Shown piece by piece: positions 1 through 64,000 of a stretch of 64,000 bases of DNA. Where the stretch lies: the IMG/VR virus record IMGVR_UViG_3300020579_000011, positions 6,522 to 70,521 of that record; one strand, given 5' to 3'. Position 1 is the first letter of the stretch; each line of letters starts with the position of its first letter. The position numbers and the translations under genes were made by a program. Source of the DNA: a virus. The notes below the pieces were generated by a model, which ran no database searches, was not told the origin of the DNA, and saw only the letters and a program-made list of their open reading frames with translations.

Positions 1-3000
1 ATTGTGATCGTGCAGGTTCCTGATGCGGTGATTTGGTTTGTAGTCCCGGCAATCGTGACCGACGTTACTCCTCCACCGCCACTAGGAGCATTGCCTATTG
101 TTTGGACTTGCCAATTCGTACCGTCGAAAACTTCCCATACAGGAGTATTGGCTTTGATGTCTCCAGAAGCGAGCGCTGTGCCATCCCATTTCTGAACGGG
201 GGCTGCGGAAGTCGAATTTACGTTCTCAGTGAGCGCTCCCGTATTTGCGGTCGTTGTGTAATAAATAATCGCATCACCTTTGACCGGCGTGAACGAAGGC
301 GAAGTCGTACAGGATTGCGCCGTTCCAGAGCCAGACGAATCAGAGCATTGCAGTGGCAAAGCGATGCCATGGCCTGTGGCCGAGGCCAGTGTCTTATTAG
401 CGCCAGCAGCTTGGACAACGGCACCGTTCGCAAAATTGGATGACGCCGTGACGATGTTGCTTGGGGCCAAGGAAAACTGTGTATAGGTTAGTGACGACCC
501 AGAAGAACCGATGCTCGTCACCTGCGAAGTGAGCAGCCAGCTCGTTGTCGCGTTCACTGTTCCCGACTGGACAGGAATTGATCCGGTGTTGTTCACATCA
601 GAAGGCGTGTCGTAGTCGAGCGCACGAGTGAATACGGCGGAGATCCCGGTCGTGCCGACGATAGTAGCCGTGTAGACACCGTTCTGGCTCGCCGTTGTCT
701 GGTCTTTGAGCAGCACGCGCTGGCCGATTGTGTTTATAGCTACTCCATCCAGCGTGAACGCGCCGGTAGCCGTGATCGTGAAAGTATCGCCGATACCTCC
801 ACCAACTTGGTTATAGGTGCCTGTTAGGTTGCTGCCGGTCGTAGCGGCGAGGACCGCCACAGCCGGATTGACTCCTGCAACGGCGTTATTGACAGCCGTA
901 GTAACGAAAGAATCCGTTGCCAAGTCATTCGAGCTGTCTCCGGCACTCTGCGTCGTCGCCGTTGTGCCGCTTGGCAGCGCTGGAGTGCCCGACAGATTCG
1001 CAGCCGTGCCTGTGGTGTTATTCGCCAGTGTCGCGCTAGAGGCGTCTATAATCTGGCTGCTTGAATTAGTGCCCACAATCGTCTTCGATGCCGGGACAGC
1101 CGCGCCATTCACTTTCACGACTGAGGTAGCGCACGCTCCTGCGGAAGTCGTCGCATCGCCGGTCAAGGCTGGCATAGCGGCGCATGGTAGACCTGTCGCA
1201 TTTGTCAGAGTCAATGTTGTCGGAGTCCCAAGGTTCGCGGTTTGGGTGATGCGTACTTCCCAAATTCCGCTTGCTCCTTGAGTCAGGGTTGCGTATTGAC
1301 CATTCCCCAGCGTAAAGGACGTTGCTCCGTCCGTCGCTGAAGTGCCATTGAATACACTGAACGTGTCTGGACTCGTGCGCCCGAAAACTAAACTCCCAGC
1401 ACCGTCGTCTATAACCGTTACTGCGAATCCTCCCGTGCAACCTGTGGCTGTCGATAGGGGCACAATGGGTGCGCTTGCACCTGATTGGAAACGCAAAATA
1501 TGTACGCGGTCAATGAGAGCTGTAGAACTATCGCACTGGATTGTATAGCCCGACGACGTGACGACAGCCCCGCCGTTGCCATCCTGAACGCCAGGAGACG
1601 AGAAAGCGGGGGCAGAGCCGTTTACTGCAACTAAACTTTGTCCAGTGACTTGACCGACGATGCTACCGAGGGTGGAACTTGTTGCCCAATCCGTAACTGC
1701 GTTCGCCGTGCCCGTGCCCGGACCGCTTCCGCCAGAGCAGCCGGCAGTTGTCGCACCGCCATTTGAATCCGTGCAAAGAGTTGCTGCCGTGCCGCTCACG
1801 GTGCCCGCAGTAAGGATTTTTGTATCCGTGCCCTGTTCGCCGGTGAGTGCGGTTCCGCCGTTGACCGATAAGCTTGTGTTCGCCGTAATCGTGGTTCCAG
1901 TGATGGCAGCCGGCGTGGTCCCGCCAATAGCGCCAGGGCTTGGAAAAGAGACAGTAGAGCCGCCTAGAGCTACAGCCGTACCAGCGATATTGATTGAAGA
2001 ATGAGCGAGGCCGGTGTTTGCGAGCGAATTGTTCGTAACATTGCTCAAATTTGTAACAGTGGGATTCGGGTAGGCTCCGCCGAAGTCTCCGCCTGCCGCT
2101 TCGGTTGAATACATTGCGGCATTACCGTTGAAGGATGGAACCTGTAATGTGTTCAGAACGCCAGTGGAGGTAACCCAGACTTCTTTCACTGCGTTTAGTT
2201 CGATGTCGGTGCAATCGACGCTTATCCCCGATGGGCAGTTCGTCGTCCATGGCACGGAACTGGTAGAGGAAGGCGCTAGGACAAATCCTGTATTCGTGTT
2301 TGTCGCCGCTCCAGTGATTGACGGCCATCCGGTTGACCCGCTCGCGCTTGCCGTGATCGTCATACCGTTACTCGCCGCGCCAAAGGTGACATTTGTTCCA
2401 GCGATGAGCGGGGCACTGCCTTCGTAGTCCGTGAATGTCGCCGTGTTCGCGTAGATTGGAAAGACTTGCCAATTTAGCAAGACTGGAACTGTGGCTGTCC
2501 CATTAAAGGTATCGCCGCCCGCGAGAGCAACCGTAGCGGTCGTGCTGCCGATGGTCATTATATTTGCGAACCATCCTGTCGATGGTTGAGCAGCGGGCAG
2601 CGTGTAGGCACACGCGGAACTGCAATTCATTAAGACAAGTTTTCCATTGTCGGATGTGCTTGCGGTGTGATTCGCGGTGTAAGTGACCGTCCCTCCGCCT
2701 GCGCCACGGCAGATGTTATCTCCGCCTAAAAAATTAGAGGAATTACATCCACTGCCGAGCACTCCAATCGCTCCAGAGAAGTCTGGTAAGGTCACGGTGC
2801 GGTTGGCTGTGATCGCGGAGACGATGGATTCCACAAATCCATTGTTGAGGATGTTGAAAGAGGTCGTGTTGATGCCCGCGCTGGTGATGGACTGGCTGAG
2901 GGCTAGGTTTTGGGTTGGGGCACTGATACCACAATTAGCCGACGTATCTACATAAGTAAGTCCCGGACCCGCACCAGAAAAACTGTCGAAATTAGCACAA

Positions 3001-5552
3001 TTATAGGAAGCATTCGTGGTAAAGGCCCCATTACGCCATATGGCATAATTAGCGGCCCCGTTGACGGGTACAGCAGGCGTAGTTATCGTTACCGTCTGGT
3101 TACCCGTAGTGGTGGTCACACAACTTTTTGGTCCAAGCGTAGTTAGGTTTCCGTTCACGTCAACAGCCGCGAGAGAATAGCAGATATTGCCTACCGGAAC
3201 GCTGCCGCCGCTGCTTACCACTACCGAAGCAGCAGCGGTCGGAATGGCCATCTGGTAGCCCACCTCTCCAGTACCAAAAACATTGAGCGTGTTGTTTCCA
3301 AAATTCGAGTCGTGGTAGGAATTAACGTTCTGTCCGCTTATCGCGTTCCCCACGGCCAACCCGACCGGCTGGCCCGTGAGATAACCGTAACCCGAGGCGG
3401 GGCCAGCAAAAGAGTCAAAGATAGATAACTTGCCACCGTAAGAACCGCCATTTGTGGTTAGGTTGGCTACCATCGCCGTGCTTGCCGTATCCAGCTCGAC
3501 GTTACTGATGGTGATGTTTCCGCCCACATTTCCAGCGCCGAGATTCGCTATCGCCAAAAACGGAGGAACGTTTCCCTGAATACGAGTGTTGCCGCTGATT
3601 GTTATATCTGTTCCCGAACCTCCCGTGAGCAGAAAGATACCCCGCCCACTCAAACTAAGATTGGTCAAAGCCGCGTTTGAACTAAGGTAGAAGACGGGTG
3701 TAGAACTTCCCGGACCCTGGTTGGCAATCAAGGCTATGTGGTCAAAATTATTACTAAAGACTCCCGCCCGTAGCATCAGCGGCATGGACATCGGGCCAGC
3801 GGTCGCGTCAAAGTTGACGTAGTTCATGCTATCGTTTGAGGCGCCGTCTTCCAGTACCGCAACCGCAGCATTTCCGGCGCTAAATTGGACGCCAGTAATT
3901 TGGTTAATCCCGTTCGAGGCATAGACGGCAGGATTAGCCCTTAAACCTTGGATAGAACCACCAACTGGGTAGCCGAAAGATAACGAACTATTCGTCTGCG
4001 CTCCAAGCGTGCCAAAAATCTTGGTACCACCACTAACCTCCATCGTGTCATTGAGCGCAAGGTTTGAACCCGCGAGGCTAATGGCAAGCGTATACGCCGA
4101 AAGATTCAAATAAGAGTTCGTCACATACGAATTTGTACTACCAGGAAAATAAAGCAAGCTGTTGAAGCTGCAATGGCTCGCCGCCGTGACGATGTTGGGT
4201 GTGTTGTCGAAGAGGATGGTCGCACCCGAAACCGAGGTGCTTGCGGAGTTGGCCAGCGTAAGCGTCGTGGTGCCCGCACCGGACACGACGGTAGTCACCA
4301 GCGGGTCGGCTTGCGCGGAGACGGGCGGCGTGCTAGGTACGAAGTACGGAAAGAGTTGCCCGCTCATCATCGTGGAACCGTAATCCTGCCAGGTGGTATC
4401 TGGCGTTAGCCCATTGACCGTGCTCTGTACCTTGCTTACACCCGCCAATGTCAGCGATCCGCTCGGCCCTGCGTAAACGTAATAGCGGTAGGCGTTGGCC
4501 TGCGAGGTCCAAGTAAGCTTATTGTCGTACCAATAGTTAAGGGTCCCGCCCGCACCCGAGACGGTTGGTGCCCCCGAGGACACCGCGTTCCCGGTCAGAT
4601 AGGTAAAATGGTTCGCGTCCGTGACCGTGACGTTGTACCACCCGCCGAAGTACAGGTTGTCTGTTCCGTTTACGTTCGGCGTCGTAATGTTAACCCACGC
4701 GCCCGTAGAGAGTCCGTGTGCAGTAGCCGTGGCCGTCACGGTCTGCCCGGAGCGCGTGAAACCGGAGATGGAAACGGTCTGGTAGCCCAACGCGGCTTGC
4801 CCGGTCGAGGTGCAAACCTGTGAGGTCGCGGCGCTTAGTCCGCCCGCCTTATCTTCCGCCAGGATGGCGTAGCAATACTGCGTCGAGCCAGCAACCGAAG
4901 CCACGTCAAAACCCGTGCCGGTCGGAGCCGAGGAAACGCTCGGCGTCACCGCAAGGCCCGTGGGCGTGGTTATGCTGTTCGCCGGTCCAGCACCGAAGAC
5001 CACGACTCCATCCCCATTCTGAAAGGAGCTCGCCGAAGAGAGAGCGCAAGAAGTCGAGCTGATCGTGCAAGTAATTCCAGGAATGGCAGGAGCGACGGCC
5101 TGATTAACCGCCCGCACTCCATAGGCTCTCACATCGGTATAGGGATTCGGACCTTTGCCTTGAAAGTCTCGCGTAGTAGAGAATACTGTTCCGCTGTCTG
5201 CTTCCCCTGAAGTGACAAGTGTTCCCACTCCGTTGGTGGATTGGATGGTTCCCAAGGGACCAGCGGCCGAAGACCCACCTCCAGGACAAACGTTCGCACC
5301 TACTGAGTTCAGGCATGTCAGTTGACCTGTTCCTGAATCGCAATAAGTACGAACCTTTCCTGTGGGTGGATTTCCTGGACTGGCTATGCACACGTAGTCC
5401 GTGATGGACTGCTGCGTGATAATATTCTGAAAACTAAATTCGTCCGTGTCGCGGTATTCGACACGTATATTCCTTGGGCCGTCGTCTTTCTTTTGTGCGA
5501 AAGCGGGGATACACGCCAGCAAAAGAAAGATGATCGCCAGTTTTGATTTCAT
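1..5552 (-). CDS. Giant Ser/Thr/Gly-rich tail fibre/adhesin-like protein with N-terminal signal peptide (>=1850 aa, runs off the left edge)
   Basis: ATG at 5552 opens MKSKLAIIFLLLACIPAFA-QKK. Hand translation stays open to position 3, and the ORF is absent from the track because there is no stop in the window. Contains a DVRAYG beta-helix-type start, Fn3-like YCYAILAED, FCCH-like AHGLSTG and fibre motif QRVLLKDQTTASQNGVY. Confidence 0.85.
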   Translation of the reverse strand, partial: MKSKLAIIFLLLACIPAFAQKKDDGPRNIRVEYRDTDEFSFQNIITQQSITDYVCIASPGNPPTGKVRTYCDSGTGQLTCLNSVGANVCPGGGSSAAGPLGTIQSTNGVGTLVTSGEADSGTVFSTTRDFQGKGPNPYTDVRAYGVRAVNQAVAPAIPGITCTISSTSCALSSASSFQNGDGVVVFGAGPANSITTPTGLAVTPSVSSAPTGTGFDVASVAGSTQYCYAILAEDKAGGLSAATSQVCTSTGQAALGYQTVSISGFTRSGQTVTATATAHGLSTGAWVNITTPNVNGTDNLYFGGWYNVTVTDANHFTYLTGNAVSSGAPTVSGAGGTLNYWYDNKLTWTSQANAYRYYVYAGPSGSLTLAGVSKVQSTVNGLTPDTTWQDYGSTMMSGQLFPYFVPSTPPVSAQADPLVTTVVSGAGTTTLTLANSASTSVSGATILFDNTPNIVTAASHCSFNSLLYFPGSTNSYVTNSYLNLSAYTLAISLAGSNLALNDTMEVSGGTKIFGTLGAQTNSSLSFGYPVGGSIQGLRANPAVYASNGINQITGVQFSAGNAAVAVLEDGASNDSMNYVNFDATAGPMSMPLMLRAGVFSNNFDHIALIANQGPGSSTPVFYLSSNAALTNLSLSGRGIFLLTGGSGTDITISGNTRIQGNVPPFLAIANLGAGNVGGNITISNVELDTASTAMVANLTTNGGSYGGKLSIFDSFAGPASGYGYLTGQPVGLAVGNAISGQNVNSYHDSNFGNNTLNVFGTGEVGYQMAIPTAAASVVVSSGGSVPVGNICYSLAAVDVNGNLTTLGPKSCVTTTTGNQTVTITTPAVPVNGAANYAIWRNGAFTTNASYNCANFDSFSGAGPGLTYVDTSANCGISAPTQNLALSQSITSAGINTTSFNILNNGFVESIVSAITANRTVTLPDFSGAIGVLGSGCNSSNFLGGDNICRGAGGGTVTYTANHTASTSDNGKLVLMNCSSACAYTLPAAQPSTGWFANIMTIGSTTATVALAGGDTFNGTATVPVLLNWQVFPIYANTATFTDYEGSAPLIAGTNVTFGAASNGMTITASASGSTGWPSITGAATNTNTGFVLAPSSTSSVPWTTNCPSGISVDCTDIELNAVKEVWVTSTGVLNTLQVPSFNGNAAMYSTEAAGGDFGGAYPNPTVTNLSNVTNNSLANTGLAHSSINIAGTAVALGGSTVSFPSPGAIGGTTPAAITGTTITANTSLSVNGGTALTGEQGTDTKILTAGTVSGTAATLCTDSNGGATTAGCSGGSGPGTGTANAVTDWATSSTLGSIVGQVTGQSLVAVNGSAPAFSSPGVQDGNGGAVVTSSGYTIQCDSSTALIDRVHILRFQSGASAPIVPLSTATGCTGGFAVTVIDDGAGSLVFGRTSPDTFSVFNGTSATDGATSFTLGNGQYATLTQGASGIWEVRITQTANLGTPTTLTLTNATGLPCAAMPALTGDATTSAGACATSVVKVNGAAVPASKTIVGTNSSSQIIDASSATLANNTTGTAANLSGTPALPSGTTATTQSAGDSSNDLATDSFVTTAVNNAVAGVNPAVAVLAATTGSNLTGTYNQVGGGIGDTFTITATGAFTLDGVAINTIGQRVLLKDQTTASQNGVYTATIVGTTGISAVFTRALDYDTPSDVNNTGSIPVQSGTVNATTSWLLTSQVTSIGSSGSSLTYTQFSLAPSNIVTASSNFANGAVVQAAGANKTLASATGHGIALPLQCSDSSGSGTAQSCTTSPSFTPVKGDAIIYYTTTANTGALTENVNSTSAAPVQKWDGTALASGDIKANTPVWEVFDGTNWQVQTIGNAPSGGGGVTSVTIAGTTNQITASGTCTIT

Positions 5553-5564
5553 TTACGCAGTCCC

Positions 5565-6242
5565 TTAAACGCTCAACTTGATGATGCCCGTAGGTGCCGT
5601 TCCAGACAGACCGGTAATCCTCACGCGCAGGAAGTTCACCCCGTCGATTGCAACATTGCGGATTTCTCCGGCTGCGTTTGTGCTGGTGTCGAGCGTGGCG
5701 TATTCATTGTCAATGTCGTTCAGCGAGCCTTGTAGAGTGGCTGTGATTCCCGCAGGCGCAGACGGATAGGAAGTCTGCCACGTAACGGTCATTGCGTTTG
5801 CCGCATCTCCGGTAGGACTCTGAACGGCGCACGGTAAGCTCGAAGAATTATTTGTCAGCGCCTCGGCTACTTCCGCTATGGGAACTAAAGCCGTGCCAAA
5901 ATCGGCGGTTGTCGCTAGTTGCGCGGTCGTCAGTGCGAAAGTAATCGTGCCGATGCCACTTGTCGTGTCAATGACCACGTTCGAGATGGCGACGTTCGTT
6001 ACGTTGTAGGCTCCAGATGCGCTCATGGTCCCAATGATTGTGATGAAATTTCCAATGATGGGAATGGGGCCTTCGAGAATCTTCACGCCGACAGTGGCAT
6101 TGTTCGAAGCATTGGCGGAGACACTCGTGACCTGCATTCGTGTGGTGGGTTTGCCTTGCGACTTCGAGCCAAAAGCGTAGAAGTTAACCCCTGTGAGGAG
6201 CATGGTCGCCGGGGCAGCGAACGGGGACGCATTGTAAATCAC
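5565..6242 (-). CDS. Virion structural protein (beta-rich)
   Basis: GGAGG RBS then GTG; Thr/Ala/Ser-rich; C-terminal ATLQGS...FLRVRIT jelly-roll-like pattern common in phage structural proteins. Confidence 0.6.
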   Translation of the reverse strand: MIYNASPFAAPATMLLTGVNFYAFGSKSQGKPTTRMQVTSVSANASNNATVGVKILEGPIPIIGNFITIIGTMSASGAYNVTNVAISNVVIDTTSGIGTITFALTTAQLATTADFGTALVPIAEVAEALTNNSSSLPCAVQSPTGDAANAMTVTWQTSYPSAPAGITATLQGSLNDIDNEYATLDTSTNAAGEIRNVAIDGVNFLRVRITGLSGTAPTGIIKLSV

Positions 6243-6301
6243 GGAATGGATACCTCCTGCGGTACCCGTTCCGCTGTGGCTACTTTACAGCAATATGGGA
6301 A

Positions 6302-7291
6302 TCAAAGCACAGAAATTTGCGCGTTGGGTGGAAGCGTAACGCTGTTCAGCCGTTTGGGAAGCCGGTCCAAAGTTAATTCCGAACGGAAGTCGCTCTCCCA
6401 GCCACCGGGAAGCGTCACGCGATAGTGAAATTCACGCTTTGGGAGGACGTACCCGATTTCTCGCTCCACCACTTCGCGCGTGAAAAGGTCAGCTCGCCAG
6501 TAAGGATCGGCAATCAGTGATTCCACTTGGGCGATGCGTTCTTCTAGAGTGCCCTCGAACTTCGGACCTGTTGGCCGGTTGTAACCTGAACAGCCCAGAT
6601 GAGCGCCTTTGGCGATCCCGTTCCACGCGACTTGTCCCTTGTCTGCTTCGATGCAATATTGCCAGACTGCATCTTGCTCGTAGAACCCGGTATTTTCCTG
6701 ATTGCCTTTGTTGTGGAGCAGGGAGTCCGGAAAAGTGCTCAAGATGTATTCACGCATCGAATTGTAGTAGAGCGGGTTAGCGTGCTTGATGACTTGAGCC
6801 AGTTTCTCGCGCCTAACAGAATATGAAGGACTGTAAAACCAAGCAGCAAACATCAAATCATCCGAGATCGGAGCTTGCCGATTGAACACCCAGCCGCAGG
6901 CGCAGAAAATACCTGTGAACATTTCGTGAGTCTCGCGGTACCAATTCAGACACTCTGGTCCTTGCATGAAGTCATCTTCGCTCACTATCACTAAGCCGAT
7001 TTGCTGCCCGTATGCCCACCGGAGCATCTCCATTGTTGCGTAACTATTCCCGTAGTAATCGTGCCTTGGAATGATCTCGACTCCGGCCCAAAACTCTCCG
7101 CAGACGTGACGCAGTTCTGGGTTATCATCGCCTCGGTCACTGAACACAACGATGGGTATTTTCTTATCTTGCTCACGGATGCGCTTCAATGCGCAGTAGA
7201 GAAAATGATTCCGCTGGTAGGTCAAGACGCAACAAACTTCTTTGTAGAGATACACGCTCACATCCTTTTGAAGTGCCAAAGATTCTCCCAT
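6302..7291 (-). CDS. GT-A fold glycosyltransferase
   Basis: VLTYQR...IVVFSD...IVSEDD (DxD-like) pattern. Confidence 0.7.
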   Translation of the reverse strand: MGESLALQKDVSVYLYKEVCCVLTYQRNHFLYCALKRIREQDKKIPIVVFSDRGDDNPELRHVCGEFWAGVEIIPRHDYYGNSYATMEMLRWAYGQQIGLVIVSEDDFMQGPECLNWYRETHEMFTGIFCACGWVFNRQAPISDDLMFAAWFYSPSYSVRREKLAQVIKHANPLYYNSMREYILSTFPDSLLHNKGNQENTGFYEQDAVWQYCIEADKGQVAWNGIAKGAHLGCSGYNRPTGPKFEGTLEERIAQVESLIADPYWRADLFTREVVEREIGYVLPKREFHYRVTLPGGWESDFRSELTLDRLPKRLNSVTLPPNAQISVL

Positions 7292-7890
7292 TCAAGTTCG
7301 CGCACTGGCCGGATGCCGTAAGGTTGCAGAAAGGAAACAATCTCCGCCATTGGCGAAGTCTCTCCGCGCTTCGCGTACACTTCATCGGTCCAGACTTCTA
7401 GAAATAGATGCTCGACGGTCTTGAGTGTCCGTACGGCTCCTTTGAGGACACGCAGTTCCATGTTCTCCACGTCGATCTTGAGCAGTTTGACGTTTTCTAA
7501 GTTGAAATGGTCAAGCGTTTCTGTCTTGAACGTTTCGCCTTCATCGGGATTCATCTGTTCGCCGCGCTCTCCGACTAAAGCGTAGTTGAATGGCAGGCAG
7601 TTCTTGACGTGGTTGCCGTTGATGTTTTTTAGCAATTTCAAATAGTATTCGTGCTTCGACTCGAAGGCATAGACGCGCTTTGCTGGACAGAAGAGAGAAA
7701 AGAACAGAGCGTGCGTGCCGATGTGGGCTCCAGCATCTACATAATTTCCTTGCACGTCCAAACTGCGAATCACTTCTAAATTCTTCAGCTCATACCAGCA
7801 TACGTTGAGCAAGCAGTTTCCAATGTGGCTCTTTTCGTCCACGTCGAAGAAAGTCACTTCGCGGCCTTCGTATATTATTTTAGCGTCCAT
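7258..7890 (-). CDS. FkbM-family SAM methyltransferase
   Basis: VDAGAHIG, VYAFE, KIDVENMELRVLKGA motifs. Confidence 0.9.
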   Translation of the reverse strand: MDAKIIYEGREVTFFDVDEKSHIGNCLLNVCWYELKNLEVIRSLDVQGNYVDAGAHIGTHALFFSLFCPAKRVYAFESKHEYYLKLLKNINGNHVKNCLPFNYALVGERGEQMNPDEGETFKTETLDHFNLENVKLLKIDVENMELRVLKGAVRTLKTVEHLFLEVWTDEVYAKRGETSPMAEIVSFLQPYGIRPVRELEWENLWHFKRM

Positions 7891-8636
7891 CAGCGCGGTC
7901 TATACAGCCAATGAGCTTCATGGTCGAACCCTAGATTTGTTCCGTCATAGCCAAGCGATTCCATGAGCGCATAAATGTCTTTGGGATTTTGCTGGTAGCG
8001 TTCGATAACTGCATCCTCGTGGATACTCACCCACACCAAAGGCCGAATTTCACGCATGGTCTTCTCGGCTCCGCGCAGTACCATCAATTCTGCCCCCTCT
8101 ACATCTATGGTAATGGCGTTCGGCCTGTATCCCGTTAGCGAAACGAAGCCATCTAGAGTTAGCCTGGGGATATCTTTTCCATCCTCGTTGATGTGTCGGA
8201 ATTTTGTATTCGTGAGAATCTTACCGGCCTTTGCTTCCTTGGGCCAAGAACCGTGATGGATAGTTATTATTCCTGGCTGTTCACTGTGCGCAAGAAAAGC
8301 CTTTGTGCAACACTTAGGAGTTTGCAATTCATTTGCTCGCCAAGTTTCCATGAGACTCGGCCACAATTCAACACAAGGCTCAAACAGGCACATATTTTCA
8401 GCGCCTACAAATTGCGCGTAGATGGCGGAAATCCAGCCAATCTCCGCTCCTACGTCGAATAGAATGTCACCGCGCTTCAAATTCTCTTCCATTGAAGCGA
8501 AACGCATCTTTTCCCACCACGGCCACCACGCATGATAGTCCGCGAGAAACTTCGGGATCTTCACCTTATAGCGGTCGCAGACGAGTTGCTCCACCCATTC
8601 GACTTCGGAGAGTGGTATGAAAGTGTCAGGCATCAA
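7890..8636 (-). CDS. FkbM-family SAM methyltransferase
   Basis: FDVGAEIG, LFEP, IDVEGAELMVLRGA motifs. Confidence 0.9.
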   Translation of the reverse strand: MMPDTFIPLSEVEWVEQLVCDRYKVKIPKFLADYHAWWPWWEKMRFASMEENLKRGDILFDVGAEIGWISAIYAQFVGAENMCLFEPCVELWPSLMETWRANELQTPKCCTKAFLAHSEQPGIITIHHGSWPKEAKAGKILTNTKFRHINEDGKDIPRLTLDGFVSLTGYRPNAITIDVEGAELMVLRGAEKTMREIRPLVWVSIHEDAVIERYQQNPKDIYALMESLGYDGTNLGFDHEAHWLYRPR

Positions 8637-9370
8637 AACACCATGAGTTCGTCGAATTTACTGTCAGTGCCTCGCGCGTCAAGATGAAGTGACCGATGGA
8701 AATTGCCATCAGGAATGTATGTCGCCACTTTCCATTCTTCCCAAGGTGAGTGCTGCACATAGGTCATCAATCGGTCTTCGATCATCGTGTTGGCTTCGGG
8801 ACTGAAAACGTTCATTGCGCGCTTGTAAAGTTCCACGGTCGCAACGTGAGGCCGCTGAGACCATTGCCTCGTCTTCCATAGCGGCACGCCATGAGATTCG
8901 AATTGCTCCTCGTACAAGTAAAGATGATACGGGCAGACGCGAGACTCAGGCAGGAACCGGACGCAACTAACATCACCTGAGAGCAGGGCGTCTACGATTC
9001 CTTGCCAGTCGATAGGACGGTCTGTGACGAGAGGACAATCGTGCTCTACGAACATAAGCAAAGGAGTCTTTACAAATGGGAGCGTATAGCGCGTCATTGC
9101 GACTTGATGTACATGATTTTCAAACAGCCATCCAAATACACGAAACTCTCCACTTGTTTCTCGTTCCAATAATCTGTCCACATACTCAAAGTAGTCTCCT
9201 GCTCTAGCTTTCCACTGCTCCTTACGGACTCCATCAACCATAATGATAATTCTCGCGCCTGGCAACCAGTGCCGAATACTGGCAATCGTCTGGTCGATTA
9301 TCTCCGTGGACGGATGCGCTTTGATAGGCGATGTTGGAATCAACACCGTTATGGCTTCGTCAGGATTCAT
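8633..9370 (-). CDS. GT-A fold glycosyltransferase (paralog of 9367-10098)
   Basis: VLIPTSP..HPS, MVDGVR, FVEHD, QWSQRPH, HLDARG motifs shared with its neighbour. Confidence 0.7.
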   Translation of the reverse strand: MNPDEAITVLIPTSPIKAHPSTEIIDQTIASIRHWLPGARIIIMVDGVRKEQWKARAGDYFEYVDRLLERETSGEFRVFGWLFENHVHQVAMTRYTLPFVKTPLLMFVEHDCPLVTDRPIDWQGIVDALLSGDVSCVRFLPESRVCPYHLYLYEEQFESHGVPLWKTRQWSQRPHVATVELYKRAMNVFSPEANTMIEDRLMTYVQHSPWEEWKVATYIPDGNFHRSLHLDARGTDSKFDELMVF

Positions 9371-10098
9371 TCTTTGCCTTCAAGCACTGAATGAAATTTA
9401 ACGTCGTCGCCGCGACCGTCGAGATGTCGAATCCTGGCCATCGGTCCATGTGGCGTGTAAATTGTTAGCCTATTTTCTTCCCAATCGTCACATTGACCGT
9501 ACAGTCTGTCTTCAAGGTAGCAACGATCGTCTGGCTTTAGATGCGCGTCAATCATTTTGCGATAGTAATCCACAAAGGCTAAATGTGTACGCTGCGACCA
9601 CTGGATAGTTTTAGTTAATGTGGAATATTTTTGCAGCGGTCCAAGCATGAACTGCTCCCACTCCGGCTTTATTGAATCTTCGAGCATGAAACGAATCACG
9701 TTGACTTCACGCCTAGCATTCATAACGGCACATACATCTCCCCACGGAAACCAAATGGGAAGTAGGGCTTGGTCATGCTCCGTAAACAGAATCAACGGAG
9801 TCTTAACCTGCTCAATCCCTTTTGCGATTGTCCACGCTTGGTGCTGCCATTCAGGAAACACAATTAGCCGCACGTTTTTCCATCTTTCAAGGGACAGAGT
9901 TTCCAAGCGAATCACAAACTCGCTGTAAGCCGCGCGATGATGTTCCTGCTCTGGCCGTACGCCATCGCAGAGAATCAGTATTTCCGCAGTCGGCAAGTGC
10001 CAGCGAACCGAATCAATTGTTTCTTCGATCAGGTCTGTGCTTGGGTGCTTGGGGCTAGGAGATGTGGTAATCAGCACAGTGGTCAGATTGTCGATCAT
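9367..10098 (-). CDS. GT-A fold glycosyltransferase
   Basis: VLITTSP..HPS, LCDGVR, FTEHD, QWSQRTH, HLDGRG. Confidence 0.7.
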   Translation of the reverse strand: MIDNLTTVLITTSPSPKHPSTDLIEETIDSVRWHLPTAEILILCDGVRPEQEHHRAAYSEFVIRLETLSLERWKNVRLIVFPEWQHQAWTIAKGIEQVKTPLILFTEHDQALLPIWFPWGDVCAVMNARREVNVIRFMLEDSIKPEWEQFMLGPLQKYSTLTKTIQWSQRTHLAFVDYYRKMIDAHLKPDDRCYLEDRLYGQCDDWEENRLTIYTPHGPMARIRHLDGRGDDVKFHSVLEGKE

Positions 10099-10415
10099 GG
10101 CTTTTTAGATTCAGGTTTGGGGATGGCGACAAACTCCAATTTCTGACGGTCAACATTCCAATCTTTTTTTTCGATTTTCGCTTGTTTGTACGCTTCGTCT
10201 ATAGCGGCTTCAATGCCTTGGTCCATCTGCGGGACTTGCATCTCAATTTCCTTCATGCGAGATTGCAACTGGCGGTATTCGCCGACGACGTTTGCGCGGT
10301 CGAGCTGCAAGCGGAGAATCTTCACCTTTGCATCTGACGGAAACACTGGAGCTTCTGCGGCGCGAGCGAGGCCGAGAGTAAAAAGTAAGGCCACTGCAAC
10401 GAGACATTTTTTCAT
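10095..10415 (-). CDS. Small secreted coiled-coil protein (possible fibre chaperone)
   Basis: AAGGAG RBS; signal peptide MKKCLVAVALLFTLGLARA; heptad helix. Confidence 0.65.
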   Translation of the reverse strand: MKKCLVAVALLFTLGLARAAEAPVFPSDAKVKILRLQLDRANVVGEYRQLQSRMKEIEMQVPQMDQGIEAAIDEAYKQAKIEKKDWNVDRQKLEFVAIPKPESKKP

Positions 10416-10428
10416 GTTGTTTCTCCTT

Positions 10429-11316
10429 TTATAATGCTCCGAGATCGTGAAGGTCCTGGTGAAGATTCTGTTTGAGTGACTCTTTCCATGCCGCCCACCA
10501 CATCCGCACTATATTATTTACAGAAGGCCAATTGCCTGACCATATCTCAAGTAGTACAGGCAATTCATTCCAGTCCTTAATTATAGAAAGGGGACACGCT
10601 CCAAAAACACGCTCCCAATATTCGGGATATGGTCCAGTCGGGGATGCCGCATCAAGCAGCGCCACAGCACCCAACTCTAGCGCCTCGCAAACACGAAACG
10701 AATCTACCGTCAGCGGCCCAGAGGGACAAGGAATCACTTTTGAACGCGCCATGAGTCCGTAGTATTCAGCCTGCGAGATACCCTTTGCGAAGCCATCGCT
10801 TCCGTGGAATTCCCATTTCTTCAAGGACATCGCAATCTTAGGAAACTGCGACATCATATCCCATCGACGTTTGTGCGTGATTTGGCCAGCAAAAGAGCAA
10901 TCTAGCGTGCGCTCAGGCCATGCATCAACCCGGCAGTTTGGCGTCCAGCCCCATGGGATATAACGCGATGCCGTTTGATGCTTGTGTGGAGTTTGCAACC
11001 ACACTCGGCAATTGCGTGGAATGAATACTTTATCTTCAACGTGGATGGCGAGCAAGTCTCCGTCGCGCGTAACACCCATCCCGCCATCTTCATTCGCTGT
11101 GATTATCAGCAGGCACCAAGAAAGCGGCGTTATAGTTTTCGCAAGATTGTTTAAATCTCTGTCCCAATCCGCTTTGATGACGACGATTGCTCCGTCGCCT
11201 TGAACTTCTTTCACGTCCATGCGGTGCGTAAAGCCCTCCGTCAGCCACTCGACGATTGCGTGACACCACGAGCCCCTCTGCCCTCCGTACCACAGCACTT
11301 CAATCTCTTTCGGCAT
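10429..11316 (-). CDS. Exostosin/GT47-like glycosyltransferase
   Basis: FAGQ...RR, YYGLMARSKVIPCPSG, SFRVCEALELGAVALL. Confidence 0.8.
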   Translation of the reverse strand: MPKEIEVLWYGGQRGSWCHAIVEWLTEGFTHRMDVKEVQGDGAIVVIKADWDRDLNNLAKTITPLSWCLLIITANEDGGMGVTRDGDLLAIHVEDKVFIPRNCRVWLQTPHKHQTASRYIPWGWTPNCRVDAWPERTLDCSFAGQITHKRRWDMMSQFPKIAMSLKKWEFHGSDGFAKGISQAEYYGLMARSKVIPCPSGPLTVDSFRVCEALELGAVALLDAASPTGPYPEYWERVFGACPLSIIKDWNELPVLLEIWSGNWPSVNNIVRMWWAAWKESLKQNLHQDLHDLGAL

Positions 11317-11488
11317 TGGATACCTTTCGTCCACACTCAGCGCAAAATCTAGGTTTCAAGGTGTCGTCGAGATCATTCACGTAATAAAAGATGGCGTCGC
11401 ACTCTGAGCAATGAAGTTGGAGTACCTCCAGCGTGCGCTTCTCCATGAAGCCGATGTGTGTTTCCTGTTTCAGACGATTCGAGGCCAT
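11300..11488 (-). CDS. Zinc-ribbon protein
   Basis: CSEC...CAECG. Confidence 0.55.
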   Translation of the reverse strand: MASNRLKQETHIGFMEKRTLEVLQLHCSECDAIFYYVNDLDDTLKPRFCAECGRKVSNAERD

Positions 11489-11497
11489 GTGATTTTC

Positions 11498-11626
11498 CTA
11501 CGGCTGAAAATTCTCGATGGTATCGTAAAGCCACTTGAGTCCGAGCGCGAGTATCGCCAAGACAATGCCGAACACAAGAAGCAAATTCCAATACCTACGC
11601 AGTATGGTTACGCACGAGGGTGTCAT
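11498..11626 (-). CDS. Small single-TM protein
   Basis: ATGA overlap with upstream stop; hydrophobic LLLVFGIVLAILALGL. Confidence 0.45.
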   Translation of the reverse strand: MTPSCVTILRRYWNLLLVFGIVLAILALGLKWLYDTIENFQP

Positions 11627-13506
11627 TTGAACACCGTATCCAAGACCGATTGCACTCGATGTGTGTACGTCCCGCACTCGCGGATATAATCCATGCACTC
11701 TCGCACGATGGCACGGCGCTCCACCGGCATTTGCAGCCAGCGGTCAATCTGCTCGCCAAGGTCTTCAAGATTCTGCGCTTGGTAAGTAGCACACGGCATC
11801 GTCAGACCCTCAAATCGGGGATAGAGCAGGAACCCGCCACGCCCGCAGGTCTCGTAGAGCCGGTCAGAGGCGTAGTGAGGTACTCCTGAAAAAATATTGT
11901 CTCCCACGCAAACTTTCATGGAAGCGTACACGTCATTGAGCTGCGATTCGCGGACACCCTGAAATGTCTTGAATCGCGCTCCGTACTTTGTCCTCAAAAA
12001 CTCAATCAGCTCCATGCGAAAAGGATATTCTCTGTGGTAGCTTTCGATAGCTCCGACAAAACCGACATCGCAGAACAAATCTCCGCGTGGGAACCCGTAA
12101 TGCACGCCGCGCTCGACAACTGCAGGTTGTAAATAATGATGATTCACTCCGCGTTCCAGAAATTTCTCCTGGTTTCCACCATCGGCGGTAAAAAGATGTG
12201 AACATTTCCAAAATGGCGTCTTGCCAATGCGCTCCTCGCGCTCCGGGATGCCCCAATAGCGGTCCAAGTGGTACCCGACTGAAGGGATGCCTCTTTCTTT
12301 GAGGCATTCCATGAATCGAAACATTTCTTCGTCGGGAGCTACTTGCCAGCCGTGCGTGTGTACAAACATAAAAAGGTCTGCATCACAAACAGCGCCTTGC
12401 AATTCCTGAATCGTGCTCTTGTCTTCTGGGACGCGAATTACTTCATGGCCGAGATGCTCAAGTGACCAAGCCAAGTCCGATTCTGTACAGAAGCTGTGGG
12501 AAAAGTTGCCGAGAAACGCGATTCTCTTTTGTCCAACAAACTCGCGGTGAACTCTTGTCGGCCCAGTTGCGACGATCTCAGGTCGCAGTCCGTCAAGATG
12601 GCTCTTCAAAATGTCCTTGAATAGTTCGTTGTCGTTTTCCCATTCGACGCGCGGCGGTGTCTCCCACGCAATCGGCAGGAGTTCCATTTCCAGCATCTTT
12701 TTAGCCGCTACATGAATGTCGATAGCTGAAACTTCATATATCGTCGCGAGGCCGAATGAGGATTTGCCTGTCGGTCGAACCCAAGCCGATACACACGCAA
12801 TCTCATTCATCGGCGGGCCGTCCACGGTAAGGATCGCCGCATTGACGGACAGAGATTCGTGCAACGCCGCTCCATACCCTTCCGTACCGCTTGGGTGCAA
12901 GTGGAACGCATGAGAGTTTTGCAGCCGCTTCAACTCTTCTTCACTGACACGCTCCAATACAGTTACATTGGCAGGCAGTTCCACGCCTTTTAGTTTCTGG
13001 CTGATGATGGTTAGTTCCGCTCCGATGCCCTCGCCATTCTGCTTCCATCGAAACGCATCCGTGATCGCGGTCGTATTTCGCAAAGATGAGTTACCGCCAA
13101 CGTGAAGAAAACGCCGTTCTCGCGCAATTGTTGGGTCGTATTGGTCACGACTCAGGAAGCCAAGGCAAAACGTCATGCCGGGAAATATTCCTTCGAGGAT
13201 TCTCTGTGCTTCGTTAGTTTTCGCAAAGACTTTGACGAAGTTACGCTTCACTACCGGAATCAGGTCTTGCGTAAACCATTCTGGATTCACCCATAGCCAG
13301 CGAATCGGCGCTACGGAAAAGAGGTGCCGCGAGACAGTCTCAAGAGAAATAGATAGTTCGCAAACGGGGAAGTTTTCCGGCAGAGGTGCGTCATATTGCA
13401 GGCCGTGTACTTCGTGGCCGAGTTCTTCAAGATAGGCGCGAAGTAGTTGGTATTCGCACTGGAGACCGAGGCCCCCATTGATGTTCGAACAAATCGCTAT
13501 GCGCAT
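11623..13506 (-). CDS. Two-domain GT-B glycosyltransferase (GT4-like plus CgeB-like)
   Basis: HPSGTEGYGAALHES in the N-domain; DVGFVG, YASDRLYETCGRGGFLL, TYTHR in the C-domain. Confidence 0.85.
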   Translation of the reverse strand: MRIAICSNINGGLGLQCEYQLLRAYLEELGHEVHGLQYDAPLPENFPVCELSISLETVSRHLFSVAPIRWLWVNPEWFTQDLIPVVKRNFVKVFAKTNEAQRILEGIFPGMTFCLGFLSRDQYDPTIARERRFLHVGGNSSLRNTTAITDAFRWKQNGEGIGAELTIISQKLKGVELPANVTVLERVSEEELKRLQNSHAFHLHPSGTEGYGAALHESLSVNAAILTVDGPPMNEIACVSAWVRPTGKSSFGLATIYEVSAIDIHVAAKKMLEMELLPIAWETPPRVEWENDNELFKDILKSHLDGLRPEIVATGPTRVHREFVGQKRIAFLGNFSHSFCTESDLAWSLEHLGHEVIRVPEDKSTIQELQGAVCDADLFMFVHTHGWQVAPDEEMFRFMECLKERGIPSVGYHLDRYWGIPEREERIGKTPFWKCSHLFTADGGNQEKFLERGVNHHYLQPAVVERGVHYGFPRGDLFCDVGFVGAIESYHREYPFRMELIEFLRTKYGARFKTFQGVRESQLNDVYASMKVCVGDNIFSGVPHYASDRLYETCGRGGFLLYPRFEGLTMPCATYQAQNLEDLGEQIDRWLQMPVERRAIVRECMDYIRECGTYTHRVQSVLDTVFK

Positions 13507-13683
13507 CTATTTCGTAATCACTTTCGCTTGAAGGAGGGCATAACGAATCACGTCAGACTCAGTGACCTTCGCAGACTTGGCGAATTGCGTGACTTGTTCT
13601 TTTTCTTTTTTCGTCACACGAGCGCGCACCACATCAATGCGCTTTACGTTGACTATGGAATCCAAACCTTCTAAAACCTTCAT
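13507..13683 (-). CDS. Ribbon-helix-helix regulator
   Basis: VVRARVTKKEKEQV...TESDVIRYAL (MobC/CopG-like). Confidence 0.75.
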   Translation of the reverse strand: MKVLEGLDSIVNVKRIDVVRARVTKKEKEQVTQFAKSAKVTESDVIRYALLQAKVITK

Positions 13684-13690
13684 GTGGAGC

Positions 13691-13720
13691 AATGTGCCAC
13701 AAGTGAGGCTACATATGCAA
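13691..13720 (-). promoter_or_regulatory. Sigma70-like promoter of the glyco operon (leaderless)
   Basis: TTGCAT-18 bp-CACATT preceded by TGn; 7 nt to ATG 13683; no SD. Confidence 0.55.
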
Positions 13721-13721
13721 G

Positions 13722-15971
13722 CTATCGTTTCGGTGGAAATTCTTCTTCGCCGGGAATATGCTCGCCGACTTCTCTTGCTGTTCCAGAGGCTTTCTCGCGC
13801 CGGATGAAGTCAATCGCACGTTCCATTGCCTTGCGGTACATCGCACTGTCCTTGTTGCGCAAAGCCTTTTCTAGTTGTGCTGGCGTAAACTGCGGATTCT
13901 CATTCATGAATGGCATTCCTGGCCGCAGACTCTTCACTCCACGCCACGATCCGCCCATGCGGTCAATGCCCTGCCTACCGCGTCCAGCCAATGTATGCTC
14001 GCCTTCGGTGCTTTCGTCAAAGTAGCGACCTGGTCTGTCAGCCGACTGCATCATGCCCACTTCCTGCTGGATAAGTCCCTCGGCATCCGTGATCTCGTCC
14101 TGAGAATACTTCTTGTCGATCGAGACAGGTTTCTCCATCGGCTTGACTGTGGTCTTCGGCTCAACTGCTGTCAGTCCCTTGACGTGAACCTCTTCTGGCT
14201 CATTTCGCATCTCGCGCAAATCGGCTGCGTTGCGCAACATTCGCGCTTTGTCCTCTGGTGCGACGCCCGGCTTGTTAGCATCCCGTTCCAACTGCTCTAC
14301 GCTCATGTCGTTTACGATGTCGCGGGTCACTTTGCGGCGCTCTGGCGTCTCGCCGGGTAGCGGTCTGCGTGGTTCTGGTGCCCTTTCTGGCTCTACAGTG
14401 GGCTTCTGCATTGGTTTTACTTCTGTCGGCGTGCCGACATTAGCAGTCGGAGGCTTCATGGGCGCAATAGGCGTCTCTGAGGGCACTTTTATGGGCTGCT
14501 CGAAGTCCAATGACGGGATATTTGGCGTTGAGGCCGTGGCTGGCTTGCCAAGCAGCAGGGGTCTGCCTGCCAGAGAGGAGCGAGGCACCTGTACACCCGA
14601 TTTAGCAAGATTACCTTTCTCATCGTACTTCCTGAATGGTTGCGCTTCAGCATCAGGCTCGACCATAAAGCGAACGCCTGGGACATCCTGCAAGAGTTTC
14701 GTTCCGGCTGGACTGCGCCTAAGTTCGGCAATAGCGTTAATTCTGTCCTGATATGGAGTCTTAGGATCACGTACCATTTCTACTAGTGTTTCGCGCGGGA
14801 CTGATTGAAAAGTGACCGGAACCTTCGGGATAGGCGAGTTCGGGTCAACAATTCGTCCGCCAGGAACAATTGGAGTGCCCTTTCCAAGTGTCGGAGCCGC
14901 TTCCTCTGCAAGTTGAGCCTTTGTCTTCACAATTGGCATTGACTGCGGAGGAGTCATAGGCTTCACGGTCGCAGGTTCCGGTGAAGGCCCTCCTGCTCCC
15001 GTCGATAGAGTGTTAGAACCCTGTAACTGTGGCTGTACGGGAACACTTCCAATAGGTGAAGGCTTCTGCTTAGCAGTTTCGCGTTCCTCGATCTGACGGA
15101 TTCTCCCTTGATCTGTCAGTTCTTTCATGCGCGACTTCTCAGCCTCTCCAAGTTTTCCTGAGAGTTGCGCTTGTTGTTCCGCTTCGTCGAACGGCGTATA
15201 GAAACCAAGTCCCGGATTGAGGTTCAATCTCTTTGGTAATGCCGCATCTGCAAGAGCGGGACCGCCAAGCACGCCGGCAATTTCCATTCCTGGAATGCCC
15301 GTAGCGTGACCAGCTCCAGCACCAGCTACGCGAGCAGCCGTGCGTGTTGCTGGCGTCAATTTGTTTTCTGGCGTGCGTACAGCGTCCGCTAGACCTTGCT
15401 TCGCATTCTCGATGGCATTCGAACCGGCAGCGACCGCCGATTCAGCGGGCTTCTTTAGAAGGGCAAGATTTGTAATTCCACCAGCAATATCGCCTGCAAT
15501 CGCTTTGTAGTTTTTGTTTCGTACATCTTCTGCGGCTTGGTTAGCTCCAGTGACGGTTTTTCCAAATTCTAGTGGATCGCGCAGTAATCCATGCTCACCA
15601 AAAGCTATACCCGGGATACCTGTTCCGCCGATCTGAGAGACATTCTTCCACGATGGGTCTGTCCACACTTGGCGAGGAATACCGATAGTCTCACTCACGT
15701 CTCCGGCGATAGAACCTGGATTGTGATAAATATTTTTTGCCTCGCGCGTCAACTCATCAATGGGATGCTGGAATCCAGTCGTCACTTCAGAAAGACGCTG
15801 GATAGCGTTCGGTTTAGGCTGAGGCGTAACTGGCGCAGAAGTTGGAGTAGGCGAGGCAGTTTTCTTGGCTGGCTCTAGGCCGTATTTGTCATCAGTGACA
15901 CCAGTGGCAGGCTTGGCAGGTTCCAGTCCATATTCGTCATCTACGACGGCGCTACTGCTTTGCGGGGGCAC
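13722..15971 (-). CDS. Putative internal virion/ejection protein
   Basis: 749 aa, Pro/Ala/Gly-rich; position after podovirus tail genes. Confidence 0.55.
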   Translation of the reverse strand: MPPQSSSAVVDDEYGLEPAKPATGVTDDKYGLEPAKKTASPTPTSAPVTPQPKPNAIQRLSEVTTGFQHPIDELTREAKNIYHNPGSIAGDVSETIGIPRQVWTDPSWKNVSQIGGTGIPGIAFGEHGLLRDPLEFGKTVTGANQAAEDVRNKNYKAIAGDIAGGITNLALLKKPAESAVAAGSNAIENAKQGLADAVRTPENKLTPATRTAARVAGAGAGHATGIPGMEIAGVLGGPALADAALPKRLNLNPGLGFYTPFDEAEQQAQLSGKLGEAEKSRMKELTDQGRIRQIEERETAKQKPSPIGSVPVQPQLQGSNTLSTGAGGPSPEPATVKPMTPPQSMPIVKTKAQLAEEAAPTLGKGTPIVPGGRIVDPNSPIPKVPVTFQSVPRETLVEMVRDPKTPYQDRINAIAELRRSPAGTKLLQDVPGVRFMVEPDAEAQPFRKYDEKGNLAKSGVQVPRSSLAGRPLLLGKPATASTPNIPSLDFEQPIKVPSETPIAPMKPPTANVGTPTEVKPMQKPTVEPERAPEPRRPLPGETPERRKVTRDIVNDMSVEQLERDANKPGVAPEDKARMLRNAADLREMRNEPEEVHVKGLTAVEPKTTVKPMEKPVSIDKKYSQDEITDAEGLIQQEVGMMQSADRPGRYFDESTEGEHTLAGRGRQGIDRMGGSWRGVKSLRPGMPFMNENPQFTPAQLEKALRNKDSAMYRKAMERAIDFIRREKASGTAREVGEHIPGEEEFPPKR

Positions 15972-17433
15972 TCTTTGTCTCCGACCATCCCTTGTACTTC
16001 GGATCTTTCAGGAAAGCATCTTTCTTTTCTTTCAGGACGAAATGTTCGTTGCCTTGCGGATCGAAAACGCTGACTTTTCCTTCTGGCGGTTTGGCTCCTC
16101 CACCTCCAGTCTTAGCATTGTTCGCAGACGTCTCCGGTTTGTCTCCCATCTTTGCATATTCGGTTAGCCATTCCTTCGCCACATTGAGTGCCTGAATCAT
16201 GTTCTCGGGAGCCTGCTTGCCAGCATCGAACATTTTTTGGAAATGCTCGAACAGTTCGTTAGACATGCGTCCACGGGCGTGCGCAAGAGTCACGGCGGAA
16301 GACACAAAAGCAATCTCATCTTTGTAGTGCGCGAAGTCCTTGTCTTCGGCTCCGACCTTTCCTTGCCAGAAGTCATTCCAGCGACCTTCGGCTGGTCCAA
16401 GCTTTCCTGCAACTTTCTCTGTTTCGTCAAGCGCACGGTCAATCCCCGGTAGCGTCGATTGCGCTTGCTGCTTCATCGTCTTCATCGTGTTGGTGAGCTT
16501 GTCTGGGTCATTGGCATTAGCTGAACGGATTCTTGCCGCCTCTGTCATCGCCAAATTACGGCCTGTTGCAATACGCTCGGCTGACTGTGCTCGTTCAGTA
16601 GCAATCTGTTCGGCTGATTTCGTTCTGCCCTCGGCAATTTTCTCGGCGCTGCTTTCTTTCCCAGTCGCAATCTTTTCTTGGGAACCTTCCTTGCCAGTGG
16701 CAATCTTTTCTGCGCTGGCTTCGCGGGACTGTTCTCTGCGCTCGGCGGCTTCGTCTTTTTCCTCTTGCACTCTGCCACGCGCTTCGCCAGCCGCTTCCGC
16801 TATTTCTGGACGCTGCTTGACTGCTTCCTCTTCAGTTTCTTGTTTCTTCGCGCCTGCCAGCCGATTCTCGTCGGCACTTTCTCGCAGATTCCTGTTGAGG
16901 TCTGTGCCCGGTATGTTTGCCATTGTTCCGGGTATCGTAGCGTTCCCTGCGATGTTGCCAATTAGCCCTAGAACGTGCGCGAGTTTTCCGCCAAAGCCTG
17001 GATGGTTTTCAGGACTGCCAAGCGGATTTGCTTTTTGGTCTTCGATCTTGTCTATTTTCCCCTCGTAATAACCAGAAGAACCTGGAAGCACTCCCGGAGA
17101 AGTAGATGGCAACGCTTGGCGCTCTTGGAAATTAAGTGTCGGCAGAGTCATCGGCTTTACGTCGATACCGGTCGTATTCGTTGGCGGAGTCATGGGAGTA
17201 AATTCTGGAGCAGGAACATTTGGCGATGCGACCGGAGCGGGCACGTTAGGATGCGGAAGAACTGGAGGCGTCATCTTCGCAACAGGGGTCGGAGTTGCGC
17301 TGACAGGTGCGACAGGAGAGCCAATCATAGACGACGAAGGAACAATACCAGGTTGCGGCAAAAGCCCTTTTGAGCGAAGTTCATCCTCGCTTGCGTTGGG
17401 TGAAAGTTTCAGGACGTCCTGAAGACTCAACAT
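15952..17433 (-). CDS. Putative ejection protein
   Basis: Pro-rich N-terminus, 11-residue SAEKIATGKE-type repeats, helical. Confidence 0.55.
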   Translation of the reverse strand: MLSLQDVLKLSPNASEDELRSKGLLPQPGIVPSSSMIGSPVAPVSATPTPVAKMTPPVLPHPNVPAPVASPNVPAPEFTPMTPPTNTTGIDVKPMTLPTLNFQERQALPSTSPGVLPGSSGYYEGKIDKIEDQKANPLGSPENHPGFGGKLAHVLGLIGNIAGNATIPGTMANIPGTDLNRNLRESADENRLAGAKKQETEEEAVKQRPEIAEAAGEARGRVQEEKDEAAERREQSREASAEKIATGKEGSQEKIATGKESSAEKIAEGRTKSAEQIATERAQSAERIATGRNLAMTEAARIRSANANDPDKLTNTMKTMKQQAQSTLPGIDRALDETEKVAGKLGPAEGRWNDFWQGKVGAEDKDFAHYKDEIAFVSSAVTLAHARGRMSNELFEHFQKMFDAGKQAPENMIQALNVAKEWLTEYAKMGDKPETSANNAKTGGGGAKPPEGKVSVFDPQGNEHFVLKEKKDAFLKDPKYKGWSETKSAPAKQ

Positions 17434-17446
17434 TCGTTTCTATCCT

Positions 17447-18115
17447 CTACCCGGCTGCCGATCCACCGCCTCCGCCACCACCGCCGCTCGGCTTGAACGC
17501 ATTTAGCCATCCCATCGCATTTTGTTGCCAGCCGGTCTGACCTGCCTTAATCATGGTGTTCAAGTCTTCGTCCGAAATGCCCATCGCCTTTAACTGGTCA
17601 GCGTTCAAATTTCCGTACAAGCCACCTAGTTCACCTTGCGCAAATTGCTGCTTTTTGTTTGCGAGCGAAGTGTCGAGGTTCGTTATATCTTGCGTATTGG
17701 TTGCGAGCGCACGGCTCTTGATTCGCGCAGCCTCATCCAGTGCTGGCGCAAATCCTCCCGCATTACGTGTGCGCGAGCTGGCTAGGTTCGCTTCGCCTTT
17801 TACTCCCGAGTTGACGCCGCCGATAGCTTCGGCACCGGAGACAGTTGCTGTATTTCTCTGTTCAGGAGTTAGGCCAACAGGATTGTTAGCTTCGCGTTCA
17901 AGGCCAGGGATGATCGAAGAACCAATCTGCGAAGCGGTCGCTCCGAATCCACCAGCTACTCCGTTTGCTGTTTTGGAATTTTGTGAAGCTTGATTTTGTG
18001 CGGAACGGTCGCATCGAGCAACAGGACCACCGTATTCGAAAGAGTGAGATTCAACGGGGAGATATTCCCCGATTACGTCCGTGAGCTGGACGGTAACAAG
18101 CGTGTAGATTTTCAC
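17447..18115 (-). CDS. Putative pilot/ejection protein
   Basis: Ala/Gly/Gln/Asn-rich; N-terminal YGGPVARC leader-type motif. Confidence 0.55.
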   Translation of the reverse strand: MKIYTLVTVQLTDVIGEYLPVESHSFEYGGPVARCDRSAQNQASQNSKTANGVAGGFGATASQIGSSIIPGLEREANNPVGLTPEQRNTATVSGAEAIGGVNSGVKGEANLASSRTRNAGGFAPALDEAARIKSRALATNTQDITNLDTSLANKKQQFAQGELGGLYGNLNADQLKAMGISDEDLNTMIKAGQTGWQQNAMGWLNAFKPSGGGGGGGGSAAG

Positions 18116-18549
18116 GTTGCTTGAACTTCACTTTCCACCCGAGGAACATATTGCAGCAAATCATACGAGAAGCGCGGCCAAGGTCTGTCCCTGCTCATTC
18201 CCACTTCTGGGCCGCATAGTCGCCGCTCGAAACTGTCCGCAATCTCTGGCGGCACGACACATGTTAGCGTATCTACGCCCTTTTGCCACGCGGCAAGTTT
18301 TGTGGCCTCGACAAGTTGCTGCATCCATTCCCACCGCTGCTCCGCCGTGCCATCCGAATGACTCACCCACAGATACACCGTCAATTCGACTTTCGCAGCA
18401 ATGCCCTGAACGACGAGTCCTTTATCCTCGACCACTTTCTTGATGAGAAAGAGCGGATCGCTAAGAGCAGGAAATAAATAGTCAAAATCACTCTCTCTAT
18501 GAATCGCCTTGAGCGCCTCGATATCCCCATCTTGCATGTCCCTAATCAT
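18112..18549 (-). CDS. GNAT-like protein (T7 gp13-like position)
   Basis: MIRDMQDGDIEALKAI start; sits between tail and ejection genes. Confidence 0.55.
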   Translation of the reverse strand: MIRDMQDGDIEALKAIHRESDFDYLFPALSDPLFLIKKVVEDKGLVVQGIAAKVELTVYLWVSHSDGTAEQRWEWMQQLVEATKLAAWQKGVDTLTCVVPPEIADSFERRLCGPEVGMSRDRPWPRFSYDLLQYVPRVESEVQAT

Positions 18550-19133
18550 CAGCCTTTTTTCCTGAAAAGTTGCTTGCCCAGTCCGCTGCCAGCTTGCTCG
18601 CCAGAGTTCTGTGCAGTCCCAGATCCCGTACTGGGCAAGAGCGTAGCCCTTCCTGTTCCACCAGGCAAGAACGGCGTCGGTGTCGTGCCGCCAAAGCGTA
18701 TCTTAGGTCCAGGCAGTCCACCAAGGAATTGCGAGTAGGCTTGAGCGATGTAGTGGACAGGGTTTCCATTGTCATCCAATGCAGGCAGAGGCATGGGAGG
18801 CATTGTACGGCTCGCGCCAAGTTGAATGACGTGGGGTTGCGAGAATGTTAGCGGAGCTGAAGTGTGGAGTTGCTGGACCTCGACAAAGTAGTTAATTCCT
18901 TTCTGAATCGAACTACTGTCGTTGATGACCGCATGGACGTTGCCGTTTCCATCGGTTTTGACAGTCAATCCTTGAATCGGAGGAGGGGCAGGAACGGTCG
19001 CTGTTGGGTCGGCTCCAATGTTCGTTCCGAGGCTGTTAGCGCCGTCCTGCAAAAGTTTTAGGGCATTGGCAAGATGTTGTCCAACACCGGGAATCTGTCG
19101 AAGCAGCGTAATCTCGCGGTTTATGTCGATCAT
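18549..19133 (-). CDS. Virion structural protein (Fn3-like)
   Basis: PAPPPIQGLTV...YFVEV pattern; coupled overlap. Confidence 0.5.
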   Translation of the reverse strand: MIDINREITLLRQIPGVGQHLANALKLLQDGANSLGTNIGADPTATVPAPPPIQGLTVKTDGNGNVHAVINDSSSIQKGINYFVEVQQLHTSAPLTFSQPHVIQLGASRTMPPMPLPALDDNGNPVHYIAQAYSQFLGGLPGPKIRFGGTTPTPFLPGGTGRATLLPSTGSGTAQNSGEQAGSGLGKQLFRKKG

Positions 19134-22100
19134 ATATTTATTCCGCGAACCGGCGAAAATGGATCTTGTCGCAACGGCATGACAATACGGCTCAATGCAA
19201 ATCCGGCACCCACGGCGTTGCAGGAAAACTGTACGAAAAGACGGTTCCCTGTTTCGTTCAACGGAACTTCGGTATCTCCACTAGTCGTCGCCGGCAGATT
19301 GATATTCGGCAAGAGTGCGTGTCCGTAGGGCGAAGTTATGGAATCAGGAAAGACATTTATCGCAAGACTCCCGCTTCCACCAAGGATGAGGCTCATAAAC
19401 TCGAACATCTTGCGCACTGAACCGAGTTGTAGTCCTTGCTCTTGTTCTGGCGTCGGGAAACCATGCGAAGTCCATAGCTGCCAGAAGGCTTCTCCGTCGT
19501 CTTCGAGAAGCCCAGGCGTCAACTGATAAATTTTAGCTGTGCCTTCGGAGTTCCCGAAAAATGTTTGCTGAGTCGTGTCCTGCCGCTTGATGAGTCCGGC
19601 GCATGGAGACTGAATTGACCAGATATTCCACTTCCGCGCCATATCCACGGAAAGGAGTTTGCCACCAAAAGAAGAGACATGAATTTCAGCGCGGCCACCA
19701 AGCTCAGAAGCAGTCGTAAGGAATTTGTAGTTAAGCGCGATGACTAGGTTTGGAGTCGTTGGATTGCCGTTATCGGGAATGAGTCCTACTGGTAGCCACG
19801 GATTCTGGACGTTCATTCCGTTTTGCACTGTGAATGTTTTCATCGGCACTCCAATAAGGATTCGCCGATTGGTGATATCGTTCGTCACCCAAAGCGTGTG
19901 TCCATACTTCCAGTTAATCAGATTCCAGAGTTCTTGAATTTCTTCCGTGATCTTGACCGGCTCGCCGCCATTGAAAACGAACGCTCCAGGCTGGCCTGCG
20001 ATGATGGCCCATTCTTCGCCAGAGTCTTGATCGTTTACGCCAGCTACTCCATAGACAGAAGTCGTACCTACGACGTTTGAAATAACGCGCGGAGTTGACC
20101 ACTGCGAAGGTTCAGTAGTTTTGCTGTCTTGAGTCGAAACTAGCGAGCCTGTTTTAACCACGTAGAGCGTGTCAAAAAGCGTGAATGCCGATTTGTTTGG
20201 CTGCTGATTCTGAACGTTCGTCAGTACAACGCCATTGATGCGGTCGAAGGCTTCGAAGTTGCCCTGATAGCTTCCGATGATTTGTCCAGACAAGTCCGGT
20301 TGCTCGGTCGGAAACGGTTCTATTCGGTCAGTCGTCATTGTCCAGTTCGCCGTCAGTCCGGTCACATAAAGACGAATCATGAGGTCGGTAGGAACTGGAG
20401 CAAGCGTCTTCGTCAGCATAGTTCCCGTGTAAATCGCCATCTGTGAGGTCATACTTGAAAGCTGAATATTGAAAGTGCCGAGAGCTTTTCCGAGACTTGG
20501 ACTGTAGAGGTCCACAACTAGATTTCCCAGTGCTCCGGCAGCCCCAGATGTTTGAACGGCAGATGCTGTGATGCGCACGCTATAAGTGGTCGAGGCATCG
20601 ATAATCGGTACGAGGTCTTCGTCCTGGTAGGCAGGTTGCGTAATCATGCCTTGCGGACCGGATGGAGATATGATGGTTCCCGTTCCAACGATTTGATACG
20701 CATTTCCGAAGATAGGTGACAAAACAACGCTGCCGCCAGCTCCAGCTATGGGATCGACGGTCCAGCCAGCCGGGTAGGTTTGTATCGAGCCTGCTCCGCC
20801 TGAGACACCGCTGCGGTTAACTTGGATTCCTCCATCGAAGCTGTAATTCAAGAGGTTTTGTATTTTGTTTTGCTCGCCAAGTGCGAAGATTCTGCCAGCA
20901 TAAGGAATCAAAGCCAAAGGAGAACCTAGTTCGGTTGTCTCGAACAGATTGTTTCCTGGAACGTCAATTTCCGTGGCTCCCGTGAGCACATCGTCAGAGA
21001 AACTTAGCGTGATGCTTGTAGAAGTGTTGTCCAGCAAATATGTGGATGTGTTGACGACGTTTTGTCCGTTACTAAGGACCGTTACGGGAGTTGGGATATT
21101 GTAGAATTGCCCTCCATTTGCGGCAGTCAAGTGAATGATCCGCGCAACGACATTCGATGGGCCGGTCAAGAGATCTGAGATAGCGAGTCCTTGCGCTCCG
21201 GCTACAACGTCGTAGGTGAGCACAGGAGAAGGCTGCGTAATGTACCCGTCATCTGTCAAGAAGGAGTAGCAAATCATGCGGATACCAGCCGCGATGATTC
21301 CAACCGTGACGATGGTCCCAACGCCAGATTTGTTTCCAACGATTGCAAACGGGTCGAATTGGAAGATGGTGCCGAAAATTAGCGCTCCAGCATTTTCCGC
21401 CGCGCTCGGGATATTTTTCGTGCTTTGCAGGGCGATGGAGAAAGTTCCTGCGGTCACGGAAATAATAATCGCGTCCGCCACATTGAAGAGGCCGTTGCCG
21501 TTGAGTGTATCTACGACAGTCACGGCTTGGCCTGCCACTGGCGCTGTCCCGGTAATCAAGTTGAATCCATAGGTCGCTACGTTGTTGGTGAGTGCGGTGC
21601 TTACGATTTGTAGTTGCGAAGCGTTTGGCGTCTCGTCAACTGTCCACGTTCCGTCATATCCCGTTGGAGGAGCACCGCCAGTCGCCGTGATCTGGAATTG
21701 ATTGCCAACTTCAAGATTAGGAACTTGGACTGCGGTCGTCAGAGTCGCTTCGGTCGCTTGGAAAGAGCAGCCTGCGGGAGTCATTTGGTTATAAAAGGTC
21801 GTGAAATTCACCGTCATGGTGATGGCGGCATAGGATTGCTCGCCGGGAATGGGCTGTCCCACGCTCGTCACGGTATAAAACTGTGGCGCGAGTAGCCCCG
21901 CAGGATCATTGTTAACCATGAATCCGTTGATTGTTGGAAAGCCCGCGAGCACGACATTCATTCCGGGAAGCAAGTAGGTAGGTACAAGCGTTGCCGAACG
22001 AAAAAACAATGTCAGCACATTTCCAGGAGTCGCAGGGGTTCCAAAGGTTCCATGGTCAGAAGGCGAATCCGAAACCAAAAGAAAGTCATGCGGGCCAGTG

Positions 22101-23668
22101 AGTAGCGAGACTGCCGGATTCTGCGTGATAGAGGTAATCGCGCTGCCGGTCGTCGTCGTTGATGCCGTTGGCGGAGCGCCGGGACCGACTTGCGACAATC
22201 GAGGAAAGTTTACTCCGTCAAACGTGCGAGGAATGTCCGTCCCGTTGAGCAGATTGCTAAAAGCGATGAATTCGCGGTCGTCCACAGTTGCCGATTCCGC
22301 GAAACTGTTGGGCTGGATTTGTTGTGTCGCTCCGATCAAGTAAGAAACGACTATTTGAGCGGAAGTTATTTCAAATGTTCCACTGGTCTGTGGAAGTGGA
22401 GGAATATGCGGCTTGTTACTCGATATCGATCCCTGTATATAGACTCCAAACGACGGGTCATTGATGATTGCGGGCGTAAGACTTGTACCCCAAAAAGAGG
22501 AATCACCTCCAAAATCGAATTGCTGGTCGGCAGTTGCGTCAAAATCTCCGCTTTGCCCATTACCAACTTGCAGTCCCGCGCTTGAAAGCGTTACGCCGAT
22601 CTGGGGGACCATTGCCCCGGTAACACTGAAGGAAAAATGTCCGGTGAGGACTACAAATAGGTCTAGAATCACGGCATTTGCAGGGATGGAAAAACCGTAA
22701 TTACTTGCAAGTAAAAGGTCAGTGCTCCTATTCGTACCGCTATCCAGATTATTTGTAGCGTAATTGCCATCTGGAGGGCCGGTCACATTGGCCGGATTTG
22801 ACCAAGGCGAAGCGGCGGGGAATCCTCCAGCTCCGGTAGTTGTGCCCGTAATCGCATACTGTTGTGCGCTCCCTGGAGTTGCCGAACCGCTGAAAGGAAC
22901 TAAGATTCCTGGGTTGTTGGTTACATCTTCCTGCCAGATGGTACCAGTGTCGTCCAAAGCCAGAGTTATAATATCGCCATCGGTTTGCTCGAACGTCTTT
23001 ACGTAATTGAAATTCCTCCCAGAATCTCCGCTGAGAATCAATTGCACTTTCGCGCCGGACAACCGTACGGTACGCGATATGCCGGTGGAACTTGTGTACT
23101 CGACCGTGAACTGCACGCCAAAACTTGGGTCGTTAACAACAGATGGAGTGAGGATATTTCCTAGCGACTGGTTGTCGCTAGAAAAACTGAATGTTGTATC
23201 CGTCGAGCCATTTGGGAAAATGAACACATCTGGGAAAATGTTCGCAATGACAGAGCCTTGATAAACTATCGAAGCAAGAAGAATCAGCCCAGGGAATCCC
23301 GATCCGCTGACTCCGCCAGTCACGTTGATATTTATGGATTCTATCGAACTGGAAGGATTGACGGAGAAACCGTAATTTGTGGTTACGAGACTATTGCTAT
23401 TCTGCCCGTGAGCAAGCGACCTAGTTGCATAGATGCCGATAGGAGGGCCAGTGACGCTAAATGGATTGCTCCAAGGAAGTGCCCCGCCTCCGTCAAGTCC
23501 GTTGCCAGCGTAACCATTGAGCGCGAGTGTGTAGATACTCTGAAGTCCCGGACGAGGGAGTACGCCGCTAACTTGGAAGTCACAATTGAAAACGAGCGGC
23601 GAACCCCCTTCCGGAAGGCTCTCTGGTGACGCACCTGTGAATAACCCAAGAAATTTCTCAAGGGACAC
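19130..23668 (-). CDS. Tail nozzle/stabilisation protein (P22 gp10/T7 gp12-like) with inserted domains
   Basis: 1512 aa, beta-rich; C-terminal propeller-type motifs (GRIFALG, DTLYVVK, PVKITEEIQ, RKMFEFM). Confidence 0.7.
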   Translation of the reverse strand: MSLEKFLGLFTGASPESLPEGGSPLVFNCDFQVSGVLPRPGLQSIYTLALNGYAGNGLDGGGALPWSNPFSVTGPPIGIYATRSLAHGQNSNSLVTTNYGFSVNPSSSIESININVTGGVSGSGFPGLILLASIVYQGSVIANIFPDVFIFPNGSTDTTFSFSSDNQSLGNILTPSVVNDPSFGVQFTVEYTSSTGISRTVRLSGAKVQLILSGDSGRNFNYVKTFEQTDGDIITLALDDTGTIWQEDVTNNPGILVPFSGSATPGSAQQYAITGTTTGAGGFPAASPWSNPANVTGPPDGNYATNNLDSGTNRSTDLLLASNYGFSIPANAVILDLFVVLTGHFSFSVTGAMVPQIGVTLSSAGLQVGNGQSGDFDATADQQFDFGGDSSFWGTSLTPAIINDPSFGVYIQGSISSNKPHIPPLPQTSGTFEITSAQIVVSYLIGATQQIQPNSFAESATVDDREFIAFSNLLNGTDIPRTFDGVNFPRLSQVGPGAPPTASTTTTGSAITSITQNPAVSLLTGPHDFLLVSDSPSDHGTFGTPATPGNVLTLFFRSATLVPTYLLPGMNVVLAGFPTINGFMVNNDPAGLLAPQFYTVTSVGQPIPGEQSYAAITMTVNFTTFYNQMTPAGCSFQATEATLTTAVQVPNLEVGNQFQITATGGAPPTGYDGTWTVDETPNASQLQIVSTALTNNVATYGFNLITGTAPVAGQAVTVVDTLNGNGLFNVADAIIISVTAGTFSIALQSTKNIPSAAENAGALIFGTIFQFDPFAIVGNKSGVGTIVTVGIIAAGIRMICYSFLTDDGYITQPSPVLTYDVVAGAQGLAISDLLTGPSNVVARIIHLTAANGGQFYNIPTPVTVLSNGQNVVNTSTYLLDNTSTSITLSFSDDVLTGATEIDVPGNNLFETTELGSPLALIPYAGRIFALGEQNKIQNLLNYSFDGGIQVNRSGVSGGAGSIQTYPAGWTVDPIAGAGGSVVLSPIFGNAYQIVGTGTIISPSGPQGMITQPAYQDEDLVPIIDASTTYSVRITASAVQTSGAAGALGNLVVDLYSPSLGKALGTFNIQLSSMTSQMAIYTGTMLTKTLAPVPTDLMIRLYVTGLTANWTMTTDRIEPFPTEQPDLSGQIIGSYQGNFEAFDRINGVVLTNVQNQQPNKSAFTLFDTLYVVKTGSLVSTQDSKTTEPSQWSTPRVISNVVGTTSVYGVAGVNDQDSGEEWAIIAGQPGAFVFNGGEPVKITEEIQELWNLINWKYGHTLWVTNDITNRRILIGVPMKTFTVQNGMNVQNPWLPVGLIPDNGNPTTPNLVIALNYKFLTTASELGGRAEIHVSSFGGKLLSVDMARKWNIWSIQSPCAGLIKRQDTTQQTFFGNSEGTAKIYQLTPGLLEDDGEAFWQLWTSHGFPTPEQEQGLQLGSVRKMFEFMSLILGGSGSLAINVFPDSITSPYGHALLPNINLPATTSGDTEVPLNETGNRLFVQFSCNAVGAGFALSRIVMPLRQDPFSPVRGINI

Positions 23669-23716
23669 GGATTGCAGCGTCGGATTGCGAGCGTTGTTGA
23701 TATTTCATTCTCCGTT

Positions 23717-24103
23717 TTACGGGAATATCGTCGCATTCCGGCGATAGATGGCTTCAAAGAAAATCACGTCGGCCTGCACCGCAGATAATGTGCTACCCGC
23801 GAGAATCTCGACAAGCGGAGCAGCCGTAGCCAGCGATCCTGTCAGTGGAACTTGCAGGATCATCATGTTGCCAGTGGATTTGATGTACTGGTAGATGTAT
23901 CCAGAGCCGTTCTGCGAATACAGAATCACGCCAAAGGGATTGCTATTGCTTTTCGGCAAGAGTGCGGCATTGAGCACCGAAGCTAAAGGCAATCCGCCTG
24001 GCGAATAGGTTCCAGGTCCAACTGTCAATGTTCCGATGTGACGCTCGAATCGCTGATCGTTCGTTCCTTCATGTCCGCCAACTACGATTGCTGCTTGTGC
24101 CAT
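23717..24103 (-). CDS. Capsid decoration/structural protein
   Basis: AGGAG RBS; TYSPGGLPL motif. Confidence 0.55.
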   Translation of the reverse strand: MAQAAIVVGGHEGTNDQRFERHIGTLTVGPGTYSPGGLPLASVLNAALLPKSNSNPFGVILYSQNGSGYIYQYIKSTGNMMILQVPLTGSLATAAPLVEILAGSTLSAVQADVIFFEAIYRRNATIFP

Positions 24104-24175
24104 GTTGTGTCTCCTTTTTCAGCGTACCCGAGGCGCTCCCTAAGTGTTGTTTTCAACTCTGCTAGGGCAGATGTC

Positions 24176-25183
24176 CTACATGCTCTGCATCGGACCGACT
24201 GAGAGCAAACTTGTCCCATCCCAAATAAATTGCTGCACATTGCGGATGTTTGGTGTCGGGTCGATTGTGCCTTGTCCCACCATATTCGTGGGCCAAGTCA
24301 TCACACGGGCTCCCGTAGCGTCCTGTTTAATCACGAACGTATAGAGCTGTCCGACAACTCCACCGGAGAACGTTGAGGAACTGACATTCCCAGAAAGCGT
24401 CATAACGAAAGAATTGTTCACCGCGCCATTGAATGCGGGGGTAGCGGAAAATGAGGGCGTCGCAGCGGCAGGTAAATCGGCCGGCTGCATCAATCTAGCC
24501 GTCACAGCTCCAAGGCCACCACTGGCAGGGCCAGCGACAATTAAATTTGGAAGTTGCGGCGCGAAATCAAACGCTAGGGCGAGCACACCAGTTGCCGTGA
24601 CAGGACCGCCAGTAAATAAGCCAGTGAAGAGAGCTCCAGGCGTCACCGAAGCGTTGATACTTGTTACTGTGCCGATGCCACCGCCAATGTCTGCCGCTGT
24701 CAGTTGCCGCCGTGTAGGAGCGCCAGGACCGCCAGATGCGGGACCGACGATAACTGTGCTGTTCGGCCAATCGGTCGAGTAGGCAAGCGCGAGGACGCCA
24801 GAAATCGTGACAGGCGAGCCAGTGACCGCATATCCAGTAGGTACACTAAGTCCAACACTATTTGTCGATCCGCCACCCGGCGTGACGATTTGCTGGTCGG
24901 GGAAAATTTGTGGATTGGGTGCGATGCGATTGTAAGTGTCCGAATAAACTAGTGAGTACACGCCAACTGGAGCGTAAAAGTGAAAATTCCCGTTGCCATC
25001 GGCTTGAATAGGATTCGGAAGAATGGTTGCGCCAGTGGAATCTGTGTAGAGCGTAGCCAGCGGAGCAGGAGGGATAGTAATCGGATTTGTCGGCGACGTG
25101 AGTGGCTGGTTGCACACGTAGACGTTGCAGCCAGGAACCGCTTCTCCGATTGCATTGATGATGATGCCGTCAAATCGGTTCAT
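24176..25183 (-). CDS. Virion fibre-like protein
   Basis: LATLYTD...NPIQADGNGNFHFYA head-binding-like N-terminus; GTVTS repeats; IKQDATGARVMTWP C-terminal fibre motif. Confidence 0.7.
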   Translation of the reverse strand: MNRFDGIIINAIGEAVPGCNVYVCNQPLTSPTNPITIPPAPLATLYTDSTGATILPNPIQADGNGNFHFYAPVGVYSLVYSDTYNRIAPNPQIFPDQQIVTPGGGSTNSVGLSVPTGYAVTGSPVTISGVLALAYSTDWPNSTVIVGPASGGPGAPTRRQLTAADIGGGIGTVTSINASVTPGALFTGLFTGGPVTATGVLALAFDFAPQLPNLIVAGPASGGLGAVTARLMQPADLPAAATPSFSATPAFNGAVNNSFVMTLSGNVSSSTFSGGVVGQLYTFVIKQDATGARVMTWPTNMVGQGTIDPTPNIRNVQQFIWDGTSLLSVGPMQSM

Positions 25184-25184
25184 C

Positions 25185-25994
25185 TTATCCCTGAAAAGCC
25201 GTCGAACCTACGTTTCCGGAACTGCCACGCGAATCTCCGCCGTATGCTTGCCTGCGATATTGGACGCTCTGCGAGCGTCGCACAAATTCATTCGCCATAT
25301 CGAAAATCGCGTCGTCTCGCTGCTGAATCAGTCCTTCGACAGCCGCAGCGCCGCGGGCATTCGCGTACATCGCGGCCATGTGGTAAGCAAGAGCGTCGGC
25401 GCTGTCAATGATGTTGATAGCCGTTGTGGGAAAATCCGTAGGAGGAACATCCAGAGGCATCAACGTCGATTTGTAGCGGAGCCGCAGATTTTTGGCCTGC
25501 GTGCTGCCGGGCATGTAAATGCCGTAGTCGCGCCATTCCCACACACCCATGTATGGTCCTTGATTCGTCGATGCTATTCCGCCTTGTGGCTGGCTCATGG
25601 GCTCGAATTCAAGGCCGGAACCAACAATCTGTTCAGAGACCTCGTAAGGCTGCATCATGTCGTTTGGAAGTGTCGGCGTCGGATGCATGTTCGAGCCATC
25701 GAAATATCCGTTGTAGCCGATGTAGACCTGAACATTCGGGCTCACTGCCAAAACCGGAGTCACGTTGTACATGATGTAGTTGTCTTTGGTGGGAAACGTG
25801 ACACCTTCGTTGCGCAGTTTGCGCATTAGTGTGGTAAGCGCCGAATTCAGGTAGGGGATTACAAAAGGCGCGGAGTCCGTGAAGATGCGGCCTTGCGTTC
25901 CATTCAGCCCAGGGTAGGTGTCATTGATTATGGACCTGACGAGCGTCGTAACTGTAGAAATATTTGGAAACAACGACTGCGAAAAGTCGGGCAA
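25185..25994 (-). CDS. Head-tail adaptor protein
   Basis: Position; LVRSIIND...YLNSAL...LRLRY...ALAYHMAA pattern of gp11/gp4-type adaptors. Confidence 0.65.
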   Translation of the reverse strand: MPDFSQSLFPNISTVTTLVRSIINDTYPGLNGTQGRIFTDSAPFVIPYLNSALTTLMRKLRNEGVTFPTKDNYIMYNVTPVLAVSPNVQVYIGYNGYFDGSNMHPTPTLPNDMMQPYEVSEQIVGSGLEFEPMSQPQGGIASTNQGPYMGVWEWRDYGIYMPGSTQAKNLRLRYKSTLMPLDVPPTDFPTTAINIIDSADALAYHMAAMYANARGAAAVEGLIQQRDDAIFDMANEFVRRSQSVQYRRQAYGGDSRGSSGNVGSTAFQG

Positions 25995-26086
25995 TGGTTG
26001 CCTCCTCTCAAAACATCACCAAGGCCGGATGCGCCACTCGATTCGGGTAGATCGTAGTGATACGAACCCGGCCTCAGTGAAGATCG

Positions 26087-26950
26087 TTAAGCCGCAGACC
26101 TCTTGCCGCGCTTCTTCGTGCCCGCTTCCACGGTTTCATCTTCTTCTTCGGGAATGTGAGCAGCGGCAGCTTTCTGCGGGAAAAGTTTGTCGTACTTCAC
26201 GCGGTCAACAATGCAGACGTCATTGGCAAAATTCTTGTGATACGCGATGCCCTCGCGGATGTGGTCTCCGCAATTCGGGCAGGTGACCATGCGCGTGGTG
26301 GACTGATGCCAGACAGATTGCAGACCGAGGTAATCCATCGCAAAGTGTTCGCGCGGGGTAATCATGTGCCGTTCGTTCTTCGCAGCCTTTTCTTCCGCAG
26401 AAGCGATTAGCACTTTGAACGTGTTTTCGACACGCCTCTTGAATTTCTCGATCTCAGCATCAAGTGCGGGATCGTCTGGTGCCGTGAGCGACCACCACAC
26501 ACCGAATGCGTTCATGTTATTGCCATACTGGTCTTGCGCGATGCCGGGAGTTCCGGGCGGAATCTCGCGGAGTTGTGTCTCCCATGGGCTTGACGGATGC
26601 ACGGAAGGATTGAGCAGGCTGTTCGCGTGTTTTCTTCCGTCCTCCTGAATGTAATAGGTTTCGTCCGTTCCTGGCCGCGTGAAACGGTTCTTAACGAGCG
26701 CACGGATCGTTGTCCATCCGACTTTCTCGCCAGGCTTGCACTCCGGAACCTTGAAGTTAGGAAAGTTTGGCGGCTGGCAAATCGGAGCGTGTTGAAGTCC
26801 TGATACGCAGTTGTAAATGTAGATTACTCCCACGTTCGGGTCTTCATCCGACGTACTGAGCATTGCTTGGCCGTTTTCCTCTGCATTCTTAATGGCCGTC
26901 ATCTTGCGTGCGATTGGTGAGTTTGGTGCTAGTCCTCTCGTTGCTTCCAT
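26087..26950 (-). CDS. Hypothetical protein with C-terminal CxxC finger
   Basis: GGAGG RBS; CPNCG...H...C. Confidence 0.65.
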   Translation of the reverse strand: MEATRGLAPNSPIARKMTAIKNAEENGQAMLSTSDEDPNVGVIYIYNCVSGLQHAPICQPPNFPNFKVPECKPGEKVGWTTIRALVKNRFTRPGTDETYYIQEDGRKHANSLLNPSVHPSSPWETQLREIPPGTPGIAQDQYGNNMNAFGVWWSLTAPDDPALDAEIEKFKRRVENTFKVLIASAEEKAAKNERHMITPREHFAMDYLGLQSVWHQSTTRMVTCPNCGDHIREGIAYHKNFANDVCIVDRVKYDKLFPQKAAAAHIPEEEDETVEAGTKKRGKRSAA

Positions 26951-26979
26951 TCAATCCTCCCCGATACCCGATTTAACTC

Positions 26980-27693
26980 CTAGTTGATAAGCCGTGGCCT
27001 TGATGCTACTTGAAATCCTTGTTGGAAATTCGGTCTGCGCCCTCGTACTGTCAGACGATTCCAGACTTTTTGAATCTGTTCCATTTTCTTGTCTAGCAGA
27101 GAAGTACGGCAACCCTGCAAACTGAACGAAACTGGATTGATAAATGCGGGCATCGCCTCTGCCATTTTTTCCGCGACCTCTTCGGCTTCACGGCTCTTCT
27201 GTTCATTCTGCTCGAACTGTCTGGCTGCTTCCTGCTCGCTTGTCGAGAGCCGCTGAAAGGCTTGCATCATGGGAATAATGCGGTCGATCAAGAAGTGATT
27301 GAGTTCCAGATGTTCTACAACCATCTTCCCGTTCACGAGTTCACGGCTCATAAACGGCTGAACGGGTTCGTAGCGTCCTTTGTAGGGATATTCTCCCGTC
27401 GTATAGGTCCGGGAAACTTGATCCCAGGTATTGCGGTAGTAGCTTGTCGGCGAGCCGTAGAACGATGCAGGTTTCCAGCGCATCAGCGTCCAGCATTGCA
27501 TCTCGTGATTCTGGCAGCGGTCTCGGTATTCCCGGCGTTCATTGCCGTACTTGTCGCGCCAGATATTCCCCATCCGAATGAAGGATGTGCGACCCCAAGC
27601 GAACTTGAAGATGTTCTCGCCGTATGGATTCACTCCGAAGACACGGAGCCTATCTTGAAATTCCCTTGGGCAGATGCGGGCTTCTTTGGTCAT
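26980..27693 (-). CDS. Hypothetical phage protein
   Basis: ATGA overlap with groES stop; long ORF. Confidence 0.6.
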   Translation of the reverse strand: MTKEARICPREFQDRLRVFGVNPYGENIFKFAWGRTSFIRMGNIWRDKYGNERREYRDRCQNHEMQCWTLMRWKPASFYGSPTSYYRNTWDQVSRTYTTGEYPYKGRYEPVQPFMSRELVNGKMVVEHLELNHFLIDRIIPMMQAFQRLSTSEQEAARQFEQNEQKSREAEEVAEKMAEAMPAFINPVSFSLQGCRTSLLDKKMEQIQKVWNRLTVRGRRPNFQQGFQVASRPRLIN

Positions 27694-28043
27694 TCGATGA
27701 CTTCGGCGCGAGCGTAACATTCCTCGTCGCGCACCATGAGTAAATCCTTTTCTCCGGTCAACTCTTCGAGGTCTTCAAAGGTCATCGAGAAAGCCGTGAT
27801 GATAACAAGGTCTCCGGGTTTCAAGTCACTCGCAACAAACTTTCCATTGCGAACTACCTCGGCGGCTTCGACAACTTCAGCTTGGTAACTCTTTGCTTGC
27901 GAGCGGTCCACGATGAGTCCGGCATCAGTCTTAATTTCCTCAAGGCTGAGTTTTCTGACAATCACCCAGCCGTGCCGAGGATGAACCGCATACTTCACTT
28001 TTGCCGCTACTGTCTCACCCATTTCAACATCTATTCCTTTCAT
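27690..28043 (-). CDS. groES: Co-chaperonin GroES/Cpn10
   Basis: HPRHGWVIVRK..EIKTDAGLIV..AEVVEAA..LKPGDLVI..LLMVRDEE matches the Cpn10 pattern. Confidence 0.85.
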   Translation of the reverse strand: MKGIDVEMGETVAAKVKYAVHPRHGWVIVRKLSLEEIKTDAGLIVDRSQAKSYQAEVVEAAEVVRNGKFVASDLKPGDLVIITAFSMTFEDLEELTGEKDLLMVRDEECYARAEVIE

Positions 28044-28113
28044 ACTTTCTCCCCGAATACCCGATTTTTGAAGGGGCGATCTTGCGACCGCCCCAATGTC
28101 ACAGCGCCACCGA

Positions 28114-30089
28114 TTAACTGGTGACGGAAGGAACCGCAGCGTTTGAAATGTAGCACGCCGCCTTCGAGTTGCTTTGGAAAACGTTGAGGAACGTGTTGTA
28201 ATAAAAGATACTACTGGTCAAGTATGTACCTTGGTTAACGAAGTCCGGAATCGGCATGGTGGTGACGCCATCTCCGAATTCGTAAAGGGACGGCTCGACG
28301 GTTTCGATGATGCCCCAAGTTTCCGGGCATACGGCATCGAGGCGTCCTTGTTTTGCGGTGTACACGACATTCAGCGTGCGTCCGCCGTAGGTGATCGGCA
28401 TCTTTTTCTTCGTCATGTCCAGAGCTTTGTCCCCCGGAGGGTTGAAGTTCTGCATCAAGACGTTGGTGTAAAGTTGCGTCACGGCGAGTTGCTGGTCTGG
28501 CCCGCAGATCCATTCGAAATCGGCTACTGCCTCGTTTTCTGAACCAAGACCGCGGCCAATGAGAATTTCTGCTTTGAAGCCGTCTGTCGTGTTGATGGCA
28601 AAGTTGCCCTTGTTGATGTTCGGGACCGAGAGCTGGCCTGGATACGTTGCACGGTTGAGTCCCATGATCGTACCGGTCGTCGCGTTCGTCTGCCAAGCAT
28701 AGAGTCCAAGCACGCCCGAATTAAGCGCACCTGTCCCGTTCTGGATGACGACGAAATCTCCTGTCGAAGTGCTGGTCGGCAATGCGGTCGAGAAGTAGAC
28801 CGTATCGTTGGCACCGTCCACGTAGGAGACTACCGCTACTGCCGGTGTGGTTCTCGCGCCGCCACCTTCCGCAGCGAACAACTGGACCGATTGCTGCTCT
28901 TGGAACTGATTGGCTTGCCCGCCAAGACCAACAATCGATGACGGGTTTGCGCCGCCAAGCGTGTTGTTGTTGATCGTCGCCGTGGTTGGAATTTGCACGA
29001 TCGAGCCTGCGCCATCGCTCAAGAACTGAGCGTCAACGCCACGCATAAAGGAATCGAAAGAATTTTTCAATTCTTCAGCCCGCAGAGAGATGAGGCTTCT
29101 CTTTGGACCCTCCGTGGCCTTCCTTGCAAGGTACGTTATTTCGCCAGATGCTTTGTTACTACGCCTGTTTCTTGATTAGCGTAGGCCCCGGCATTTCTGC
29201 GGGGCTCTCTTTGTCGCCAAAGAGTTCGGACTGTATCTTCACTTCCTCCACAAGTTCAAGGAAGGCTTCGCGTGCGGTCTCTACGGTGCCCGTTCGGTTA
29301 AGGCGGTTCAATTGTTTCACCCTAATTGCGATAGCCTTATCCATTTCGGAAATTCTGACAAACCGCCTGTCACCACGGCGTGCCATATATTTAATCATCA
29401 GCCTCGCTTGTTCTTTTTTGCCACTCAGCGAGTTGAAGATAATCTCAAGGAATCTCTTTTTGTTGCTGCAACGCCCTTTAATATCCACATGCCAGAAATG
29501 CACATGCGTTGAGCGCGTAACATATTGGATTCCCCAAGAATCCAGAATGGATTCGACTCGTGAAATTATCAGAGGATTTGAATTACAAACTGCGGATACA
29601 CATGCTCGCCACCCTCCTGTAGTGGAGAAGTTAATAGAGCCTTCTCCATCCAAGATTGCTGCCATGTATCCGATGTCATTCTCTGAAAATTCCATGACGG
29701 TTCCCTCGGTATTGTCTCTAGTTTACCAAGCTAGAGAGTTTCACCGATACAGCGAAGTTTAGGCTGGGCGCGATGTGCTCATACCCAGCGAACAAGCCCA
29801 CTGGAGACAAATCCCCCGAGAGCCACTTTGATCCGGTCCCGCGAAGCAAGCTATCACCGTCACCGGTTTGCGTGGTGATGGCTGCACCTGACTGGACGCG
29901 GAACGGAATGCGAAACGCCGGTCGGGTTGTGCCGCCAGCCGCAGTAATATTTGCGGTCGGGTATGTCTTTGCTCCTTTTTTGAAGAAGTTGTACATCGTG
30001 CGGCTTTTGTAGACGAGATCGGGAATGCCCTTACTGAACGCTTCCAGTTCGACCGCTTCGACTGCTGCTTCTGCTAGTGGTGAAGCCAT
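28114..30089 (-). CDS. Major capsid protein, spliced (exons 30089-29783 and 29144-28114; 445 aa)
   Basis: Removing the intron joins ...GLFAG-T + GC-GAA... into GLFAGCEITYLARKAT in frame (307+1031 nt). Follows portal and scaffold genes. Confidence 0.8.
29145..29782 (-). mobile_element. Group I self-splicing intron (638 nt)
   Basis: P1 GCUGGGU/GCCCAGC with U.G wobble; P10 GCGA/UCGC; P3 CUUCGC/GCGAAG; P4 UCGGU/ACCGA; P5 UCUCUAG/CUAGAGA; R CCGUAGAGAC; S AAGAUACAGUCC; P8; P9 with GCGA loop; terminal G at 29145. Confidence 0.92.
29159..29695 (-). CDS. Intron-encoded LAGLIDADG homing endonuclease
   Basis: YMAAILDGEGSI motif; KKEQARL; reads through the intron core (TVETARE). Confidence 0.9.
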   Translation of the reverse strand: MEFSENDIGYMAAILDGEGSINFSTTGGWRACVSAVCNSNPLIISRVESILDSWGIQYVTRSTHVHFWHVDIKGRCSNKKRFLEIIFNSLSGKKEQARLMIKYMARRGDRRFVRISEMDKAIAIRVKQLNRLNRTGTVETAREAFLELVEEVKIQSELFGDKESPAEMPGPTLIKKQA

Positions 30090-30370
30090 AGATCAAACCT
30101 CGGAATGTAGCTCAACGCCTGCGGTTTCGCGTCCCGACGCGCCAGCTTCGCATCTGCTGTCTATTCCGCGTTGGCACTCTTCTCGGAGTCAACCAAGAAA
30201 AGTCTCACTTCACCCGATAGTTTTTTGGAACGTTTAGGAGGGTACTGCTGCATTCGGAGTGCTCGCCGAATGACGTGGATTTTTTGCGAGGTCATCCTCC
30301 TCGATGGTTCCTAAACAGTTGGCAGCGTACTATGCTTTTCTCTCGCAGGGCAAGAAAAAACGTGTTTGGG
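30090..30370 (-). ncRNA. Candidate structured, pseudoknotted RNA in the capsid leader
   Basis: Non-coding gap with multiple complementary segments, including crossing helices (see findings). Confidence 0.55.
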
Positions 30371-31717
30371 TCAATATCGATTAGCGGGAGCGTCCTTGAA
30401 ACCTTTGACAAGTTTTCCGTCCAAGAGATAGGCCATCCCAGCTATCCACATGGAATCGCTGGTTTTTACCCAATCCACTTGCTCGCGTCGTGGCCGTTGT
30501 CCCTGCGTCACATTGATAGGAACTACCTTTTTCTCGCCGTTTGGCTGCGCACCTGCCGCTGGCTTTGGTTTCGTTCCGATGTTCGGGTAGATTTCATTGC
30601 GGTGTAGGCGGAACTGCTCTGGCAGTCGCTCAATAAACGCTCTGTGGATGTAGTCCGCTGTCTTTACTGAGTCACCCTTTGCGCGGATCGAGCGCACATT
30701 GTTCAAGTACGCTTTGTCGTTCGCCAACACTTTCCAAACTCGCGCGATCAGCCCATTTCGGAAATGGTTCATGCCCTCTTTCTTGAGGCCCAAGTCCTTT
30801 TGTAGAGGATTGATGAGTTTGTCTAGTTCGGGATTGTTGGCCCGGTTTACATCTGTCTCTACGCGCGTCTGAAATTCTGTTTTCTTCTGGTTCTCGAATT
30901 CCTCGCGGTCTTTGGCGAGCTTTTCCGCTTCCGGGTTCTTGGTTGTTGCGCTCTTGCCGATATTGTCGGCCTTCTCTTTTATGTCGCCGAGCCATCCCTT
31001 GATCTTGCCAAGCAAATCATAGCTTTCTTGGCCTTTACCTTCTTTCACGAGTGCGAGGAGATTATCCACAGTGCGCACGAGGCCCGATTGTTCGAGCCGG
31101 GCAGAAAAGTGAGGCAGAATGGCTTCGTCGAAATGCTCGATGTTCTTGTCGCGGAGAACGTCCAGAGAGTTGCGCGTGGAGCGAATCAATCCTTGGGGAT
31201 TCTGCGGGTCGTAAAGCTGCTCAATGAGAGCCTTGTCCCCGTTTGCGAATTGCTGGATTTCGTTGCGGTAGTCCTGAACTTCGGTTTGAAGCTCCGTGAT
31301 GCCCTGCTCGCCGCCAAGAGATTCGATTGTCGCTCGCATGTTGCGAATGGCGGATATAGCTTCGCCTGGAGTCTTTGCTTCTGGGAACTCCTTCATCACA
31401 GCTTGATTGCGGAAGTAGGATTCAGCCCACTTTTTGGCTGCTTGAGGATTGGTCTTTTTCAGTTCGGCGATTTCGGCGCGTGTCTTGGCGTCGATTTTCC
31501 GTCCATCGGTTTCGATGTCGGATAAATCGGGTTCGGTCTTTTCGCCACCACCCGCAGCATCAGTCGCAGCCGCTGCATCGGCATCCGCTTGCGACGTCTC
31601 CGCAGCATCCGCGCCACCTGCCGCAGCAGCATCGTCAACAATGGTTTCATCCGCTGGAGCATCTGCTACCGCCGCACCGCCATCGCCTACTCCCGGTATG
31701 ATTTCTTCGCCTGGCAT
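30371..31717 (-). CDS. Scaffolding protein (putative)
   Basis: Acidic Ala/Asp-rich N-terminus, helical; lies between portal and capsid. Confidence 0.7.
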   Translation of the reverse strand: MPGEEIIPGVGDGGAAVADAPADETIVDDAAAAGGADAAETSQADADAAAATDAAGGGEKTEPDLSDIETDGRKIDAKTRAEIAELKKTNPQAAKKWAESYFRNQAVMKEFPEAKTPGEAISAIRNMRATIESLGGEQGITELQTEVQDYRNEIQQFANGDKALIEQLYDPQNPQGLIRSTRNSLDVLRDKNIEHFDEAILPHFSARLEQSGLVRTVDNLLALVKEGKGQESYDLLGKIKGWLGDIKEKADNIGKSATTKNPEAEKLAKDREEFENQKKTEFQTRVETDVNRANNPELDKLINPLQKDLGLKKEGMNHFRNGLIARVWKVLANDKAYLNNVRSIRAKGDSVKTADYIHRAFIERLPEQFRLHRNEIYPNIGTKPKPAAGAQPNGEKKVVPINVTQGQRPRREQVDWVKTSDSMWIAGMAYLLDGKLVKGFKDAPANRY

Positions 31718-31746
31718 GTTGCCTCCCCGAATTTAGCCTGTACCCG

Positions 31747-31872
31747 TCAGGCTGCCCGAAAACAACTTCGACAAAGTATCCATCCAGATTTCAACTTGGC
31801 CCATCCCTTACGCACGGGGTTTGCTTTACCTCGTCGCTTGCCGCAAATACAACAAATCCATTTGACTTTCAC
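31747..31872 (-). CDS. 41-aa zinc-finger protein (not in track)
   Basis: GTGA overlap with portal stop; MKVKWICCICGK...LCRSCFRAA. Confidence 0.55.
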   Translation of the reverse strand: MKVKWICCICGKRRGKANPVRKGWAKLKSGWILCRSCFRAA

Positions 31873-34379
31873 TGCGCTGCTCCGACTGGCTGTTTCTGCT
31901 TCGCTGCCAATTCCTTTTCTTTGTTCGCTTGGTCCGTAGCCTGCTTTTCCATTAATTCTTCGGGATTCAGTTTTAATCCAGCTTGCGCGGCCATCTCCAC
32001 TTGTCCACCCGGAGGCAAATCTTTGAAATTTATTGACTCGCTTGGCGGCTTCTTTGCACCTCCGCCCTGTTTCGCCGCGAGCGCTTGGTCGTGTTCCCCC
32101 ATGTGCAGCACTACGTTATCAAAAAATGGCCGATTATTCTTCTTTAGCTTTCGACCTTCGGGCGACATTAGGAATTTCCGGCAACAGAAGGATTCGCTGG
32201 CATGGTCTTCCCATGGCTCGACCGGGATACTTGACACCTCTGGAGGTAGTTGCTGAGCCTCTGCGTGCGCTTGGTCGAAGTGCGCTGGATCGACTCCTTT
32301 GGCAATCGCGTTGGTCGCCGTCTCAGTAGCTTGAGCTATCTGCGGATTCGGAATGGCGGGCGTTGTGGTAAGGATTTCCAGTTCGCCGAGTTGCTTATTG
32401 AATGCAGCCACTTCCATAAAGTACAGGTCAGTCAGCCCTTTCATTTCCTGCAAGAATTCTAGGTTTGCAGGATTGAATAGTTCTTCCAACATCTGCGGAT
32501 TCTTTTGTGCGCCTTCGAGCAACTCATCTAGTTTCGATTCCTTGTCAGCGTGAGTCTCGGGGAAGCTCGTATCCGCTTCCGGGAAGCACAGAATGTTGCC
32601 TTTGAGGTCGTTGACTTCAAGACGGATAACCTCGCCACCTGGAATCTTCTCGTTGATGCTATTGTCGCGGCACTTGGCTCCCCAGCGTACAAGTTGGCGC
32701 ATGGAACAGGCTTCGGCATCCTGCATCGAGTGCCACGTTGGAGCGAGACGACCTAACGCTTGGTCACGCTGAATCTTTTTGCCGGTTGCCGTAGGGTTGT
32801 CGCCTTCTTCGGCTCCAGCGAGCGCGGGATAGGCTCCAGACAGCAATTGCGAGATCGGCCCAATATATTCCTTAACGAATTCTGGTAGAGAAGCGTTTAC
32901 GTTGATGGCGGGCTCGACGAATACAAGTTGATCAGCGGTCATGCCTGGCTGCGGCTTGAACGCTCCAACATCAACGTAAACGCTTCTCTGGGCGCGGATC
33001 GCGTCCACATCGAACGCTTTGTTGTGCATCCATTTCTTTGGCACTGTCCGGATGAATGTGTCGTTCATCAAGTCGAGCCAGTTATTGACTCGCTTCTGAA
33101 TCGGCATCATTGATGTGCCGAGGGCGTTCCTGTTCTGGCCGTCGCCTGAGAATGCCTGGCCTAGCGCCCAGCAATGGTCCATGCCTTCATTACGGGCGTA
33201 GCAGAACACTTCACCGGCGTAGACCGCAAGAACGCCATCAGGAAACTTTTGGACTAACGAGGCACGCACTCCTGGTTTGATTCCGTCATCCATGAATTGC
33301 GATGGCCTGTGCCAGCTCATCTGCACGGTTACGTCTTGCGCGATGGAATCCGAAGTGACGTACGTGGACTGCATCCCGAGTTTTACGTTCTGTCGCGCGA
33401 GTTTCGCTATCTCGCCTTCCGTTATTCCTGTCGAGCCTGACCTTATTTTATCGGCTACTTGGACGAATCGGCCCTTGGCCCGCTGTACGCTGATTTCAGT
33501 CTCATACTGCAACGAGTCTACGTCGCATAGGTCATTGGCGCTCATGGGCGACAGTTTCACTTCGAGCTTGCCGTGCGCTGTCCTTACTTCTTGGCCTCGC
33601 GGCTTTCTCTTGGCGACCGGAGCGGCTTGCTCTTCGGCTCCCTGTGGCTCTTCTTCTGCACCTTGTTGTGGCTGCGCGGAGAGTTGCTGGTCGAGAGGTT
33701 GAGCGGCCGCTTGGTCTGGTTGCGCTTCGGGAGGCTCCGTTTCCGGAACGATGTTATCTGGAACATCTTCATCTTCCCACCCGAAGCGTTGGCCGTCTTT
33801 TATGAATCGTGAGTAGTACAAGAATCGGCCATCGGTGTAGAGATAGCGCGAGGCGTCAGTCTGAATCCGCATCAAGTTATTGTTGCGCTCGATTACCTTG
33901 ATGAATTTCTCGGCGGATTCAGCGGCAGTGATGGCTCCTGCGTTGTCGGCGCTTTGCGGCTCGAAGCGGACGGCAGGCACAGCGCGAGTGAGTGTAGCAA
34001 TCAGGATTTGTGCTTGAGCTGAATAGATGTTCGTTGGCAGGAGAGCGAGATCAAGTTGCATCCCTGCTCCATAGCCTGTCGATTCTCCGGGGATACGCCA
34101 TCCGCCACCGCGTTCAGGAATCAAGAACTGGAAGCCGCGGTAGAATAAACTCGCTTCCCACGCGGTAATCACTTCGACTAGTCTGGCTGGATAGTCCCTG
34201 CGAGCCGCTTTCCCGTTGAGGAGTTTTATCGCCGCCAGTTCGTCTTGATTGAGGTCTGCTTCGTAGAGGGATTTCTCAGGAGAAAATTCTGACCCTGCCA
34301 GTTCGCCTAACGCGAATTCTGGCTCTTGCGTGTCTGAACCTGTGAGACCAACTGCTGCTGTTGCCAAAGACCCGCGCAA
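31869..34379 (-). CDS. Portal protein
   Basis: 836 aa downstream of terL; TNIYS, PAVRFEP, PIQKRVN, TATG motifs, WEDH C-terminal motif. Confidence 0.85.
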   Translation of the reverse strand: MRGSLATAAVGLTGSDTQEPEFALGELAGSEFSPEKSLYEADLNQDELAAIKLLNGKAARRDYPARLVEVITAWEASLFYRGFQFLIPERGGGWRIPGESTGYGAGMQLDLALLPTNIYSAQAQILIATLTRAVPAVRFEPQSADNAGAITAAESAEKFIKVIERNNNLMRIQTDASRYLYTDGRFLYYSRFIKDGQRFGWEDEDVPDNIVPETEPPEAQPDQAAAQPLDQQLSAQPQQGAEEEPQGAEEQAAPVAKRKPRGQEVRTAHGKLEVKLSPMSANDLCDVDSLQYETEISVQRAKGRFVQVADKIRSGSTGITEGEIAKLARQNVKLGMQSTYVTSDSIAQDVTVQMSWHRPSQFMDDGIKPGVRASLVQKFPDGVLAVYAGEVFCYARNEGMDHCWALGQAFSGDGQNRNALGTSMMPIQKRVNNWLDLMNDTFIRTVPKKWMHNKAFDVDAIRAQRSVYVDVGAFKPQPGMTADQLVFVEPAINVNASLPEFVKEYIGPISQLLSGAYPALAGAEEGDNPTATGKKIQRDQALGRLAPTWHSMQDAEACSMRQLVRWGAKCRDNSINEKIPGGEVIRLEVNDLKGNILCFPEADTSFPETHADKESKLDELLEGAQKNPQMLEELFNPANLEFLQEMKGLTDLYFMEVAAFNKQLGELEILTTTPAIPNPQIAQATETATNAIAKGVDPAHFDQAHAEAQQLPPEVSSIPVEPWEDHASESFCCRKFLMSPEGRKLKKNNRPFFDNVVLHMGEHDQALAAKQGGGAKKPPSESINFKDLPPGGQVEMAAQAGLKLNPEELMEKQATDQANKEKELAAKQKQPVGAAQ

Positions 34380-34388
34380 TCTACCCGA

Positions 34389-34661
34389 TTACGTGTTGAT
34401 GCTAAGTGCACCGCCGCTGATGCCGATGCCGATATCCGGCAAGTTGGCGGATTGTTTGAATCTTATCGTATGCGGAGCCACGACCTGAGAAATAGTTGTC
34501 GTCACGTTAACGTCAGGTCGCGTTGGAAATACAACCGTAATTTGCCTCCCCACATCCGCGCTCGTCAAAGCATGATTCAGGATTTCCATGCTCACGATGC
34601 CCGCTTCGCGAACTAGTGTTGAAATATAAAGCGGTCCTGCGTTATCTGCTGGTCTAGCCAT
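34389..34661 (-). CDS. Small FCCH-like beta-barrel structural protein
   Basis: ISTLVREAGIVSMEILNHALTSADVG resembles the module in the fibre (ISGFTRSGQTVTATATAHGLSTG). Confidence 0.5.
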   Translation of the reverse strand: MARPADNAGPLYISTLVREAGIVSMEILNHALTSADVGRQITVVFPTRPDVNVTTTISQVVAPHTIRFKQSANLPDIGIGISGGALSINT

Positions 34662-34663
34662 CT

Positions 34664-34801
34664 CTAATACCTTCTTCCTCGCAAAGTCACCCATACAAAA
34701 ATTCTAGCCATGGCATAAGTCTCGAACACTTCCGCTTGGCAACGCAAAGGGTGAACGACAGCCCATGTCCGGTCGTACTGCCGATAAAGTCGTAACTTCA
34801 T
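34664..34801 (-). CDS. 45-aa hypothetical protein (not in track)
   Basis: ATG directly after upstream TAA; fills the gap exactly. Confidence 0.4.
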   Translation of the reverse strand: MKLRLYRQYDRTWAVVHPLRCQAEVFETYAMARIFVWVTLRGRRY

Positions 34802-34990
34802 TTAACGACGCGCTGATGCAAAAGCTAAGGCCATCCGCGCTTTCTTTCCCACCTTGCCAGATTTGTGCTTGTCCAACTCGGCCTCTTCGTGGACCGAGTG
34901 ACCGTGTGCGGTTGCAATTCGCGTAAAGGAACCCTTTGTGCCCGCTTTCTTTTCGCGATTGGCTTCGTGCTGCATCCACCTGCTGCTCAT
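34802..34990 (-). CDS. Small basic protein
   Basis: GAGGAG RBS; WMQ...KGSF...KKARMALAF. Confidence 0.6.
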   Translation of the reverse strand: MSSRWMQHEANREKKAGTKGSFTRIATAHGHSVHEEAELDKHKSGKVGKKARMALAFASARR

Positions 34991-34992
34991 GT

Positions 34993-35577
34993 TTAACTCC
35001 TCGCCCCACTGAAAGCCTTAGCTAGTCTTGAGGGCTTCTGCTTTTCCGTGGTGCCACCTAGAATCTTCTGGGCTTCCCGCCAAGTAATATTTTCGCCTTC
35101 GTGCCCGTCGCAACAGTCGTCCCAATCTACTTCTTGACCTTTGTGATCGGACATTGCGTTACTCGCTTCATCCTGGTCCTTGGACATTAGCGAACAAATG
35201 CCGTCTTCGCCATTCTTGTCAGTCTCGAAATGCTCGCAGGGAGCACCTTGCTTGAATCCTCCACAATTTGTTCCGGTAGGCGACTTCGCCCATTCGAGTC
35301 CTGTCTGGTCTGCTGCATCGGCTCCGAGCGTTGTGACGTTGTAGATTACTTGGTCGTCGTCCACGACCAAAGGAGTTCCGCCACGTTGATAGCAGCAAAC
35401 CGGAGTATATACTTCACCTGCCTTTTTAACTCTGTCTATGACGATCTTCGGGCCATGTATCTGACAGCGCTTTTGGTTGAGGTATAGAAACGGGCATACG
35501 AAACAAGACTTCGGCTGGTTGCCAGTATCCGTACCGCCGACGAATGCCAGTGCCCATCTCTGTACGCCTTCGCTCAT
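34993..35577 (-). CDS. Cys-rich protein with two HiPIP-like repeats
   Basis: CFVCPF..RCQIH..VCCY and NC..PCEHF..GICSL..DCCDG. Confidence 0.55.
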   Translation of the reverse strand: MSEGVQRWALAFVGGTDTGNQPKSCFVCPFLYLNQKRCQIHGPKIVIDRVKKAGEVYTPVCCYQRGGTPLVVDDDQVIYNVTTLGADAADQTGLEWAKSPTGTNCGGFKQGAPCEHFETDKNGEDGICSLMSKDQDEASNAMSDHKGQEVDWDDCCDGHEGENITWREAQKILGGTTEKQKPSRLAKAFSGARS

Positions 35578-35582
35578 GTCGC

Positions 35583-35831
35583 CTATACGCGCTGCTCAAG
35601 TGGAATGCCGCATAATGTAACCTTATAACGCGAGCCTACGCCACGTCCAAGACCATCATTCGGTGCATTCTTCATCCACTCAGTATCCCCGCGCACAACG
35701 CTAAGGACGGTGATGCTTTCACCGATTAATCGAGCTGCGGTCTCAGGATGGCACTCGAATGCTTTTATGCGTACCCCCAATCGACCAAGTGCTGCGACTG
35801 ACTCACGAATAATCTTTTCTGTTTCGGTCAT
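35583..35831 (-). CDS. Hypothetical protein
   Basis: ATGA coupling. Confidence 0.55.
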   Translation of the reverse strand: MTETEKIIRESVAALGRLGVRIKAFECHPETAARLIGESITVLSVVRGDTEWMKNAPNDGLGRGVGSRYKVTLCGIPLEQRV

Positions 35832-36013
35832 GATTTCGCTTTCTTGAAAGCCTCGGCCATCCTCGACCGCTTCTCTGGAATGTCGTGTCCTTCCTTGCGC
35901 AAGTACGAAAGTAGAATCGCCTTGGCCTGTTTCGGATTCTTGACAATCTTGCCGCTGCCCCCAGAGTGGAGCTTGTGCGCGCGGAACAGCGGCATGATTT
36001 CTTTTGCTGGCAT
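35828..36013 (-). CDS. Small basic protein (DUF6496-like)
   Basis: FRAHKLHSG..GKIVKNPKQAKAILLS. Confidence 0.7.
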   Translation of the reverse strand: MPAKEIMPLFRAHKLHSGGSGKIVKNPKQAKAILLSYLRKEGHDIPEKRSRMAEAFKKAKS

Positions 36014-36454
36014 CTAGCCCATGCCCGGAATCGGTGACGACATCTTACCCTCTTCGACGCCTTCTTCTTCCGGTGACTCGCTCCGTTCGTGCTCGTTCAA
36101 CCCAAGTGCGAGGCCCATGTGGGCATGCGCTGCACGGTGAGTCGGATGCTTCGAATGATGCGTGAATCCCATTCCGTCTTCTTTACCTTGTCGGTGTTCG
36201 CCGTGGTGTGTCGTTACGTGGTGTGTCTCGCCGTCGTGCTCGTGATGCATCTCAACGGCGGGTCCATGCTCTTGCACGACGTCTCGGATATCTTCGGGCG
36301 ACTCATCCTTCATCTCGGCGTCCGGGTCTGGCTGGTGTCCTGCGGGCCTACTTTTGGGATCGACAACTTTGGTCTGGTGTTGCTGGAAGGATTCGTCTTG
36401 TCTGCGTGCGTGCGAGAAACTGTGAGCTGGTCGTCCTTGCGAGTCTCTTGGCAT
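36014..36454 (-). CDS. His-rich protein
   Basis: AAGGAG RBS; HHEHDGETHHVTTHHGEH. Confidence 0.65.
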   Translation of the reverse strand: MPRDSQGRPAHSFSHARRQDESFQQHQTKVVDPKSRPAGHQPDPDAEMKDESPEDIRDVVQEHGPAVEMHHEHDGETHHVTTHHGEHRQGKEDGMGFTHHSKHPTHRAAHAHMGLALGLNEHERSESPEEEGVEEGKMSSPIPGMG

Positions 36455-36455
36455 T

Positions 36456-36839
36456 TTAATTCTCCTTTTTCGCTTCACCCGATTCTTGCACTTTGACGCT
36501 GGCGAGCTGCTTGGCCATCCAACGTTTCCCTGCGTCGCTTCGTAGCCATTCATCTTTCTGCACAACGCGCTGAAACGGTGTCCCGGAAAAGATAGGTGGC
36601 GCGTCTGGGTCAACAGGAGCTTTTGGTTCTTCTGGTGGCTCCGCGACCGTGGACGGTAGGCCCAAGCGCAATGTTAGTCTTTCTACGGAGTCTTGCAAGC
36701 GTTTGTTTTCGGCTAGGACGCGAAGGAGTTCGGCGGCGTGCAGGGCGCGTTCGTCTGTGATTTGCTGGCGCAAGTGCTCAATCAGGATTTTTGTGGACTG
36801 GAACAGGAGCCACCTTCCTTTTTGCCAGTTCTGAGGCAA
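36456..36839 (-). CDS. Coiled-coil hypothetical protein (start uncertain)
   Basis: Helical ORF filling the gap. Confidence 0.5.
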   Translation of the reverse strand: MPQNWQKGRWLLFQSTKILIEHLRQQITDERALHAAELLRVLAENKRLQDSVERLTLRLGLPSTVAEPPEEPKAPVDPDAPPIFSGTPFQRVVQKDEWLRSDAGKRWMAKQLASVKVQESGEAKKEN

Positions 36840-36951
36840 TCTCGCGTTTCACCTTGCGCGTGGCCTTAGGATAATTGGCCTGCATGAACATCTTCGCGCC
36901 AACTCGCTTGAGAGCGCGGACTTGCTGGCGGGTTAGGAGTTGCTCGCTCAT
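36778..36951 (-). CDS. 57-aa basic protein (not in track)
   Basis: ATGA overlap with terL stop; MSEQLLTRQQVRALKR. Confidence 0.5.
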   Translation of the reverse strand: MSEQLLTRQQVRALKRVGAKMFMQANYPKATRKVKREIASELAKRKVAPVPVHKNPD

Positions 36952-38540
36952 TTACTCGGTTGGCGAAGTTTTGCAGCCCATGTAGGTAGTGATGGCGGCT
37001 TTGGTCCTTGCCGTTCTTTGCGTTGCTGCTCGTTATACACTTTGTAGCCTGCCATGAACTTTGACATGGGTTCCTTGATGGCGTCAAGACGTGCTCTCAA
37101 TTTCACAGATTCTGGTACATCTGCCTCATCCAAAAGTGCGCCTGCTATGGCGTAGCGTGCTGAGTCGCCCATGTCGTCAGCTAGGCTCATACCCTTTGGC
37201 TTGACCACATCTTCGATTGAGGTAGCCGTGCCGTCGCCACGGACGAGAAGCGGAATGGATTCAATCAGCACAGGGCAATCGGTCGTGATAAACCAATCGT
37301 CCGTATCCAGTAAGTCGTACATCTTCTGCCAGCCGGCGACTCGATCTGTATTCGAGCGCGTTGGACGCGGCAAACCGGCAGCGGCAAGAATATCGCCAAC
37401 TTCATCGGCAATCGTGAAGTCACCCTGCGTCTTTATGAAACGCTCCCATGAGAAGTGAATCTGTTCAATGTTCATCGCCAACTTTTGTGCGCGCAGTCCG
37501 CCAACCATGGCAATCAGCGCCTCAGCCTGTTCCTTTGGTGTGTTCTTGTGGAGGTAGAGTTCGCCGATGGTTACGTTGACCGTGCGAAGAGTTGGCTGAC
37601 CGTGTTCGTTGAGCCTTGCTGAATCTTTGTAAAGCGCCTTCGTGAAAACCGTGATGCAGGCATAGTGACCGAATCCGTAGTCCCATCCAATCCAAGTCGG
37701 CTGCCATTCTTGGAAAATTAGTTCTTCTTTGAATTTGATGTGCCTCGAAGCGTCCCAATTCTCGAAGTATTGGCCGGAGACCGTATCTAGTCGTCCTTCA
37801 AAGATGATCCCACGTTTCGGTGAGGCTTTGAGAGTCTGGATATATTCGCGGTTGTTGGCGTAGGTAGGATTATCGAGAACTGTCGAGTGGAAATATTCGT
37901 AATCGGCAGCGTTGTACATTTCCGGGTCCATGCCGATGAACGGCTTCTTGTCCACCCAAAGTTTCTTGATCCAGCCCCAGCCTATGCCCATGGGATTCGT
38001 TACGCCAACCATGCACGGACGCGAGCCAGGAATCGGACAGCGATTGCGGCCACACAGGGCGTCCCAAACAGCAAAACTGAACTCGCCTAACTCTTCAAAA
38101 CCGATGAATACGTATTCTGTCGAGAGGAATTTGCCTACATCTGCGTCACGCTCGCAGGCCGAAAGATAAAGTTTCGATTGTGCTCCTGTCTTTGGATCTG
38201 GATGGTGGTAAAGAATATGGTCCGTATGGTTATAGGTGTCGTAGGCTTCCCGTGGAATGACAGCGAGGAGTTTATCAACTACTGTGCGCTTCAGGTCAGG
38301 GATCGTCTTGCGAAGGATGAGACTGTTTGAGCCGGGATACTCTAGCCCATGGATGAATGCTTCCCAGAGCATAGCCAAACTTTTGCCGCTACCATAGCCA
38401 CCGACCTCAAGTCGATAGCGTGCGCCTGATTTGTGGAAATCTTCTTGAGGAGCTGTCTCGCGGCCAGGTTGCTTGGGCCATGGTCTGTAGTGGTCAGAGA
38501 TGCGGAACTGTGGTGGGCCGGTTTGAGCTGCTGCTGGCAC
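36948..38540 (-). CDS. terL: Terminase large subunit
   Basis: Walker A GGYGSGKS, Walker B FIGFEE, motif III VTNP, DNP, nuclease GWDYG and DDMGDSARY. Confidence 0.95.
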   Translation of the reverse strand: MPAAAQTGPPQFRISDHYRPWPKQPGRETAPQEDFHKSGARYRLEVGGYGSGKSLAMLWEAFIHGLEYPGSNSLILRKTIPDLKRTVVDKLLAVIPREAYDTYNHTDHILYHHPDPKTGAQSKLYLSACERDADVGKFLSTEYVFIGFEELGEFSFAVWDALCGRNRCPIPGSRPCMVGVTNPMGIGWGWIKKLWVDKKPFIGMDPEMYNAADYEYFHSTVLDNPTYANNREYIQTLKASPKRGIIFEGRLDTVSGQYFENWDASRHIKFKEELIFQEWQPTWIGWDYGFGHYACITVFTKALYKDSARLNEHGQPTLRTVNVTIGELYLHKNTPKEQAEALIAMVGGLRAQKLAMNIEQIHFSWERFIKTQGDFTIADEVGDILAAAGLPRPTRSNTDRVAGWQKMYDLLDTDDWFITTDCPVLIESIPLLVRGDGTATSIEDVVKPKGMSLADDMGDSARYAIAGALLDEADVPESVKLRARLDAIKEPMSKFMAGYKVYNEQQRKERQGPKPPSLPTWAAKLRQPSK

Positions 38541-38553
38541 GCCAGCGAGTGTA

Positions 38554-39027
38554 TCACTTTCGCTTGAACCTTTGTTTCTTGGTAGGGATTTCTCCTAGAG
38601 CGATACCAGCAACCTCGCGTCTCTTCGTGCAAGATGGGCACGGGCATGTAAGCCAGTTAGATTCGGCTGTGTGCTTTACTGGCGCGACATCTCCATCTGT
38701 TGCTCTATCTCGTCCAACAGGAACGGGAACACCCGAAAAAACCAAGCCTGTTTCTGGGCTTCTTCCCAATTCCTTCTGCGTTGGAGTAGCATTTCCTCGG
38801 CTTCGTTTATCGATCCGAGTGCGCCGTCCATCCAAAAGAACCTCTGTAGTCCCAAGGGCGTCTTGATTTGCACTATCTTCACGACTTACTCCGTTTCCAG
38901 GCTGGTTGCACGAGCGCCGCACCCACTCTGAAATTGAAAGGCCGCGAAGATTTGCTCGTCGTTGCCAATCTTCAAGGTCCGACGACTCCACGCGAACCGT
39001 CAATGATACTTTAGGTGTATGCGTCAT
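38554..39027 (-). CDS. RHH-domain protein with C-terminal CxCxxC
   Basis: SLTVRV...WQRRA..RGLSISEWVRR. Confidence 0.65.
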   Translation of the reverse strand: MTHTPKVSLTVRVESSDLEDWQRRANLRGLSISEWVRRSCNQPGNGVSREDSANQDALGTTEVLLDGRRTRIDKRSRGNATPTQKELGRSPETGLVFSGVPVPVGRDRATDGDVAPVKHTAESNWLTCPCPSCTKRREVAGIALGEIPTKKQRFKRK

Positions 39028-39038
39028 GCGTACGTAAG

Positions 39039-39068
39039 ACAATACAGTGAATACCTTAAAATGTGCAA
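39039..39068 (-). promoter_or_regulatory. Sigma70-like promoter
   Basis: TTGCAC-18 bp-TATTGT in an AT-rich gap, 11 nt before ATG. Confidence 0.45.
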
Positions 39069-39089
39069 GTCAAATGTAAGACTAATGCC

Positions 39090-39557
39090 TTACTCTGGTT
39101 TGTGTCCGTTGGCAGGTGTCACTTCAATTGCTGGTCGGTTTGGCCGAGGAATGTCTACTACGATCACTTGGACGCCGATGTTTGTTGATGTCTCTGCCCC
39201 TCGTTCGGCGTAGCGGCCCTTTAGCTTGAATGCTATGTCTAATCCGCTCGTCCGCGGTCCCCAAGCGATTACTTCGCGGGAGTCTCCTACCTTTCCATTG
39301 TGCTGGAAAAACTTGGTTTCTTTCGCGTTCAATAGAGGCACTAAATGATTCTGTATTAAAGCTTTGTCTGTAAGACCGAGTTCGTCCATGAGTTCCGGCA
39401 TTTTTAACTTGATGGATTCTAGAGCCTGATGCGCGGACTGATCTGGATTATTGGGCGAATAGCCAGCTTTGATCGCCGCCTGTTTTACGGTCTTGTTCTT
39501 TGGCAATTGCTTGATGAATGCGCGTTCGCGCTGAGTTAGTTTGCGTCTCTTAGCCAT
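39090..39557 (-). CDS. terS: Terminase small subunit
   Basis: LTQRERAFI...QAAIKAGYS HTH motif. Confidence 0.88.
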   Translation of the reverse strand: MAKRRKLTQRERAFIKQLPKNKTVKQAAIKAGYSPNNPDQSAHQALESIKLKMPELMDELGLTDKALIQNHLVPLLNAKETKFFQHNGKVGDSREVIAWGPRTSGLDIAFKLKGRYAERGAETSTNIGVQVIVVDIPRPNRPAIEVTPANGHKPE

Positions 39558-39613
39558 ATACCCGATTTCCCCGAACTACTAGATAGATTGTGTCACAAAA
39601 TCTGCCTCAGCTC

Positions 39614-39859
39614 TCATGTGCCGGTGGCTCCGGGCTGCTCTTCGATGCACTCCAACCATTCGGTCTCAATTCGCCGATTGAATTCTTCTATTTGCTCATC
39701 CGTCATTCCGTCGTGACAGTTAAACGGCTGCCCGACTGTGTGTGGCCAGCATTTGTCTGAGCTTAAGTGAAGGCATGTCTTATTTGGACAATCAGGCACG
39801 GCGCAATTGGGCCATTCGCCCATCGCATTCGCGTAATCAATACAGTTTGATTCGCTCAT
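39614..39859 (-). CDS. Small Cys-rich protein
   Basis: GAGG RBS; CAVPDC...C..H. Confidence 0.5.
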   Translation of the reverse strand: MSESNCIDYANAMGEWPNCAVPDCPNKTCLHLSSDKCWPHTVGQPFNCHDGMTDEQIEEFNRRIETEWLECIEEQPGATGT

Positions 39860-39885
39860 TTCCTCTGCTTTGCCTGCTGGCCGGG

Positions 39886-40131
39886 TCAAACATTCTTTGG
39901 TGTTGCATGCTCGGCTAACGCAAACTGCTGCTCTAGTGCGTCTATCCGGTCCTGCACAGCCATGAACGCTGCATACCCCACAAGCACCGCTATCGGCTCG
40001 TCGCTATCCTGAATCACGTAACGGGTCTCGCCAATATTGCGTAATGTCTCTGCGTTGAACTTGCGCAGAAAGCTCACGCCAACAAAACGTAATCGCCTGT
40101 CGAGATAGACCGTGCCTGCGTTAGCTGCCAT
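39886..40131 (-). CDS. Phd/YefM-like antitoxin-fold protein
   Basis: VGVSFLR...YVIQ....PIAVLVGYAAF. Confidence 0.6.
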   Translation of the reverse strand: MAANAGTVYLDRRLRFVGVSFLRKFNAETLRNIGETRYVIQDSDEPIAVLVGYAAFMAVQDRIDALEQQFALAEHATPKNV

Positions 40132-40167
40132 TGCTCCCCCTCCGGCTGTTTGCCCGTGCCTGCTGGC

Positions 40168-40863
40168 TCACTCGTTAGCTGCTAGGCCGCTCGGCTCAAA
40201 GTCTGCGAAATAACCTGCAAACTCGAAATGGGACTTTGCGATGCCGAGCAGCAAATTTCTGAACTCAATCGGAGTTTCAAGCCGCTGGCGGCGAGAAAGC
40301 CGCTGGCAAATCCCAGTGCGCGTCTTGCGACGGCGTTCTTCTTTTGAATGGAACCCATCTTCCAATCGAATCTTCGATGCCCCCTTGCCCCATCTTAGCA
40401 GTGGCAATCCGACTTTCGCAGCATAGAGCCAGGTTGCTTTCTGTGCGCGATGCCCGTAAAACTCCTGGTCAACGCAGCACGTCCAGCCGCCTTCAAAGTC
40501 AGCATTGACCCATCCACCGACGCGCGGAGGTGCATTTAATCCGAACTCTTTCCATGCTGAGCTCGCTGCCGGATGTTCGAGCACACCGCCAAACTTGCGA
40601 ACGCTGGCAAGCGCAGAGGCAAAGCACCCTCCATCGTCGCCCTTTACTCTCCGCACCTTTGCACTCGGTCCTCCGTGCCAGTAACGGCCCCAGCGGGCAC
40701 AGGGCGGATGCGCCACGACCGGCCACGGTCCAGCATATTTCCGCGCATCGCGTTGCTCATCCCACAACTCGACATCGGGCAGCCCAGCATAAGGACCGTC
40801 AGGCATGACAAAAAGTGCCGCTATCAACTTGTCCGCTCCTCTCTGGCCCGCGCTCAGGGCCAC
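40168..40863 (-). CDS. C5-cytosine methyltransferase-like protein (divergent)
   Basis: HPPC (motif IV), LEHP (VI), YGHRAQKATWL (VIII), RLETP (X). FxGxG is absent. Confidence 0.65.
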   Translation of the reverse strand: MALSAGQRGADKLIAALFVMPDGPYAGLPDVELWDEQRDARKYAGPWPVVAHPPCARWGRYWHGGPSAKVRRVKGDDGGCFASALASVRKFGGVLEHPAASSAWKEFGLNAPPRVGGWVNADFEGGWTCCVDQEFYGHRAQKATWLYAAKVGLPLLRWGKGASKIRLEDGFHSKEERRRKTRTGICQRLSRRQRLETPIEFRNLLLGIAKSHFEFAGYFADFEPSGLAANE

Positions 40864-41042
40864 ACATCTGCTGTTACGCTAATTGAAATGTGCACTCGGA
40901 CTGCAAATTTATGGTCACAATTCCCGCATTCGTAGTAGCAGAGACTCTCGCCATTGTTGCCAATCGCTTCGCTCAAGTCGTTCTTGGCATGGCAGTATGG
41001 GCATTCAACCCGATGATAGTCTTTTGTGTACGTTTCACTCAC
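40854..41042 (-). CDS. Zinc-ribbon protein
   Basis: CPYC...CGNC. Confidence 0.65.
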   Translation of the reverse strand: MSETYTKDYHRVECPYCHAKNDLSEAIGNNGESLCYYECGNCDHKFAVRVHISISVTADVWP

Positions 41043-41062
41043 TTACGTCTTCTTCCCCGCGC

Positions 41063-41404
41063 TCAGGACTGCTTGGGCGGGCGCTTCGACTCTCTCCAAT
41101 TCGGCAATGCACAAAACATATCGAACCGCCTCACTATTGGGCAAATAGCCGGACTCGTCTTGGTTTGAGTATTCGGAATCGGTGCGCAGATAACATCTGG
41201 ATGGATGCGCATGAAAAGCGGCGGCTCTATTCGATGCTCCGCTTGAGCCATGACCACTTGCAGCCAGTCAAGGCATTGTTTGTCAGACGGCTTTGACTCG
41301 TCGTTTTTGACGCCCATCTTGGTATAGAGAAAACATCGGTACATCGCCAACAGGTCACCGTTTGTCATCTCAACCTTCTTGCTACGCTTAGTTTTGTCGC
41401 TCAT
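41063..41404 (-). CDS. Hypothetical protein
   Basis: ATGA coupling. Confidence 0.5.
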   Translation of the reverse strand: MSDKTKRSKKVEMTNGDLLAMYRCFLYTKMGVKNDESKPSDKQCLDWLQVVMAQAEHRIEPPLFMRIHPDVICAPIPNTQTKTSPAICPIVRRFDMFCALPNWRESKRPPKQS

Positions 41405-41934
41405 CCGGCTTTCGCCTCCTTGTCTGGCTCCTGGGTGGCGAGGGCGGCGCGTGTGTTCTCAGGTTCAAGTTCCAGGCAGCGGTGGATAACGTAAGCTACA
41501 ACGTCTGGCATGTCGCGCTGTTCCGCGTTGCAAAATTGCAGGAAGCGGTTTAACTCATCGCGTCTTCCATCTTGCTCTGAAAGGCCACGCTCGCTCGGCT
41601 GGCGGGCCGCAGCCCCGGCGCAATAAGCGTCATGGATAATTGAAAGTATCACGTCGTGTTGTGGGCGATTATCCGTAGGGCTTGCCTGCCAGGGCTTAAA
41701 CCGTGCAGCCCAGAACTCCTCAGCATCGAATCCCGTCCCTGCCTCCTGAACGGCTGGCACTGCGCTCTCAGCGGACTGGGCGGCGAGAGCTTTAGTGTGA
41801 AAGTCTAGGACCAGCTTCGCTATTGCTGGCCCTAATTTGGCGGCGTTCCACCTCTCATCCATAGCTCTTTTCGCTAGGCCATACGCCACGTCACCTATTC
41901 CTATTTCCTGCAACGATAACTGCTTGTCGCTCAT
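41401..41934 (-). CDS. Hypothetical protein
   Basis: GGAGG RBS. Confidence 0.6.
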   Translation of the reverse strand: MSDKQLSLQEIGIGDVAYGLAKRAMDERWNAAKLGPAIAKLVLDFHTKALAAQSAESAVPAVQEAGTGFDAEEFWAARFKPWQASPTDNRPQHDVILSIIHDAYCAGAAARQPSERGLSEQDGRRDELNRFLQFCNAEQRDMPDVVAYVIHRCLELEPENTRAALATQEPDKEAKAG

Positions 41935-42095
41935 CGTTTCCTCCGCTTGGCTGGCACGGACGTAATTTCAATCTCCATCTTGTCTCCCAAATCCAAGCAC
42001 TTTGCATCGTGGCCTCCCGTGAGGCTCGTCACCCTCGCTACACGCTTGCTCCAAGTGATGTCTATACGTAGCACCTTCCGCGCTTTGGTCTTCAC
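41931..42095 (-). CDS. 54-aa hypothetical protein (not in track)
   Basis: GTGA and ATGA overlaps on both sides; begins MKTKAR. Confidence 0.5.
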   Translation of the reverse strand: MKTKARKVLRIDITWSKRVARVTSLTGGHDAKCLDLGDKMEIEITSVPAKRRKR

Positions 42096-42256
42096 TTTGT
42101 GGCCTCGTAACGCACGACACGATAGATACCGCCATCATTCCAACTTTTTATCGCCTTTACTGCTAGGTATCTACGTGTCTTGGCAACAAGCGGCTTCCAC
42201 TTACCATTCCCGCCGACGAACTCCACCACCCACACGCTACGCGCTTTGGTCTTCAT
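42092..42256 (-). CDS. Small basic protein
   Basis: MKTKARSVWVVE...RYEATK, similar to 43297-43455. Confidence 0.5.
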   Translation of the reverse strand: MKTKARSVWVVEFVGGNGKWKPLVAKTRRYLAVKAIKSWNDGGIYRVVRYEATK

Positions 42257-42428
42257 GCCCGCTCTCTTTCCAGCTTCTCGCGGATGGCGTCCTCGATGAA
42301 CCGCCTTCGCTCCATAATCAGCGCGTTCTTGGCGTGTCCGCTCGGTGTCTGCCCAAAAATGTGCCAAGTAACCTCAAACGTGGGCTGGTCGCCGCTGGCG
42401 TTCGCTATTAAAACTTCAAATACGTCGC

Positions 42429-42782
42429 TCATTTCTCCTCCATCGCTTTGCGAATCGCGGCTGCCGCCAGCTTAATACTCGCTTCATCGCCAAGTTCGAT
42501 ACAGCGGGCGCAACTTCCGAGGCGGATAATGCAATGCCGTTTGTGCTCTTCCAATTTTGCTTCCCGCTTGGCCTCCACCACCAGGGAGTCGAGGCCGGAG
42601 ACGAGCGGTTCAAGAGCGTCGGCGGCTTGTCTTAGCCCTTTCGCGTGCCATTCGCAGCCTTCACAGGGCTTCCAAGGGGCAGTCTCAACCGGAATCTCGC
42701 AAGAACTCTCTATCAGGTCTGCATCTTCACGCCAGTGCTTCGTCAGCTCCGCTAGTCGCTCAGTGAGAGGAGTCGGGGTCAT
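42429..42782 (-). CDS. Hypothetical protein
   Basis: AGGAG RBS; two Cys pairs. Confidence 0.55.
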   Translation of the reverse strand: MTPTPLTERLAELTKHWREDADLIESSCEIPVETAPWKPCEGCEWHAKGLRQAADALEPLVSGLDSLVVEAKREAKLEEHKRHCIIRLGSCARCIELGDEASIKLAAAAIRKAMEEK

Positions 42783-43018
42783 CGAGTTTCTCCTAGGCGT
42801 GCGCGAATCCTGTCAATCCAGCCGAGCAGCCAAGTTCTGATTTGCCAGACGCCACAAGCCGCCAGAAGATACACTTCTAAGTACGGCATTAGAACGTCCC
42901 AATGCGTCAAAGCTTGCTTGTCCGACCCCACGACACCTACGAAGAGCATCGCAATAGCGACGACGAAGCCGCCCAACCCAAAAGCGATAGCTAAAATTGT
43001 TCTGACAGTGTTCTCCAC
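42779..43018 (-). CDS. Small 2-TM membrane protein
   Basis: Two hydrophobic segments. Confidence 0.5.
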   Translation of the reverse strand: MENTVRTILAIAFGLGGFVVAIAMLFVGVVGSDKQALTHWDVLMPYLEVYLLAACGVWQIRTWLLGWIDRIRARLGETR

Positions 43019-43041
43019 TCCCTTTCCTCCCTCTCTTCGTG

Positions 43042-43257
43042 CTACCTGGTCCCCATTGCGAAACGGCGCTTCCGTCCGAACAAGGCTTTCTCGCATTCGT
43101 GCCTCAGCTTCAAACGTTCTGCCTGAGTCTGCAAGCGCTGCGTGAAGTAGTAATCCCACCTCACTTCGCCAATCCATTCGACCATCGGGCGAAAGGAGAA
43201 CAATTCCCATCCTTGCTCGAACGTTGTGCCGACGTGGAACGGAGCGCGTATTTTCAT
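43042..43257 (-). CDS. Hypothetical protein
   Basis: GAGG RBS. Confidence 0.45.
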   Translation of the reverse strand: MKIRAPFHVGTTFEQGWELFSFRPMVEWIGEVRWDYYFTQRLQTQAERLKLRHECEKALFGRKRRFAMGTR

Positions 43258-43296
43258 TTACCTGGTCCCTCGGTCAAACCCGATGCAAATGCCTAG

Positions 43297-43455
43297 CTAT
43301 CGCTTGCTGGCGTCATAGCGAATCAATTCGTAATCTTTCCTTTGGTCGTAATACTTGTGCATTCGATAACGAATGTCAGCGAGACCACGGGCTTTTGTTA
43401 CGTAGGCTTCGCAGAATTTCCCTTGGTAGTAAAGCACCCACACGCTTCGCTTCAT
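43297..43455 (-). CDS. Small basic protein
   Basis: GAGGAG RBS; MKRSVWVL...RYDASKR. Confidence 0.5.
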   Translation of the reverse strand: MKRSVWVLYYQGKFCEAYVTKARGLADIRYRMHKYYDQRKDYELIRYDASKR

Positions 43456-43542
43456 TCTGTCAGCCCCTCCTCGGCTTATTGGCACGCTAGTCATGGATTT
43501 TTCACACTGGTTTGCCCACCTGCGGCGCTGTGTCAAGAGCAG

Positions 43543-43986
43543 CTACCGCAAGTTTCTGAACCAAACTTGCTTCGGCCCTTCAGGATAAATTCCTTTGCTG
43601 CGCTTGCGCGATGGCCGGTCGTAATTGCCGCCTTTCGTCATGTGGCTGAACGTCCAGCCCGCAGCTCGCAGCGAAGTGCCTGGCTCGCTCCCAAGAATCT
43701 CCGTCCAAATCTTCCGATAGCCCATTTCCTTTGCGATACGCGCCGCCGCGCCATAGAGAAATGAGCACTCATTCTTGCCGCCGAACGTCACAAGCCGCGT
43801 GACCGCGCACTCCATGTACTGCTCCGAGAGCCGCGCTTGGCGGCGTCCAACGATGCACGCGCCGACTAACTGCTCGCCCTTCATTGCTCCTATCGCCCAC
43901 CGACAGCCCACAACTGAGCGATGGTGACGGTGCCTATCGCTCACGAGCGCGTTAGCCTCGACAAGCGTTAGCGGAATCACCCTCAC
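43543..43986 (-). CDS. Mom-like GNAT DNA-modification protein (XF1762 family)
   Basis: ANALV..RHRHH, VGACIVGR, VTRLV, NECSFLYGAAAR, EPGTSLRAAGW. Confidence 0.85.
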   Translation of the reverse strand: MRVIPLTLVEANALVSDRHRHHRSVVGCRWAIGAMKGEQLVGACIVGRRQARLSEQYMECAVTRLVTFGGKNECSFLYGAAARIAKEMGYRKIWTEILGSEPGTSLRAAGWTFSHMTKGGNYDRPSRKRSKGIYPEGPKQVWFRNLR

Positions 43987-44022
43987 CTCATCCTCTCTTC
44001 CCTGCCCGCGCCACGGGTAACC

Positions 44023-44769
44023 TCAAGCTCCTGCCAGTTTCTTCATATCGGCCATTGCGTCTTCGTCCGTATCAAAGAACCGGCAAGGATTGAATTTGCG
44101 CGACGTGTCGCTGGCGTCGTAGATCAACTGCGCCGCGAGTAGCGTGCCGTGAAAGGCTTCGAGTTTTTTGCCCTCTTCGCCTGCCAACGTCATGACCCAT
44201 CCGCCTCGGCAATGCGTCATCTGGCAGGTGTGCCAGGTATTCATTTTTAGATGATGCTCCGGTTGCATGACCGCTTCGTAAACTCGCTTGTGGATGTCGG
44301 GAATCACTGGAATTGTCGGCGCTTTGAAATTGCCTTTTACTGGCGCAGCGCCTTCCAAATCCGAGCAATACGAGCAACGCGAGCAATCCGAGCAACCCGA
44401 GCAACGCGAGCAACCCGAGCAACGCGAGCAACGCGAGCAATCCGAGCAATGCGAGCAACCCGAGCAATCCGAGCAATCCGAGCAACGCGAGCAACGCGAG
44501 CAACCCGAGCAACGCGAGCAATCCGAGCAATCCGAGCAACCCGAGCAATCCGAGCAATCCGAGCAACGCGAGCAACGCGAGCAACCCGAGCAACGCGAGC
44601 AATCCGAGCAATCCGAGCAACGCGAGCAACGCGAGCAACGCGAGCAATCCGAGCAATTAATGCAGTTTTCGCAATTCTTCAAACTGTCCAGCGCTTTTTG
44701 TGCCGCTTCTTTTGTTCCGAAATATTCTACGGAACATTTATTGCCGTTCGTGTCTTTAAGCCAAGTCAT
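44023..44769 (-). CDS. (Cys-Ser-X)33 repeat protein with C-terminal WHTC..THCRGGW domain
   Basis: GAGGAGG RBS; only this frame has coherent unique flanks. Confidence 0.8.
   Translation of the reverse strand: MTWLKDTNGNKCSVEYFGTKEAAQKALDSLKNCENCINCSDCSRCSRCSRCSDCSDCSRCSGCSRCSRCSDCSDCSGCSDCSDCSRCSGCSRCSRCSDCSDCSGCSHCSDCSRCSRCSGCSRCSGCSDCSRCSYCSDLEGAAPVKGNFKAPTIPVIPDIHKRVYEAVMQPEHHLKMNTWHTCQMTHCRGGWVMTLAGEEGKKLEAFHGTLLAAQLIYDASDTSRKFNPCRFFDTDEDAMADMKKLAGA
44359..44655 (-). repeat. 33 tandem 9-nt units TGCTCG-NNT
   Basis: Read directly; third codon GAT/CGT/GGT/CAT/TAT. Confidence 0.97.
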
Positions 44770-44791
44770 TGATTCCTCCTCGCGCCACTTC

Positions 44792-45034
44792 TCATTCGCT
44801 CACCTTCGCCGGTCTGCCTGCGGGCGTGTCGCAATCCCGTGCGGCATGATAGCCAGCAGGGTAGCCCTCATTGAATCCTTGTGCGTACGCCTGTATTTTT
44901 GTCATTCGAAGTAGGCTGGCAAGGGCCTTAATATCGCTATCGTTCCATGCCGCAGCCGGTAAGTGTTTGCGTGCGAATCGGCGAGCTATGTCAATAAATT
45001 TATTTTGCTTGAGCTTACTCATGTTCTTAACCAT
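44792..45034 (-). CDS. Hypothetical protein
   Basis: Coupled ORF; AYAQGFNEGYPAGY. Confidence 0.5.
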   Translation of the reverse strand: MVKNMSKLKQNKFIDIARRFARKHLPAAAWNDSDIKALASLLRMTKIQAYAQGFNEGYPAGYHAARDCDTPAGRPAKVSE

Positions 45035-45284
45035 CCTTCTTTGCGCCTGCGCCCGTCGCTTGATTGAATTTGGCTGGGTATTTGGCGGTCTTAAATAATT
45101 CAGCGGCCGCCCTGTGCAACCCAGCGAGAGCTTTCAGTTCAAGGCAATACGCGCTGTTCGGAGTAGCTGATGATGACACCCGTTTTTCTGATCGCCCAGC
45201 CAACTCTTCGTGGTAGCGAATGGCGGATTTAATACTCGCGGTCCAGATAAATTCTCTTTGAATCGCTGCTTCCTGAGTGTCCAT
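45027..45284 (-). CDS. Hypothetical protein
   Basis: TAATG coupling. Confidence 0.45.
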   Translation of the reverse strand: MDTQEAAIQREFIWTASIKSAIRYHEELAGRSEKRVSSSATPNSAYCLELKALAGLHRAAAELFKTAKYPAKFNQATGAGAKKDG

Positions 45285-45742
45285 TAGGATTTGCCTCGAA
45301 CTAAACAACCAAGTCTGACCTTTGCGATTTCTTTGCTGCACGGCGGCTTGCCGTACTTCCCAAATGGTCGAGGCTCTCCGTGACACGCCCCGCACAAGAC
45401 AGCATCCGGTTTCGGTATTTCACACATTGAGGCAGTAAACTTTCTGCGGTCGTGGCGCAACTGAACGAAAAAGATTTGACCGCAGAGCGCCGTGGCTACT
45501 AGATTTGGCGTTTCTAGCCGCAACATCCGGTCGTAATGCGCTTCGTACCAGTGAGCCGTCACGTAAGCAATTTTGTGGATGAGCATTGATTGGCGGGAAG
45601 TGCCGTAAACGTACTTCGGATGCTTCGCAAGTCGAGTCTTCCCGAACTGCCAATCGGCAAAGTCGGGCCGTCCCTCAATCCACATTCCGTTATCTGGCTG
45701 AGTCTCCATTAGCTTGGCCTCGCTCGCCGTCTTGAAAATCAT
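45284..45742 (-). CDS. Hypothetical Zn-binding protein
   Basis: IH...LCG...CGAC. Confidence 0.55.
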   Translation of the reverse strand: MIFKTASEAKLMETQPDNGMWIEGRPDFADWQFGKTRLAKHPKYVYGTSRQSMLIHKIAYVTAHWYEAHYDRMLRLETPNLVATALCGQIFFVQLRHDRRKFTASMCEIPKPDAVLCGACHGEPRPFGKYGKPPCSKEIAKVRLGCLVRGKS

Positions 45743-46005
45743 TTCTTCTTCTCGAAATAATAAATAATAATCAGATCGCCTGAGTGTGGAGGTGGAGGAA
45801 ATTGAAAATGACATTCCCGGATTAAATTACCTTCTTCATCAACTGAGCAGTCATTATCCACCAATACTGTATTGCCGTCGCTATCGGTCCACCAAATCAA
45901 CGGAGGGGGCGGTTGGTACGGTGGGATAACCGGCATGGAGCGCCAGATCATCCAAGAACCCCAGAAGATAAACAGGATTAATAAGACCATGAGAGGGAAT
46001 TTCAT
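45739..46005 (-). CDS. Membrane-anchored Pro-rich protein
   Basis: AAGGAG RBS; N-terminal TM. Confidence 0.55.
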   Translation of the reverse strand: MKFPLMVLLILFIFWGSWMIWRSMPVIPPYQPPPPLIWWTDSDGNTVLVDNDCSVDEEGNLIRECHFQFPPPPHSGDLIIIYYFEKKK

Positions 46006-46411
46006 AACTATCTCCTTACGGCAACGGAATTCCAAACACGATGCGCACAAATGCGTATGAAAGCGCAAAAAGTAGCAACGATGCGCACGTCACCTTGGCT
46101 AGACCGAGGGCTGCACGCTGGTTCAACGTCCATGTCATTGGAACCTCGCTCTCGCAAAACGTGCTTCCACGCCAGCCCAGATTTGCGAACACTTGCGCGT
46201 CGCAGCGTCTTGGAGTTCTTGACAATGACCGCAGAGTGCGACGCCCCACTTTCCGCAACCATAACAGATAGCTACTGGCGGATACGGCTCCTGCTCATGA
46301 CTGAACACGCGCAACTTTCGGCTGATCTCACGTAAGCGCTTCTGTATCCCATTACTCCACTCAGTAACGATTTCCTCTGGACGCTTCACGCGGATGATGC
46401 GGATCGGCATG

Positions 46412-46594
46412 TTACTTCGCCCTCGTAATCAGCTCAACGCGCGTCAATCCAAGTTGGCTTAAGAGTTCGTCGCTCGGAGTGCGCTGACCGCGTAAAATCA
46501 TGTAAAGCAAGGATTTGCTAACCTTTAGCTTCTTGGCTGCTTCGGGCACAGAGCCGAGTTTCTCAATCGCTCTTTCTATAGTGGGGTCGCACAT
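46412..46594 (-). CDS. Cro-like XRE HTH regulator (60 aa)
   Basis: GSVPEAAKKLKVSKSLLYMILRGQRTPS; first gene of the leftward arm. Confidence 0.85.
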   Translation of the reverse strand: MCDPTIERAIEKLGSVPEAAKKLKVSKSLLYMILRGQRTPSDELLSQLGLTRVELITRAK

Positions 46595-46602
46595 AGCACG
46601 CA

Positions 46603-46700
46603 AGTGTAGACTAAGAATAACGGATGTCAAGCAAAAAAGATGATGTGTGCACAAGATTGTGCTTGACACGTTTCCGGGATTATGCGAGTATCCGCTTATC
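46603..46700. promoter_or_regulatory. Divergent promoter switch with palindromic operator
   Basis: Leftward TTGACA (46630-46625)-16 bp-TACACT; rightward TTGACA (46663-46668); palindrome GCACAA-GA-TTGTGC at 46649-46662. Confidence 0.75.
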
Positions 46701-46714
46701 GGAGACAAAAGCCC

Positions 46715-47098
46715 ATGCCACTGGAACGGAGAAAGCGCATAACCGAGAGCGATATCGTGAATCGGGCCGTAGCAGCCGACATCGCGTGGTGGTCCCGCAT
46801 GAACCCACATTGCCCGACTTGCTGCGTAAAACTCGCGGACCTCCAAACAGGGGATAGCTTGTATCGGCACATGGTTGGCGACTGCGAAAAAGATTTGTTG
46901 ATCTTGGGCATCGACTGGGTTCGACAGGGCCGGAATGTTGACGCTCCACTGGCCGACGCCGCAGACCGCGAGGAAGTGAAAGTGAACAAAGGATATGTTG
47001 TGACCGGCAAAACAATGATGTGGATTGCCTTGGTCTTTCTCTCGCTGGCCGCGCTTGGTGGGTACAAGTTGGTTCAGTGGATTATGGAACGACGATGA
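46715..47098 (+). CDS. Hypothetical protein with C-terminal TM
   Basis: GGAG RBS; CPTC; hydrophobic tail. Confidence 0.6.
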   Translation: MPLERRKRITESDIVNRAVAADIAWWSRMNPHCPTCCVKLADLQTGDSLYRHMVGDCEKDLLILGIDWVRQGRNVDAPLADAADREEVKVNKGYVVTGKTMMWIALVFLSLAALGGYKLVQWIMERR

Positions 47099-47334
47099 TC
47101 GAAATGATTTGCACTCCATGCGGTCAACCAGTCGAGCCGAATACGTCTGCCATTGTTGGCGTTGAGCGCGAAGGGAAATTGTTCTGGCGTTGGGCTTGTG
47201 AGCACAATCCGTGCGGCGATGCCGCTGTGATTCTAGCTTCCTCTTCGTGCCGCGAGGAATGGCTCCGTGAACATCCAGAATATATCGAAGATATCGGAGA
47301 CCTGCTCACGCGGAGTCAACACGACCATGATTGA
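47095..47334 (+). CDS. Small Cys-rich protein
   Basis: ATGA coupling; CTPCG. Confidence 0.5.
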   Translation: MIEMICTPCGQPVEPNTSAIVGVEREGKLFWRWACEHNPCGDAAVILASSSCREEWLREHPEYIEDIGDLLTRSQHDHD

Positions 47335-47788
47335 CGCTGAACCCAAAAAGCCGCGCAAGAATAAGTCGCGGCCCGTACAGAGGAGTCTGGCGCACATGGA
47401 ACGCAACGGATGGATTAGCGCCATCGTTGAACGATGGATTCCTCCTCGCGGGAACATGAAGTTTGGCAGGCGCATTGACGTGTGGTCAATTGGTGATCTC
47501 CTCGTCTGCCGCCCACCGATGCTCGGTCATCCGGGAGTCACCGCGCTGGTGCAGTGCTGCTCAAGTGACATGGCCGCGCATCGGTGGAAAGTTTACTCGC
47601 AGAAAGAATTCTACACTTGGCGCGACGCGGGGAACAAAGTGTTCCTGCAGGGATGGTCATTGAAGGGACCGCGAGGAGAAAAGAAGCGGTGGACTCTTTC
47701 CGAGGAAGTGTTGAGCGAAGAGTCATTCATGACGAGCATGGGATACGCGCGGAGTTTCCTGGATTTTGGGGATGACGTCTGGAGATAA
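47327..47788 (+). CDS. PD-(D/E)xK nuclease / Holliday-junction resolvase-like
   Basis: RSLAHMERNGW..IVERW..DVWSIGDLL..ALVQC. Confidence 0.65.
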   Translation: MIDAEPKKPRKNKSRPVQRSLAHMERNGWISAIVERWIPPRGNMKFGRRIDVWSIGDLLVCRPPMLGHPGVTALVQCCSSDMAAHRWKVYSQKEFYTWRDAGNKVFLQGWSLKGPRGEKKRWTLSEEVLSEESFMTSMGYARSFLDFGDDVWR

Positions 47789-48082
47789 GCGATGGGCGAA
47801 TTCATCGATAGCATGTTTAGTGCGTTAGCGAGGGCGATTTGTTTTTTGGCTACCGCATGGTTTGTTGTTTTGCTTCTCGGCCACGCACCGAGGTCGTCGT
47901 ACATTGTGGTCGCAGGTATTGTTAGCGTGTCGGCTGCAATTGGTTTTGATAAAAGGAAATCATGACCGCCGAGCAGCGAGTTGAGCACTTGAAAGATATC
48001 CAGCAACTCGGCAACGACGACGCAATGCAGCGCGTGCTCGCCGCATATTGGCTTTGGATGTACGCGAAAAAGGAGGCAGTGA

Positions 48083-48883
48083 ATGGGAACGCAAATAGTG
48101 AAACTGGAAAGCAGTGAGTTCGCAACAGCTCTAGCTCGCTTGCAGGCTGACGCGCAGAATATCGCCGTAAGGACCGCAGACGATTGCTTGGCAGCCAAGA
48201 CGATGCAGCAACAGGTCCGCAGGTACATGAAGGATGTCCACGCAAAGCTCGACCCGTTCGTGCAGATGGCGAAGAACAATTACGATGACGCCAAAGCCGA
48301 GCGGGAAAAGTGGATTGGGCCTGGCGAGAAAGTTGACGAGACGCTGGCTCTCAAGGTGAAAGACTTTGAGCGAGCCGAACGCGAACGCGCCGAAGCTGAG
48401 GAACGTCGCATCAACGAGGAACGCCGACGCAAAGCAGCCGAGGAAGCCGCCAAGCAACGCAAACGAGATGAAGCTGCCGCTGCTGAGAGACGCAAGGAAG
48501 AAGAGAAGCGAATTGCCGAAGCACAGAAGGCTGGCGAGCTAAAGAAGCGCGAAGCCGAGAAGATGCGCCGGGAAGCCGAGGAACGCGAAAGGCAGCAACG
48601 CGAGCAGGCTGTGCGTGACGCCGAAGCAGTCAAGGCGACCGTACAGGATGTCAAGGTTGCGCCATCGATCCCGAAGGTTACTGGAGTACCGTCGCGCCGG
48701 AATTGGAAGTTCCGTATCGTGAATGAGAATGCTTTGATGGACGCCTTCCGCAGTTCAGGTGGCATGGGCCTGCGCGCTTTCGTTCAAATGAACCAAGACG
48801 AAGTTGGCCGGATGGTCCGCGCAACGAAGGACAAAGCCAAAGCGGAAGCATTCTGCCCCGGTATCGAAGTCTACGAGGATTGA
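48083..48883 (+). CDS. Charged coiled-coil protein of the recombination module
   Basis: AAGGAGG RBS; E/R/K helix; ends RRNWKFRI...PGIEVYED. Confidence 0.75.
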   Translation: MGTQIVKLESSEFATALARLQADAQNIAVRTADDCLAAKTMQQQVRRYMKDVHAKLDPFVQMAKNNYDDAKAEREKWIGPGEKVDETLALKVKDFERAERERAEAEERRINEERRRKAAEEAAKQRKRDEAAAAERRKEEEKRIAEAQKAGELKKREAEKMRREAEERERQQREQAVRDAEAVKATVQDVKVAPSIPKVTGVPSRRNWKFRIVNENALMDAFRSSGGMGLRAFVQMNQDEVGRMVRATKDKAKAEAFCPGIEVYED

Positions 48884-48916
48884 GTTTCTCTGTCCTTCCC
48901 CAAAGTTGGTCAGAGA

Positions 48917-49111
48917 AGGGCGCTGTTATCCGGTTGCGGTAAAGATGTAGCTCGTAGGGTACGCAGTGATAGGGTTGTTTGTTGACCTTGGGCGTGAGTC
49001 TCTTAAATGAGCGTATCTCGTCTGGCCGGACATGCGGCCATAGCGGGAGAAAACCCAAGTGAGAACAATCTGATCTCACCTCGACGTCACAATCCCTACT
49101 TTCAGCGCCCT
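48917..49111 (+). ncRNA. Candidate 195-nt multibranched structured RNA
   Basis: Closing stem AGGGCGCTG/CAGCGCCCT plus at least five nested helices; strand assumed from operon direction. Confidence 0.55.
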
Positions 49112-49127
49112 AAGATTCGAGGAGAAT

Positions 49128-49445
49128 ATGGAACGCACAACAATTAAATCGAGTTTAATCCGCGGCGTAGCTTACGACGCGGCGAGCAGCACGCTTGAGG
49201 TCGAATTCGTCCCAAGCAAAAAGCAATTGACCGACTGGAAGGCCGCGAAGAAAGAAGGCGAGGCACCTGGGCCAGTCTATCGGTATCTCGCAGTCGAGCA
49301 AGAGAAGTTTGTTGCTTTGACTGGCGAGAATGAGTACAAATCAGCCGGCAAGTATTTCCTTCGCGTCATCAAGCCGCATCACAAAGCCGAGAAAGTCGAG
49401 GAGACTCCCGTTGAAAAAGAAACCGAAGCGACGCCAGCCGAGTAA
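49128..49445 (+). CDS. KTSC-domain protein
   Basis: SSLIRGVAYD...LEVEF...YRYLAV...SAGKYF...IK. Confidence 0.85.
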   Translation: MERTTIKSSLIRGVAYDAASSTLEVEFVPSKKQLTDWKAAKKEGEAPGPVYRYLAVEQEKFVALTGENEYKSAGKYFLRVIKPHHKAEKVEETPVEKETEATPAE

Positions 49446-50904
49446 GCAGCACGGCAGTACCGCCATCGTCAAACGGAATGGCGAACTCCATGTTCCAAAG
49501 ATTCCCGACAAGGTAGAGCAGGCTTTGATCGGCGGGAATCTCATCAACCTCAGTTCCGAGGAGCGTGTGTCGCTCGTGATGGCGACGTGCAAATCTCTGC
49601 GACTGAATCCGCTCACGAATCCGTTCATCTTCATCCTAGTTCAAGATTGGGAGAACGATTCGGAGCGTTTGATTCTCTACGCCTCGCGGAACTGCACGGA
49701 CCAACTCCGCATGATTCACGGCGTTACCGAAGTGCAGCCGCTTGAACAGTGGGACGAAGATGAAATGTTGATGGCGCGAGCCTACCTGCGGGACCGGAGC
49801 GGACGGTGCGCCTCGGACATTGGAGCCATACCACGCAAGCGGTACTCCAAAAAAAAGGGAACGTGGTACGAACTCAGTGGCTCGATGCTTGCAAATGCCA
49901 AGATGCACGTCGGGACGAAGGCCACGCGCCGGGCCACACTCAAATTAGTTGGACTCGGCGGCGCCGTGATTGATGAATCCGAACTCGATACCATGAACGT
50001 GATCGGCGGGGTGACAAGAGAAGGCCGCATCTATCGGCACGAAGGAAGCGACGAAGTAGTTACGCCACGCGATGCAGCCCATCAAATCGCGGACGCTAAA
50101 ACTTCGGGAACTTGGTGCGAGAAGCATCGCTGTGACTTTAGTAAGTGCCCGTCCGATGACCACACGCCGAAAGAAAACGAAGAGATGGACAAGGCCGCAC
50201 AGAACGCCAAACCGAAACCTGCCAAGAAACCAGACCCTAAGCAGGGAGACTCAGCCGCCGATGTCCCCAAGGCCGCTACTGCTCCCGTGGCGAGCCAGCC
50301 AGCGCACAAGTACGAGTTGACGATTGACTGGAGCATGGACCGCAACGCGCCAGTGCTCACAGGCTATGTCAAGGAACTGGTCGTAGCGCTTGGTGACATC
50401 AAACTCGAATGGAAGAACGAATTTTGGCACGCGGCAGCTAAGGATATTCCAGCCATCATGCAGATTGCTGGACAAAAAGGCTTCTTGGTGAAAGAGATTC
50501 AACCGGGACAAGTTCCTCGTACCGATCAGCCGAAGTCAGCGCCATCGGTGCCAAGGAAAGAGGGAGGCGGGAGTCCTGGACCTTCCGCCTCCCCTGTGTT
50601 GGTGGTGGGTGTTATTGATCGTGTAACGGCACCGACAACTAGCAAGGGACAGCCAATGCGTCAAGTAACCATCCTTGTTGGTGGAAAAAAGCCAACATTT
50701 GGCTGCTTCCAGAAGGAACTATTCGATTACCTGGACAAAAGTAAGGGCGCAATCGAGGCATGGACAACGACAAGCGGGAAATATTTCAACTTGATTGGCC
50801 TAAAAAGTATTGTGACGCTCAAGGGCAAAATTGAGTTTGATGAAGACGGCAAAACTCCTTGTATTCAACGCGACCGAGATGCTGGAACACCTAAACTGTT
50901 TTAG
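49411..50904 (+). CDS. RecT/Red-beta-like ssDNA annealing protein with C-terminal extension
   Basis: TTG after GAGGAG; CKSLRLNPL...KATRRATL. Confidence 0.7.
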   Translation: MKKKPKRRQPSKQHGSTAIVKRNGELHVPKIPDKVEQALIGGNLINLSSEERVSLVMATCKSLRLNPLTNPFIFILVQDWENDSERLILYASRNCTDQLRMIHGVTEVQPLEQWDEDEMLMARAYLRDRSGRCASDIGAIPRKRYSKKKGTWYELSGSMLANAKMHVGTKATRRATLKLVGLGGAVIDESELDTMNVIGGVTREGRIYRHEGSDEVVTPRDAAHQIADAKTSGTWCEKHRCDFSKCPSDDHTPKENEEMDKAAQNAKPKPAKKPDPKQGDSAADVPKAATAPVASQPAHKYELTIDWSMDRNAPVLTGYVKELVVALGDIKLEWKNEFWHAAAKDIPAIMQIAGQKGFLVKEIQPGQVPRTDQPKSAPSVPRKEGGGSPGPSASPVLVVGVIDRVTAPTTSKGQPMRQVTILVGGKKPTFGCFQKELFDYLDKSKGAIEAWTTTSGKYFNLIGLKSIVTLKGKIEFDEDGKTPCIQRDRDAGTPKLF

Positions 50905-51446
50905 GAAGGGAAATTGAGTTGAGCAAATTCTCGATGCTTGATTTTCGCCGCTTTGTCGTAGGCACGTGCAGCCTTCTCTTTGGATTGAAAATAACCGAGA
51001 TGTTCTCCAATGCCTCCAATCGCAATTTGCGCTCGCCATTCACCGCGACGAGCCTCCCACGATACTCCCCTGAATCCGCTCGAATTTCTCTTTTGGATCC
51101 CGCGATTTATTACATTCCCAGAAAAATCGGCAGGCCGAAGATTACGCCTCCTATTGTCGAGCGTATCTCGATTTTTATGATCGCCTTGTTGGTCGCCTTC
51201 CAGTCCAAGGATAAGTCGGTGCATCTTACAATTTTTTGTCTTGCGATTTTCTCTTCCGCCTCCCAAATATACGGTCCTAGTTGCGTAAAAGGATTTTGTT
51301 TTTTGATCATACACAGCGCACCAGTTCCATTGCGACAGCCACTCAAAATCCTGCACATCAACGATGGCGTTTTGCCCTTGCGTCAATGGAATAAAGCGGT
51401 AGGATTCATCGAGCGGCTGAGTGACCGCGTGTCTCTTCACGCGCAT
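50901..51446 (-). CDS. HNH-AP2 free-standing homing endonuclease
   Basis: IPLTQG..IVD, MHRLIL, DHKNRDTLDNRRRNLR, SGFRGV, HLGYF, AARAYD. Confidence 0.92.
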   Translation of the reverse strand: MRVKRHAVTQPLDESYRFIPLTQGQNAIVDVQDFEWLSQWNWCAVYDQKTKSFYATRTVYLGGGRENRKTKNCKMHRLILGLEGDQQGDHKNRDTLDNRRRNLRPADFSGNVINRGIQKRNSSGFRGVSWEARRGEWRAQIAIGGIGEHLGYFQSKEKAARAYDKAAKIKHREFAQLNFPS

Positions 51447-51501
51447 CGGTCCTCCTTCAAAGGACCTTTGTTCTCAGCCGCTATCCTACCACGGTTTACT
51501 C

Positions 51502-51732
51502 ATGGTTGAGCCGACGAAGCTAGACGAATCCAAATTCATCCGGCGCTATATGTACGGATCGACGCAGCGCGAAGGATTCAGGGAACTTTGGAAGACCTGG
51601 GTAGACCGTTGGGGAGAATTGCAGGCCGCAGACGCTCTACTGGCTGGAATGTGTGACTTCGAGGCTCGCTATCAGGACTTGAGACGCACAGTGGCCGAGC
51701 GCCGGAAGAGGAAAAAGAATGCACGAGTTTAA
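51502..51732 (+). CDS. Hypothetical protein
   Basis: ORF overlapping the next start. Confidence 0.45.
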   Translation: MVEPTKLDESKFIRRYMYGSTQREGFRELWKTWVDRWGELQAADALLAGMCDFEARYQDLRRTVAERRKRKKNARV

Positions 51733-52144
51733 GCCCGACAAAGCCCGTACCGCGGCTGCTTACCACGCGGGCGTTTTGAAAGATCCGAAACAGCGCTCCT
51801 ATATTTCTAATACTGGCCACGTGTTTTTGTTCGGCCCAGACCTAGCAGAACAATGGGAAAGAATTTTTGAGTATCAGCAAGGCAAGTGCGCAGCCTGCGG
51901 ACTCCCACGCCAGCGAGACGAGCTCGACCTAGACCACGTGAAGGGAAATACAAAACTCACTCGCTGCGAATGCTACGGGCAGATGTTGAATGACGTGAAC
52001 GCGCCCGCGTGCTTCGGCGTGAGACTGATCTGTACCATGGATGTGCGGAAACCTGGCTACAAACCGGACGGCTGCCATTCACGAAAACATGGACGCGAGG
52101 TTCGCTCAGACAGAAAGGAACGCCGTGAACAGGGAAGAGTTTAA
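51719..52144 (+). CDS. HNH-like nuclease
   Basis: CAACG...LDLDH...C...CHSRKH. Confidence 0.7.
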   Translation: MHEFKPDKARTAAAYHAGVLKDPKQRSYISNTGHVFLFGPDLAEQWERIFEYQQGKCAACGLPRQRDELDLDHVKGNTKLTRCECYGQMLNDVNAPACFGVRLICTMDVRKPGYKPDGCHSRKHGREVRSDRKERREQGRV

Positions 52145-52299
52145 ATTGAAGTGGAAGATTGACCAGATTCTCGCCAAACAATATCGCTGGCGCGAGGAGG
52201 AAAGACCAACTCCATCAGAGTGGGCATTGCTACTAGCTTATATGGACGCTGGAATCTTGTATTGTAGGCATTTTATTTTCTACTGGCGGAGTCCCGCTT

Positions 52300-52500
52300 C
52301 TACGTTTTCCACTCCTGTGCCCGACTGTAAGCCTTTGCCTTATTTGGAAGGGGGAGTTAAAAAAAGTCCTAAACAAAGTGCCACATTTCTGGGGGGAACC
52401 TTGTGAATCCACAGGCTATCTGTGGACGGTTTGTTAAAATGTCTACAAGTCTTGTGTTATCAACGCCGAATTATGCACACTCGGTGGAAAATATTTCACA
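52300..52500. other. Putative replication origin (DnaA-box cluster)
   Basis: One perfect TTWTNCACA (52471) and several near-matches in AT-richer DNA. Confidence 0.55.
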
Positions 52501-52507
52501 AGACCTC

Positions 52508-52535
52508 TTGACGTAGTTTCAGAAGAAAGGACAAT
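52508..52535 (+). promoter_or_regulatory. Sigma70-like promoter (leaderless)
   Basis: TTGACG-16 bp-GACAAT, 6 nt before ATG 52542. Confidence 0.6.
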
Positions 52536-52541
52536 TCGACC

Positions 52542-52886
52542 ATGCACGACATAGCAATTCCACTCGACACAATCTTGGAGATGGTCAGCGGACTGTGCCC
52601 AAACTGCCAGAGCCAAGTGCGGAAGTATATCGCCGCGAATCAATTCGACAATCGGCACAGCATCGACGAGCGCATGAAACAGATCATGCAGCGAGTCTAC
52701 GATGAGACTGGCGTCACGATATTCGAGATGCGAGCCAAGGACAATCGCATGAGACTCGTAGAGGCGCGGCGCAAGGTTGCGGTCCTAGCGAGACAGCAAT
52801 CCATTTCCTATCCACGAATCGGTGCGGCGCTAAGTAAGCACCATACGACCATCATGCATTTAGTGGAGACTGCTCAAGGCAGATAA
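52542..52886 (+). CDS. DnaA domain-IV (Bac_DnaA_C)-like HTH protein
   Basis: LVEARRKVAVLAR...SYPRIGAAL.KHHTTIMH; N-terminal CPNC. Confidence 0.85.
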   Translation: MHDIAIPLDTILEMVSGLCPNCQSQVRKYIAANQFDNRHSIDERMKQIMQRVYDETGVTIFEMRAKDNRMRLVEARRKVAVLARQQSISYPRIGAALSKHHTTIMHLVETAQGR

Positions 52887-53099
52887 ATGAGACTCGGCAA
52901 ATCCTCCCTAACGCAAGACGAGATGCGCACCGAAGCCCAGGTCCACGTCGAGGCGCTCAAGTCGTGTACCGAAGCTATGGCACCCAACGAGAAGGCGATG
53001 GTCACCAAACTCGCGGGGAATTTCGAGAAGTATGGACCCAAGACCTTCATAAGCAGCAATCAATTGTTTTGGCTCAGGGACATACACGAACGATTCTGA
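52887..53099 (+). CDS. Hypothetical protein
   Basis: Coupled; ISSNQLFWLRDIHER. Confidence 0.6.
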   Translation: MRLGKSSLTQDEMRTEAQVHVEALKSCTEAMAPNEKAMVTKLAGNFEKYGPKTFISSNQLFWLRDIHERF

Positions 53100-53131
53100 A
53101 TGATCTTAGGCATCGCAATTGAGGAGGGCGC

Positions 53132-53341
53132 GTGACTTCCTACATTCCAAAGGTCGAGCGATGGAGAGACGAGTGCAAGGCTAAGATGGTCTTGGCTCAC
53201 GAAGGTACAACCTTGTACGACATGCTCGCTGGACATTTGAAGATGTACGAGGAGCTGCTGGAGTCCATGCGCAAGTGCCATGAGCCTGCCCAAAAGAGTT
53301 TGATGCCACAGGAGCCAAGAGAGCCAGGGTGCGAAGGATGA
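53132..53341 (+). CDS. Hypothetical protein
   Basis: GAGGAGG RBS. Confidence 0.55.
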   Translation: MTSYIPKVERWRDECKAKMVLAHEGTTLYDMLAGHLKMYEELLESMRKCHEPAQKSLMPQEPREPGCEG

Positions 53342-54732
53342 TTACGGACTACAACATTTTTCTAGAAACAAAATCGCAACTTGGCACTCTCTCAGGATTC
53401 AAACCGCACAAGGTTCCTGATTCCCTATTCGACTTTCAGAAATCGCTTGTTGAGTGGTCCTTGATGAAAGGTAAAGCGGCCATCTTTGCGGATTGCGGAC
53501 TCGGGAAAACACCGATGCAGTTGACTTGGGCCGATAACATTGTGCGAAAAGAAAACCGGTCTGTCCTTGTTCTCACTCCATTGGCTGTCTCTGCGCAAAC
53601 TGTTCGTGAGGGAGACAAGTTTCAGATCGAATGTAGGCAGTCGCGCGATGGGAAATTGCGCAAGGGCATCGTGGTCACGAACTATGAGCAGTTACACCAC
53701 TTTGACCCAAATGATTTTGTGGGTTGTGTCTGCGACGAATCCAGCATCCTTAAATCCTACGATGGCACACGCCGCGGCGAAATCACAGAGTTCATGCGCA
53801 AGATGCCATACCGCCTACTTTGCACCGCGACAGCCGCGCCGAATGATTACATCGAACTTGGAACATCCAGCGAGGCCCTCGGAGAACTCGGGCATGTGGA
53901 CATGCTCCAACGTTTTTTCAAGAACGACCAGAACACGGTCAAACCGATGGTCTATCGAAACAAAGGACAGAACTTCAAAGCCAACTATGAGCGGGCTAAA
54001 TGGCGTTTCAAGGGCCATGCGGAGCTACCTTTCTGGCGTTGGCTCTGTTCTTGGGCGCGCGCGATTAGAAAGCCTTCGGATCTTGGATTTGAGGACGGCG
54101 CATTTGTTCTTCCGCCGCTCATCGAATCGGAGCATTTGGTTGTCGCTGAGAAGTTAGCGCCTGGAATGCTTTTTGCCCTCCCTGCTATCGGCCTCAAGGA
54201 ACAGCGCGAAGAACGGCGCCGCACATTAAAGGAACGCTGTGAGAAATTGGCGGAACTATCAAACACTGGAAAGCAAAGTCTAATCTGGTGTCACCTGAAC
54301 GATGAAGGCGACCTACTTGAGAAGCTCATCCCAAACTCGGTCCAGATTAGTGGCAGTGATTCAGACGAAAAGAAAGAGGAAGCTTTTCTTGCCTTCGCGG
54401 ACGGCAAACTAGAGAACCTCATCACTAAACCAAAGATCGGTGCATGGGGTATGAACTTCCAAAGATGCTCGCATGTTCTTTCGTTCCCCTCACATTCTTT
54501 CGAGCAATATTACCAGGGCATCCGGCGTTGCTGGCGATTCGGGCAGACCAAACCAGTGCGCTTCGATTTGGTTTTCACGGAAGGAGAAAAAGACGTGCTT
54601 GTGAATCTACGGAGAAAGACGCAGGCCTGCGAGCGCATGTTCGCTAGTCTAGTGGCTGAGATGAATAACGCGCTCCATTTGTCAAGAGGCGACGAAAGAG
54701 CCGCGGAAGTGGTGGTCCCGAAATGGCTATGA
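53338..54732 (+). CDS. SF2/SNF2-like helicase
   Basis: DCGLGKT, CDESS, TATAAPN, GMNFQ, QGIRRCWRFGQ. Confidence 0.92.
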   Translation: MITDYNIFLETKSQLGTLSGFKPHKVPDSLFDFQKSLVEWSLMKGKAAIFADCGLGKTPMQLTWADNIVRKENRSVLVLTPLAVSAQTVREGDKFQIECRQSRDGKLRKGIVVTNYEQLHHFDPNDFVGCVCDESSILKSYDGTRRGEITEFMRKMPYRLLCTATAAPNDYIELGTSSEALGELGHVDMLQRFFKNDQNTVKPMVYRNKGQNFKANYERAKWRFKGHAELPFWRWLCSWARAIRKPSDLGFEDGAFVLPPLIESEHLVVAEKLAPGMLFALPAIGLKEQREERRRTLKERCEKLAELSNTGKQSLIWCHLNDEGDLLEKLIPNSVQISGSDSDEKKEEAFLAFADGKLENLITKPKIGAWGMNFQRCSHVLSFPSHSFEQYYQGIRRCWRFGQTKPVRFDLVFTEGEKDVLVNLRRKTQACERMFASLVAEMNNALHLSRGDERAAEVVVPKWL

Positions 54733-55697
54733 TTCCGCAAGAGATCGACAAAAAGTACGCCATCTATCAGGGAGACTGCATCGAGGTTATGGCTGGACTG
54801 CCAGAGGCCAGCGTGCATCTGTCTGTATACTCTCCGCCATTCGGAGGTCTGTATCACTATTCTTCGAGCGATCGAGACTTGTCCAACGCCAAAGATTACG
54901 GACAGTTCTTTGAGCACTATGCTTTTGTGGTCCGTGAGATTTTCCGGCTTACCTTGCCTGGGCGCATGACTGCTGTGCATTGCATGGATGTGCCTTCTGG
55001 AAATTCTGGAACGGACCATCTGATTGACTTCCCGGGTGACATTATCCGCCTGCATGAAAAAGAAGGATTTAGGTACATAGCGCGTTATTCCATCTGGAAA
55101 GAACCTCTCGCTGTCCGCAATCGCACGATGGCAAAGAACCTCGCGCACAAAACAATCGTTGAGGACTCCTCACGGTGCAGCGTAGCTTCGGCAGATTATC
55201 TTCTAGTGTTCCGCAAGAAAGGAAAAAATACCGTCGCCATAAAACATCTGAACGGTCTTACGGAATATGCCGGCGAGCGAAAGATGCCAGCCGAACTCCT
55301 GAAATATAAAGGCTGGACAGGAAACCAGATCGAGAATCGTTACTCTCATTGGATTTGGAGACAGTATGCCTCTGCATTTTGGGATGATATTCGACTTGGC
55401 CGCGTGCTCCCGTTCAAAAATGCGCGTGATGAAGAGGACGAGAAGCATGTTCATCCTTTGCAATTGGATGTGATCGAACGCTGCCTTGTGCTCTGGTCAA
55501 ATCCCGGTGAAGTCATTCTCACGCCATTCATGGGAGTAGGCTCCGAGGTCTACGCCGCAGTCATGAACGGACGAAAGGGACTCGGCATGGAATTAAAGAA
55601 AAGCTATTACAACCAAGCGCGAAAGAACATCGAGGCTGCTGTAAAGGGTTGGCAGGACCAAACTAATCAAGGTTCGCTAATCGAAGTGTCCGCTTGA
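54723..55697 (+). CDS. N4-cytosine/N6-adenine DNA methyltransferase (beta class)
   Basis: YSPPF, then HVHPLQ, then TPFMGVGSE. Confidence 0.92.
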   Translation: MAMIPQEIDKKYAIYQGDCIEVMAGLPEASVHLSVYSPPFGGLYHYSSSDRDLSNAKDYGQFFEHYAFVVREIFRLTLPGRMTAVHCMDVPSGNSGTDHLIDFPGDIIRLHEKEGFRYIARYSIWKEPLAVRNRTMAKNLAHKTIVEDSSRCSVASADYLLVFRKKGKNTVAIKHLNGLTEYAGERKMPAELLKYKGWTGNQIENRYSHWIWRQYASAFWDDIRLGRVLPFKNARDEEDEKHVHPLQLDVIERCLVLWSNPGEVILTPFMGVGSEVYAAVMNGRKGLGMELKKSYYNQARKNIEAAVKGWQDQTNQGSLIEVSA

Positions 55698-55810
55698 CAA
55701 GTTCCGAGATTTGAGAGTAGGATTTGCGCGCTCTGGTGCTCTCCGTCCTCAACCTTCCTTTGCCGGTAGCGAGGGGATGGATGGGCACCAGGCAAGAAAG
55801 CTACCGGCGA
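55694..55810 (+). promoter_or_regulatory. Promoter followed by an H-type pseudoknot leader
   Basis: TTGACA-18 bp-TAGGAT; long hairpin 55733-55791 whose loop pairs with 55800-55810. Confidence 0.6.
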
Positions 55811-55820
55811 CCATGAAGAA

Positions 55821-56105
55821 ATGTATGTTACATTCGGCGACAACGTGCCCTCCGTCACTTACTTTTGTTTGCGTCACAAAGGCTTTGTCACCGAGGAGTG
55901 CAAGACTCCAAACCATCGGTGCAAGCGCGGGCTGTGTCGGCCATGCGTGCGCAAGATTCTAGCTGAGGCTTACGCGACTTCGGAGCACGGGACCATCTCA
56001 CGGGTATACGAGCAGATCATCCGAAAAGCGGAACGAGCGAAAAGGAGAGCGAATGGCAACAAAAGGAAAAAAGTCCAGCCCCAAAAAGAAGTCATCGCAG
56101 CCTAG
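55821..56105 (+). CDS. Cys/His-rich basic protein
   Basis: CLRH..C..HRC..LCRPC; overlaps next gene. Confidence 0.45.
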   Translation: MYVTFGDNVPSVTYFCLRHKGFVTEECKTPNHRCKRGLCRPCVRKILAEAYATSEHGTISRVYEQIIRKAERAKRRANGNKRKKVQPQKEVIAA

Positions 56106-56523
56106 CCCAAAGCCTGTCCCACCAAAGCGAACAGGCAAGGCTGGCATAGGTCCGCTTGAGCATCCCGGCGATCTCGTTCAGCAAGACGAAACACGCACAG
56201 CAAAAGAGAACGCCACCGTAACGTCTGAACCTGTGAAAGAAGAAGGCAGTTCCTTACCAGAATCCGAAAAGAAAACCCCGCGTCAACGTCGCTTACCAGG
56301 ACTCGAAGACGCGAAGATCGAAGAACTCGAAAGCGCAGCGGAAGAATATGCCGACATCCGGGACCGGCGAATGGCTCTCACGACGGATGAAGTCGCCTGC
56401 AAGGAAGAGCTGCTCGCATTGATGAAGAAGCACGGCAAAGTTTCCTACATCCACAACGGCTACGACATCAAGGTTGTCGTGGAGTCCGAGAAGCTAAAAG
56501 TTAAAATCAAGAAAGAAGATTAA
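56053..56523 (+). CDS. Hypothetical protein with basic N-terminus
   Basis: AAGGAG RBS. Confidence 0.7.
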   Translation: MATKGKKSSPKKKSSQPSPKPVPPKRTGKAGIGPLEHPGDLVQQDETRTAKENATVTSEPVKEEGSSLPESEKKTPRQRRLPGLEDAKIEELESAAEEYADIRDRRMALTTDEVACKEELLALMKKHGKVSYIHNGYDIKVVVESEKLKVKIKKED

Positions 56524-56678
56524 TAGATGCGCCGTCTTTGGCTATTTCTAAGAATTGTGTGGCGGCAAGCTGACCCTGTGCCAAGTGGTATCCCGCCAGA
56601 GGACCGCAAATACTTCGGCGGTTTTTGGTGCCGCATTGGAGTGAAACTCGCATGGAGAGTGGCGAGGATGATGCATCC

Positions 56679-56981
56679 ATGACGCAGCCTAGCTTATTCG
56701 ACAATCCCGAAGTAGGCCGCGCACGCCACGCGGACCCGGACACAGCAAAGCAAGCCGCAAAGAGTATCACCGTAGCAGACCTAGAACGCCGTGTGCTCAA
56801 CTTGCTTGTGCGCAACCCATCGGGCCTCACGACACATGAGATAGCCAAGGCGCTGGACGTGGAGTTGGTGTCTATCTCACCGAGGATGGCTCCGCTGCGG
56901 ACGAAAGGACTCGTGAGAGATTCCGGCGAACGGCGCGAGACTCCATCGGGACGAACAGGGATTGTCTGGAAAGTCTGTTAG
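56679..56981 (+). CDS. Winged-helix DNA-binding protein
   Basis: ARHADPDTA..GLTTHEIA..ISPRMAPL..GLVRDSGERR. Confidence 0.8.
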   Translation: MTQPSLFDNPEVGRARHADPDTAKQAAKSITVADLERRVLNLLVRNPSGLTTHEIAKALDVELVSISPRMAPLRTKGLVRDSGERRETPSGRTGIVWKVC

Positions 56982-56990
56982 GAGGGATGA

Positions 56991-57599
56991 ATGAAAGAAG
57001 AAATTCAGGTAACGCACGGAAAGTTGGAATGGCCTGCGGGGACGCCGCGGACTCTTATTGGCAACCGTGAGCCAAACTCACAGTGGAAGAAGACAACCGA
57101 CTATTATGAAGAGGCTCTCATTAAGGAGCTGGACCGCCTCGGTGTAGTGGGAATAAAAATCACAACCAACAATACGGCACAAGACCCAGGTGTAGCCGTC
57201 TGGATTAGCCGTCAGCGACCAGCGGATTACTCTTGGCAGCAGATTCTTGGAATTGATAGTCCCTCGCCGACCCGCGAAGAAGTGAACACCGCCTACCGGA
57301 CAAAGAGCCGGCCGTACCATCCGGACAATCCATCAAACTCTGACCTAGAAATGTTTCTACTCATCACCAAGGCGCGCGACCGTGCTCTTGAATGGATTGA
57401 GATGAGCGAAGGCCGCACTCACAATATGGTCATCGCCTGCGACCGATGGAAAGAAGCGCGACTCAACCTGAACGCCATTCGATTGATGATTGGAGCTATC
57501 CGCACCGGCGAAAGAGTAGGAACTACCTCCATGATGGAGAAAGCATTCGCTGGATATGCGGCGATTACGGAGGGCGCAAGTGTCTCTTCCGCTGCTTGA
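56991..57599 (+). CDS. J-domain-containing phage protein
   Basis: WQQILG...EVNTAYR....YHPD. Confidence 0.8.
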   Translation: MKEEIQVTHGKLEWPAGTPRTLIGNREPNSQWKKTTDYYEEALIKELDRLGVVGIKITTNNTAQDPGVAVWISRQRPADYSWQQILGIDSPSPTREEVNTAYRTKSRPYHPDNPSNSDLEMFLLITKARDRALEWIEMSEGRTHNMVIACDRWKEARLNLNAIRLMIGAIRTGERVGTTSMMEKAFAGYAAITEGASVSSAA

Positions 57600-58023
57600 G
57601 AATGGGCCTCGTATCGTAGACGCTGAACAGGTAGATGAGTTTGCAAAACTCCGCGAAGAGATTCAGGAACTTCGCGCGGAGATAGACGACTTGGAAGCAC
57701 GTTACGCCAAAGACCGCCAGCAGATTATAGGGTGGGCTCACGCGATGAGAGCCATCTTCGGTGGAAACGCCGAGACAGTCTCTCAACAAACCACGCCGGA
57801 AAATCCCAAAGTCAGCCGCGTCTGGGAATCGTGGAAGCAGAAACTTCCCGGCAAGCCAGCGGAAATCATTCAGGCGCTCTTGGAGCACGGCGAGATGAAT
57901 GTAGCCCAAATCCGGGTAGCAGCTCACTGCGGCCAGCAAACCGTCTACGACGTGACTTCCAAACTCTACAAACTTGGCCTTATCAACAAAAATGGAGGGA
58001 AGTATTCGCTGAAAGCGTTGTAG
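57580..58023 (+). CDS. Coiled coil plus C-terminal winged helix
   Basis: IIQALLEHGEMNVAQI...KLYKLGLINKNGGKYSL. Confidence 0.7.
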   Translation: MSLPLLENGPRIVDAEQVDEFAKLREEIQELRAEIDDLEARYAKDRQQIIGWAHAMRAIFGGNAETVSQQTTPENPKVSRVWESWKQKLPGKPAEIIQALLEHGEMNVAQIRVAAHCGQQTVYDVTSKLYKLGLINKNGGKYSLKAL

Positions 58024-58072
58024 GATGTAGACCATCGGGCAGTGAAATCGAAAACAAAGAGAGGAACACAGA

Positions 58073-58720
58073 ATGAGACCACGATTCAGTTGGAGAAAGT
58101 TTGGGATTAGCTTTCTGTTTGTGTACGCAGTATTGCTCATCGCGACCATGGCATCAGGCTGTTCGGCGGCATGGCTAGGAGCTGTGGGCGCACTCATGCC
58201 GGCGCTGGAAGCTGCGGTTTCCGCCGCGGTTGCTTTCGTCATGGCACTTGAGGGCAAGACGGTGCCAGCGTCGGTGACAGCCGCTATTCAGAAGATCGGT
58301 TCAGATGTTGCAGCCGAGATTGCCGAAGTCCAGCAACTCATCGCCGCTTACCAGGCAGCCGCATCGACTGGCACACTCAGTCAGATTCAAGCGGTCATGC
58401 AGGCCATCATCTCTAACCTCACTGGCATCTTGAGCGCGGGAGGAATTACAGACTCCTCGACGGTCGGCAAGTTGACTGCCCTCGTAGGCTTGGCTATTGC
58501 TGCAGCGAACGCGGTCATCGGACTCATTCCGCTGGTCACTTCGGCTCTTAGTTCCAGCGCTTCCAGAGAAGTTCTCGAAGCGCAAGATAAGGAAGCTGCC
58601 GCCTACGTCGATAGCGCTCATAAGGCACTACAGGCTGCTTATGTGACGATCCGTACGACCGCTACTCCAAACACCGATGTAAACAGCGCATTGAGCGTGT
58701 TGCCTACAAATCTCCCGTAG
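58073..58720 (+). CDS. Predicted lipoprotein, Ala-rich helical
   Basis: Signal peptide ending in lipobox-like ASG-C. Confidence 0.65.
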   Translation: MRPRFSWRKFGISFLFVYAVLLIATMASGCSAAWLGAVGALMPALEAAVSAAVAFVMALEGKTVPASVTAAIQKIGSDVAAEIAEVQQLIAAYQAAASTGTLSQIQAVMQAIISNLTGILSAGGITDSSTVGKLTALVGLAIAAANAVIGLIPLVTSALSSSASREVLEAQDKEAAAYVDSAHKALQAAYVTIRTTATPNTDVNSALSVLPTNLP

Positions 58721-58828
58721 TTCCACTCTTACCAGCCTAGAGCGTCCAGTAGCGACTGGCTGTGAGTATGTTCTGCTGGCAGAGGGTACAGCGCAAGCCA
58801 AGGCCCTCTGTGACGAATTGAAAGCCTT

Positions 58829-59290
58829 ATGCCTATCCGATTACAAATTGTCACAGAACAGTGGAACCCCATCTCGATGGCAATTCGTATAGGGACACGC
58901 TCATGGGCAAGCCATGCGGAGTTCGTCGATACGGACGCCTGCACAACACTCGGCTCACGTAGCATCGGCGGAGTCCAAATCCGATCGTACTTCAAGGACC
59001 ATTACAGTAGAGTCGAGCAATTCACTTCCGAACCGGGCGCTATCGTGAAGGCTTATCAGTGGGCGCTTACGCAGGTGGGCAAGCCCTACGACTTCTCAGC
59101 TATCGCAGGCATCACGCTCGACCGGAACTGGCACGACGAGCGACGGTGGTTCTGTTCTGAGCTTATTGTTGTGGCGTTCGAGAAAGCCGGTGCGCCCATT
59201 CTAAGCACGCGACCGTCGAGCGCCTTCTGGCGTATCACACCGCGCGATTTGTTGCTGTCGAGACAACTATTCTATCTGGAGGGAACATGA
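58829..59290 (+). CDS. Permuted papain-like NlpC/P60 amidase (YiiX/YaeF-like)
   Basis: SHAEF precedes GKPYD...WFCSEL...ITPRDL. Confidence 0.85.
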   Translation: MPIRLQIVTEQWNPISMAIRIGTRSWASHAEFVDTDACTTLGSRSIGGVQIRSYFKDHYSRVEQFTSEPGAIVKAYQWALTQVGKPYDFSAIAGITLDRNWHDERRWFCSELIVVAFEKAGAPILSTRPSSAFWRITPRDLLLSRQLFYLEGT

Positions 59291-60033
59291 AATTCGGCAA
59301 GCACGCACCAAAGCGGTCTCTCAAGACTCTGGCGTTGAGCAATTATATTAAGGCATCTGCTGTCGCTTTCCCTCAGTCGCACGCCTATGAGAGAAATATT
59401 CCCTACGGAATGCTGCTCAACGATTCTCTCGGGGATTGTGTGATCGCTGGCTGTTCACATCTCGAGATGGCATGGCAATCGATAGCGCACGCTGGAGACA
59501 CACCATTCTTGCCGACCGATGACCAAGTGACTGCGGATTACTCAGCGGTCGGTGGCTACGTCAAAGGCGATTCCTCCACAGACCAAGGCTGCAATATGCT
59601 CGACGCCATGCACTACGGACTCCGCACGGGCTTTGTTGGTCGTCCGCCGTGGCAGAGTTTCGCAACGCTCGACGTGCAGAACGTGGACCAAGTGAAAGCC
59701 GCAATCTACATCTTTGGCGGGGCACCAATTGGATTCGCCGTGCCTCAGTCCATGGTGGACCAGCTCAACAATGGGCAAGAGCCGACGTTTGCGTTCATTC
59801 AGGGCGACAAACCTTCTGGAGAAGGGCATTGTGTCCTCCCTGTAGGCTATGGCCGCTCTGGGCTGGCCCTAGTGTCATGGGGCAAGGTTTATCACACGTC
59901 CTGGGACTTCTGGATGGCTTGGGTAGACGAAGCCTACTGTGTCGTATCGAAGGACTGGCTCAAGGCGAGCGGAGTCTCTCCGACAGGTTTGGACCTCGAC
60001 GGTCTACTCGCTGATTTACCACAAGCGGCGTAA
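59287..60033 (+). CDS. Papain-like cysteine peptidase (lysin-associated)
   Basis: LNDSLGDCVIAG, DQG, GHCVLPVGY, VSWG. Confidence 0.75.
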   Translation: MKFGKHAPKRSLKTLALSNYIKASAVAFPQSHAYERNIPYGMLLNDSLGDCVIAGCSHLEMAWQSIAHAGDTPFLPTDDQVTADYSAVGGYVKGDSSTDQGCNMLDAMHYGLRTGFVGRPPWQSFATLDVQNVDQVKAAIYIFGGAPIGFAVPQSMVDQLNNGQEPTFAFIQGDKPSGEGHCVLPVGYGRSGLALVSWGKVYHTSWDFWMAWVDEAYCVVSKDWLKASGVSPTGLDLDGLLADLPQAA

Positions 60034-60245
60034 AGTTTGGCGGTGCGTCTGGTCAACGCTAACGATACAGAGGGGCTGCCCGTGACGAAAGGGAGAGGTA
60101 CAGTGCAATGCTGTGCTGGTACAGTTTCGGCTCCTCTCGCCGCCAAAGTCTTAGCCAGCGATTCGGATACTGGCGGAAAGAGAGGGGTGTTACCACATGG
60201 AGGCAGCTATCGCCTCGAACGGTGCTGCCTCCCCCTGAAACTCTT

Positions 60246-60425
60246 ATGGTCACAGTGACACAAATCCTTCCCGAAGGGAAAACGCAATCCGTCGTGGTTA
60301 ATCCTGCCAACGTGGAGCAGGTCAATCCTAAAGAATCAGGATCAACGCTCATCATGGCAAGCGGTCGCTTGGTGGACATAAAGGAGACGATGGACGAATG
60401 GACCCAATTAGCGAAACGAGATTAG
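60246..60425 (+). CDS. FlbD-like small protein
   Basis: VVNPANVEQV...STLIMASG...IKETMDE. Confidence 0.5.
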   Translation: MVTVTQILPEGKTQSVVVNPANVEQVNPKESGSTLIMASGRLVDIKETMDEWTQLAKRD

Positions 60426-60898
60426 CTCTCGTAAACCCAGAACTCTCACGCCGCATCCACCAACTCGCGGACCTTGTATCATTCCCGTTCAGGATTACAC
60501 AAGGTTTGCGGACCTACTCAGAGCAAGATGCTCTTTTCGATCAAGGCCGCACAGCGCCGGGAAGGATTGTCACGGAAGCTAAAGGCGGCTATTCAGCACA
60601 CAACTTTGGGTACGCTGTAGACGTAGTGCCATTCATCAATGGCGTGCCTGATTGGAACGATAGGGATGCGCAATGGGCTGAGATACTCGCCAAGGCTCCA
60701 TCGTGCGGTTTATCCGAAGGGGCGACTTGGCGCACATTCCCGGATTTTCCGCATCTTTATCCCTCCGAATGTCCCGCTGACCCCACAGACGAGATACGGT
60801 CACTGATGGCTTCCGGGGGCTTGCAGGCTGTTTGGGCTGCCATATTGCCCGTGGAGAGCAATGCCGGGGATGTTACGACGGCGAGCGCCGAGGGCTAA
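60398..60898 (+). CDS. Endolysin, M15 L-Ala-D-Glu peptidase
   Basis: LRTYSEQDALFDQGR, SAHNFGYAVD, DFPH. Confidence 0.9.
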   Translation: MDPISETRLALVNPELSRRIHQLADLVSFPFRITQGLRTYSEQDALFDQGRTAPGRIVTEAKGGYSAHNFGYAVDVVPFINGVPDWNDRDAQWAEILAKAPSCGLSEGATWRTFPDFPHLYPSECPADPTDEIRSLMASGGLQAVWAAILPVESNAGDVTTASAEG

Positions 60899-61439
60899 GA
60901 GCAATCCATCCGAACGCTGCGATGCCTAGCGTAGACGGCAACCAACCGTTCAGCGCATACCACGACTCATTGCGGAAGAATCCAAAGTCATAACAGGACT
61001 GTGCGAGCGACAGAATTCCGATGGTCCTTACCGCGAGGCGGTCCTGGCACGTCGATGCGACTTGCAGTAGAGAGAGGCCGATAATGGAAAGGAAAACCCC
61101 CTCAAAGAAGGTCACGAAGTCCTCGACGGGATGCTGAGTCATCCCGAGCGCTCCAATGATGCCCATGAATATCCCGAAGTTGATAGAGGCAAGGTAGAGC
61201 CGCACGTCGAGCCGCCCCTCCCAAATCATAAAGCAGCAGCACTCGAAGATCGGTAGCGTCACCGCGCCGTAGAGAATAGCGTAGAGCGTGGCATGGTCAC
61301 CCAGTAAGCGCACGCCCATGAATAGGGCGCAAGTGGCGATGAGTTGAGCGTTGAAATAGAGCCTAACTGCCCTCTGGCTTCGGCGGCGTGCTGCCAGAAT
61401 CGACAGGAGGCCAATCAAGAAAGACGCCCAGGAGTTCAT
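60873..61439 (-). CDS. Multi-pass membrane protein
   Basis: AAGGAG RBS; about 6-7 hydrophobic segments. Confidence 0.7.
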   Translation of the reverse strand: MNSWASFLIGLLSILAARRRSQRAVRLYFNAQLIATCALFMGVRLLGDHATLYAILYGAVTLPIFECCCFMIWEGRLDVRLYLASINFGIFMGIIGALGMTQHPVEDFVTFFEGVFLSIIGLSLLQVASTCQDRLAVRTIGILSLAQSCYDFGFFRNESWYALNGWLPSTLGIAAFGWIALSPRRSPS

Positions 61440-61559
61440 GGTTCAGCTTCTCCTTGAAGTATTGTGCGTCGTAGGCATTCTTCAAAGTGAACGTTACCTG
61501 ATTCCCTGCTACGGTTATGGGAGTCAGGATAGATACAGTTCCAGGACGATTACCGATGC

Positions 61560-61745
61560 TCATTTTACCTCCGAGTGCCCGTTAATGCCGTGGGCCTTTT
61601 CGTACCACCGCCAAACCTTTTCGTGCTGATAGTTACGGACTGCTTCCCGCTCAACAGCTCTTTTGTTTAGACGCCACTCCACGACGAAGAAACCGATGAT
61701 ATTGCTGACGAGGATGACGACGGTGTTCGTGTCGGGAGCAATCAT
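61560..61745 (-). CDS. Small single-TM protein
   Basis: GAGG RBS; one TM. Confidence 0.5.
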   Translation of the reverse strand: MIAPDTNTVVILVSNIIGFFVVEWRLNKRAVEREAVRNYQHEKVWRWYEKAHGINGHSEVK

Positions 61746-62053
61746 GGTTTCTTCCTCGCATCTCGCCCGTAAATCTTCTTCCGCAACTCCTCGTAACACT
61801 TCTTATGATAAAAAAACTTCTCCCCGAGGAACTCGCGCTCCTCCTGCTCGCCGGGCTGGATGTCCAGTTTGCAGATAGGGCATTTCATCGGCCTAGAAGA
61901 ACGTCGAGAGACACCAGCACAGCAACCCAGCCGCAATCATCTTTGTCCGGTACGGCTCGACGGGTGCAGGCCATGCGAACGCTGCCAGAAAGAACAGCAC
62001 GCAAGCCAGCACGAGCAGGATTAAGTGTAACGGTGCACCGCCATTTCGTTCGT

Positions 62054-62410
62054 TCATTTCTGTTCTCCTTCGTCTACGACTTTTTGTTTCGCTTCGTGTT
62101 CCGCAAGTTTCAACTTCGCGTTCTCAAGGTCCGCCTTGTCTGCCACGTTCTTACTTATCTCATAGATGCGCGCGGCCTTCTCGACAATGAGCGCGAGCGC
62201 GATGCCGTACTGACTGTTGACAAGTGTATGTGTTTTTTCGGCGAGCACGAGGACTTTGTGCTGCTCGACAGCCTGCCGGGTTTCCGCATCTTGCCGTGCG
62301 GCTTCTTGCGTCTTGGCAATCCTCATGTTGACCCGCGCATTTATGAATGGCGGGACGGTCACGACAACCGTGGTGAAAAATCCCAGCCATGCAACCGTTG
62401 GTTCAATCAC
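62054..62410 (-). CDS. Single-TM protein (holin/antiholin-like)
   Basis: GGAGG RBS; N-terminal TM; THTLVNSQ motif. Confidence 0.55.
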   Translation of the reverse strand: MIEPTVAWLGFFTTVVVTVPPFINARVNMRIAKTQEAARQDAETRQAVEQHKVLVLAEKTHTLVNSQYGIALALIVEKAARIYEISKNVADKADLENAKLKLAEHEAKQKVVDEGEQK

Positions 62411-62712
62411 GGCTTCGGTGCCTCCGTCTGTGCTTTCGAGATAGCCGCTCCCGCTTCGACGTTCGCTTGTTTGGCATCCGCAAGAGTTTGCTGGAGCATG
62501 GGAGGAGTGTCACCGCTATGCGCCCACTGGCTCCAAAATCTGGCCTCGCTGACCAGAACCACGAATCCCATGCCAATCAGCACATGCCGGAACCACGGCC
62601 AGCTAAAGAGCGCCTGCGGAACATCCACGAAGTTCGTCAGAATGACGCCGCACGCAGCGCCAACAGCAGACTTGAGAGCGCCACTCCATAGAGTTTTCTG
62701 TGTGATGTTCAT
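62407..62712 (-). CDS. Putative 2-TM holin
   Basis: 101 aa, two TM segments, hydrophilic tail. Confidence 0.55.
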   Translation of the reverse strand: MNITQKTLWSGALKSAVGAACGVILTNFVDVPQALFSWPWFRHVLIGMGFVVLVSEARFWSQWAHSGDTPPMLQQTLADAKQANVEAGAAISKAQTEAPKP

Positions 62713-62942
62713 TGCATCCTCACTTTTTATTTTGCCGGAGGCCCAGGCGTACCCTCGGTCTCCGGCTTGGTTAGCGTTCGCGTGATTCTCCTTAGTTGGA
62801 TTTACAAACTCACGGTGAATCGAAAGTCACGCAACTGTTGTCTACGGGCGAGCACCATATGCAAGGACACTGAACGATGGAAAGTATCGCCCACTCTAGT
62901 GCTCCACCGGGCATCGCGCATCCAATAAAGCCGTTATCCTCG

Positions 62943-63632
62943 TCAACCTCGCATCCCTCCGCGAGTTGCCCGGTCACGAAAAGGCAGCACCGGAGAATCG
63001 AAGTTGATTGCCACGCCGCTCGAATCAGTCACCTTAATAGAAAAGATGGAGGAACCACTCGATGAAGGAACGCCAGCGACTATGCCGTTTGATGACAACG
63101 TAAGTCCTACAGGTAACGACCCCGAGTTGAGCGTCCACGTGTACGGTGGCGTCCCACCTGTGAGTCCCGTAACGGTCAACAATGATGCGGTATACGAGAT
63201 TCCCACTGTTCCGTTTGGGAGCACGACCGGAGCATTAAAAGTCAGCGGAGACGCGGTGCATGAAATCGTAATGGTCACTAGGGTTCCGGGCGTGGCAGAT
63301 AGCGCAGACGCCGGAATCGTCCCCGAAAGAAGGCCCGTCGTCGAATTGTAAAGTTGCGTCGCTGGGGAGATGGGGGTGATTGCAGTGGTTCCTACGGTTG
63401 CTGTGCAGGATGAGTTGAATCCAGTCGTTGTGCACGGCGGCGTTGTAGAAGGAGTCGATACGGAAGCAAGAGAGATGGGAGCCGCAGTGTTCTGGTAAAA
63501 ACTGCCCGGAGTTGGAATTACCGAACATAGCGACGCCGGTGCCACAATCCTGATCGTCGTGGTTTGCGTCTGGGCCTTAGAAGACAAAGCGCAAAACAAA
63601 ATCAGTGGTACCAATGCGAGTAGCCGTTTCAT
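62943..63632 (-). CDS. Secreted protein with putative Ig (He_PIG-like) domain
   Basis: AAGGAG RBS; signal MKRLLALVPLILFCALSSKA-Q; GGTPPYTWTL.SGSLP.GLTL..G.VAG.P. Confidence 0.85.
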   Translation of the reverse strand: MKRLLALVPLILFCALSSKAQTQTTTIRIVAPASLCSVIPTPGSFYQNTAAPISLASVSTPSTTPPCTTTGFNSSCTATVGTTAITPISPATQLYNSTTGLLSGTIPASALSATPGTLVTITISCTASPLTFNAPVVLPNGTVGISYTASLLTVTGLTGGTPPYTWTLNSGSLPVGLTLSSNGIVAGVPSSSGSSIFSIKVTDSSGVAINFDSPVLPFRDRATRGGMRG

Positions 63633-64000
63633 ATTTTTTCTCCTTCGAAATTGATGCACCTGCGGGATTGACAGTCATAGAAGCTGCAAAAATCGCTGTC
63701 GCTGGAGCTGGCGGTTGAGTTCCAGAGTAGCAGGTACTCGCATTGAACGTGAGCACGCTTCCGGTGCCATCAGCCGGTCCTGCCATCACGTTCAAGTAGC
63801 AGTCCTGGGCCGGATTCAGGTTCGCGTGCCCGCCGACGCCGGAGACGTTTCCGCCAGCTACGTCCGGCCCAATGGGAGGCCAGGGCACCGACCGGAACCA
63901 GCTCGGCTTCGCGGACAGGTAGAACGAGTTCGGGAACGTCTGCGGCGGTGAGAAAGCGGCGTAGAGGTTTATGCCAGTGGGGACTTCTCCAGCGGTGAAT
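63577..64000 (-). CDS. C-terminal part of a large, probably extracellular protein (runs off the right edge)
   Basis: Frame open from 63999: FPNSFYLSAKPSWF...WPPIGPDV...PAQDCY, a C-terminal motif recalled from bacterial secreted beta-helix proteins. Confidence 0.65.
   Translation of the reverse strand, partial: FTAGEVPTGINLYAAFSPPQTFPNSFYLSAKPSWFRSVPWPPIGPDVAGGNVSGVGGHANLNPAQDCYLNVMAGPADGTGSVLTFNASTCYSGTQPPAPATAIFAASMTVNPAGASISKEKKYETATRIGTTDFVLRFVF

Follow-up and report, generated by a model that had tools for sequence, protein, structure and literature searches.

A giant fibre or tailspike protein of an Acidobacteriota phage with a conserved signal peptide and co-varying cysteines: predicted export ahead of attachment to the particle

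The giant protein P0002 is encoded at one end of a 64,000-nt stretch of viral DNA (hereafter the window), which is part of a 70.5-kb virus contig. It combines an N-terminus that has the form of a Sec signal peptide, conserved among its relatives, with the identity of a phage fibre or tailspike, a gene context of capsid and tail genes, and cysteines that co-vary in pairs. Since the secretion signal is conserved, P0002 is probably sent out of the cytoplasm, and this predicted export would precede its meeting with the particle or its action on the envelope. The explanation that we favour, to which we give somewhat less than an even chance, is that the fibre, once exported, completes its maturation in the periplasm and is added to the particle when the cell lyses.

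An earlier, sequence-only reading of the window had described an open reading frame of at least 1850 aa, and this frame is real: positions 3..5552 (minus strand) of the window encode the first 1850 residues, the gene runs off the window edge, and on the contig it is complete (G000:C1:4727-12073, minus strand, 2448 aa), with the remaining 598 aa located left of the window (contig C1:4727-6523, minus strand). The N-terminus is MKSKLAIIFLLLACIPAFA|QKKDD, as had been read. An in-frame TAA lies immediately 5′ of the ATG, the stop of the preceding gene lies 12 nt ahead of it, and a Shine-Dalgarno-like hexamer, AAGGGA (5561..5566, minus strand), ends 8 nt before it. The further in-frame starts are a TTG at codon 11, within the hydrophobic core, and a GTG at codon 54. 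Because residues 20-53 are kept at the protein level in P0005, P0011 and P0026, a true start 3′ of the hydrophobic segment, which the sequence-only reading had named as fatal to its proposal, is excluded, and there is no usable alternative start that skips the signal.

Signal peptides were called with our own n/h/c-region heuristic, i.e., a basic n-region, an uncharged hydrophobic core of 7-15 residues and small residues at -3/-1. Judged in this way, aa 1-19 of P0002 (5496..5552, minus strand) have the features of a Sec/SPase-I signal, with the n-region MKSK, a 14-residue hydrophobic core, A-x-A at -3/-1 (AFA) and Gln at +1, so that the Sec signal with an AFA|Q site reported earlier is present in form, export itself being a prediction. 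The heuristic flagged 7 of the 84 ORFs of the contig, 5 of them strongly, and three of these five are the consecutive genes P0002, P0003 (750 aa; contig C1:2478-4730, minus strand) and P0004 (924 aa at full length; contig C1:1-2481, minus strand), the last two lying left of the window and each starting with a signal peptide. The fifth strong call is a 238-aa protein (62943..63659, minus strand) with an SKA|Q signal and a He_PIG Ig domain. The comparison was made with the three cultured phages whose fibres have a domain in common with P0002; in their tail regions the same heuristic found no N-terminal signal in 29 CDS, and the fibres examined (n=3) have no signal and 0-2 Cys, in contrast to the signal and the 37 mature Cys of P0002. 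For fibres with a common domain, this supports the premise that conventional fibres are made without a signal.

The signal was present in 26 of 34 database homologues of P0002, in 24 of 26 MAG loci (20 by the heuristic alone, 24 after an extra motif rule) and in 18 of 23 viral loci. When these three sets, which overlap, were pooled, 69 of the 83 compiled relatives with a detectable core carried it, as did 84-85 of 138 distant cluster representatives (~61%), so that homologues do conserve the signal, a check that had been proposed at the outset. The family alignment (A1) comprised 33 of 35 proteins, with P0027 and P0033 left out, and was too diverse for the locus search, which was run with alignment A2 (10 of the 35 family proteins). 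Across relatives that are 28-50% identical, the n/h/c layout and the cleavage site persist while the sequence of the signal drifts, and the signal also remains where the adjacent mature N-terminal domain is a different one. Gln at +1 is frequent among the signal-bearing relatives, and the conserved A-x-A|Q after the core points to a predicted cleavage by SPase-I.

By its predicted fold and its sequence matches, P0002 is a phage fibre or tailspike, as the sequence-only reading had proposed. An AlphaFold model of aa 1-1000 has 407 residues with pLDDT>=90, and values >90 across most of aa 140-900. The mature N-terminal region (aa 20-100; 5253..5495, minus strand), which carries 4 Cys and is common to P0005, P0011 and P0026, was modelled with low confidence. 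It is followed by beta-sandwich (Ig/FN3-like) domains at ~aa 140-410 (4323..5135, minus strand; pLDDT >90) and by a predicted right-handed parallel beta-helix of the tailspike/depolymerase type at ~aa 420-745 (3318..4301, minus strand), with approximate boundaries in both cases, and the hydrophobic N-terminal segment is not packed onto the fold. Foldseek matched the model to the tailspikes Kp7 gp52 (1.2e-4), K2-2 TSP, CBA120 TSP2 and P22 TSP, and to the FSL SP-029 tailspike (7.7e-15); the beta-helix also resembles free bacterial glycanases, e.g., GH87 and polygalacturonase. In addition, a fibre domain at aa 1529-1707 (432..968, minus strand) is common to P0002 and the tail fibre of the Legionella podophage LME-1 (E 1.3e-19). 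The match is to chain AE (18 chains) of PDB entry 9efk, the LME-1 portal-tail complex, in which the tail fibres form six trimers, and aa 1572-1674 also match annotated tail fibres of phages Melnitz, Mosig, CRP-603 and Ralstonia phages. P0002 thus resembles the podophage fibres and tailspikes (LME-1, Kp7 gp52, K2-2, CBA120 TSP2 and P22) in its beta-helix with flanking beta-sandwiches, in its central domain, homologous to that of the LME-1 fibre, and in the location of its gene at the fibre position of the late operon, but it is three to four times longer than those proteins and, unlike them, has a signal peptide. Pfam and PHROGs contained no family for P0002 (0 Pfam families at E<=0.05 with the full-length protein), and sequence searches of the PDB gave no match for P0004, for the 1512-aa, 269-aa and 335-aa proteins or for the N-terminal profile A4.

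The part of P0002 in the window contains exactly 29 Cys, in agreement with an earlier hand count of about 29, and all five quoted Cys motifs were found (aa 162-169, 977-981, 1106-1114, 1260-1272 and 1736-1748); the mature full-length protein has 37. The further claim that these Cys lie mostly in close pairs held for covariation and hardly for spacing. Close spacing was marginal in P0002 (12 gaps of <=15 residues vs 7.4 expected, p=0.04) and fell short of significance in most homologues, and the predicted pairing is much better supported by covariation: of the 29 Cys columns that vary in the core, 18 co-vary with a partner column, whereas the 19 other amino acids reach only 0-11%, so that Cys appear to come and go two at a time, the pattern that disulfides would produce. 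In P0002 the disulfide pairs predicted from this covariation are 227-247 and 852-874. No even-number bias was seen in the mature chains (20 even, 17 odd, n=37 proteins). The virion proteins of the contig that lack a signal have 0-0.96% Cys, and those of 749, 493 and 448 aa have none; the MAG loci repeat this contrast, their virion proteins without a signal being almost Cys-free. Taken together, the paired covariation and the scarcity of Cys in the virion proteins speak for folding of P0002 in another compartment. Relatives of P0002 that lack the signal carry Cys too (core median 0.74% vs 1.37%, p ~0.05, uncorrected for relatedness), and thus oxidation could simply occur after release. As for the host, Thioredoxin_4 (DsbA-like) genes were present in 5/5 host MAGs, while DsbB and VKOR were each found in 0/5 of these possibly incomplete MAGs, and the DsbA-like genes could be reductive. 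The best Thioredoxin_4 match adjoins the element in 5/5 MAGs, which made a phage-encoded DsbA a candidate, but its neighbours (NAD synthetase and cytochrome c maturation genes) mark it as a host gene, and the window's phage has no Thioredoxin_4 gene. Glu_cyclase_2 is present in 5/5 host MAGs, and P0002 contains just 5 copies of D[ST][AILVMT], an O-glycosylation motif of the Bacteroidota type.

The late operon is headed by the large terminase gene (36948..38540, minus strand) and ends in the fibre genes. Immediately upstream of P0002 lies a 225-aa gene without a signal (5565..6242, minus strand), the C-terminal portion of which reappears, as a gene of 123 aa, at the left end of the MAG elements, and further upstream, in the same operon, a sugar-modifying cluster (6302..13506, minus strand) holds two GT2-like genes, two FkbM methyltransferases, one RXYLT1_C-like gene, one 627-aa GT1-like gene, a 245-aa ORF that matched no family and an ORF of 106 aa in which our heuristic calls a signal peptide (10095..10415, minus strand). 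In viral contig L037 the signal-bearing fibre is likewise preceded by homologues of four genes of this cluster. Relatives of P0002 are found within the capsid/tail modules of Acidobacteriota phages and prophage-like elements: phage structural genes neighbour the homologue in 26 of 26 MAG loci, and in the intact MAG modules it lies between the head genes and a 982-aa tail gene, a site that in phage CRP-603 is taken by the fibre gp58, which lacks a signal and directly follows the coat gene. In the element of MAG G001, no second gene of fibre size occurs before the host flanks are reached. The gene position and the absence of another fibre candidate in the compact relatives favour a virion role of P0002. 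The 28-kb element of the MAGs lies at one and the same place on the chromosome in four related species, neither an integrase nor replication genes were found in the 16 kb left of the G001 element or in its right flank, and these elements look domesticated.

In relatives of P0002 the signal is directly followed by a beta-sandwich. In the window's phage this domain belongs not to P0002, whose aa 20-100 differ from it and are poorly modelled, but to a separate 335-aa protein without a signal (24176..25183, minus strand), which occupies the site where the relatives carry the signal-bearing fibre. In the alignment the Met of this protein falls exactly where the mature chains of the relatives begin, so that it has the same N-terminal beta-sandwich and no signal peptide. 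When its aa 1-87 (pLDDT ~90) were used for a structure search, the best matches were chains m/n/o of 9VYG and chain A of 7EEQ, from the tail complexes of the cyanopodophages Pan3 and Pam1 (E 3e-3 and 1.3e-2; rmsd 2.8-2.9 A). The beta-sandwich likewise opens at least 9 cluster representatives that lack the signal, and hence the signal-bearing and signal-less forms look interchangeable. A complex prediction for the 269-aa neighbour and the 95-aa beta-sandwich gave a score of 0.00, which bears neither way on binding.

According to the explanation that we favour, P0002 would be the receptor-binding fibre, with a built-in depolymerase of the tailspike type, of a temperate, short-tailed-like phage of Acidobacteriota. 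It would be made as a Sec pre-protein, the unfolded chain would be moved through the inner membrane by SecYEG, and signal peptidase I would cleave it after AFA, which would expose an N-terminal Gln that the glutaminyl cyclase of the host may convert to pyroGlu. Folding and the oxidation of the Cys pairs, possibly together with glycosylation, would take place outside the reducing cytoplasm. The capsid and the tail would be assembled in the cytoplasm out of nearly Cys-free proteins, and the fibre would meet them once the holin opens the inner membrane, which would make its attachment the final assembly step in the lysing cell. The endolysin of the phage is a soluble M15 peptidase (60398..60898, plus strand) without a signal or SAR segment, which suggests a hole-forming, large-hole holin. 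We infer the export, the cleavage, the compartment of oxidation and the late attachment from the evidence above. Against this explanation stand the lack of DsbB and VKOR in the host MAGs, the unbiased Cys parity, the Cys of relatives without a signal and an N-terminal region of P0002 that is not the beta-sandwich of its relatives. It would also be physically awkward to accommodate a trimer of 250-kDa chains in the periplasm, and the short lysis interval would make attachment inefficient.

The main rival, unlikely in our estimate, is that P0002 is exported and is not a virion protein, i.e., that it is a secreted depolymerase or adhesin whose target would be exopolysaccharide or O-antigen of the host itself, reached from the periplasmic side or once the protein is released. 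It would then act jointly with P0003, P0004 and the sugar-modifying cluster in receptor destruction, superinfection exclusion or the freeing of progeny from slime. Three consecutive signal-bearing genes do follow the glycosyltransferase/methyltransferase block, and P0004 falls into a large family of secreted beta-helix proteins from Acidobacteria (at least 334 members, mostly of 600-700 aa, one of them named from an Acidobacteriaceae MAG) with signals in 89 of the 120 members examined and with many members on long bacterial contigs, some of 200-270 kb, so that the whole distal block could be accessory secreted enzymes. The beta-helix fold, moreover, is common to the free glycanases, and the conserved fibre position in the window's phage is filled by a separate protein without a signal. 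This rival has to contend with the compact MAG elements, where the signal-bearing protein is the only fibre-sized candidate although particles need a receptor binder, with the domain of a solved virion fibre in P0002, with the place of the gene within a tightly packed late operon, and with members of identical architecture that have no signal.

It is improbable that the hydrophobic N-terminus is not used for export and that folding of the fibre and its attachment to the tail both take place in the cytoplasm. The segment would then be the relic of a host secreted-protein module, the capture of which is plausible since host secreted proteins of A-x-A|Q design are abundant, or it would have a later role, e.g., at the membrane during infection. 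Homologous architectures with and without the segment, and a model that leaves it unpacked against the fold, fit this view; a relic would decay, yet the design and the site are kept in distant relatives, and the Cys evidence for a separate folding compartment also speaks against it. We give still less credence to an uncleaved signal-anchor or a lipoprotein signal that would tether the fibre to the inner or outer membrane until lysis, as a platform or store: P0002 has a lipobox-like L-L-A-C14, and SAR endolysins are a phage precedent for proteins held at the membrane and then released (PMC6116005), but the Cys14 column is Cys in only 1 of 33 aligned sequences, which speaks against a signal peptidase II signal, and the conserved feature is the SPase-I-type site. 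We give equally little credence to a cell-surface fibre that serves the lysogen or host independently of particle production, as a phage-derived adhesin like the MAT fibres of Bdellovibrio, whose layout of a signal, a conserved beta-rich domain and a variable fibre is similar (PMC10769870) and to which the domesticated look of the MAG elements would lend itself, because the gene is embedded with short spacers amid capsid and tail genes, the complete 70-kb phage has it as well, and Pfam detected no outer-membrane export or surface sorting domain in P0002 (T9SS C-terminal domain, PEP-CTERM or autotransporter; E<=0.05).

The assembly of tailed phages is taught as purely cytoplasmic, and we know of no precedent for an exported fibre among them. 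In Streptococcus mitis phage SM1 the tail-fibre-like proteins PblA and PblB end on the bacterial surface as adhesins; they are not known to carry signals, are freed by phage lysis and then rebind, and they correspond to the second option of the sequence-only reading, a phage-encoded adhesin that decorates the cell. Full-text searches of open-access papers found none that describes a fibre or spike of a tailed phage with a Sec signal, and the text of the Tunturi Acidobacteriota phage paper contains neither "signal peptide" nor "tail fiber". The absence of a signal peptide has even been used as an argument for the phage origin of a fibre-like gene (PMC6199706). The nearest parallel to the proposed pathway is pIII of the Ff phages, a virion receptor-binding protein with a Sec signal that acquires periplasmic disulfides before entering the particle (PMC5155289). 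Ff phages, however, belong to a different virus realm and are extruded across the envelope of a cell that does not lyse, with pIII anchored in the membrane until it is assembled, whereas the phage of P0002 is a terminase/portal phage whose capsid and tail proteins have no export signals and are thus presumably built in the cytoplasm. The MAT fibres of Bdellovibrio (see PMC10769870) resemble the P0002 family as phage-like trimeric fibres with a signal followed by a conserved beta-rich domain, and their structures show disulphides, but they are encoded by genes of a cellular predator outside capsid/tail modules and are shown on the surface of that predator. Many of them also carry an S74 chaperone-protease, for which P0002 gave no Pfam match. 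Lys44 of phage fOg44 and Lyz of P1 are late proteins of tailed phages that are Sec-exported ahead of lysis (see PMC6116005); these are lysis enzymes, unlike virion or receptor-binding proteins. Finally, Pantoea WceF and similar bacterial glycanases have a tailspike-like beta-helix and act on exopolysaccharide outside the cytoplasm (PMC7949094), but they are encoded by biofilm genes on the chromosome, with no phage fibre domain or phage context.

It is possible, though distinctly less than likely, that a whole lineage of short-tailed Acidobacteriota phages, together with structural-only GTA-like elements derived from it, builds its virions in two compartments, so that the fibres would be Sec-exported, cleaved, pyroGlu-capped, disulfide-bonded and perhaps glycosylated in the periplasm and would attach at the holin breach. 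Acidobacteriota are a dominant soil phylum with hardly any cultured phages, and the conserved export signal would concern the receptor-binding protein of a widespread group of soil phages. If P0002 is a virion fibre, part of the virion would mature in the periplasm, where disulfides, glycans and pyroGlu could make for tougher fibres in soil; alternatively, phages would encode a large class of secreted envelope enzymes that pass for fibres. Either outcome would change the annotation of such genes and the models of host range and adsorption for Acidobacteriota.

The source of the window is a single IMG/VR virus record of 70,521 bp, classed as linear (window bases 6522-70521; CheckV completeness estimate, 100%). 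Its minus-strand operon begins with the large terminase (phrog_2, 9e-32; Pfam Terminase_3), continues with an 836-aa portal-like protein, the head genes, a 1512-aa protein (19130-23668) and a glycosyltransferase/FkbM methyltransferase block, and ends with P0002-P0004; the plus-strand arm carries a helicase, an exonuclease, a DNA methylase, a repressor-like gene and an M15-peptidase endolysin. Therefore, the contig is a tailed phage. The head genes include one for a 117-aa GroES-like co-chaperonin (Cpn10; 27690-28043, minus strand; Pfam 5.3e-7). The 1512-aa protein is conserved in relatives only in its C-terminal half, as a 982-995-aa gene, for which the protein Atlas gave a weak lead only (0.85) to the crAss-like muzzle C-terminal domain. 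The giant ORF of the sequence-only reading (3..5552, minus strand) is genuine, and on the whole contig it extends to the 2448 aa of P0002; P0003 (750 aa) and P0004 (827 aa up to the contig end, contig positions 1-2481; 924 aa in full in an identical database entry) follow on the same strand, left of the window. The N-terminus was also read correctly: the ATG is preceded by an in-frame TAA and by an AAGGGA hexamer whose end lies 8 nt before it. Early in the frame, the only alternatives to this start are TTG (codon 11, within the hydrophobic core) and GTG (codon 54), and residues 20-53 are conserved at the protein level in three homologues (P0005, P0011 and P0026). The window part of P0002 carries exactly 29 Cys, and all five of the Cys motifs quoted were found. 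The observation of a signal-bearing, Cys-rich giant ORF was confirmed.

The N-terminus of P0002 is a predicted Sec signal peptide, with a putative signal peptidase I cleavage site, AFA↓Q. Signals were called with our own n/h/c-region heuristic, not with a trained signal-peptide predictor, and it flagged 7 of the 84 ORFs of the contig, five of them strongly: P0002, P0003, P0004, a 106-aa ORF within the sugar cluster (10095-10415, minus strand) and, close to the end of the contig (62943-63659, minus strand), a protein of 238 aa with a He_PIG Ig domain. Conservation in homologues had been proposed as a check, and the signal is indeed kept in the database, MAG and IMG/VR sets. By the heuristic it is present in 26 of 34 database homologues, 17 of these 26 having Gln at +1, and in at least two further ones it is hidden behind an over-long called start. 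The MAG loci, whose record titles assign 24 to Acidobacteriota and 2 to Verrucomicrobiota, gave 20/26, or 24/26 once a motif common to the missed ones was allowed, and the IMG/VR loci 18/23. The pooled sets, which overlap and have related members, so that the counts are not independent, hold 83 sequences with a detectable core (aa 100-940 of P0002): 69 with the signal, 13 without it and one open at its 5′ end. An exhaustive HMMER search with P0002 aa 1-1000 returned 805 cluster representatives at E≤1e-3; among the best 150 of them 138 were new, with a signal in 84 (strict rule) or 85 (loose rule), and about ten more were visibly signal-bearing beyond both rules. The 20-340 residues that precede the core vary by lineage, yet the signal is retained. 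Three fibres served as controls: those of Melnitz (648 aa, no Cys), CRP-603 (879 aa, no Cys) and RS-AB1 (524 aa, 2 Cys) lack a signal, and an N-terminal signal is absent from all 29 CDS in the tail regions of these three phages. Among phage proteins, Sec export has a precedent in the coat proteins of filamentous phages. Endolysins are another, according to passages of PMC6116005, and the nearest cellular analogue of a signal-bearing fibre is the Bdellovibrio MAT fibre family, as described in passages of PMC10769870. Full-text searches of an open-access library, covering main texts, returned no paper that describes a signal peptide on the fibre of a tailed phage.

P0002 had no match in Pfam or PHROGs. 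In a tblastn search against cultured phages only aa 1572-1674 matched, the hits being genes annotated as tail fibres in Melnitz, Mosig, CRP-603 and Ralstonia phages, and in the PDB sequence search aa 1529-1707 matched chain AE of 9EFK (1.3e-19), the portal-tail complex of Legionella podophage LME-1, to which passages of PMC12407071 assign six fibre trimers. Modelled with AlphaFold from a 34-row alignment, aa 1-1000 reach a mean pLDDT of 75.9, with values >90 over most of aa 140-900; aa 1-54, a short helix followed by coil, are of low confidence. Among PDB entries, Foldseek matched this model to tailspikes of phages and to glycanases that resemble them; in BFVD it matched a Salmonella phage tailspike (7.7e-15). 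Hence, the label "tail-fibre-like" is correct, and P0002 is, as modelled, a fibre containing a built-in, putative beta-helix depolymerase module. The reading that we rank first, tentatively, is that this fibre would be exported and attach to the particle late. An enzyme of this kind could also be secreted and act outside the virion, which we consider rather unlikely. At each of the 26 MAG loci, phage structural genes neighbour the homologue. In whole modules the head genes are on one side of it and on the other is a 982-aa protein that corresponds by homology to the C-terminal half of the 1512-aa protein; the fibre gene of CRP-603 has the same position. These neighbourhoods suggest, indirectly, that the homologue may be a virion part.

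Relatives of P0002 that lack the signal matter for the interpretation. Some have a different, typical fibre N-terminus, and the phages that encode them have no other gene in common with this contig. Others, at least nine representatives, begin directly with the beta-sandwich that in most relatives comes after the signal. A 335-aa protein of this phage (24176..25183, minus strand) belongs to the latter class: the sandwich is at its very N-terminus, and its Met aligns precisely with the relatives' first mature residues. Its position corresponds to that of the signal-bearing fibre in relatives, L041 (the closest viral contig) among them, which suggests that this phage has split or replaced the ancestral fibre gene; in the viral locus L043 a single ORF comprises the signal, the full 335-aa-like part and the core. 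The first 87 residues of the 335-aa protein are confidently modelled (residues 88-335, pLDDT <50), and in structure they come closest to chains of the Pan3 (E 3e-3) and Pam1 (1.3e-2) cyanopodophage tail complexes, followed by generic transthyretin and carboxypeptidase-regulatory sandwiches; sub-threshold CarboxypepD_reg matches were obtained in 2 of 5 N-terminal pieces (Pfam). From these models we infer that the post-signal sandwich could be a tail-docking domain. That the N-terminal segment of P0002 is unused or a relic is improbable.

The flanks were read in 4 of 5 searched MAG contigs, these five having been picked from the 26 loci for their length, and both flanks of the four elements are syntenic host genes. 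In G001 the element was read end to end, and it spans ~28-29 kb. It starts with a 123-aa gene and the terminase, continues with the portal, capsid, fibre and tail genes and closes with a few small genes, and no integrase or replication genes were seen in it. The only fibre-sized candidate inside these MAG elements is the signal-bearing protein. A surface fibre serving the host and a membrane tether are each highly unlikely, and the late-attaching exported fibre remains the first-ranked reading. Four related Acidobacteriota MAGs carry structural elements related to the phage head-tail module at one shared chromosomal site (L012, L009, L020 and L010; flanks L053-L056 and L060-L064), with MATE, ParB-like and MOSC genes on the left and a DsbA-like gene, NAD synthetase and cytochrome c maturation genes on the right. 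The elements have intact ORFs, and their terminases share 77-82% identity across species. Their appearance is that of a domesticated particle locus of the GTA-like type, or else of a defective prophage that has been conserved.

The cysteines had been described as lying mostly in close pairs, for which the spacing test was marginal; covariation gave strong support for pairing as such. No even-number bias of Cys was present (20 even, 17 odd). In the core, 18 of the 29 variable Cys columns have a partner column of the same presence pattern within 120 columns; in the same alignment, and hence at the same relatedness, the figure for each of the other residue types is 0-11%. The pairs differ by lineage (for example, 227-247 in P0002; 192-238 or 229-242 in others). 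Judged from these alignments, Cys pairing in the fibre core is well supported. Signal-less virion proteins are nearly Cys-free: the 749-aa and 493-aa late proteins, without family match (13722-17433, minus strand), and the 448-aa scaffold-like protein (30371-31717) have no Cys and the 1512-aa protein has five; the capsid, scaffold and 240-aa proteins of the MAG elements have none. Cys avoidance seems to be a rule for such proteins, both here and in the MAG elements. Thioredoxin_4 genes are present in all five host MAGs; DsbB and VKOR were each found in 0/5, and Cys also occur in signal-less relatives of P0002, both of which count against a periplasmic Dsb route.

Within the late operon, GT2-like, GT1-like and RXYLT1_C-like glycosyltransferases and two FkbM methyltransferases are encoded at 6302-13506 (minus strand), and the viral contig L037 has homologues of four genes of this block upstream of its signal-bearing fibre. 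In two MAG loci a 572-aa protein with at least seven hydrophobic segments directly follows the fibre gene (L012:13658-15376 and L009:13657-15372), with a sub-threshold match to PMT_2 (GT-C, protein mannosyltransferase/ArnT-like; 7e-4). Enzymes of the PMT_2/GT-C type work at the periplasmic face of the membrane. The sugar genes could glycosylate the exported fibre, or could serve ordinary O-antigen conversion or a host polysaccharide target.

The earlier interpretation, a fibre exported and disulfide-folded in the periplasm, stood in part: the signal is genuine in form, conserved and host-matched, the protein is a phage fibre and its Cys pairs are disulfide-like. Its export, the compartment of Cys oxidation and its route to the particle are inferred. 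The A-x-A↓Q design is the host's own, and it recurs in the host DsbA-like protein that adjoins the MAG element. Among the relatives of P0004 listed, 89 of 120 are signal-bearing, 78 of these 89 with A-x-A↓Q. In the P0002 family and in host proteins of the MAG flanks L054 and L055, too, the predicted mature chain usually begins with Gln. The P0004 family, of at least 334 members, consists mostly of 600-700-aa beta-helix proteins, some of them on bacterial contigs of 200-270 kb, and is a cellular secreted enzyme family common to phage and cells. A glutaminyl cyclase is encoded in all five host MAGs (~1e-95). A +1 Gln/pyroglutamate rule has been described for Bacteroidota, and the P0004 family, the P0002 family and host proteins in the MAG flanks L054 and L055 suggest that such a rule may also hold in Acidobacteriota.

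What the first reader, a model, noticed from the sequence alone, without database searches (positions are those of the whole stretch)
52270..52886. oriC mimic: DnaA-box cluster next to a stand-alone DnaA domain-IV gene in a phage with no recognisable replisome genes
Seen against TTWTNCACA: perfect TTATGCACA (52471); 8/9 TTTTCCACT (52305), TTTTCCACC (minus, 52483-52491) and TATTTCACA (52492); 7/9 GAATCCACA (52405), GGATTCACA (minus, 52402-52410) and TTATCAACG (52457). There is an inverted TCCACAG/CTGTGGA pair and AT-rich tracts, followed by the promoter of the DnaA-IV gene. No polymerase, primase, DnaB or O-like initiator is recognisable. Inference: the phage replicates from a host-DnaA origin, and its ATPase-less DnaA domain modulates this origin or blocks host oriC. 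Alternatively the boxes titrate DnaA (datA-like).
Basis: partly seen in the sequence, partly recalled or inferred. Interest (0 to 1): 0.75.

Follow-up and report, generated by a model that had tools for sequence, protein, structure and literature searches.

The report
DnaA-box operator before phage DnaA-IV gene
A soil phage carries a small gene for just the DNA-binding part of the bacterial replication starter DnaA, and DnaA-type binding sites sit clustered in front of that gene in related phages too, which looks more like a self-controlled gene switch than a proven replication origin.

Summary
All seven listed 9-mers and the inverted repeat are at the stated coordinates. The gene at 52542-52886 is a stand-alone DnaA domain IV (Pfam E=1.2e-10; model superposes on DnaA DNA-binding domains at 1.0-1.3 A). 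No polymerase, primase, DnaB, O-like or AAA+ initiator was found.

Taken alone, the cluster is only modestly significant: 4 boxes with at most 1 mismatch against 0.75 expected locally (P=0.006), but P=0.18 genome-wide. The 7/9 boxes are at chance level.

The comparative evidence is stronger. Two other phage lineages (L101, L104; proteins 38-42% identical) also carry box clusters directly upstream of their DnaA-IV genes. L101 shares a conserved two-box element, an extended -10 motif and the same spacing.

There is no AT-rich unwinding element and no skew switch here. A fourth lineage (L003) has no perfect box in 62.9 kb.

Best reading (0.5): an autoregulated promoter/operator bound by the phage DnaA-IV protein and possibly host DnaA. 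Origin reading: about 0.2, and not mutually exclusive. Closest known: GafY/HdaB and the pelagiphage DnaA-domain genes.

The parts
52305..52313 (+). TTTTCCACT, DnaA box 8/9. It lies about 100 bp upstream of the conserved module and may fall inside the unverified ORF 52041-52406.
   Evidence: One of only 3 TTTTCCAC octamers in the 70.5-kb genome. This variant is used in acidobacterial dnaA-flank clusters.
52402..52410 (-). GGATTCACA (plus strand TGTGAATCC), first box of conserved element 1.
   Evidence: 7/9 to the consensus. TTGTGAATCC is identical in L101, upstream of its DnaA-IV gene. TTGTGAATCCNCA is unique in the window.
52421..52429 (-). CCGTCCACA (plus strand TGTGGACGG), second box of element 1. 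The core CTGTGGA is conserved.
   Evidence: In L101 the matching site is a perfect TTTTCCACA, with a start-to-start distance of 18 bp against 19 bp here.
52408..52426 (.).
   Evidence: The left arm is not kept in L101 (TCCTCA), no terminator-like site is found in L101, and the RNA fold is no better than shuffles (z=-0.3).
52432..52440 (+). TGTTAAAAT, extended -10 promoter motif.
   Evidence: The only match to TGT[TG]A[AT]AAT in the whole genome. L101 has TGTGATAAT, also starting 11 nt after the start of the TGTGGA box.
52457..52465 (+). TTATCAACG, 7/9 box.
   Evidence: Present, but two-mismatch boxes are at chance level.
52471..52491 (.). Convergent box pair TTATGCACA (+, 9/9) - ctc - GGTGGAAAA (= TTTTCCACC on the minus strand, 8/9).
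   Evidence: L101 has a convergent 9-mer pair with a 3-bp spacer at the same distance (68-69 bp) from element 1.
52492..52500 (+). TATTTCACA, 8/9 box abutting the pair.
52508..52535 (+). Promoter-like TTGACG-16-GACAAT (9 of 12), just before the start codon.
   Evidence: A weak consensus match only.
52542..52886 (+). Stand-alone DnaA domain IV gene (114 aa): an N-terminal 45 aa with invariant C19 and C22, then the DnaA helix-turn-helix.
   Evidence: Pfam PF08299. AF2 pLDDT 95, and all top-10 Foldseek PDB hits are DnaA. Belongs to a family of short proteins: 784 representatives at E<=1e-3, and the best 150 are all 69-351 aa.
48083..50904 (+). Context: exonuclease (48083-48883), KTSC-domain ORF (49128-49445) and RecT-like protein (49330-50904), syntenic with the DnaA-IV gene in relatives.
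   Evidence: PHROG exonuclease. Pfam KTSC E=1e-10. The L003 and L101 homologues are Pfam RecT at 3.7e-16 and 2.1e-12.
53329..55697 (+). Context: SNF2-type helicase (53329-54732) and DNA methylase (54723-55697), downstream on the same strand.

Best explanation
The stretch 52400-52541 is the promoter/operator region of the phage's DnaA-domain-IV gene and probably of the genes behind it on the same strand.

Shown:
- The gene encodes a DnaA-type DNA-binding domain that keeps 5 of the 6 base-contacting residues.
- DnaA boxes of the probable host's flavour (TTTTCCACA-like) are concentrated directly upstream of this gene in three phage lineages.
- Two of those lineages share a two-box element, an extended -10 motif 11 nt after the second box, and a convergent box pair 68-69 bp further on.

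Inferred:
- The phage protein, and possibly host DnaA as well, binds these boxes. One set overlaps the -35/spacer of the promoter and the other lies just downstream of the likely start site.
- The gene therefore controls its own expression, as the bacterial dnaA promoter does (recalled from textbook knowledge, not checked here) and as the GTA regulator GafY binds the gafYZ promoter (PMC11150451 passages).
- The protein's main targets are then DnaA boxes outside this region, most likely on the host chromosome (oriC and DnaA-regulated promoters). Lacking an ATPase and helicase-loading domains, it would compete with DnaA there rather than replace it.
For: (1) Protein. Pfam Bac_DnaA_C E=1.2e-10. 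AF2 pLDDT 95; top-10 Foldseek PDB hits are all DnaA, with the three isolated DNA-binding-domain entries (3pvp, 1j1v, 8btg) at rmsd 1.0-1.3 A over 70-71 columns. Aligned through 3pvp, and by my own transfer to E. coli numbering from a recalled E. coli sequence, R69, P91, H101, T102 and H106 match E. coli R399, P423, H434, T435 and H439. Those residues are listed as base contacts in PMC7561715 (passage).

(2) Replication in relatives. Boxes with at most 1 mismatch against own-region shuffles: window 52407-52550, 3 vs 0.41 (P=0.0065); L101, 3 vs 0.59 (P=0.017); L104, 4 vs 1.05 (P=0.013). In each case this is the locus maximum.

(3) The octamer TTTTCCAC comes from the top 9-mer flanking acidobacterial dnaA genes, not from the phage. 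It occurs 3, 2 and 6 times in the three phage genomes, and 5 of these 11 lie in the three upstream regions, about 660 of 196,946 bp. Expected about 0.04, by my arithmetic.

(4) Conserved architecture with L101 (protein 38% identical). TTGTGAATCC is identical and CTGTGGA is kept. TGT(T/G)A(A/T)AAT starts 11 nt after the TGTGGA box in both and is unique in this genome. A convergent pair with a 3-bp spacer follows 68-69 bp on.

(5) Synteny. The exonuclease-RecT-...-DnaA-IV order is shared with L003, L101 and L104.

(6) Precedent. GafY/HdaB is a stand-alone DnaA domain IV homologue (PMC9632790 passage) that binds its own operon's promoter and other promoters (PMC11150451 passages).
Against: - The promoter call rests on two sequences. 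L104 has the boxes and an element-1-like sequence but no clear extended -10. The consensus scan found only a weak sigma-70 match here and none in L101.
- No RNA data exist, so no transcription start is known.
- An operator and an origin are not exclusive. Iteron replicons combine both next to the initiator gene (recalled, not checked here).
- D433 is replaced by His in at least 90% of the 47 aligned family sequences, so the protein's exact specificity may differ from the canonical box.
- Only 3 of 11 examined loci show upstream clusters.
- Genome-wide, this cluster alone is not significant against shuffles (P=0.18).
- Which protein binds, phage or host, is untested.
Confidence: 0.5

Rival explanations
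1. Phage replication origin. The box cluster recruits host DnaA, which opens the DNA and loads the host helicase. The phage DnaA-IV protein modulates this origin or blocks host oriC. The gene plus its boxes would form a minimal 'initiator gene plus iterons' replicon.
For: - No initiator, helicase loader, primase or polymerase is recognisable in 84 ORFs or in three six-frame family searches.
- The cluster sits in the early DNA-metabolism module beside the exonuclease and RecT genes.
- Box density of 4 per 200 bp is within the range of the best windows beside acidobacterial dnaA genes (median 3, range 1-10 in 40 loci), and uses the same variants.
- L104 has four same-orientation boxes, three of them closely spaced.
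- Origins commonly lie beside the initiator gene (recalled, not checked here).
Against: - There is no AT-rich unwinding element. GC is 0.42-0.45 and the region is not among the 15 lowest-GC windows. No 13-mer or other repeats were found in the region beyond one 12-nt two-copy match at its 3' edge (52532-52543 / 52641-52652).
- The GC-skew minimum is at about 46-47 kb, with no switch at 52.4 kb.
- The L003 lineage has the gene but no cluster within 6 kb either side, and no perfect box in 62.9 kb.
- A domain-IV-only protein would compete with DnaA at these very boxes.
- About 20 early ORFs have no known family and could hide an initiator.
Confidence: 0.2
2. Host-takeover device with incidental boxes. 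The protein acts only on the host, either blocking oriC or de-repressing DnaA-controlled genes, or it acts like HdaB by binding a host regulator of DnaA. The upstream boxes let host DnaA, rather than the phage protein, set the gene's expression, or they titrate DnaA as datA does.
For: - The base-contact residues match the host type.
- HdaB, the same protein as GafY, causes over-initiation when expressed (PMC7049699 abstract).
- The L003 lineage keeps the gene without any boxes in its own genome, so a target outside the phage is likely.
Against: - No host is in hand, so no interaction data exist.
- Three to five boxes per genome copy is a small sink.
- The conserved spacing and promoter motif argue for local regulation rather than plain titration.
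Confidence: 0.2
3. Chance cluster in an AT-richer intergenic stretch, with the hairpin acting as a transcription terminator of the upstream genes.
For: - The genome-wide shuffle test is not significant (P=0.18).
- The 7/9 boxes are at chance level.
- The hairpin plus T-rich tail is flagged as terminator-like.
Against: - The cluster recurs in L101 and L104, each enriched against its own shuffles.
- The 12-nt identity, motif order and spacing are shared with L101 although the proteins are only 38% identical.
- The hairpin's left arm is not kept, L101 has no terminator-like site there, and the fold is no better than shuffles.
Confidence: 0.05

Closest known systems
GafY / HdaB (CCNA_01111) of Caulobacter crescentus and the DnaA-like N-terminal domain of GafA (gene transfer agent activators)
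   Same: A small stand-alone homologue of DnaA domain IV in a phage-derived element. GafY binds the promoter of its own operon and other promoters. HdaB expression disturbs host replication initiation (PMC9632790 and PMC11150451 passages, PMC7049699 abstract, PMC9638019 passages).
   Different: - No GafZ-like or sigma-like partner gene was detected next to this gene (Pfam).
- This family has its own N-terminal 45-aa part with two invariant cysteines.
- The sites here look like genuine DnaA boxes.
- Sequence membership was not tested, because no GafY sequence was obtained from a tool.
DnaA DNA-binding-domain genes (PF08299) of HTVC010P-type pelagiphages
   Same: A phage gene encoding only the DnaA DNA-binding domain, sitting with an exonuclease gene in the early region of phages with no DNA or RNA polymerase. 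The authors suggest a role in starting or regulating phage replication (PMC8477408 passage).
   Different: - tblastn of this protein found no match in 50,697 cultured-phage records at E<=1e-3, so it is at best a distant relative.
- No box cluster is described in the passage I read.
Bacterial oriC / autoregulated dnaA promoter region
   Same: Clusters of TTWTNCACA-type boxes next to a gene that encodes a protein binding them. Box variants match those beside acidobacterial dnaA genes.
   Different: - The protein lacks domains I-III.
- There is no unwinding element and no skew switch.
- There are only 3-4 good boxes.
Iteron-type plasmid/phage replicons (Rep gene plus adjacent repeated binding sites, often with DnaA boxes; e.g. 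P1 oriR) - recalled, not checked in papers here
   Same: Repeated binding sites immediately beside the gene for the protein that binds them, with autoregulation through those sites.
   Different: - No Rep-type winged-helix protein is present.
- The sites are irregular in orientation and spacing.
- There is no adjacent AT-rich repeat region.

Membership tests
DnaA domain IV (Pfam PF08299 Bac_DnaA_C) | Profile match above the curated cut-off | tested here: met
   41.7 bits against a cut-off of 31.5, E=1.2e-10, residues 46-109.
DnaA domain IV (Pfam PF08299 Bac_DnaA_C) | Fold of the DnaA DNA-binding domain | tested here: met
   AF2 pLDDT 95. All top-10 Foldseek PDB hits are DnaA; the DNA-binding-domain entries (3pvp, 1j1v, 8btg) fit at rmsd 1.0-1.3 A over 70-71 columns.
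DnaA domain IV (Pfam PF08299 Bac_DnaA_C) | Base-contacting residues R399, P423, D433, H434, T435, H439 (PMC7561715 passage) | tested here: inconclusive
   Five of six are kept (R69, P91, H101, T102, H106). D433 is His100, as in all 80 acidobacterial DnaA loci read and in at least 90% of the 47 aligned family sequences. The transfer to E. coli numbering is my own, from a recalled sequence.
Full-length initiator DnaA | AAA+ ATPase domain III | tested here: not met
   The protein is 114 aa. A six-frame search of the genome for PF00308 found nothing at E<=0.1.
DnaA-dependent replication origin (oriC-like) | Cluster of DnaA boxes above background | tested here: inconclusive
   4 boxes per 200 bp, the genome maximum. 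Local P=0.006 but genome-wide P=0.18. Recurs in L101 and L104.
DnaA-dependent replication origin (oriC-like) | Adjacent AT-rich DNA unwinding element with repeats | tested here: not met
   GC is 0.42-0.45 and the region is not among the 15 lowest-GC 60-bp windows. No tandem repeats lie in the region; the only direct repeat touching it is a two-copy 12-nt family at 52532-52543 / 52641-52652.
DnaA-dependent replication origin (oriC-like) | GC-skew switch at the site | tested here: not met
   The cumulative skew minimum is at about 46-47 kb. Skew stays positive across 52 kb. Skew here also follows transcription direction, so this test is weak.
DnaA-dependent replication origin (oriC-like) | Autonomous replication, and DnaA binding | not testable with these tools
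   Needs a minireplicon assay and EMSA or ChIP.
GafY/HdaB-type stand-alone DnaA-IV regulators | Small stand-alone domain IV protein in a phage-like element | tested here: met
   The best 150 profile hits are all 69-351 aa.
GafY/HdaB-type stand-alone DnaA-IV regulators | Adjacent GafZ / sigma-like partner gene | tested here: not met
   The downstream ORFs (70 aa and 69 aa) and the L003 269-aa ORF have no Pfam family. NCBIfam found none for the two window ORFs.
GafY/HdaB-type stand-alone DnaA-IV regulators | Sequence relatedness to GafY itself | not tested
   No GafY sequence was obtained from a tool. NCBIfam has no specific model that hit.
Autoregulated promoter/operator | Binding sites for the encoded protein overlapping a promoter of its own gene | tested here: inconclusive
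   Conserved boxes flank a conserved extended -10 motif in two lineages. There are no transcript or binding data.

The most novel reading that the evidence does not exclude
The DnaA-IV gene plus its box cluster is a minimal phage replicon and take-over switch for phages that carry no replisome genes. The phage protein occupies host oriC boxes and stops host initiation. The displaced host DnaA then fires the phage's own box cluster, so one 114-aa DNA-binding domain redirects the whole host replication machinery to the phage.
Probability: 0.12. Interest if true: 0.85.

Novelty: new variant of a known kind. Interest (0 to 1): 0.5.

Why it matters
Stand-alone DnaA DNA-binding domains occur in many uncultured phages. 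The profile search found 784 representatives at 50% identity clustering. What they do is open: pelagiphage authors guess at replication, while the one studied relative (GafY/HdaB) has been read both as a transcription activator and as a replication de-regulator.

This locus gives a concrete, testable cis-target. Host-type DnaA boxes sit in a conserved arrangement at the gene's own promoter in three lineages. This is a concrete place to test whether such proteins bind canonical DnaA boxes and compete with host DnaA. It also offers a test of how phages without any recognisable replication genes, only an exonuclease and RecT, get copied.

It also yields a de novo DnaA-box consensus for Acidobacteriota, (g)TTTTCCACA(g).

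Tried and rejected
- Closer relatives for footprinting. Proteins 70-83% identical exist, but their contigs could not be fetched.
- Read laying. A relative in run X8 aligns to 51507-52127 and 52893-53035 but not across the box region and gene at 80% likeness. A 178-bp contig in X7 holds only 52392-52435 with 1 difference. This was too little to use. No RNA holder was listed.
- Homodimer prediction. No verdict (score 0.19, mark 0.42), so it is not used either way.
- Terminator reading of the hairpin. Rejected.
- Repeated 10-mer TCGGTGGAAA (4 copies) and CTTGTGAATC at 54598. The flanks do not extend, and the number of 10-mer matches found is about what chance gives.
- Box 'avoidance' in the genome. 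The count is 59 against 90 +/- 8.8 in shuffles, but same-composition control motifs range from 49 to 100, so the effect is not specific.
- Whether ORF 52041-52406 is a real gene. It has no similarity to the L101 ORF in the same position, and the codon score is uninformative. This stays open.
- Host assignment through prophage copies. The family profile hit only chromosomal dnaA frames in 133 of 401 sampled Acidobacteriota genomes.
- Cultured phages. No DnaA-IV match. The large terminase subunit is at most 27% identical.
- Supplementary files of papers were not seen. Figure S2 and the tables of PMC9638019 may bear on the small DnaA-like genes next to gafA.

Full report
**What the window is.** The window is bases 6522-70521 of a 70,521-bp virus record, rated complete. 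Its ends share a short direct repeat. Runs that hold it are soil metagenomes.
- Structural and packaging genes lie on the minus strand up to about 45.8 kb.
- A repressor-like gene (46412-47119, minus) faces a plus-strand early block that starts at 47267.
- The early block contains an exonuclease (48083-48883) and a KTSC protein.
- It also contains a 524-aa protein whose homologues in relatives are Pfam RecT, and an AP2/HNH-like gene on the opposite strand.
- Small ORFs follow, then the region in question, then the DnaA domain IV gene (52542-52886), two small ORFs, an SNF2-type helicase and a DNA methylase.

**The observation.**
- Against TTWTNCACA the window has 4 perfect, 52 one-mismatch and 646 two-mismatch matches. 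The 200 bp from 52293 hold 4 boxes with at most 1 mismatch, the maximum for the window and the whole genome.
- Shuffling the region itself gives 0.75-0.91 expected (P=0.006-0.014).
- The cluster alone is not overwhelming. 72 of 400 whole-genome shuffles (0.18) reach 4 somewhere, and P=0.034 if the real 59 boxes are scattered uniformly.
- Two-mismatch boxes are at chance level.
- GC is 0.42-0.45 against 0.53 for the genome, but the region is not among the 15 lowest-GC windows.

**The gene.**
- Pfam Bac_DnaA_C matches above its cut-off.
- The AlphaFold model has pLDDT 95. Its ten best PDB matches are all DnaA, and the DNA-bound domain IV structures (3pvp, 1j1v) and 8btg fit at 1.0-1.3 A.
- Through the alignment to 3pvp, and my own transfer to E. 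coli numbering from a recalled sequence, five of the six base-contacting residues listed in PMC7561715 (passage) are kept. D433 is His.
- A profile of close homologues found 784 representatives at E<=1e-3 among 1.84 billion proteins. The best 150 are all 69-351 aa.
- The 47 aligned relatives share an N-terminal LCxxC segment (C19 and C22 invariant) and (K/R)HHT in the recognition helix.
- The protein is therefore one of a sizeable family of stand-alone domain IV proteins with its own N-terminal piece.

**Replication genes.** None was found by the following searches:
- Pfam on 46 non-structural and 38 structural ORFs;
- PHROGs on 20 ORFs;
- six-frame searches for DnaB_C, Phage_rep_O and the DnaA AAA+ domain.

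Many early ORFs have no family, so an unknown initiator cannot be excluded.

**Probable host and its boxes.**
- A genome scan seeded with the protein's KHHTT motif returned full-length chromosomal DnaA genes, almost all labelled Acidobacteriota, and all with KHHTT. That scan was pattern-selected, and at least 90% of the aligned phage family also has HH at these positions, so it is weak evidence on its own.
- Independent support comes from one acidobacterial genome (G017). It carries a prophage-like stretch sharing eight structural and packaging proteins with this phage at 28-47% identity.
- Against this, the terminase matched only 2 of 401 sampled genomes, and no stand-alone domain IV copy was found in 401.
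- De novo counting of 9-mers flanking acidobacterial dnaA genes gives TTTTCCACA as the leading box-like word, with consensus (g)TTTTCCACA(g).
- The best 200-bp windows in 40 such loci hold 1-10 boxes (median 3). They use TTTTCCACC, TTTTCCACT and TTATGCACA, three of the four good boxes seen here.

**Comparative evidence (the main result).** I examined 11 independent loci encoding relatives.
- Two besides the window show box clusters directly upstream of the gene. These are L101 (38% identical over 110 aligned residues) and L104 (41.5% identical; a complete 67-kb genome with terminal repeats).
- Each cluster is its locus maximum and is enriched against its own shuffles (P=0.017 and 0.013).
- TTTTCCAC occurs 3, 2 and 6 times in the three genomes, and 5 of these 11 lie in the three upstream regions.
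- L101 shares a detailed layout with the window. TTGTGAATCC is identical, followed 9-10 bp later by CTGTGGA, which makes two boxes on the minus strand.
- A TGT(T/G)A(A/T)AAT motif then starts 11 nt after the start of the second box. A convergent 9-mer pair with a 3-bp spacer follows 68-69 bp downstream of the first box.
- That TGTnAnAAT motif fits an extended -10 promoter element and is unique in this genome.
Its left arm differs in L101, L101 has no terminator-like site, and the fold is no better than shuffles.
- L104 has an element-1-like sequence and four same-orientation boxes, but no clear extended -10.
- L003 shares the exonuclease-RecT-DnaA-IV order, but its gene follows another ORF by 24 bp. 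It has no cluster within 6 kb either side, and its 62.9-kb record has no perfect box at all.

**Interpretation.** The boxes are functional sites for a DnaA-type DNA-binding domain, placed around a promoter of the gene that encodes such a domain.
- The simplest mechanism is autoregulation by the phage protein, with host DnaA able to bind the same sites.
- The L003 case suggests the protein's main targets are outside the phage genome, most plausibly host DnaA boxes. There an ATPase-less domain would compete with DnaA.
- The origin reading remains possible, and is compatible with autoregulation.
- However, it lacks an unwinding element, a skew signal and generality across lineages.

**Known relatives in print.**
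- HTVC010P-type pelagiphages carry a PF08299-only gene and lack polymerases (PMC8477408, passage).
- GafY/HdaB of Caulobacter is a domain IV homologue. It activates GTA genes and binds its own operon's promoter (PMC9632790 and PMC11150451, passages). It was first described as a RIDA inhibitor that causes over-initiation (PMC7049699, abstract).
- GafA has a DnaA-like N-terminal DNA-binding domain (PMC9638019, passages).
- Searches for 'DnaA domain IV' plus phage, for phage-encoded DnaA boxes and origins, and for Bac_DnaA_C/PF08299 turned up no description of DnaA-box clusters at such phage genes.

**Verdict.**
- The origin interpretation is only partly supported.
- The best reading is a conserved, probably autoregulated promoter/operator of a phage DnaA-domain-IV gene: a new variant of a known kind, of moderate interest.

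Noticed in passing
window 44023-44769 (-), repeat 44358-44657: This ORF encodes about 33 tandem Cys-Ser-X tripeptides (CSRCSDCSG...), from a 9-bp repeat with about 33 copies (27-bp super-period). It matches PHROG families of unknown function only.
   Followed up: partly
L101 5082-5864 and L104 5200-5829; window 56053-56523: A conserved gene of unknown function follows the DnaA-IV gene in L101 and L104 (33% identity, E=5e-29). The window's 156-aa ORF, 3.2 kb downstream beyond the helicase and methylase, matches the L101 gene at 43% over 51 aa (E=1.5e-4) but shares only a short N-terminal PK(R/K)TG..GIGP motif with the L104 gene.
   Followed up: partly
L013-L092 (flanks of acidobacterial dnaA genes): De novo box consensus for Acidobacteriota is (g)TTTTCCACA(g). 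Pyrinomonadaceae-type loci have 6-10 boxes per 200 bp just downstream of dnaA, while many Terriglobia loci have only 2-5. All 80 DnaA proteins read KHHTT where E. coli has RDHTT (the E. coli motif is recalled).
   Followed up: partly
window 45416-45854: The second-densest group of one-mismatch boxes (TATTTCACA, TTTCACACA, TCATCCACA, TTATCCACC) lies in and next to the 176-aa gene, at the divergent region where the long minus-strand gene block begins. It shows no similarity to the conserved element.
   Followed up: no
window 52392-52435: A 178-bp low-depth contig in another soil run (X7) carries just this 44-bp stretch (the two-box element) with one difference, and unrelated sequence on both sides.
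   Followed up: no
window 50901-51446 (-) and 51719-52144 (+): An AP2-domain, HNH-like gene sits on the opposite strand inside the early block. The 141-aa Cys/His-rich ORF just upstream of the box region has homologues in the same position in L101 (35% identity).
   Followed up: partly
window 52041-52406 (+): An open frame of 121 aa overlaps the end of the 141-aa ORF and runs up to the conserved element. If it is a real gene, the non-coding region shrinks to 52407-52541 and the TTTTCCACT box at 52305 is coding. Neither the homology test nor the codon score settled this.
   Followed up: partly
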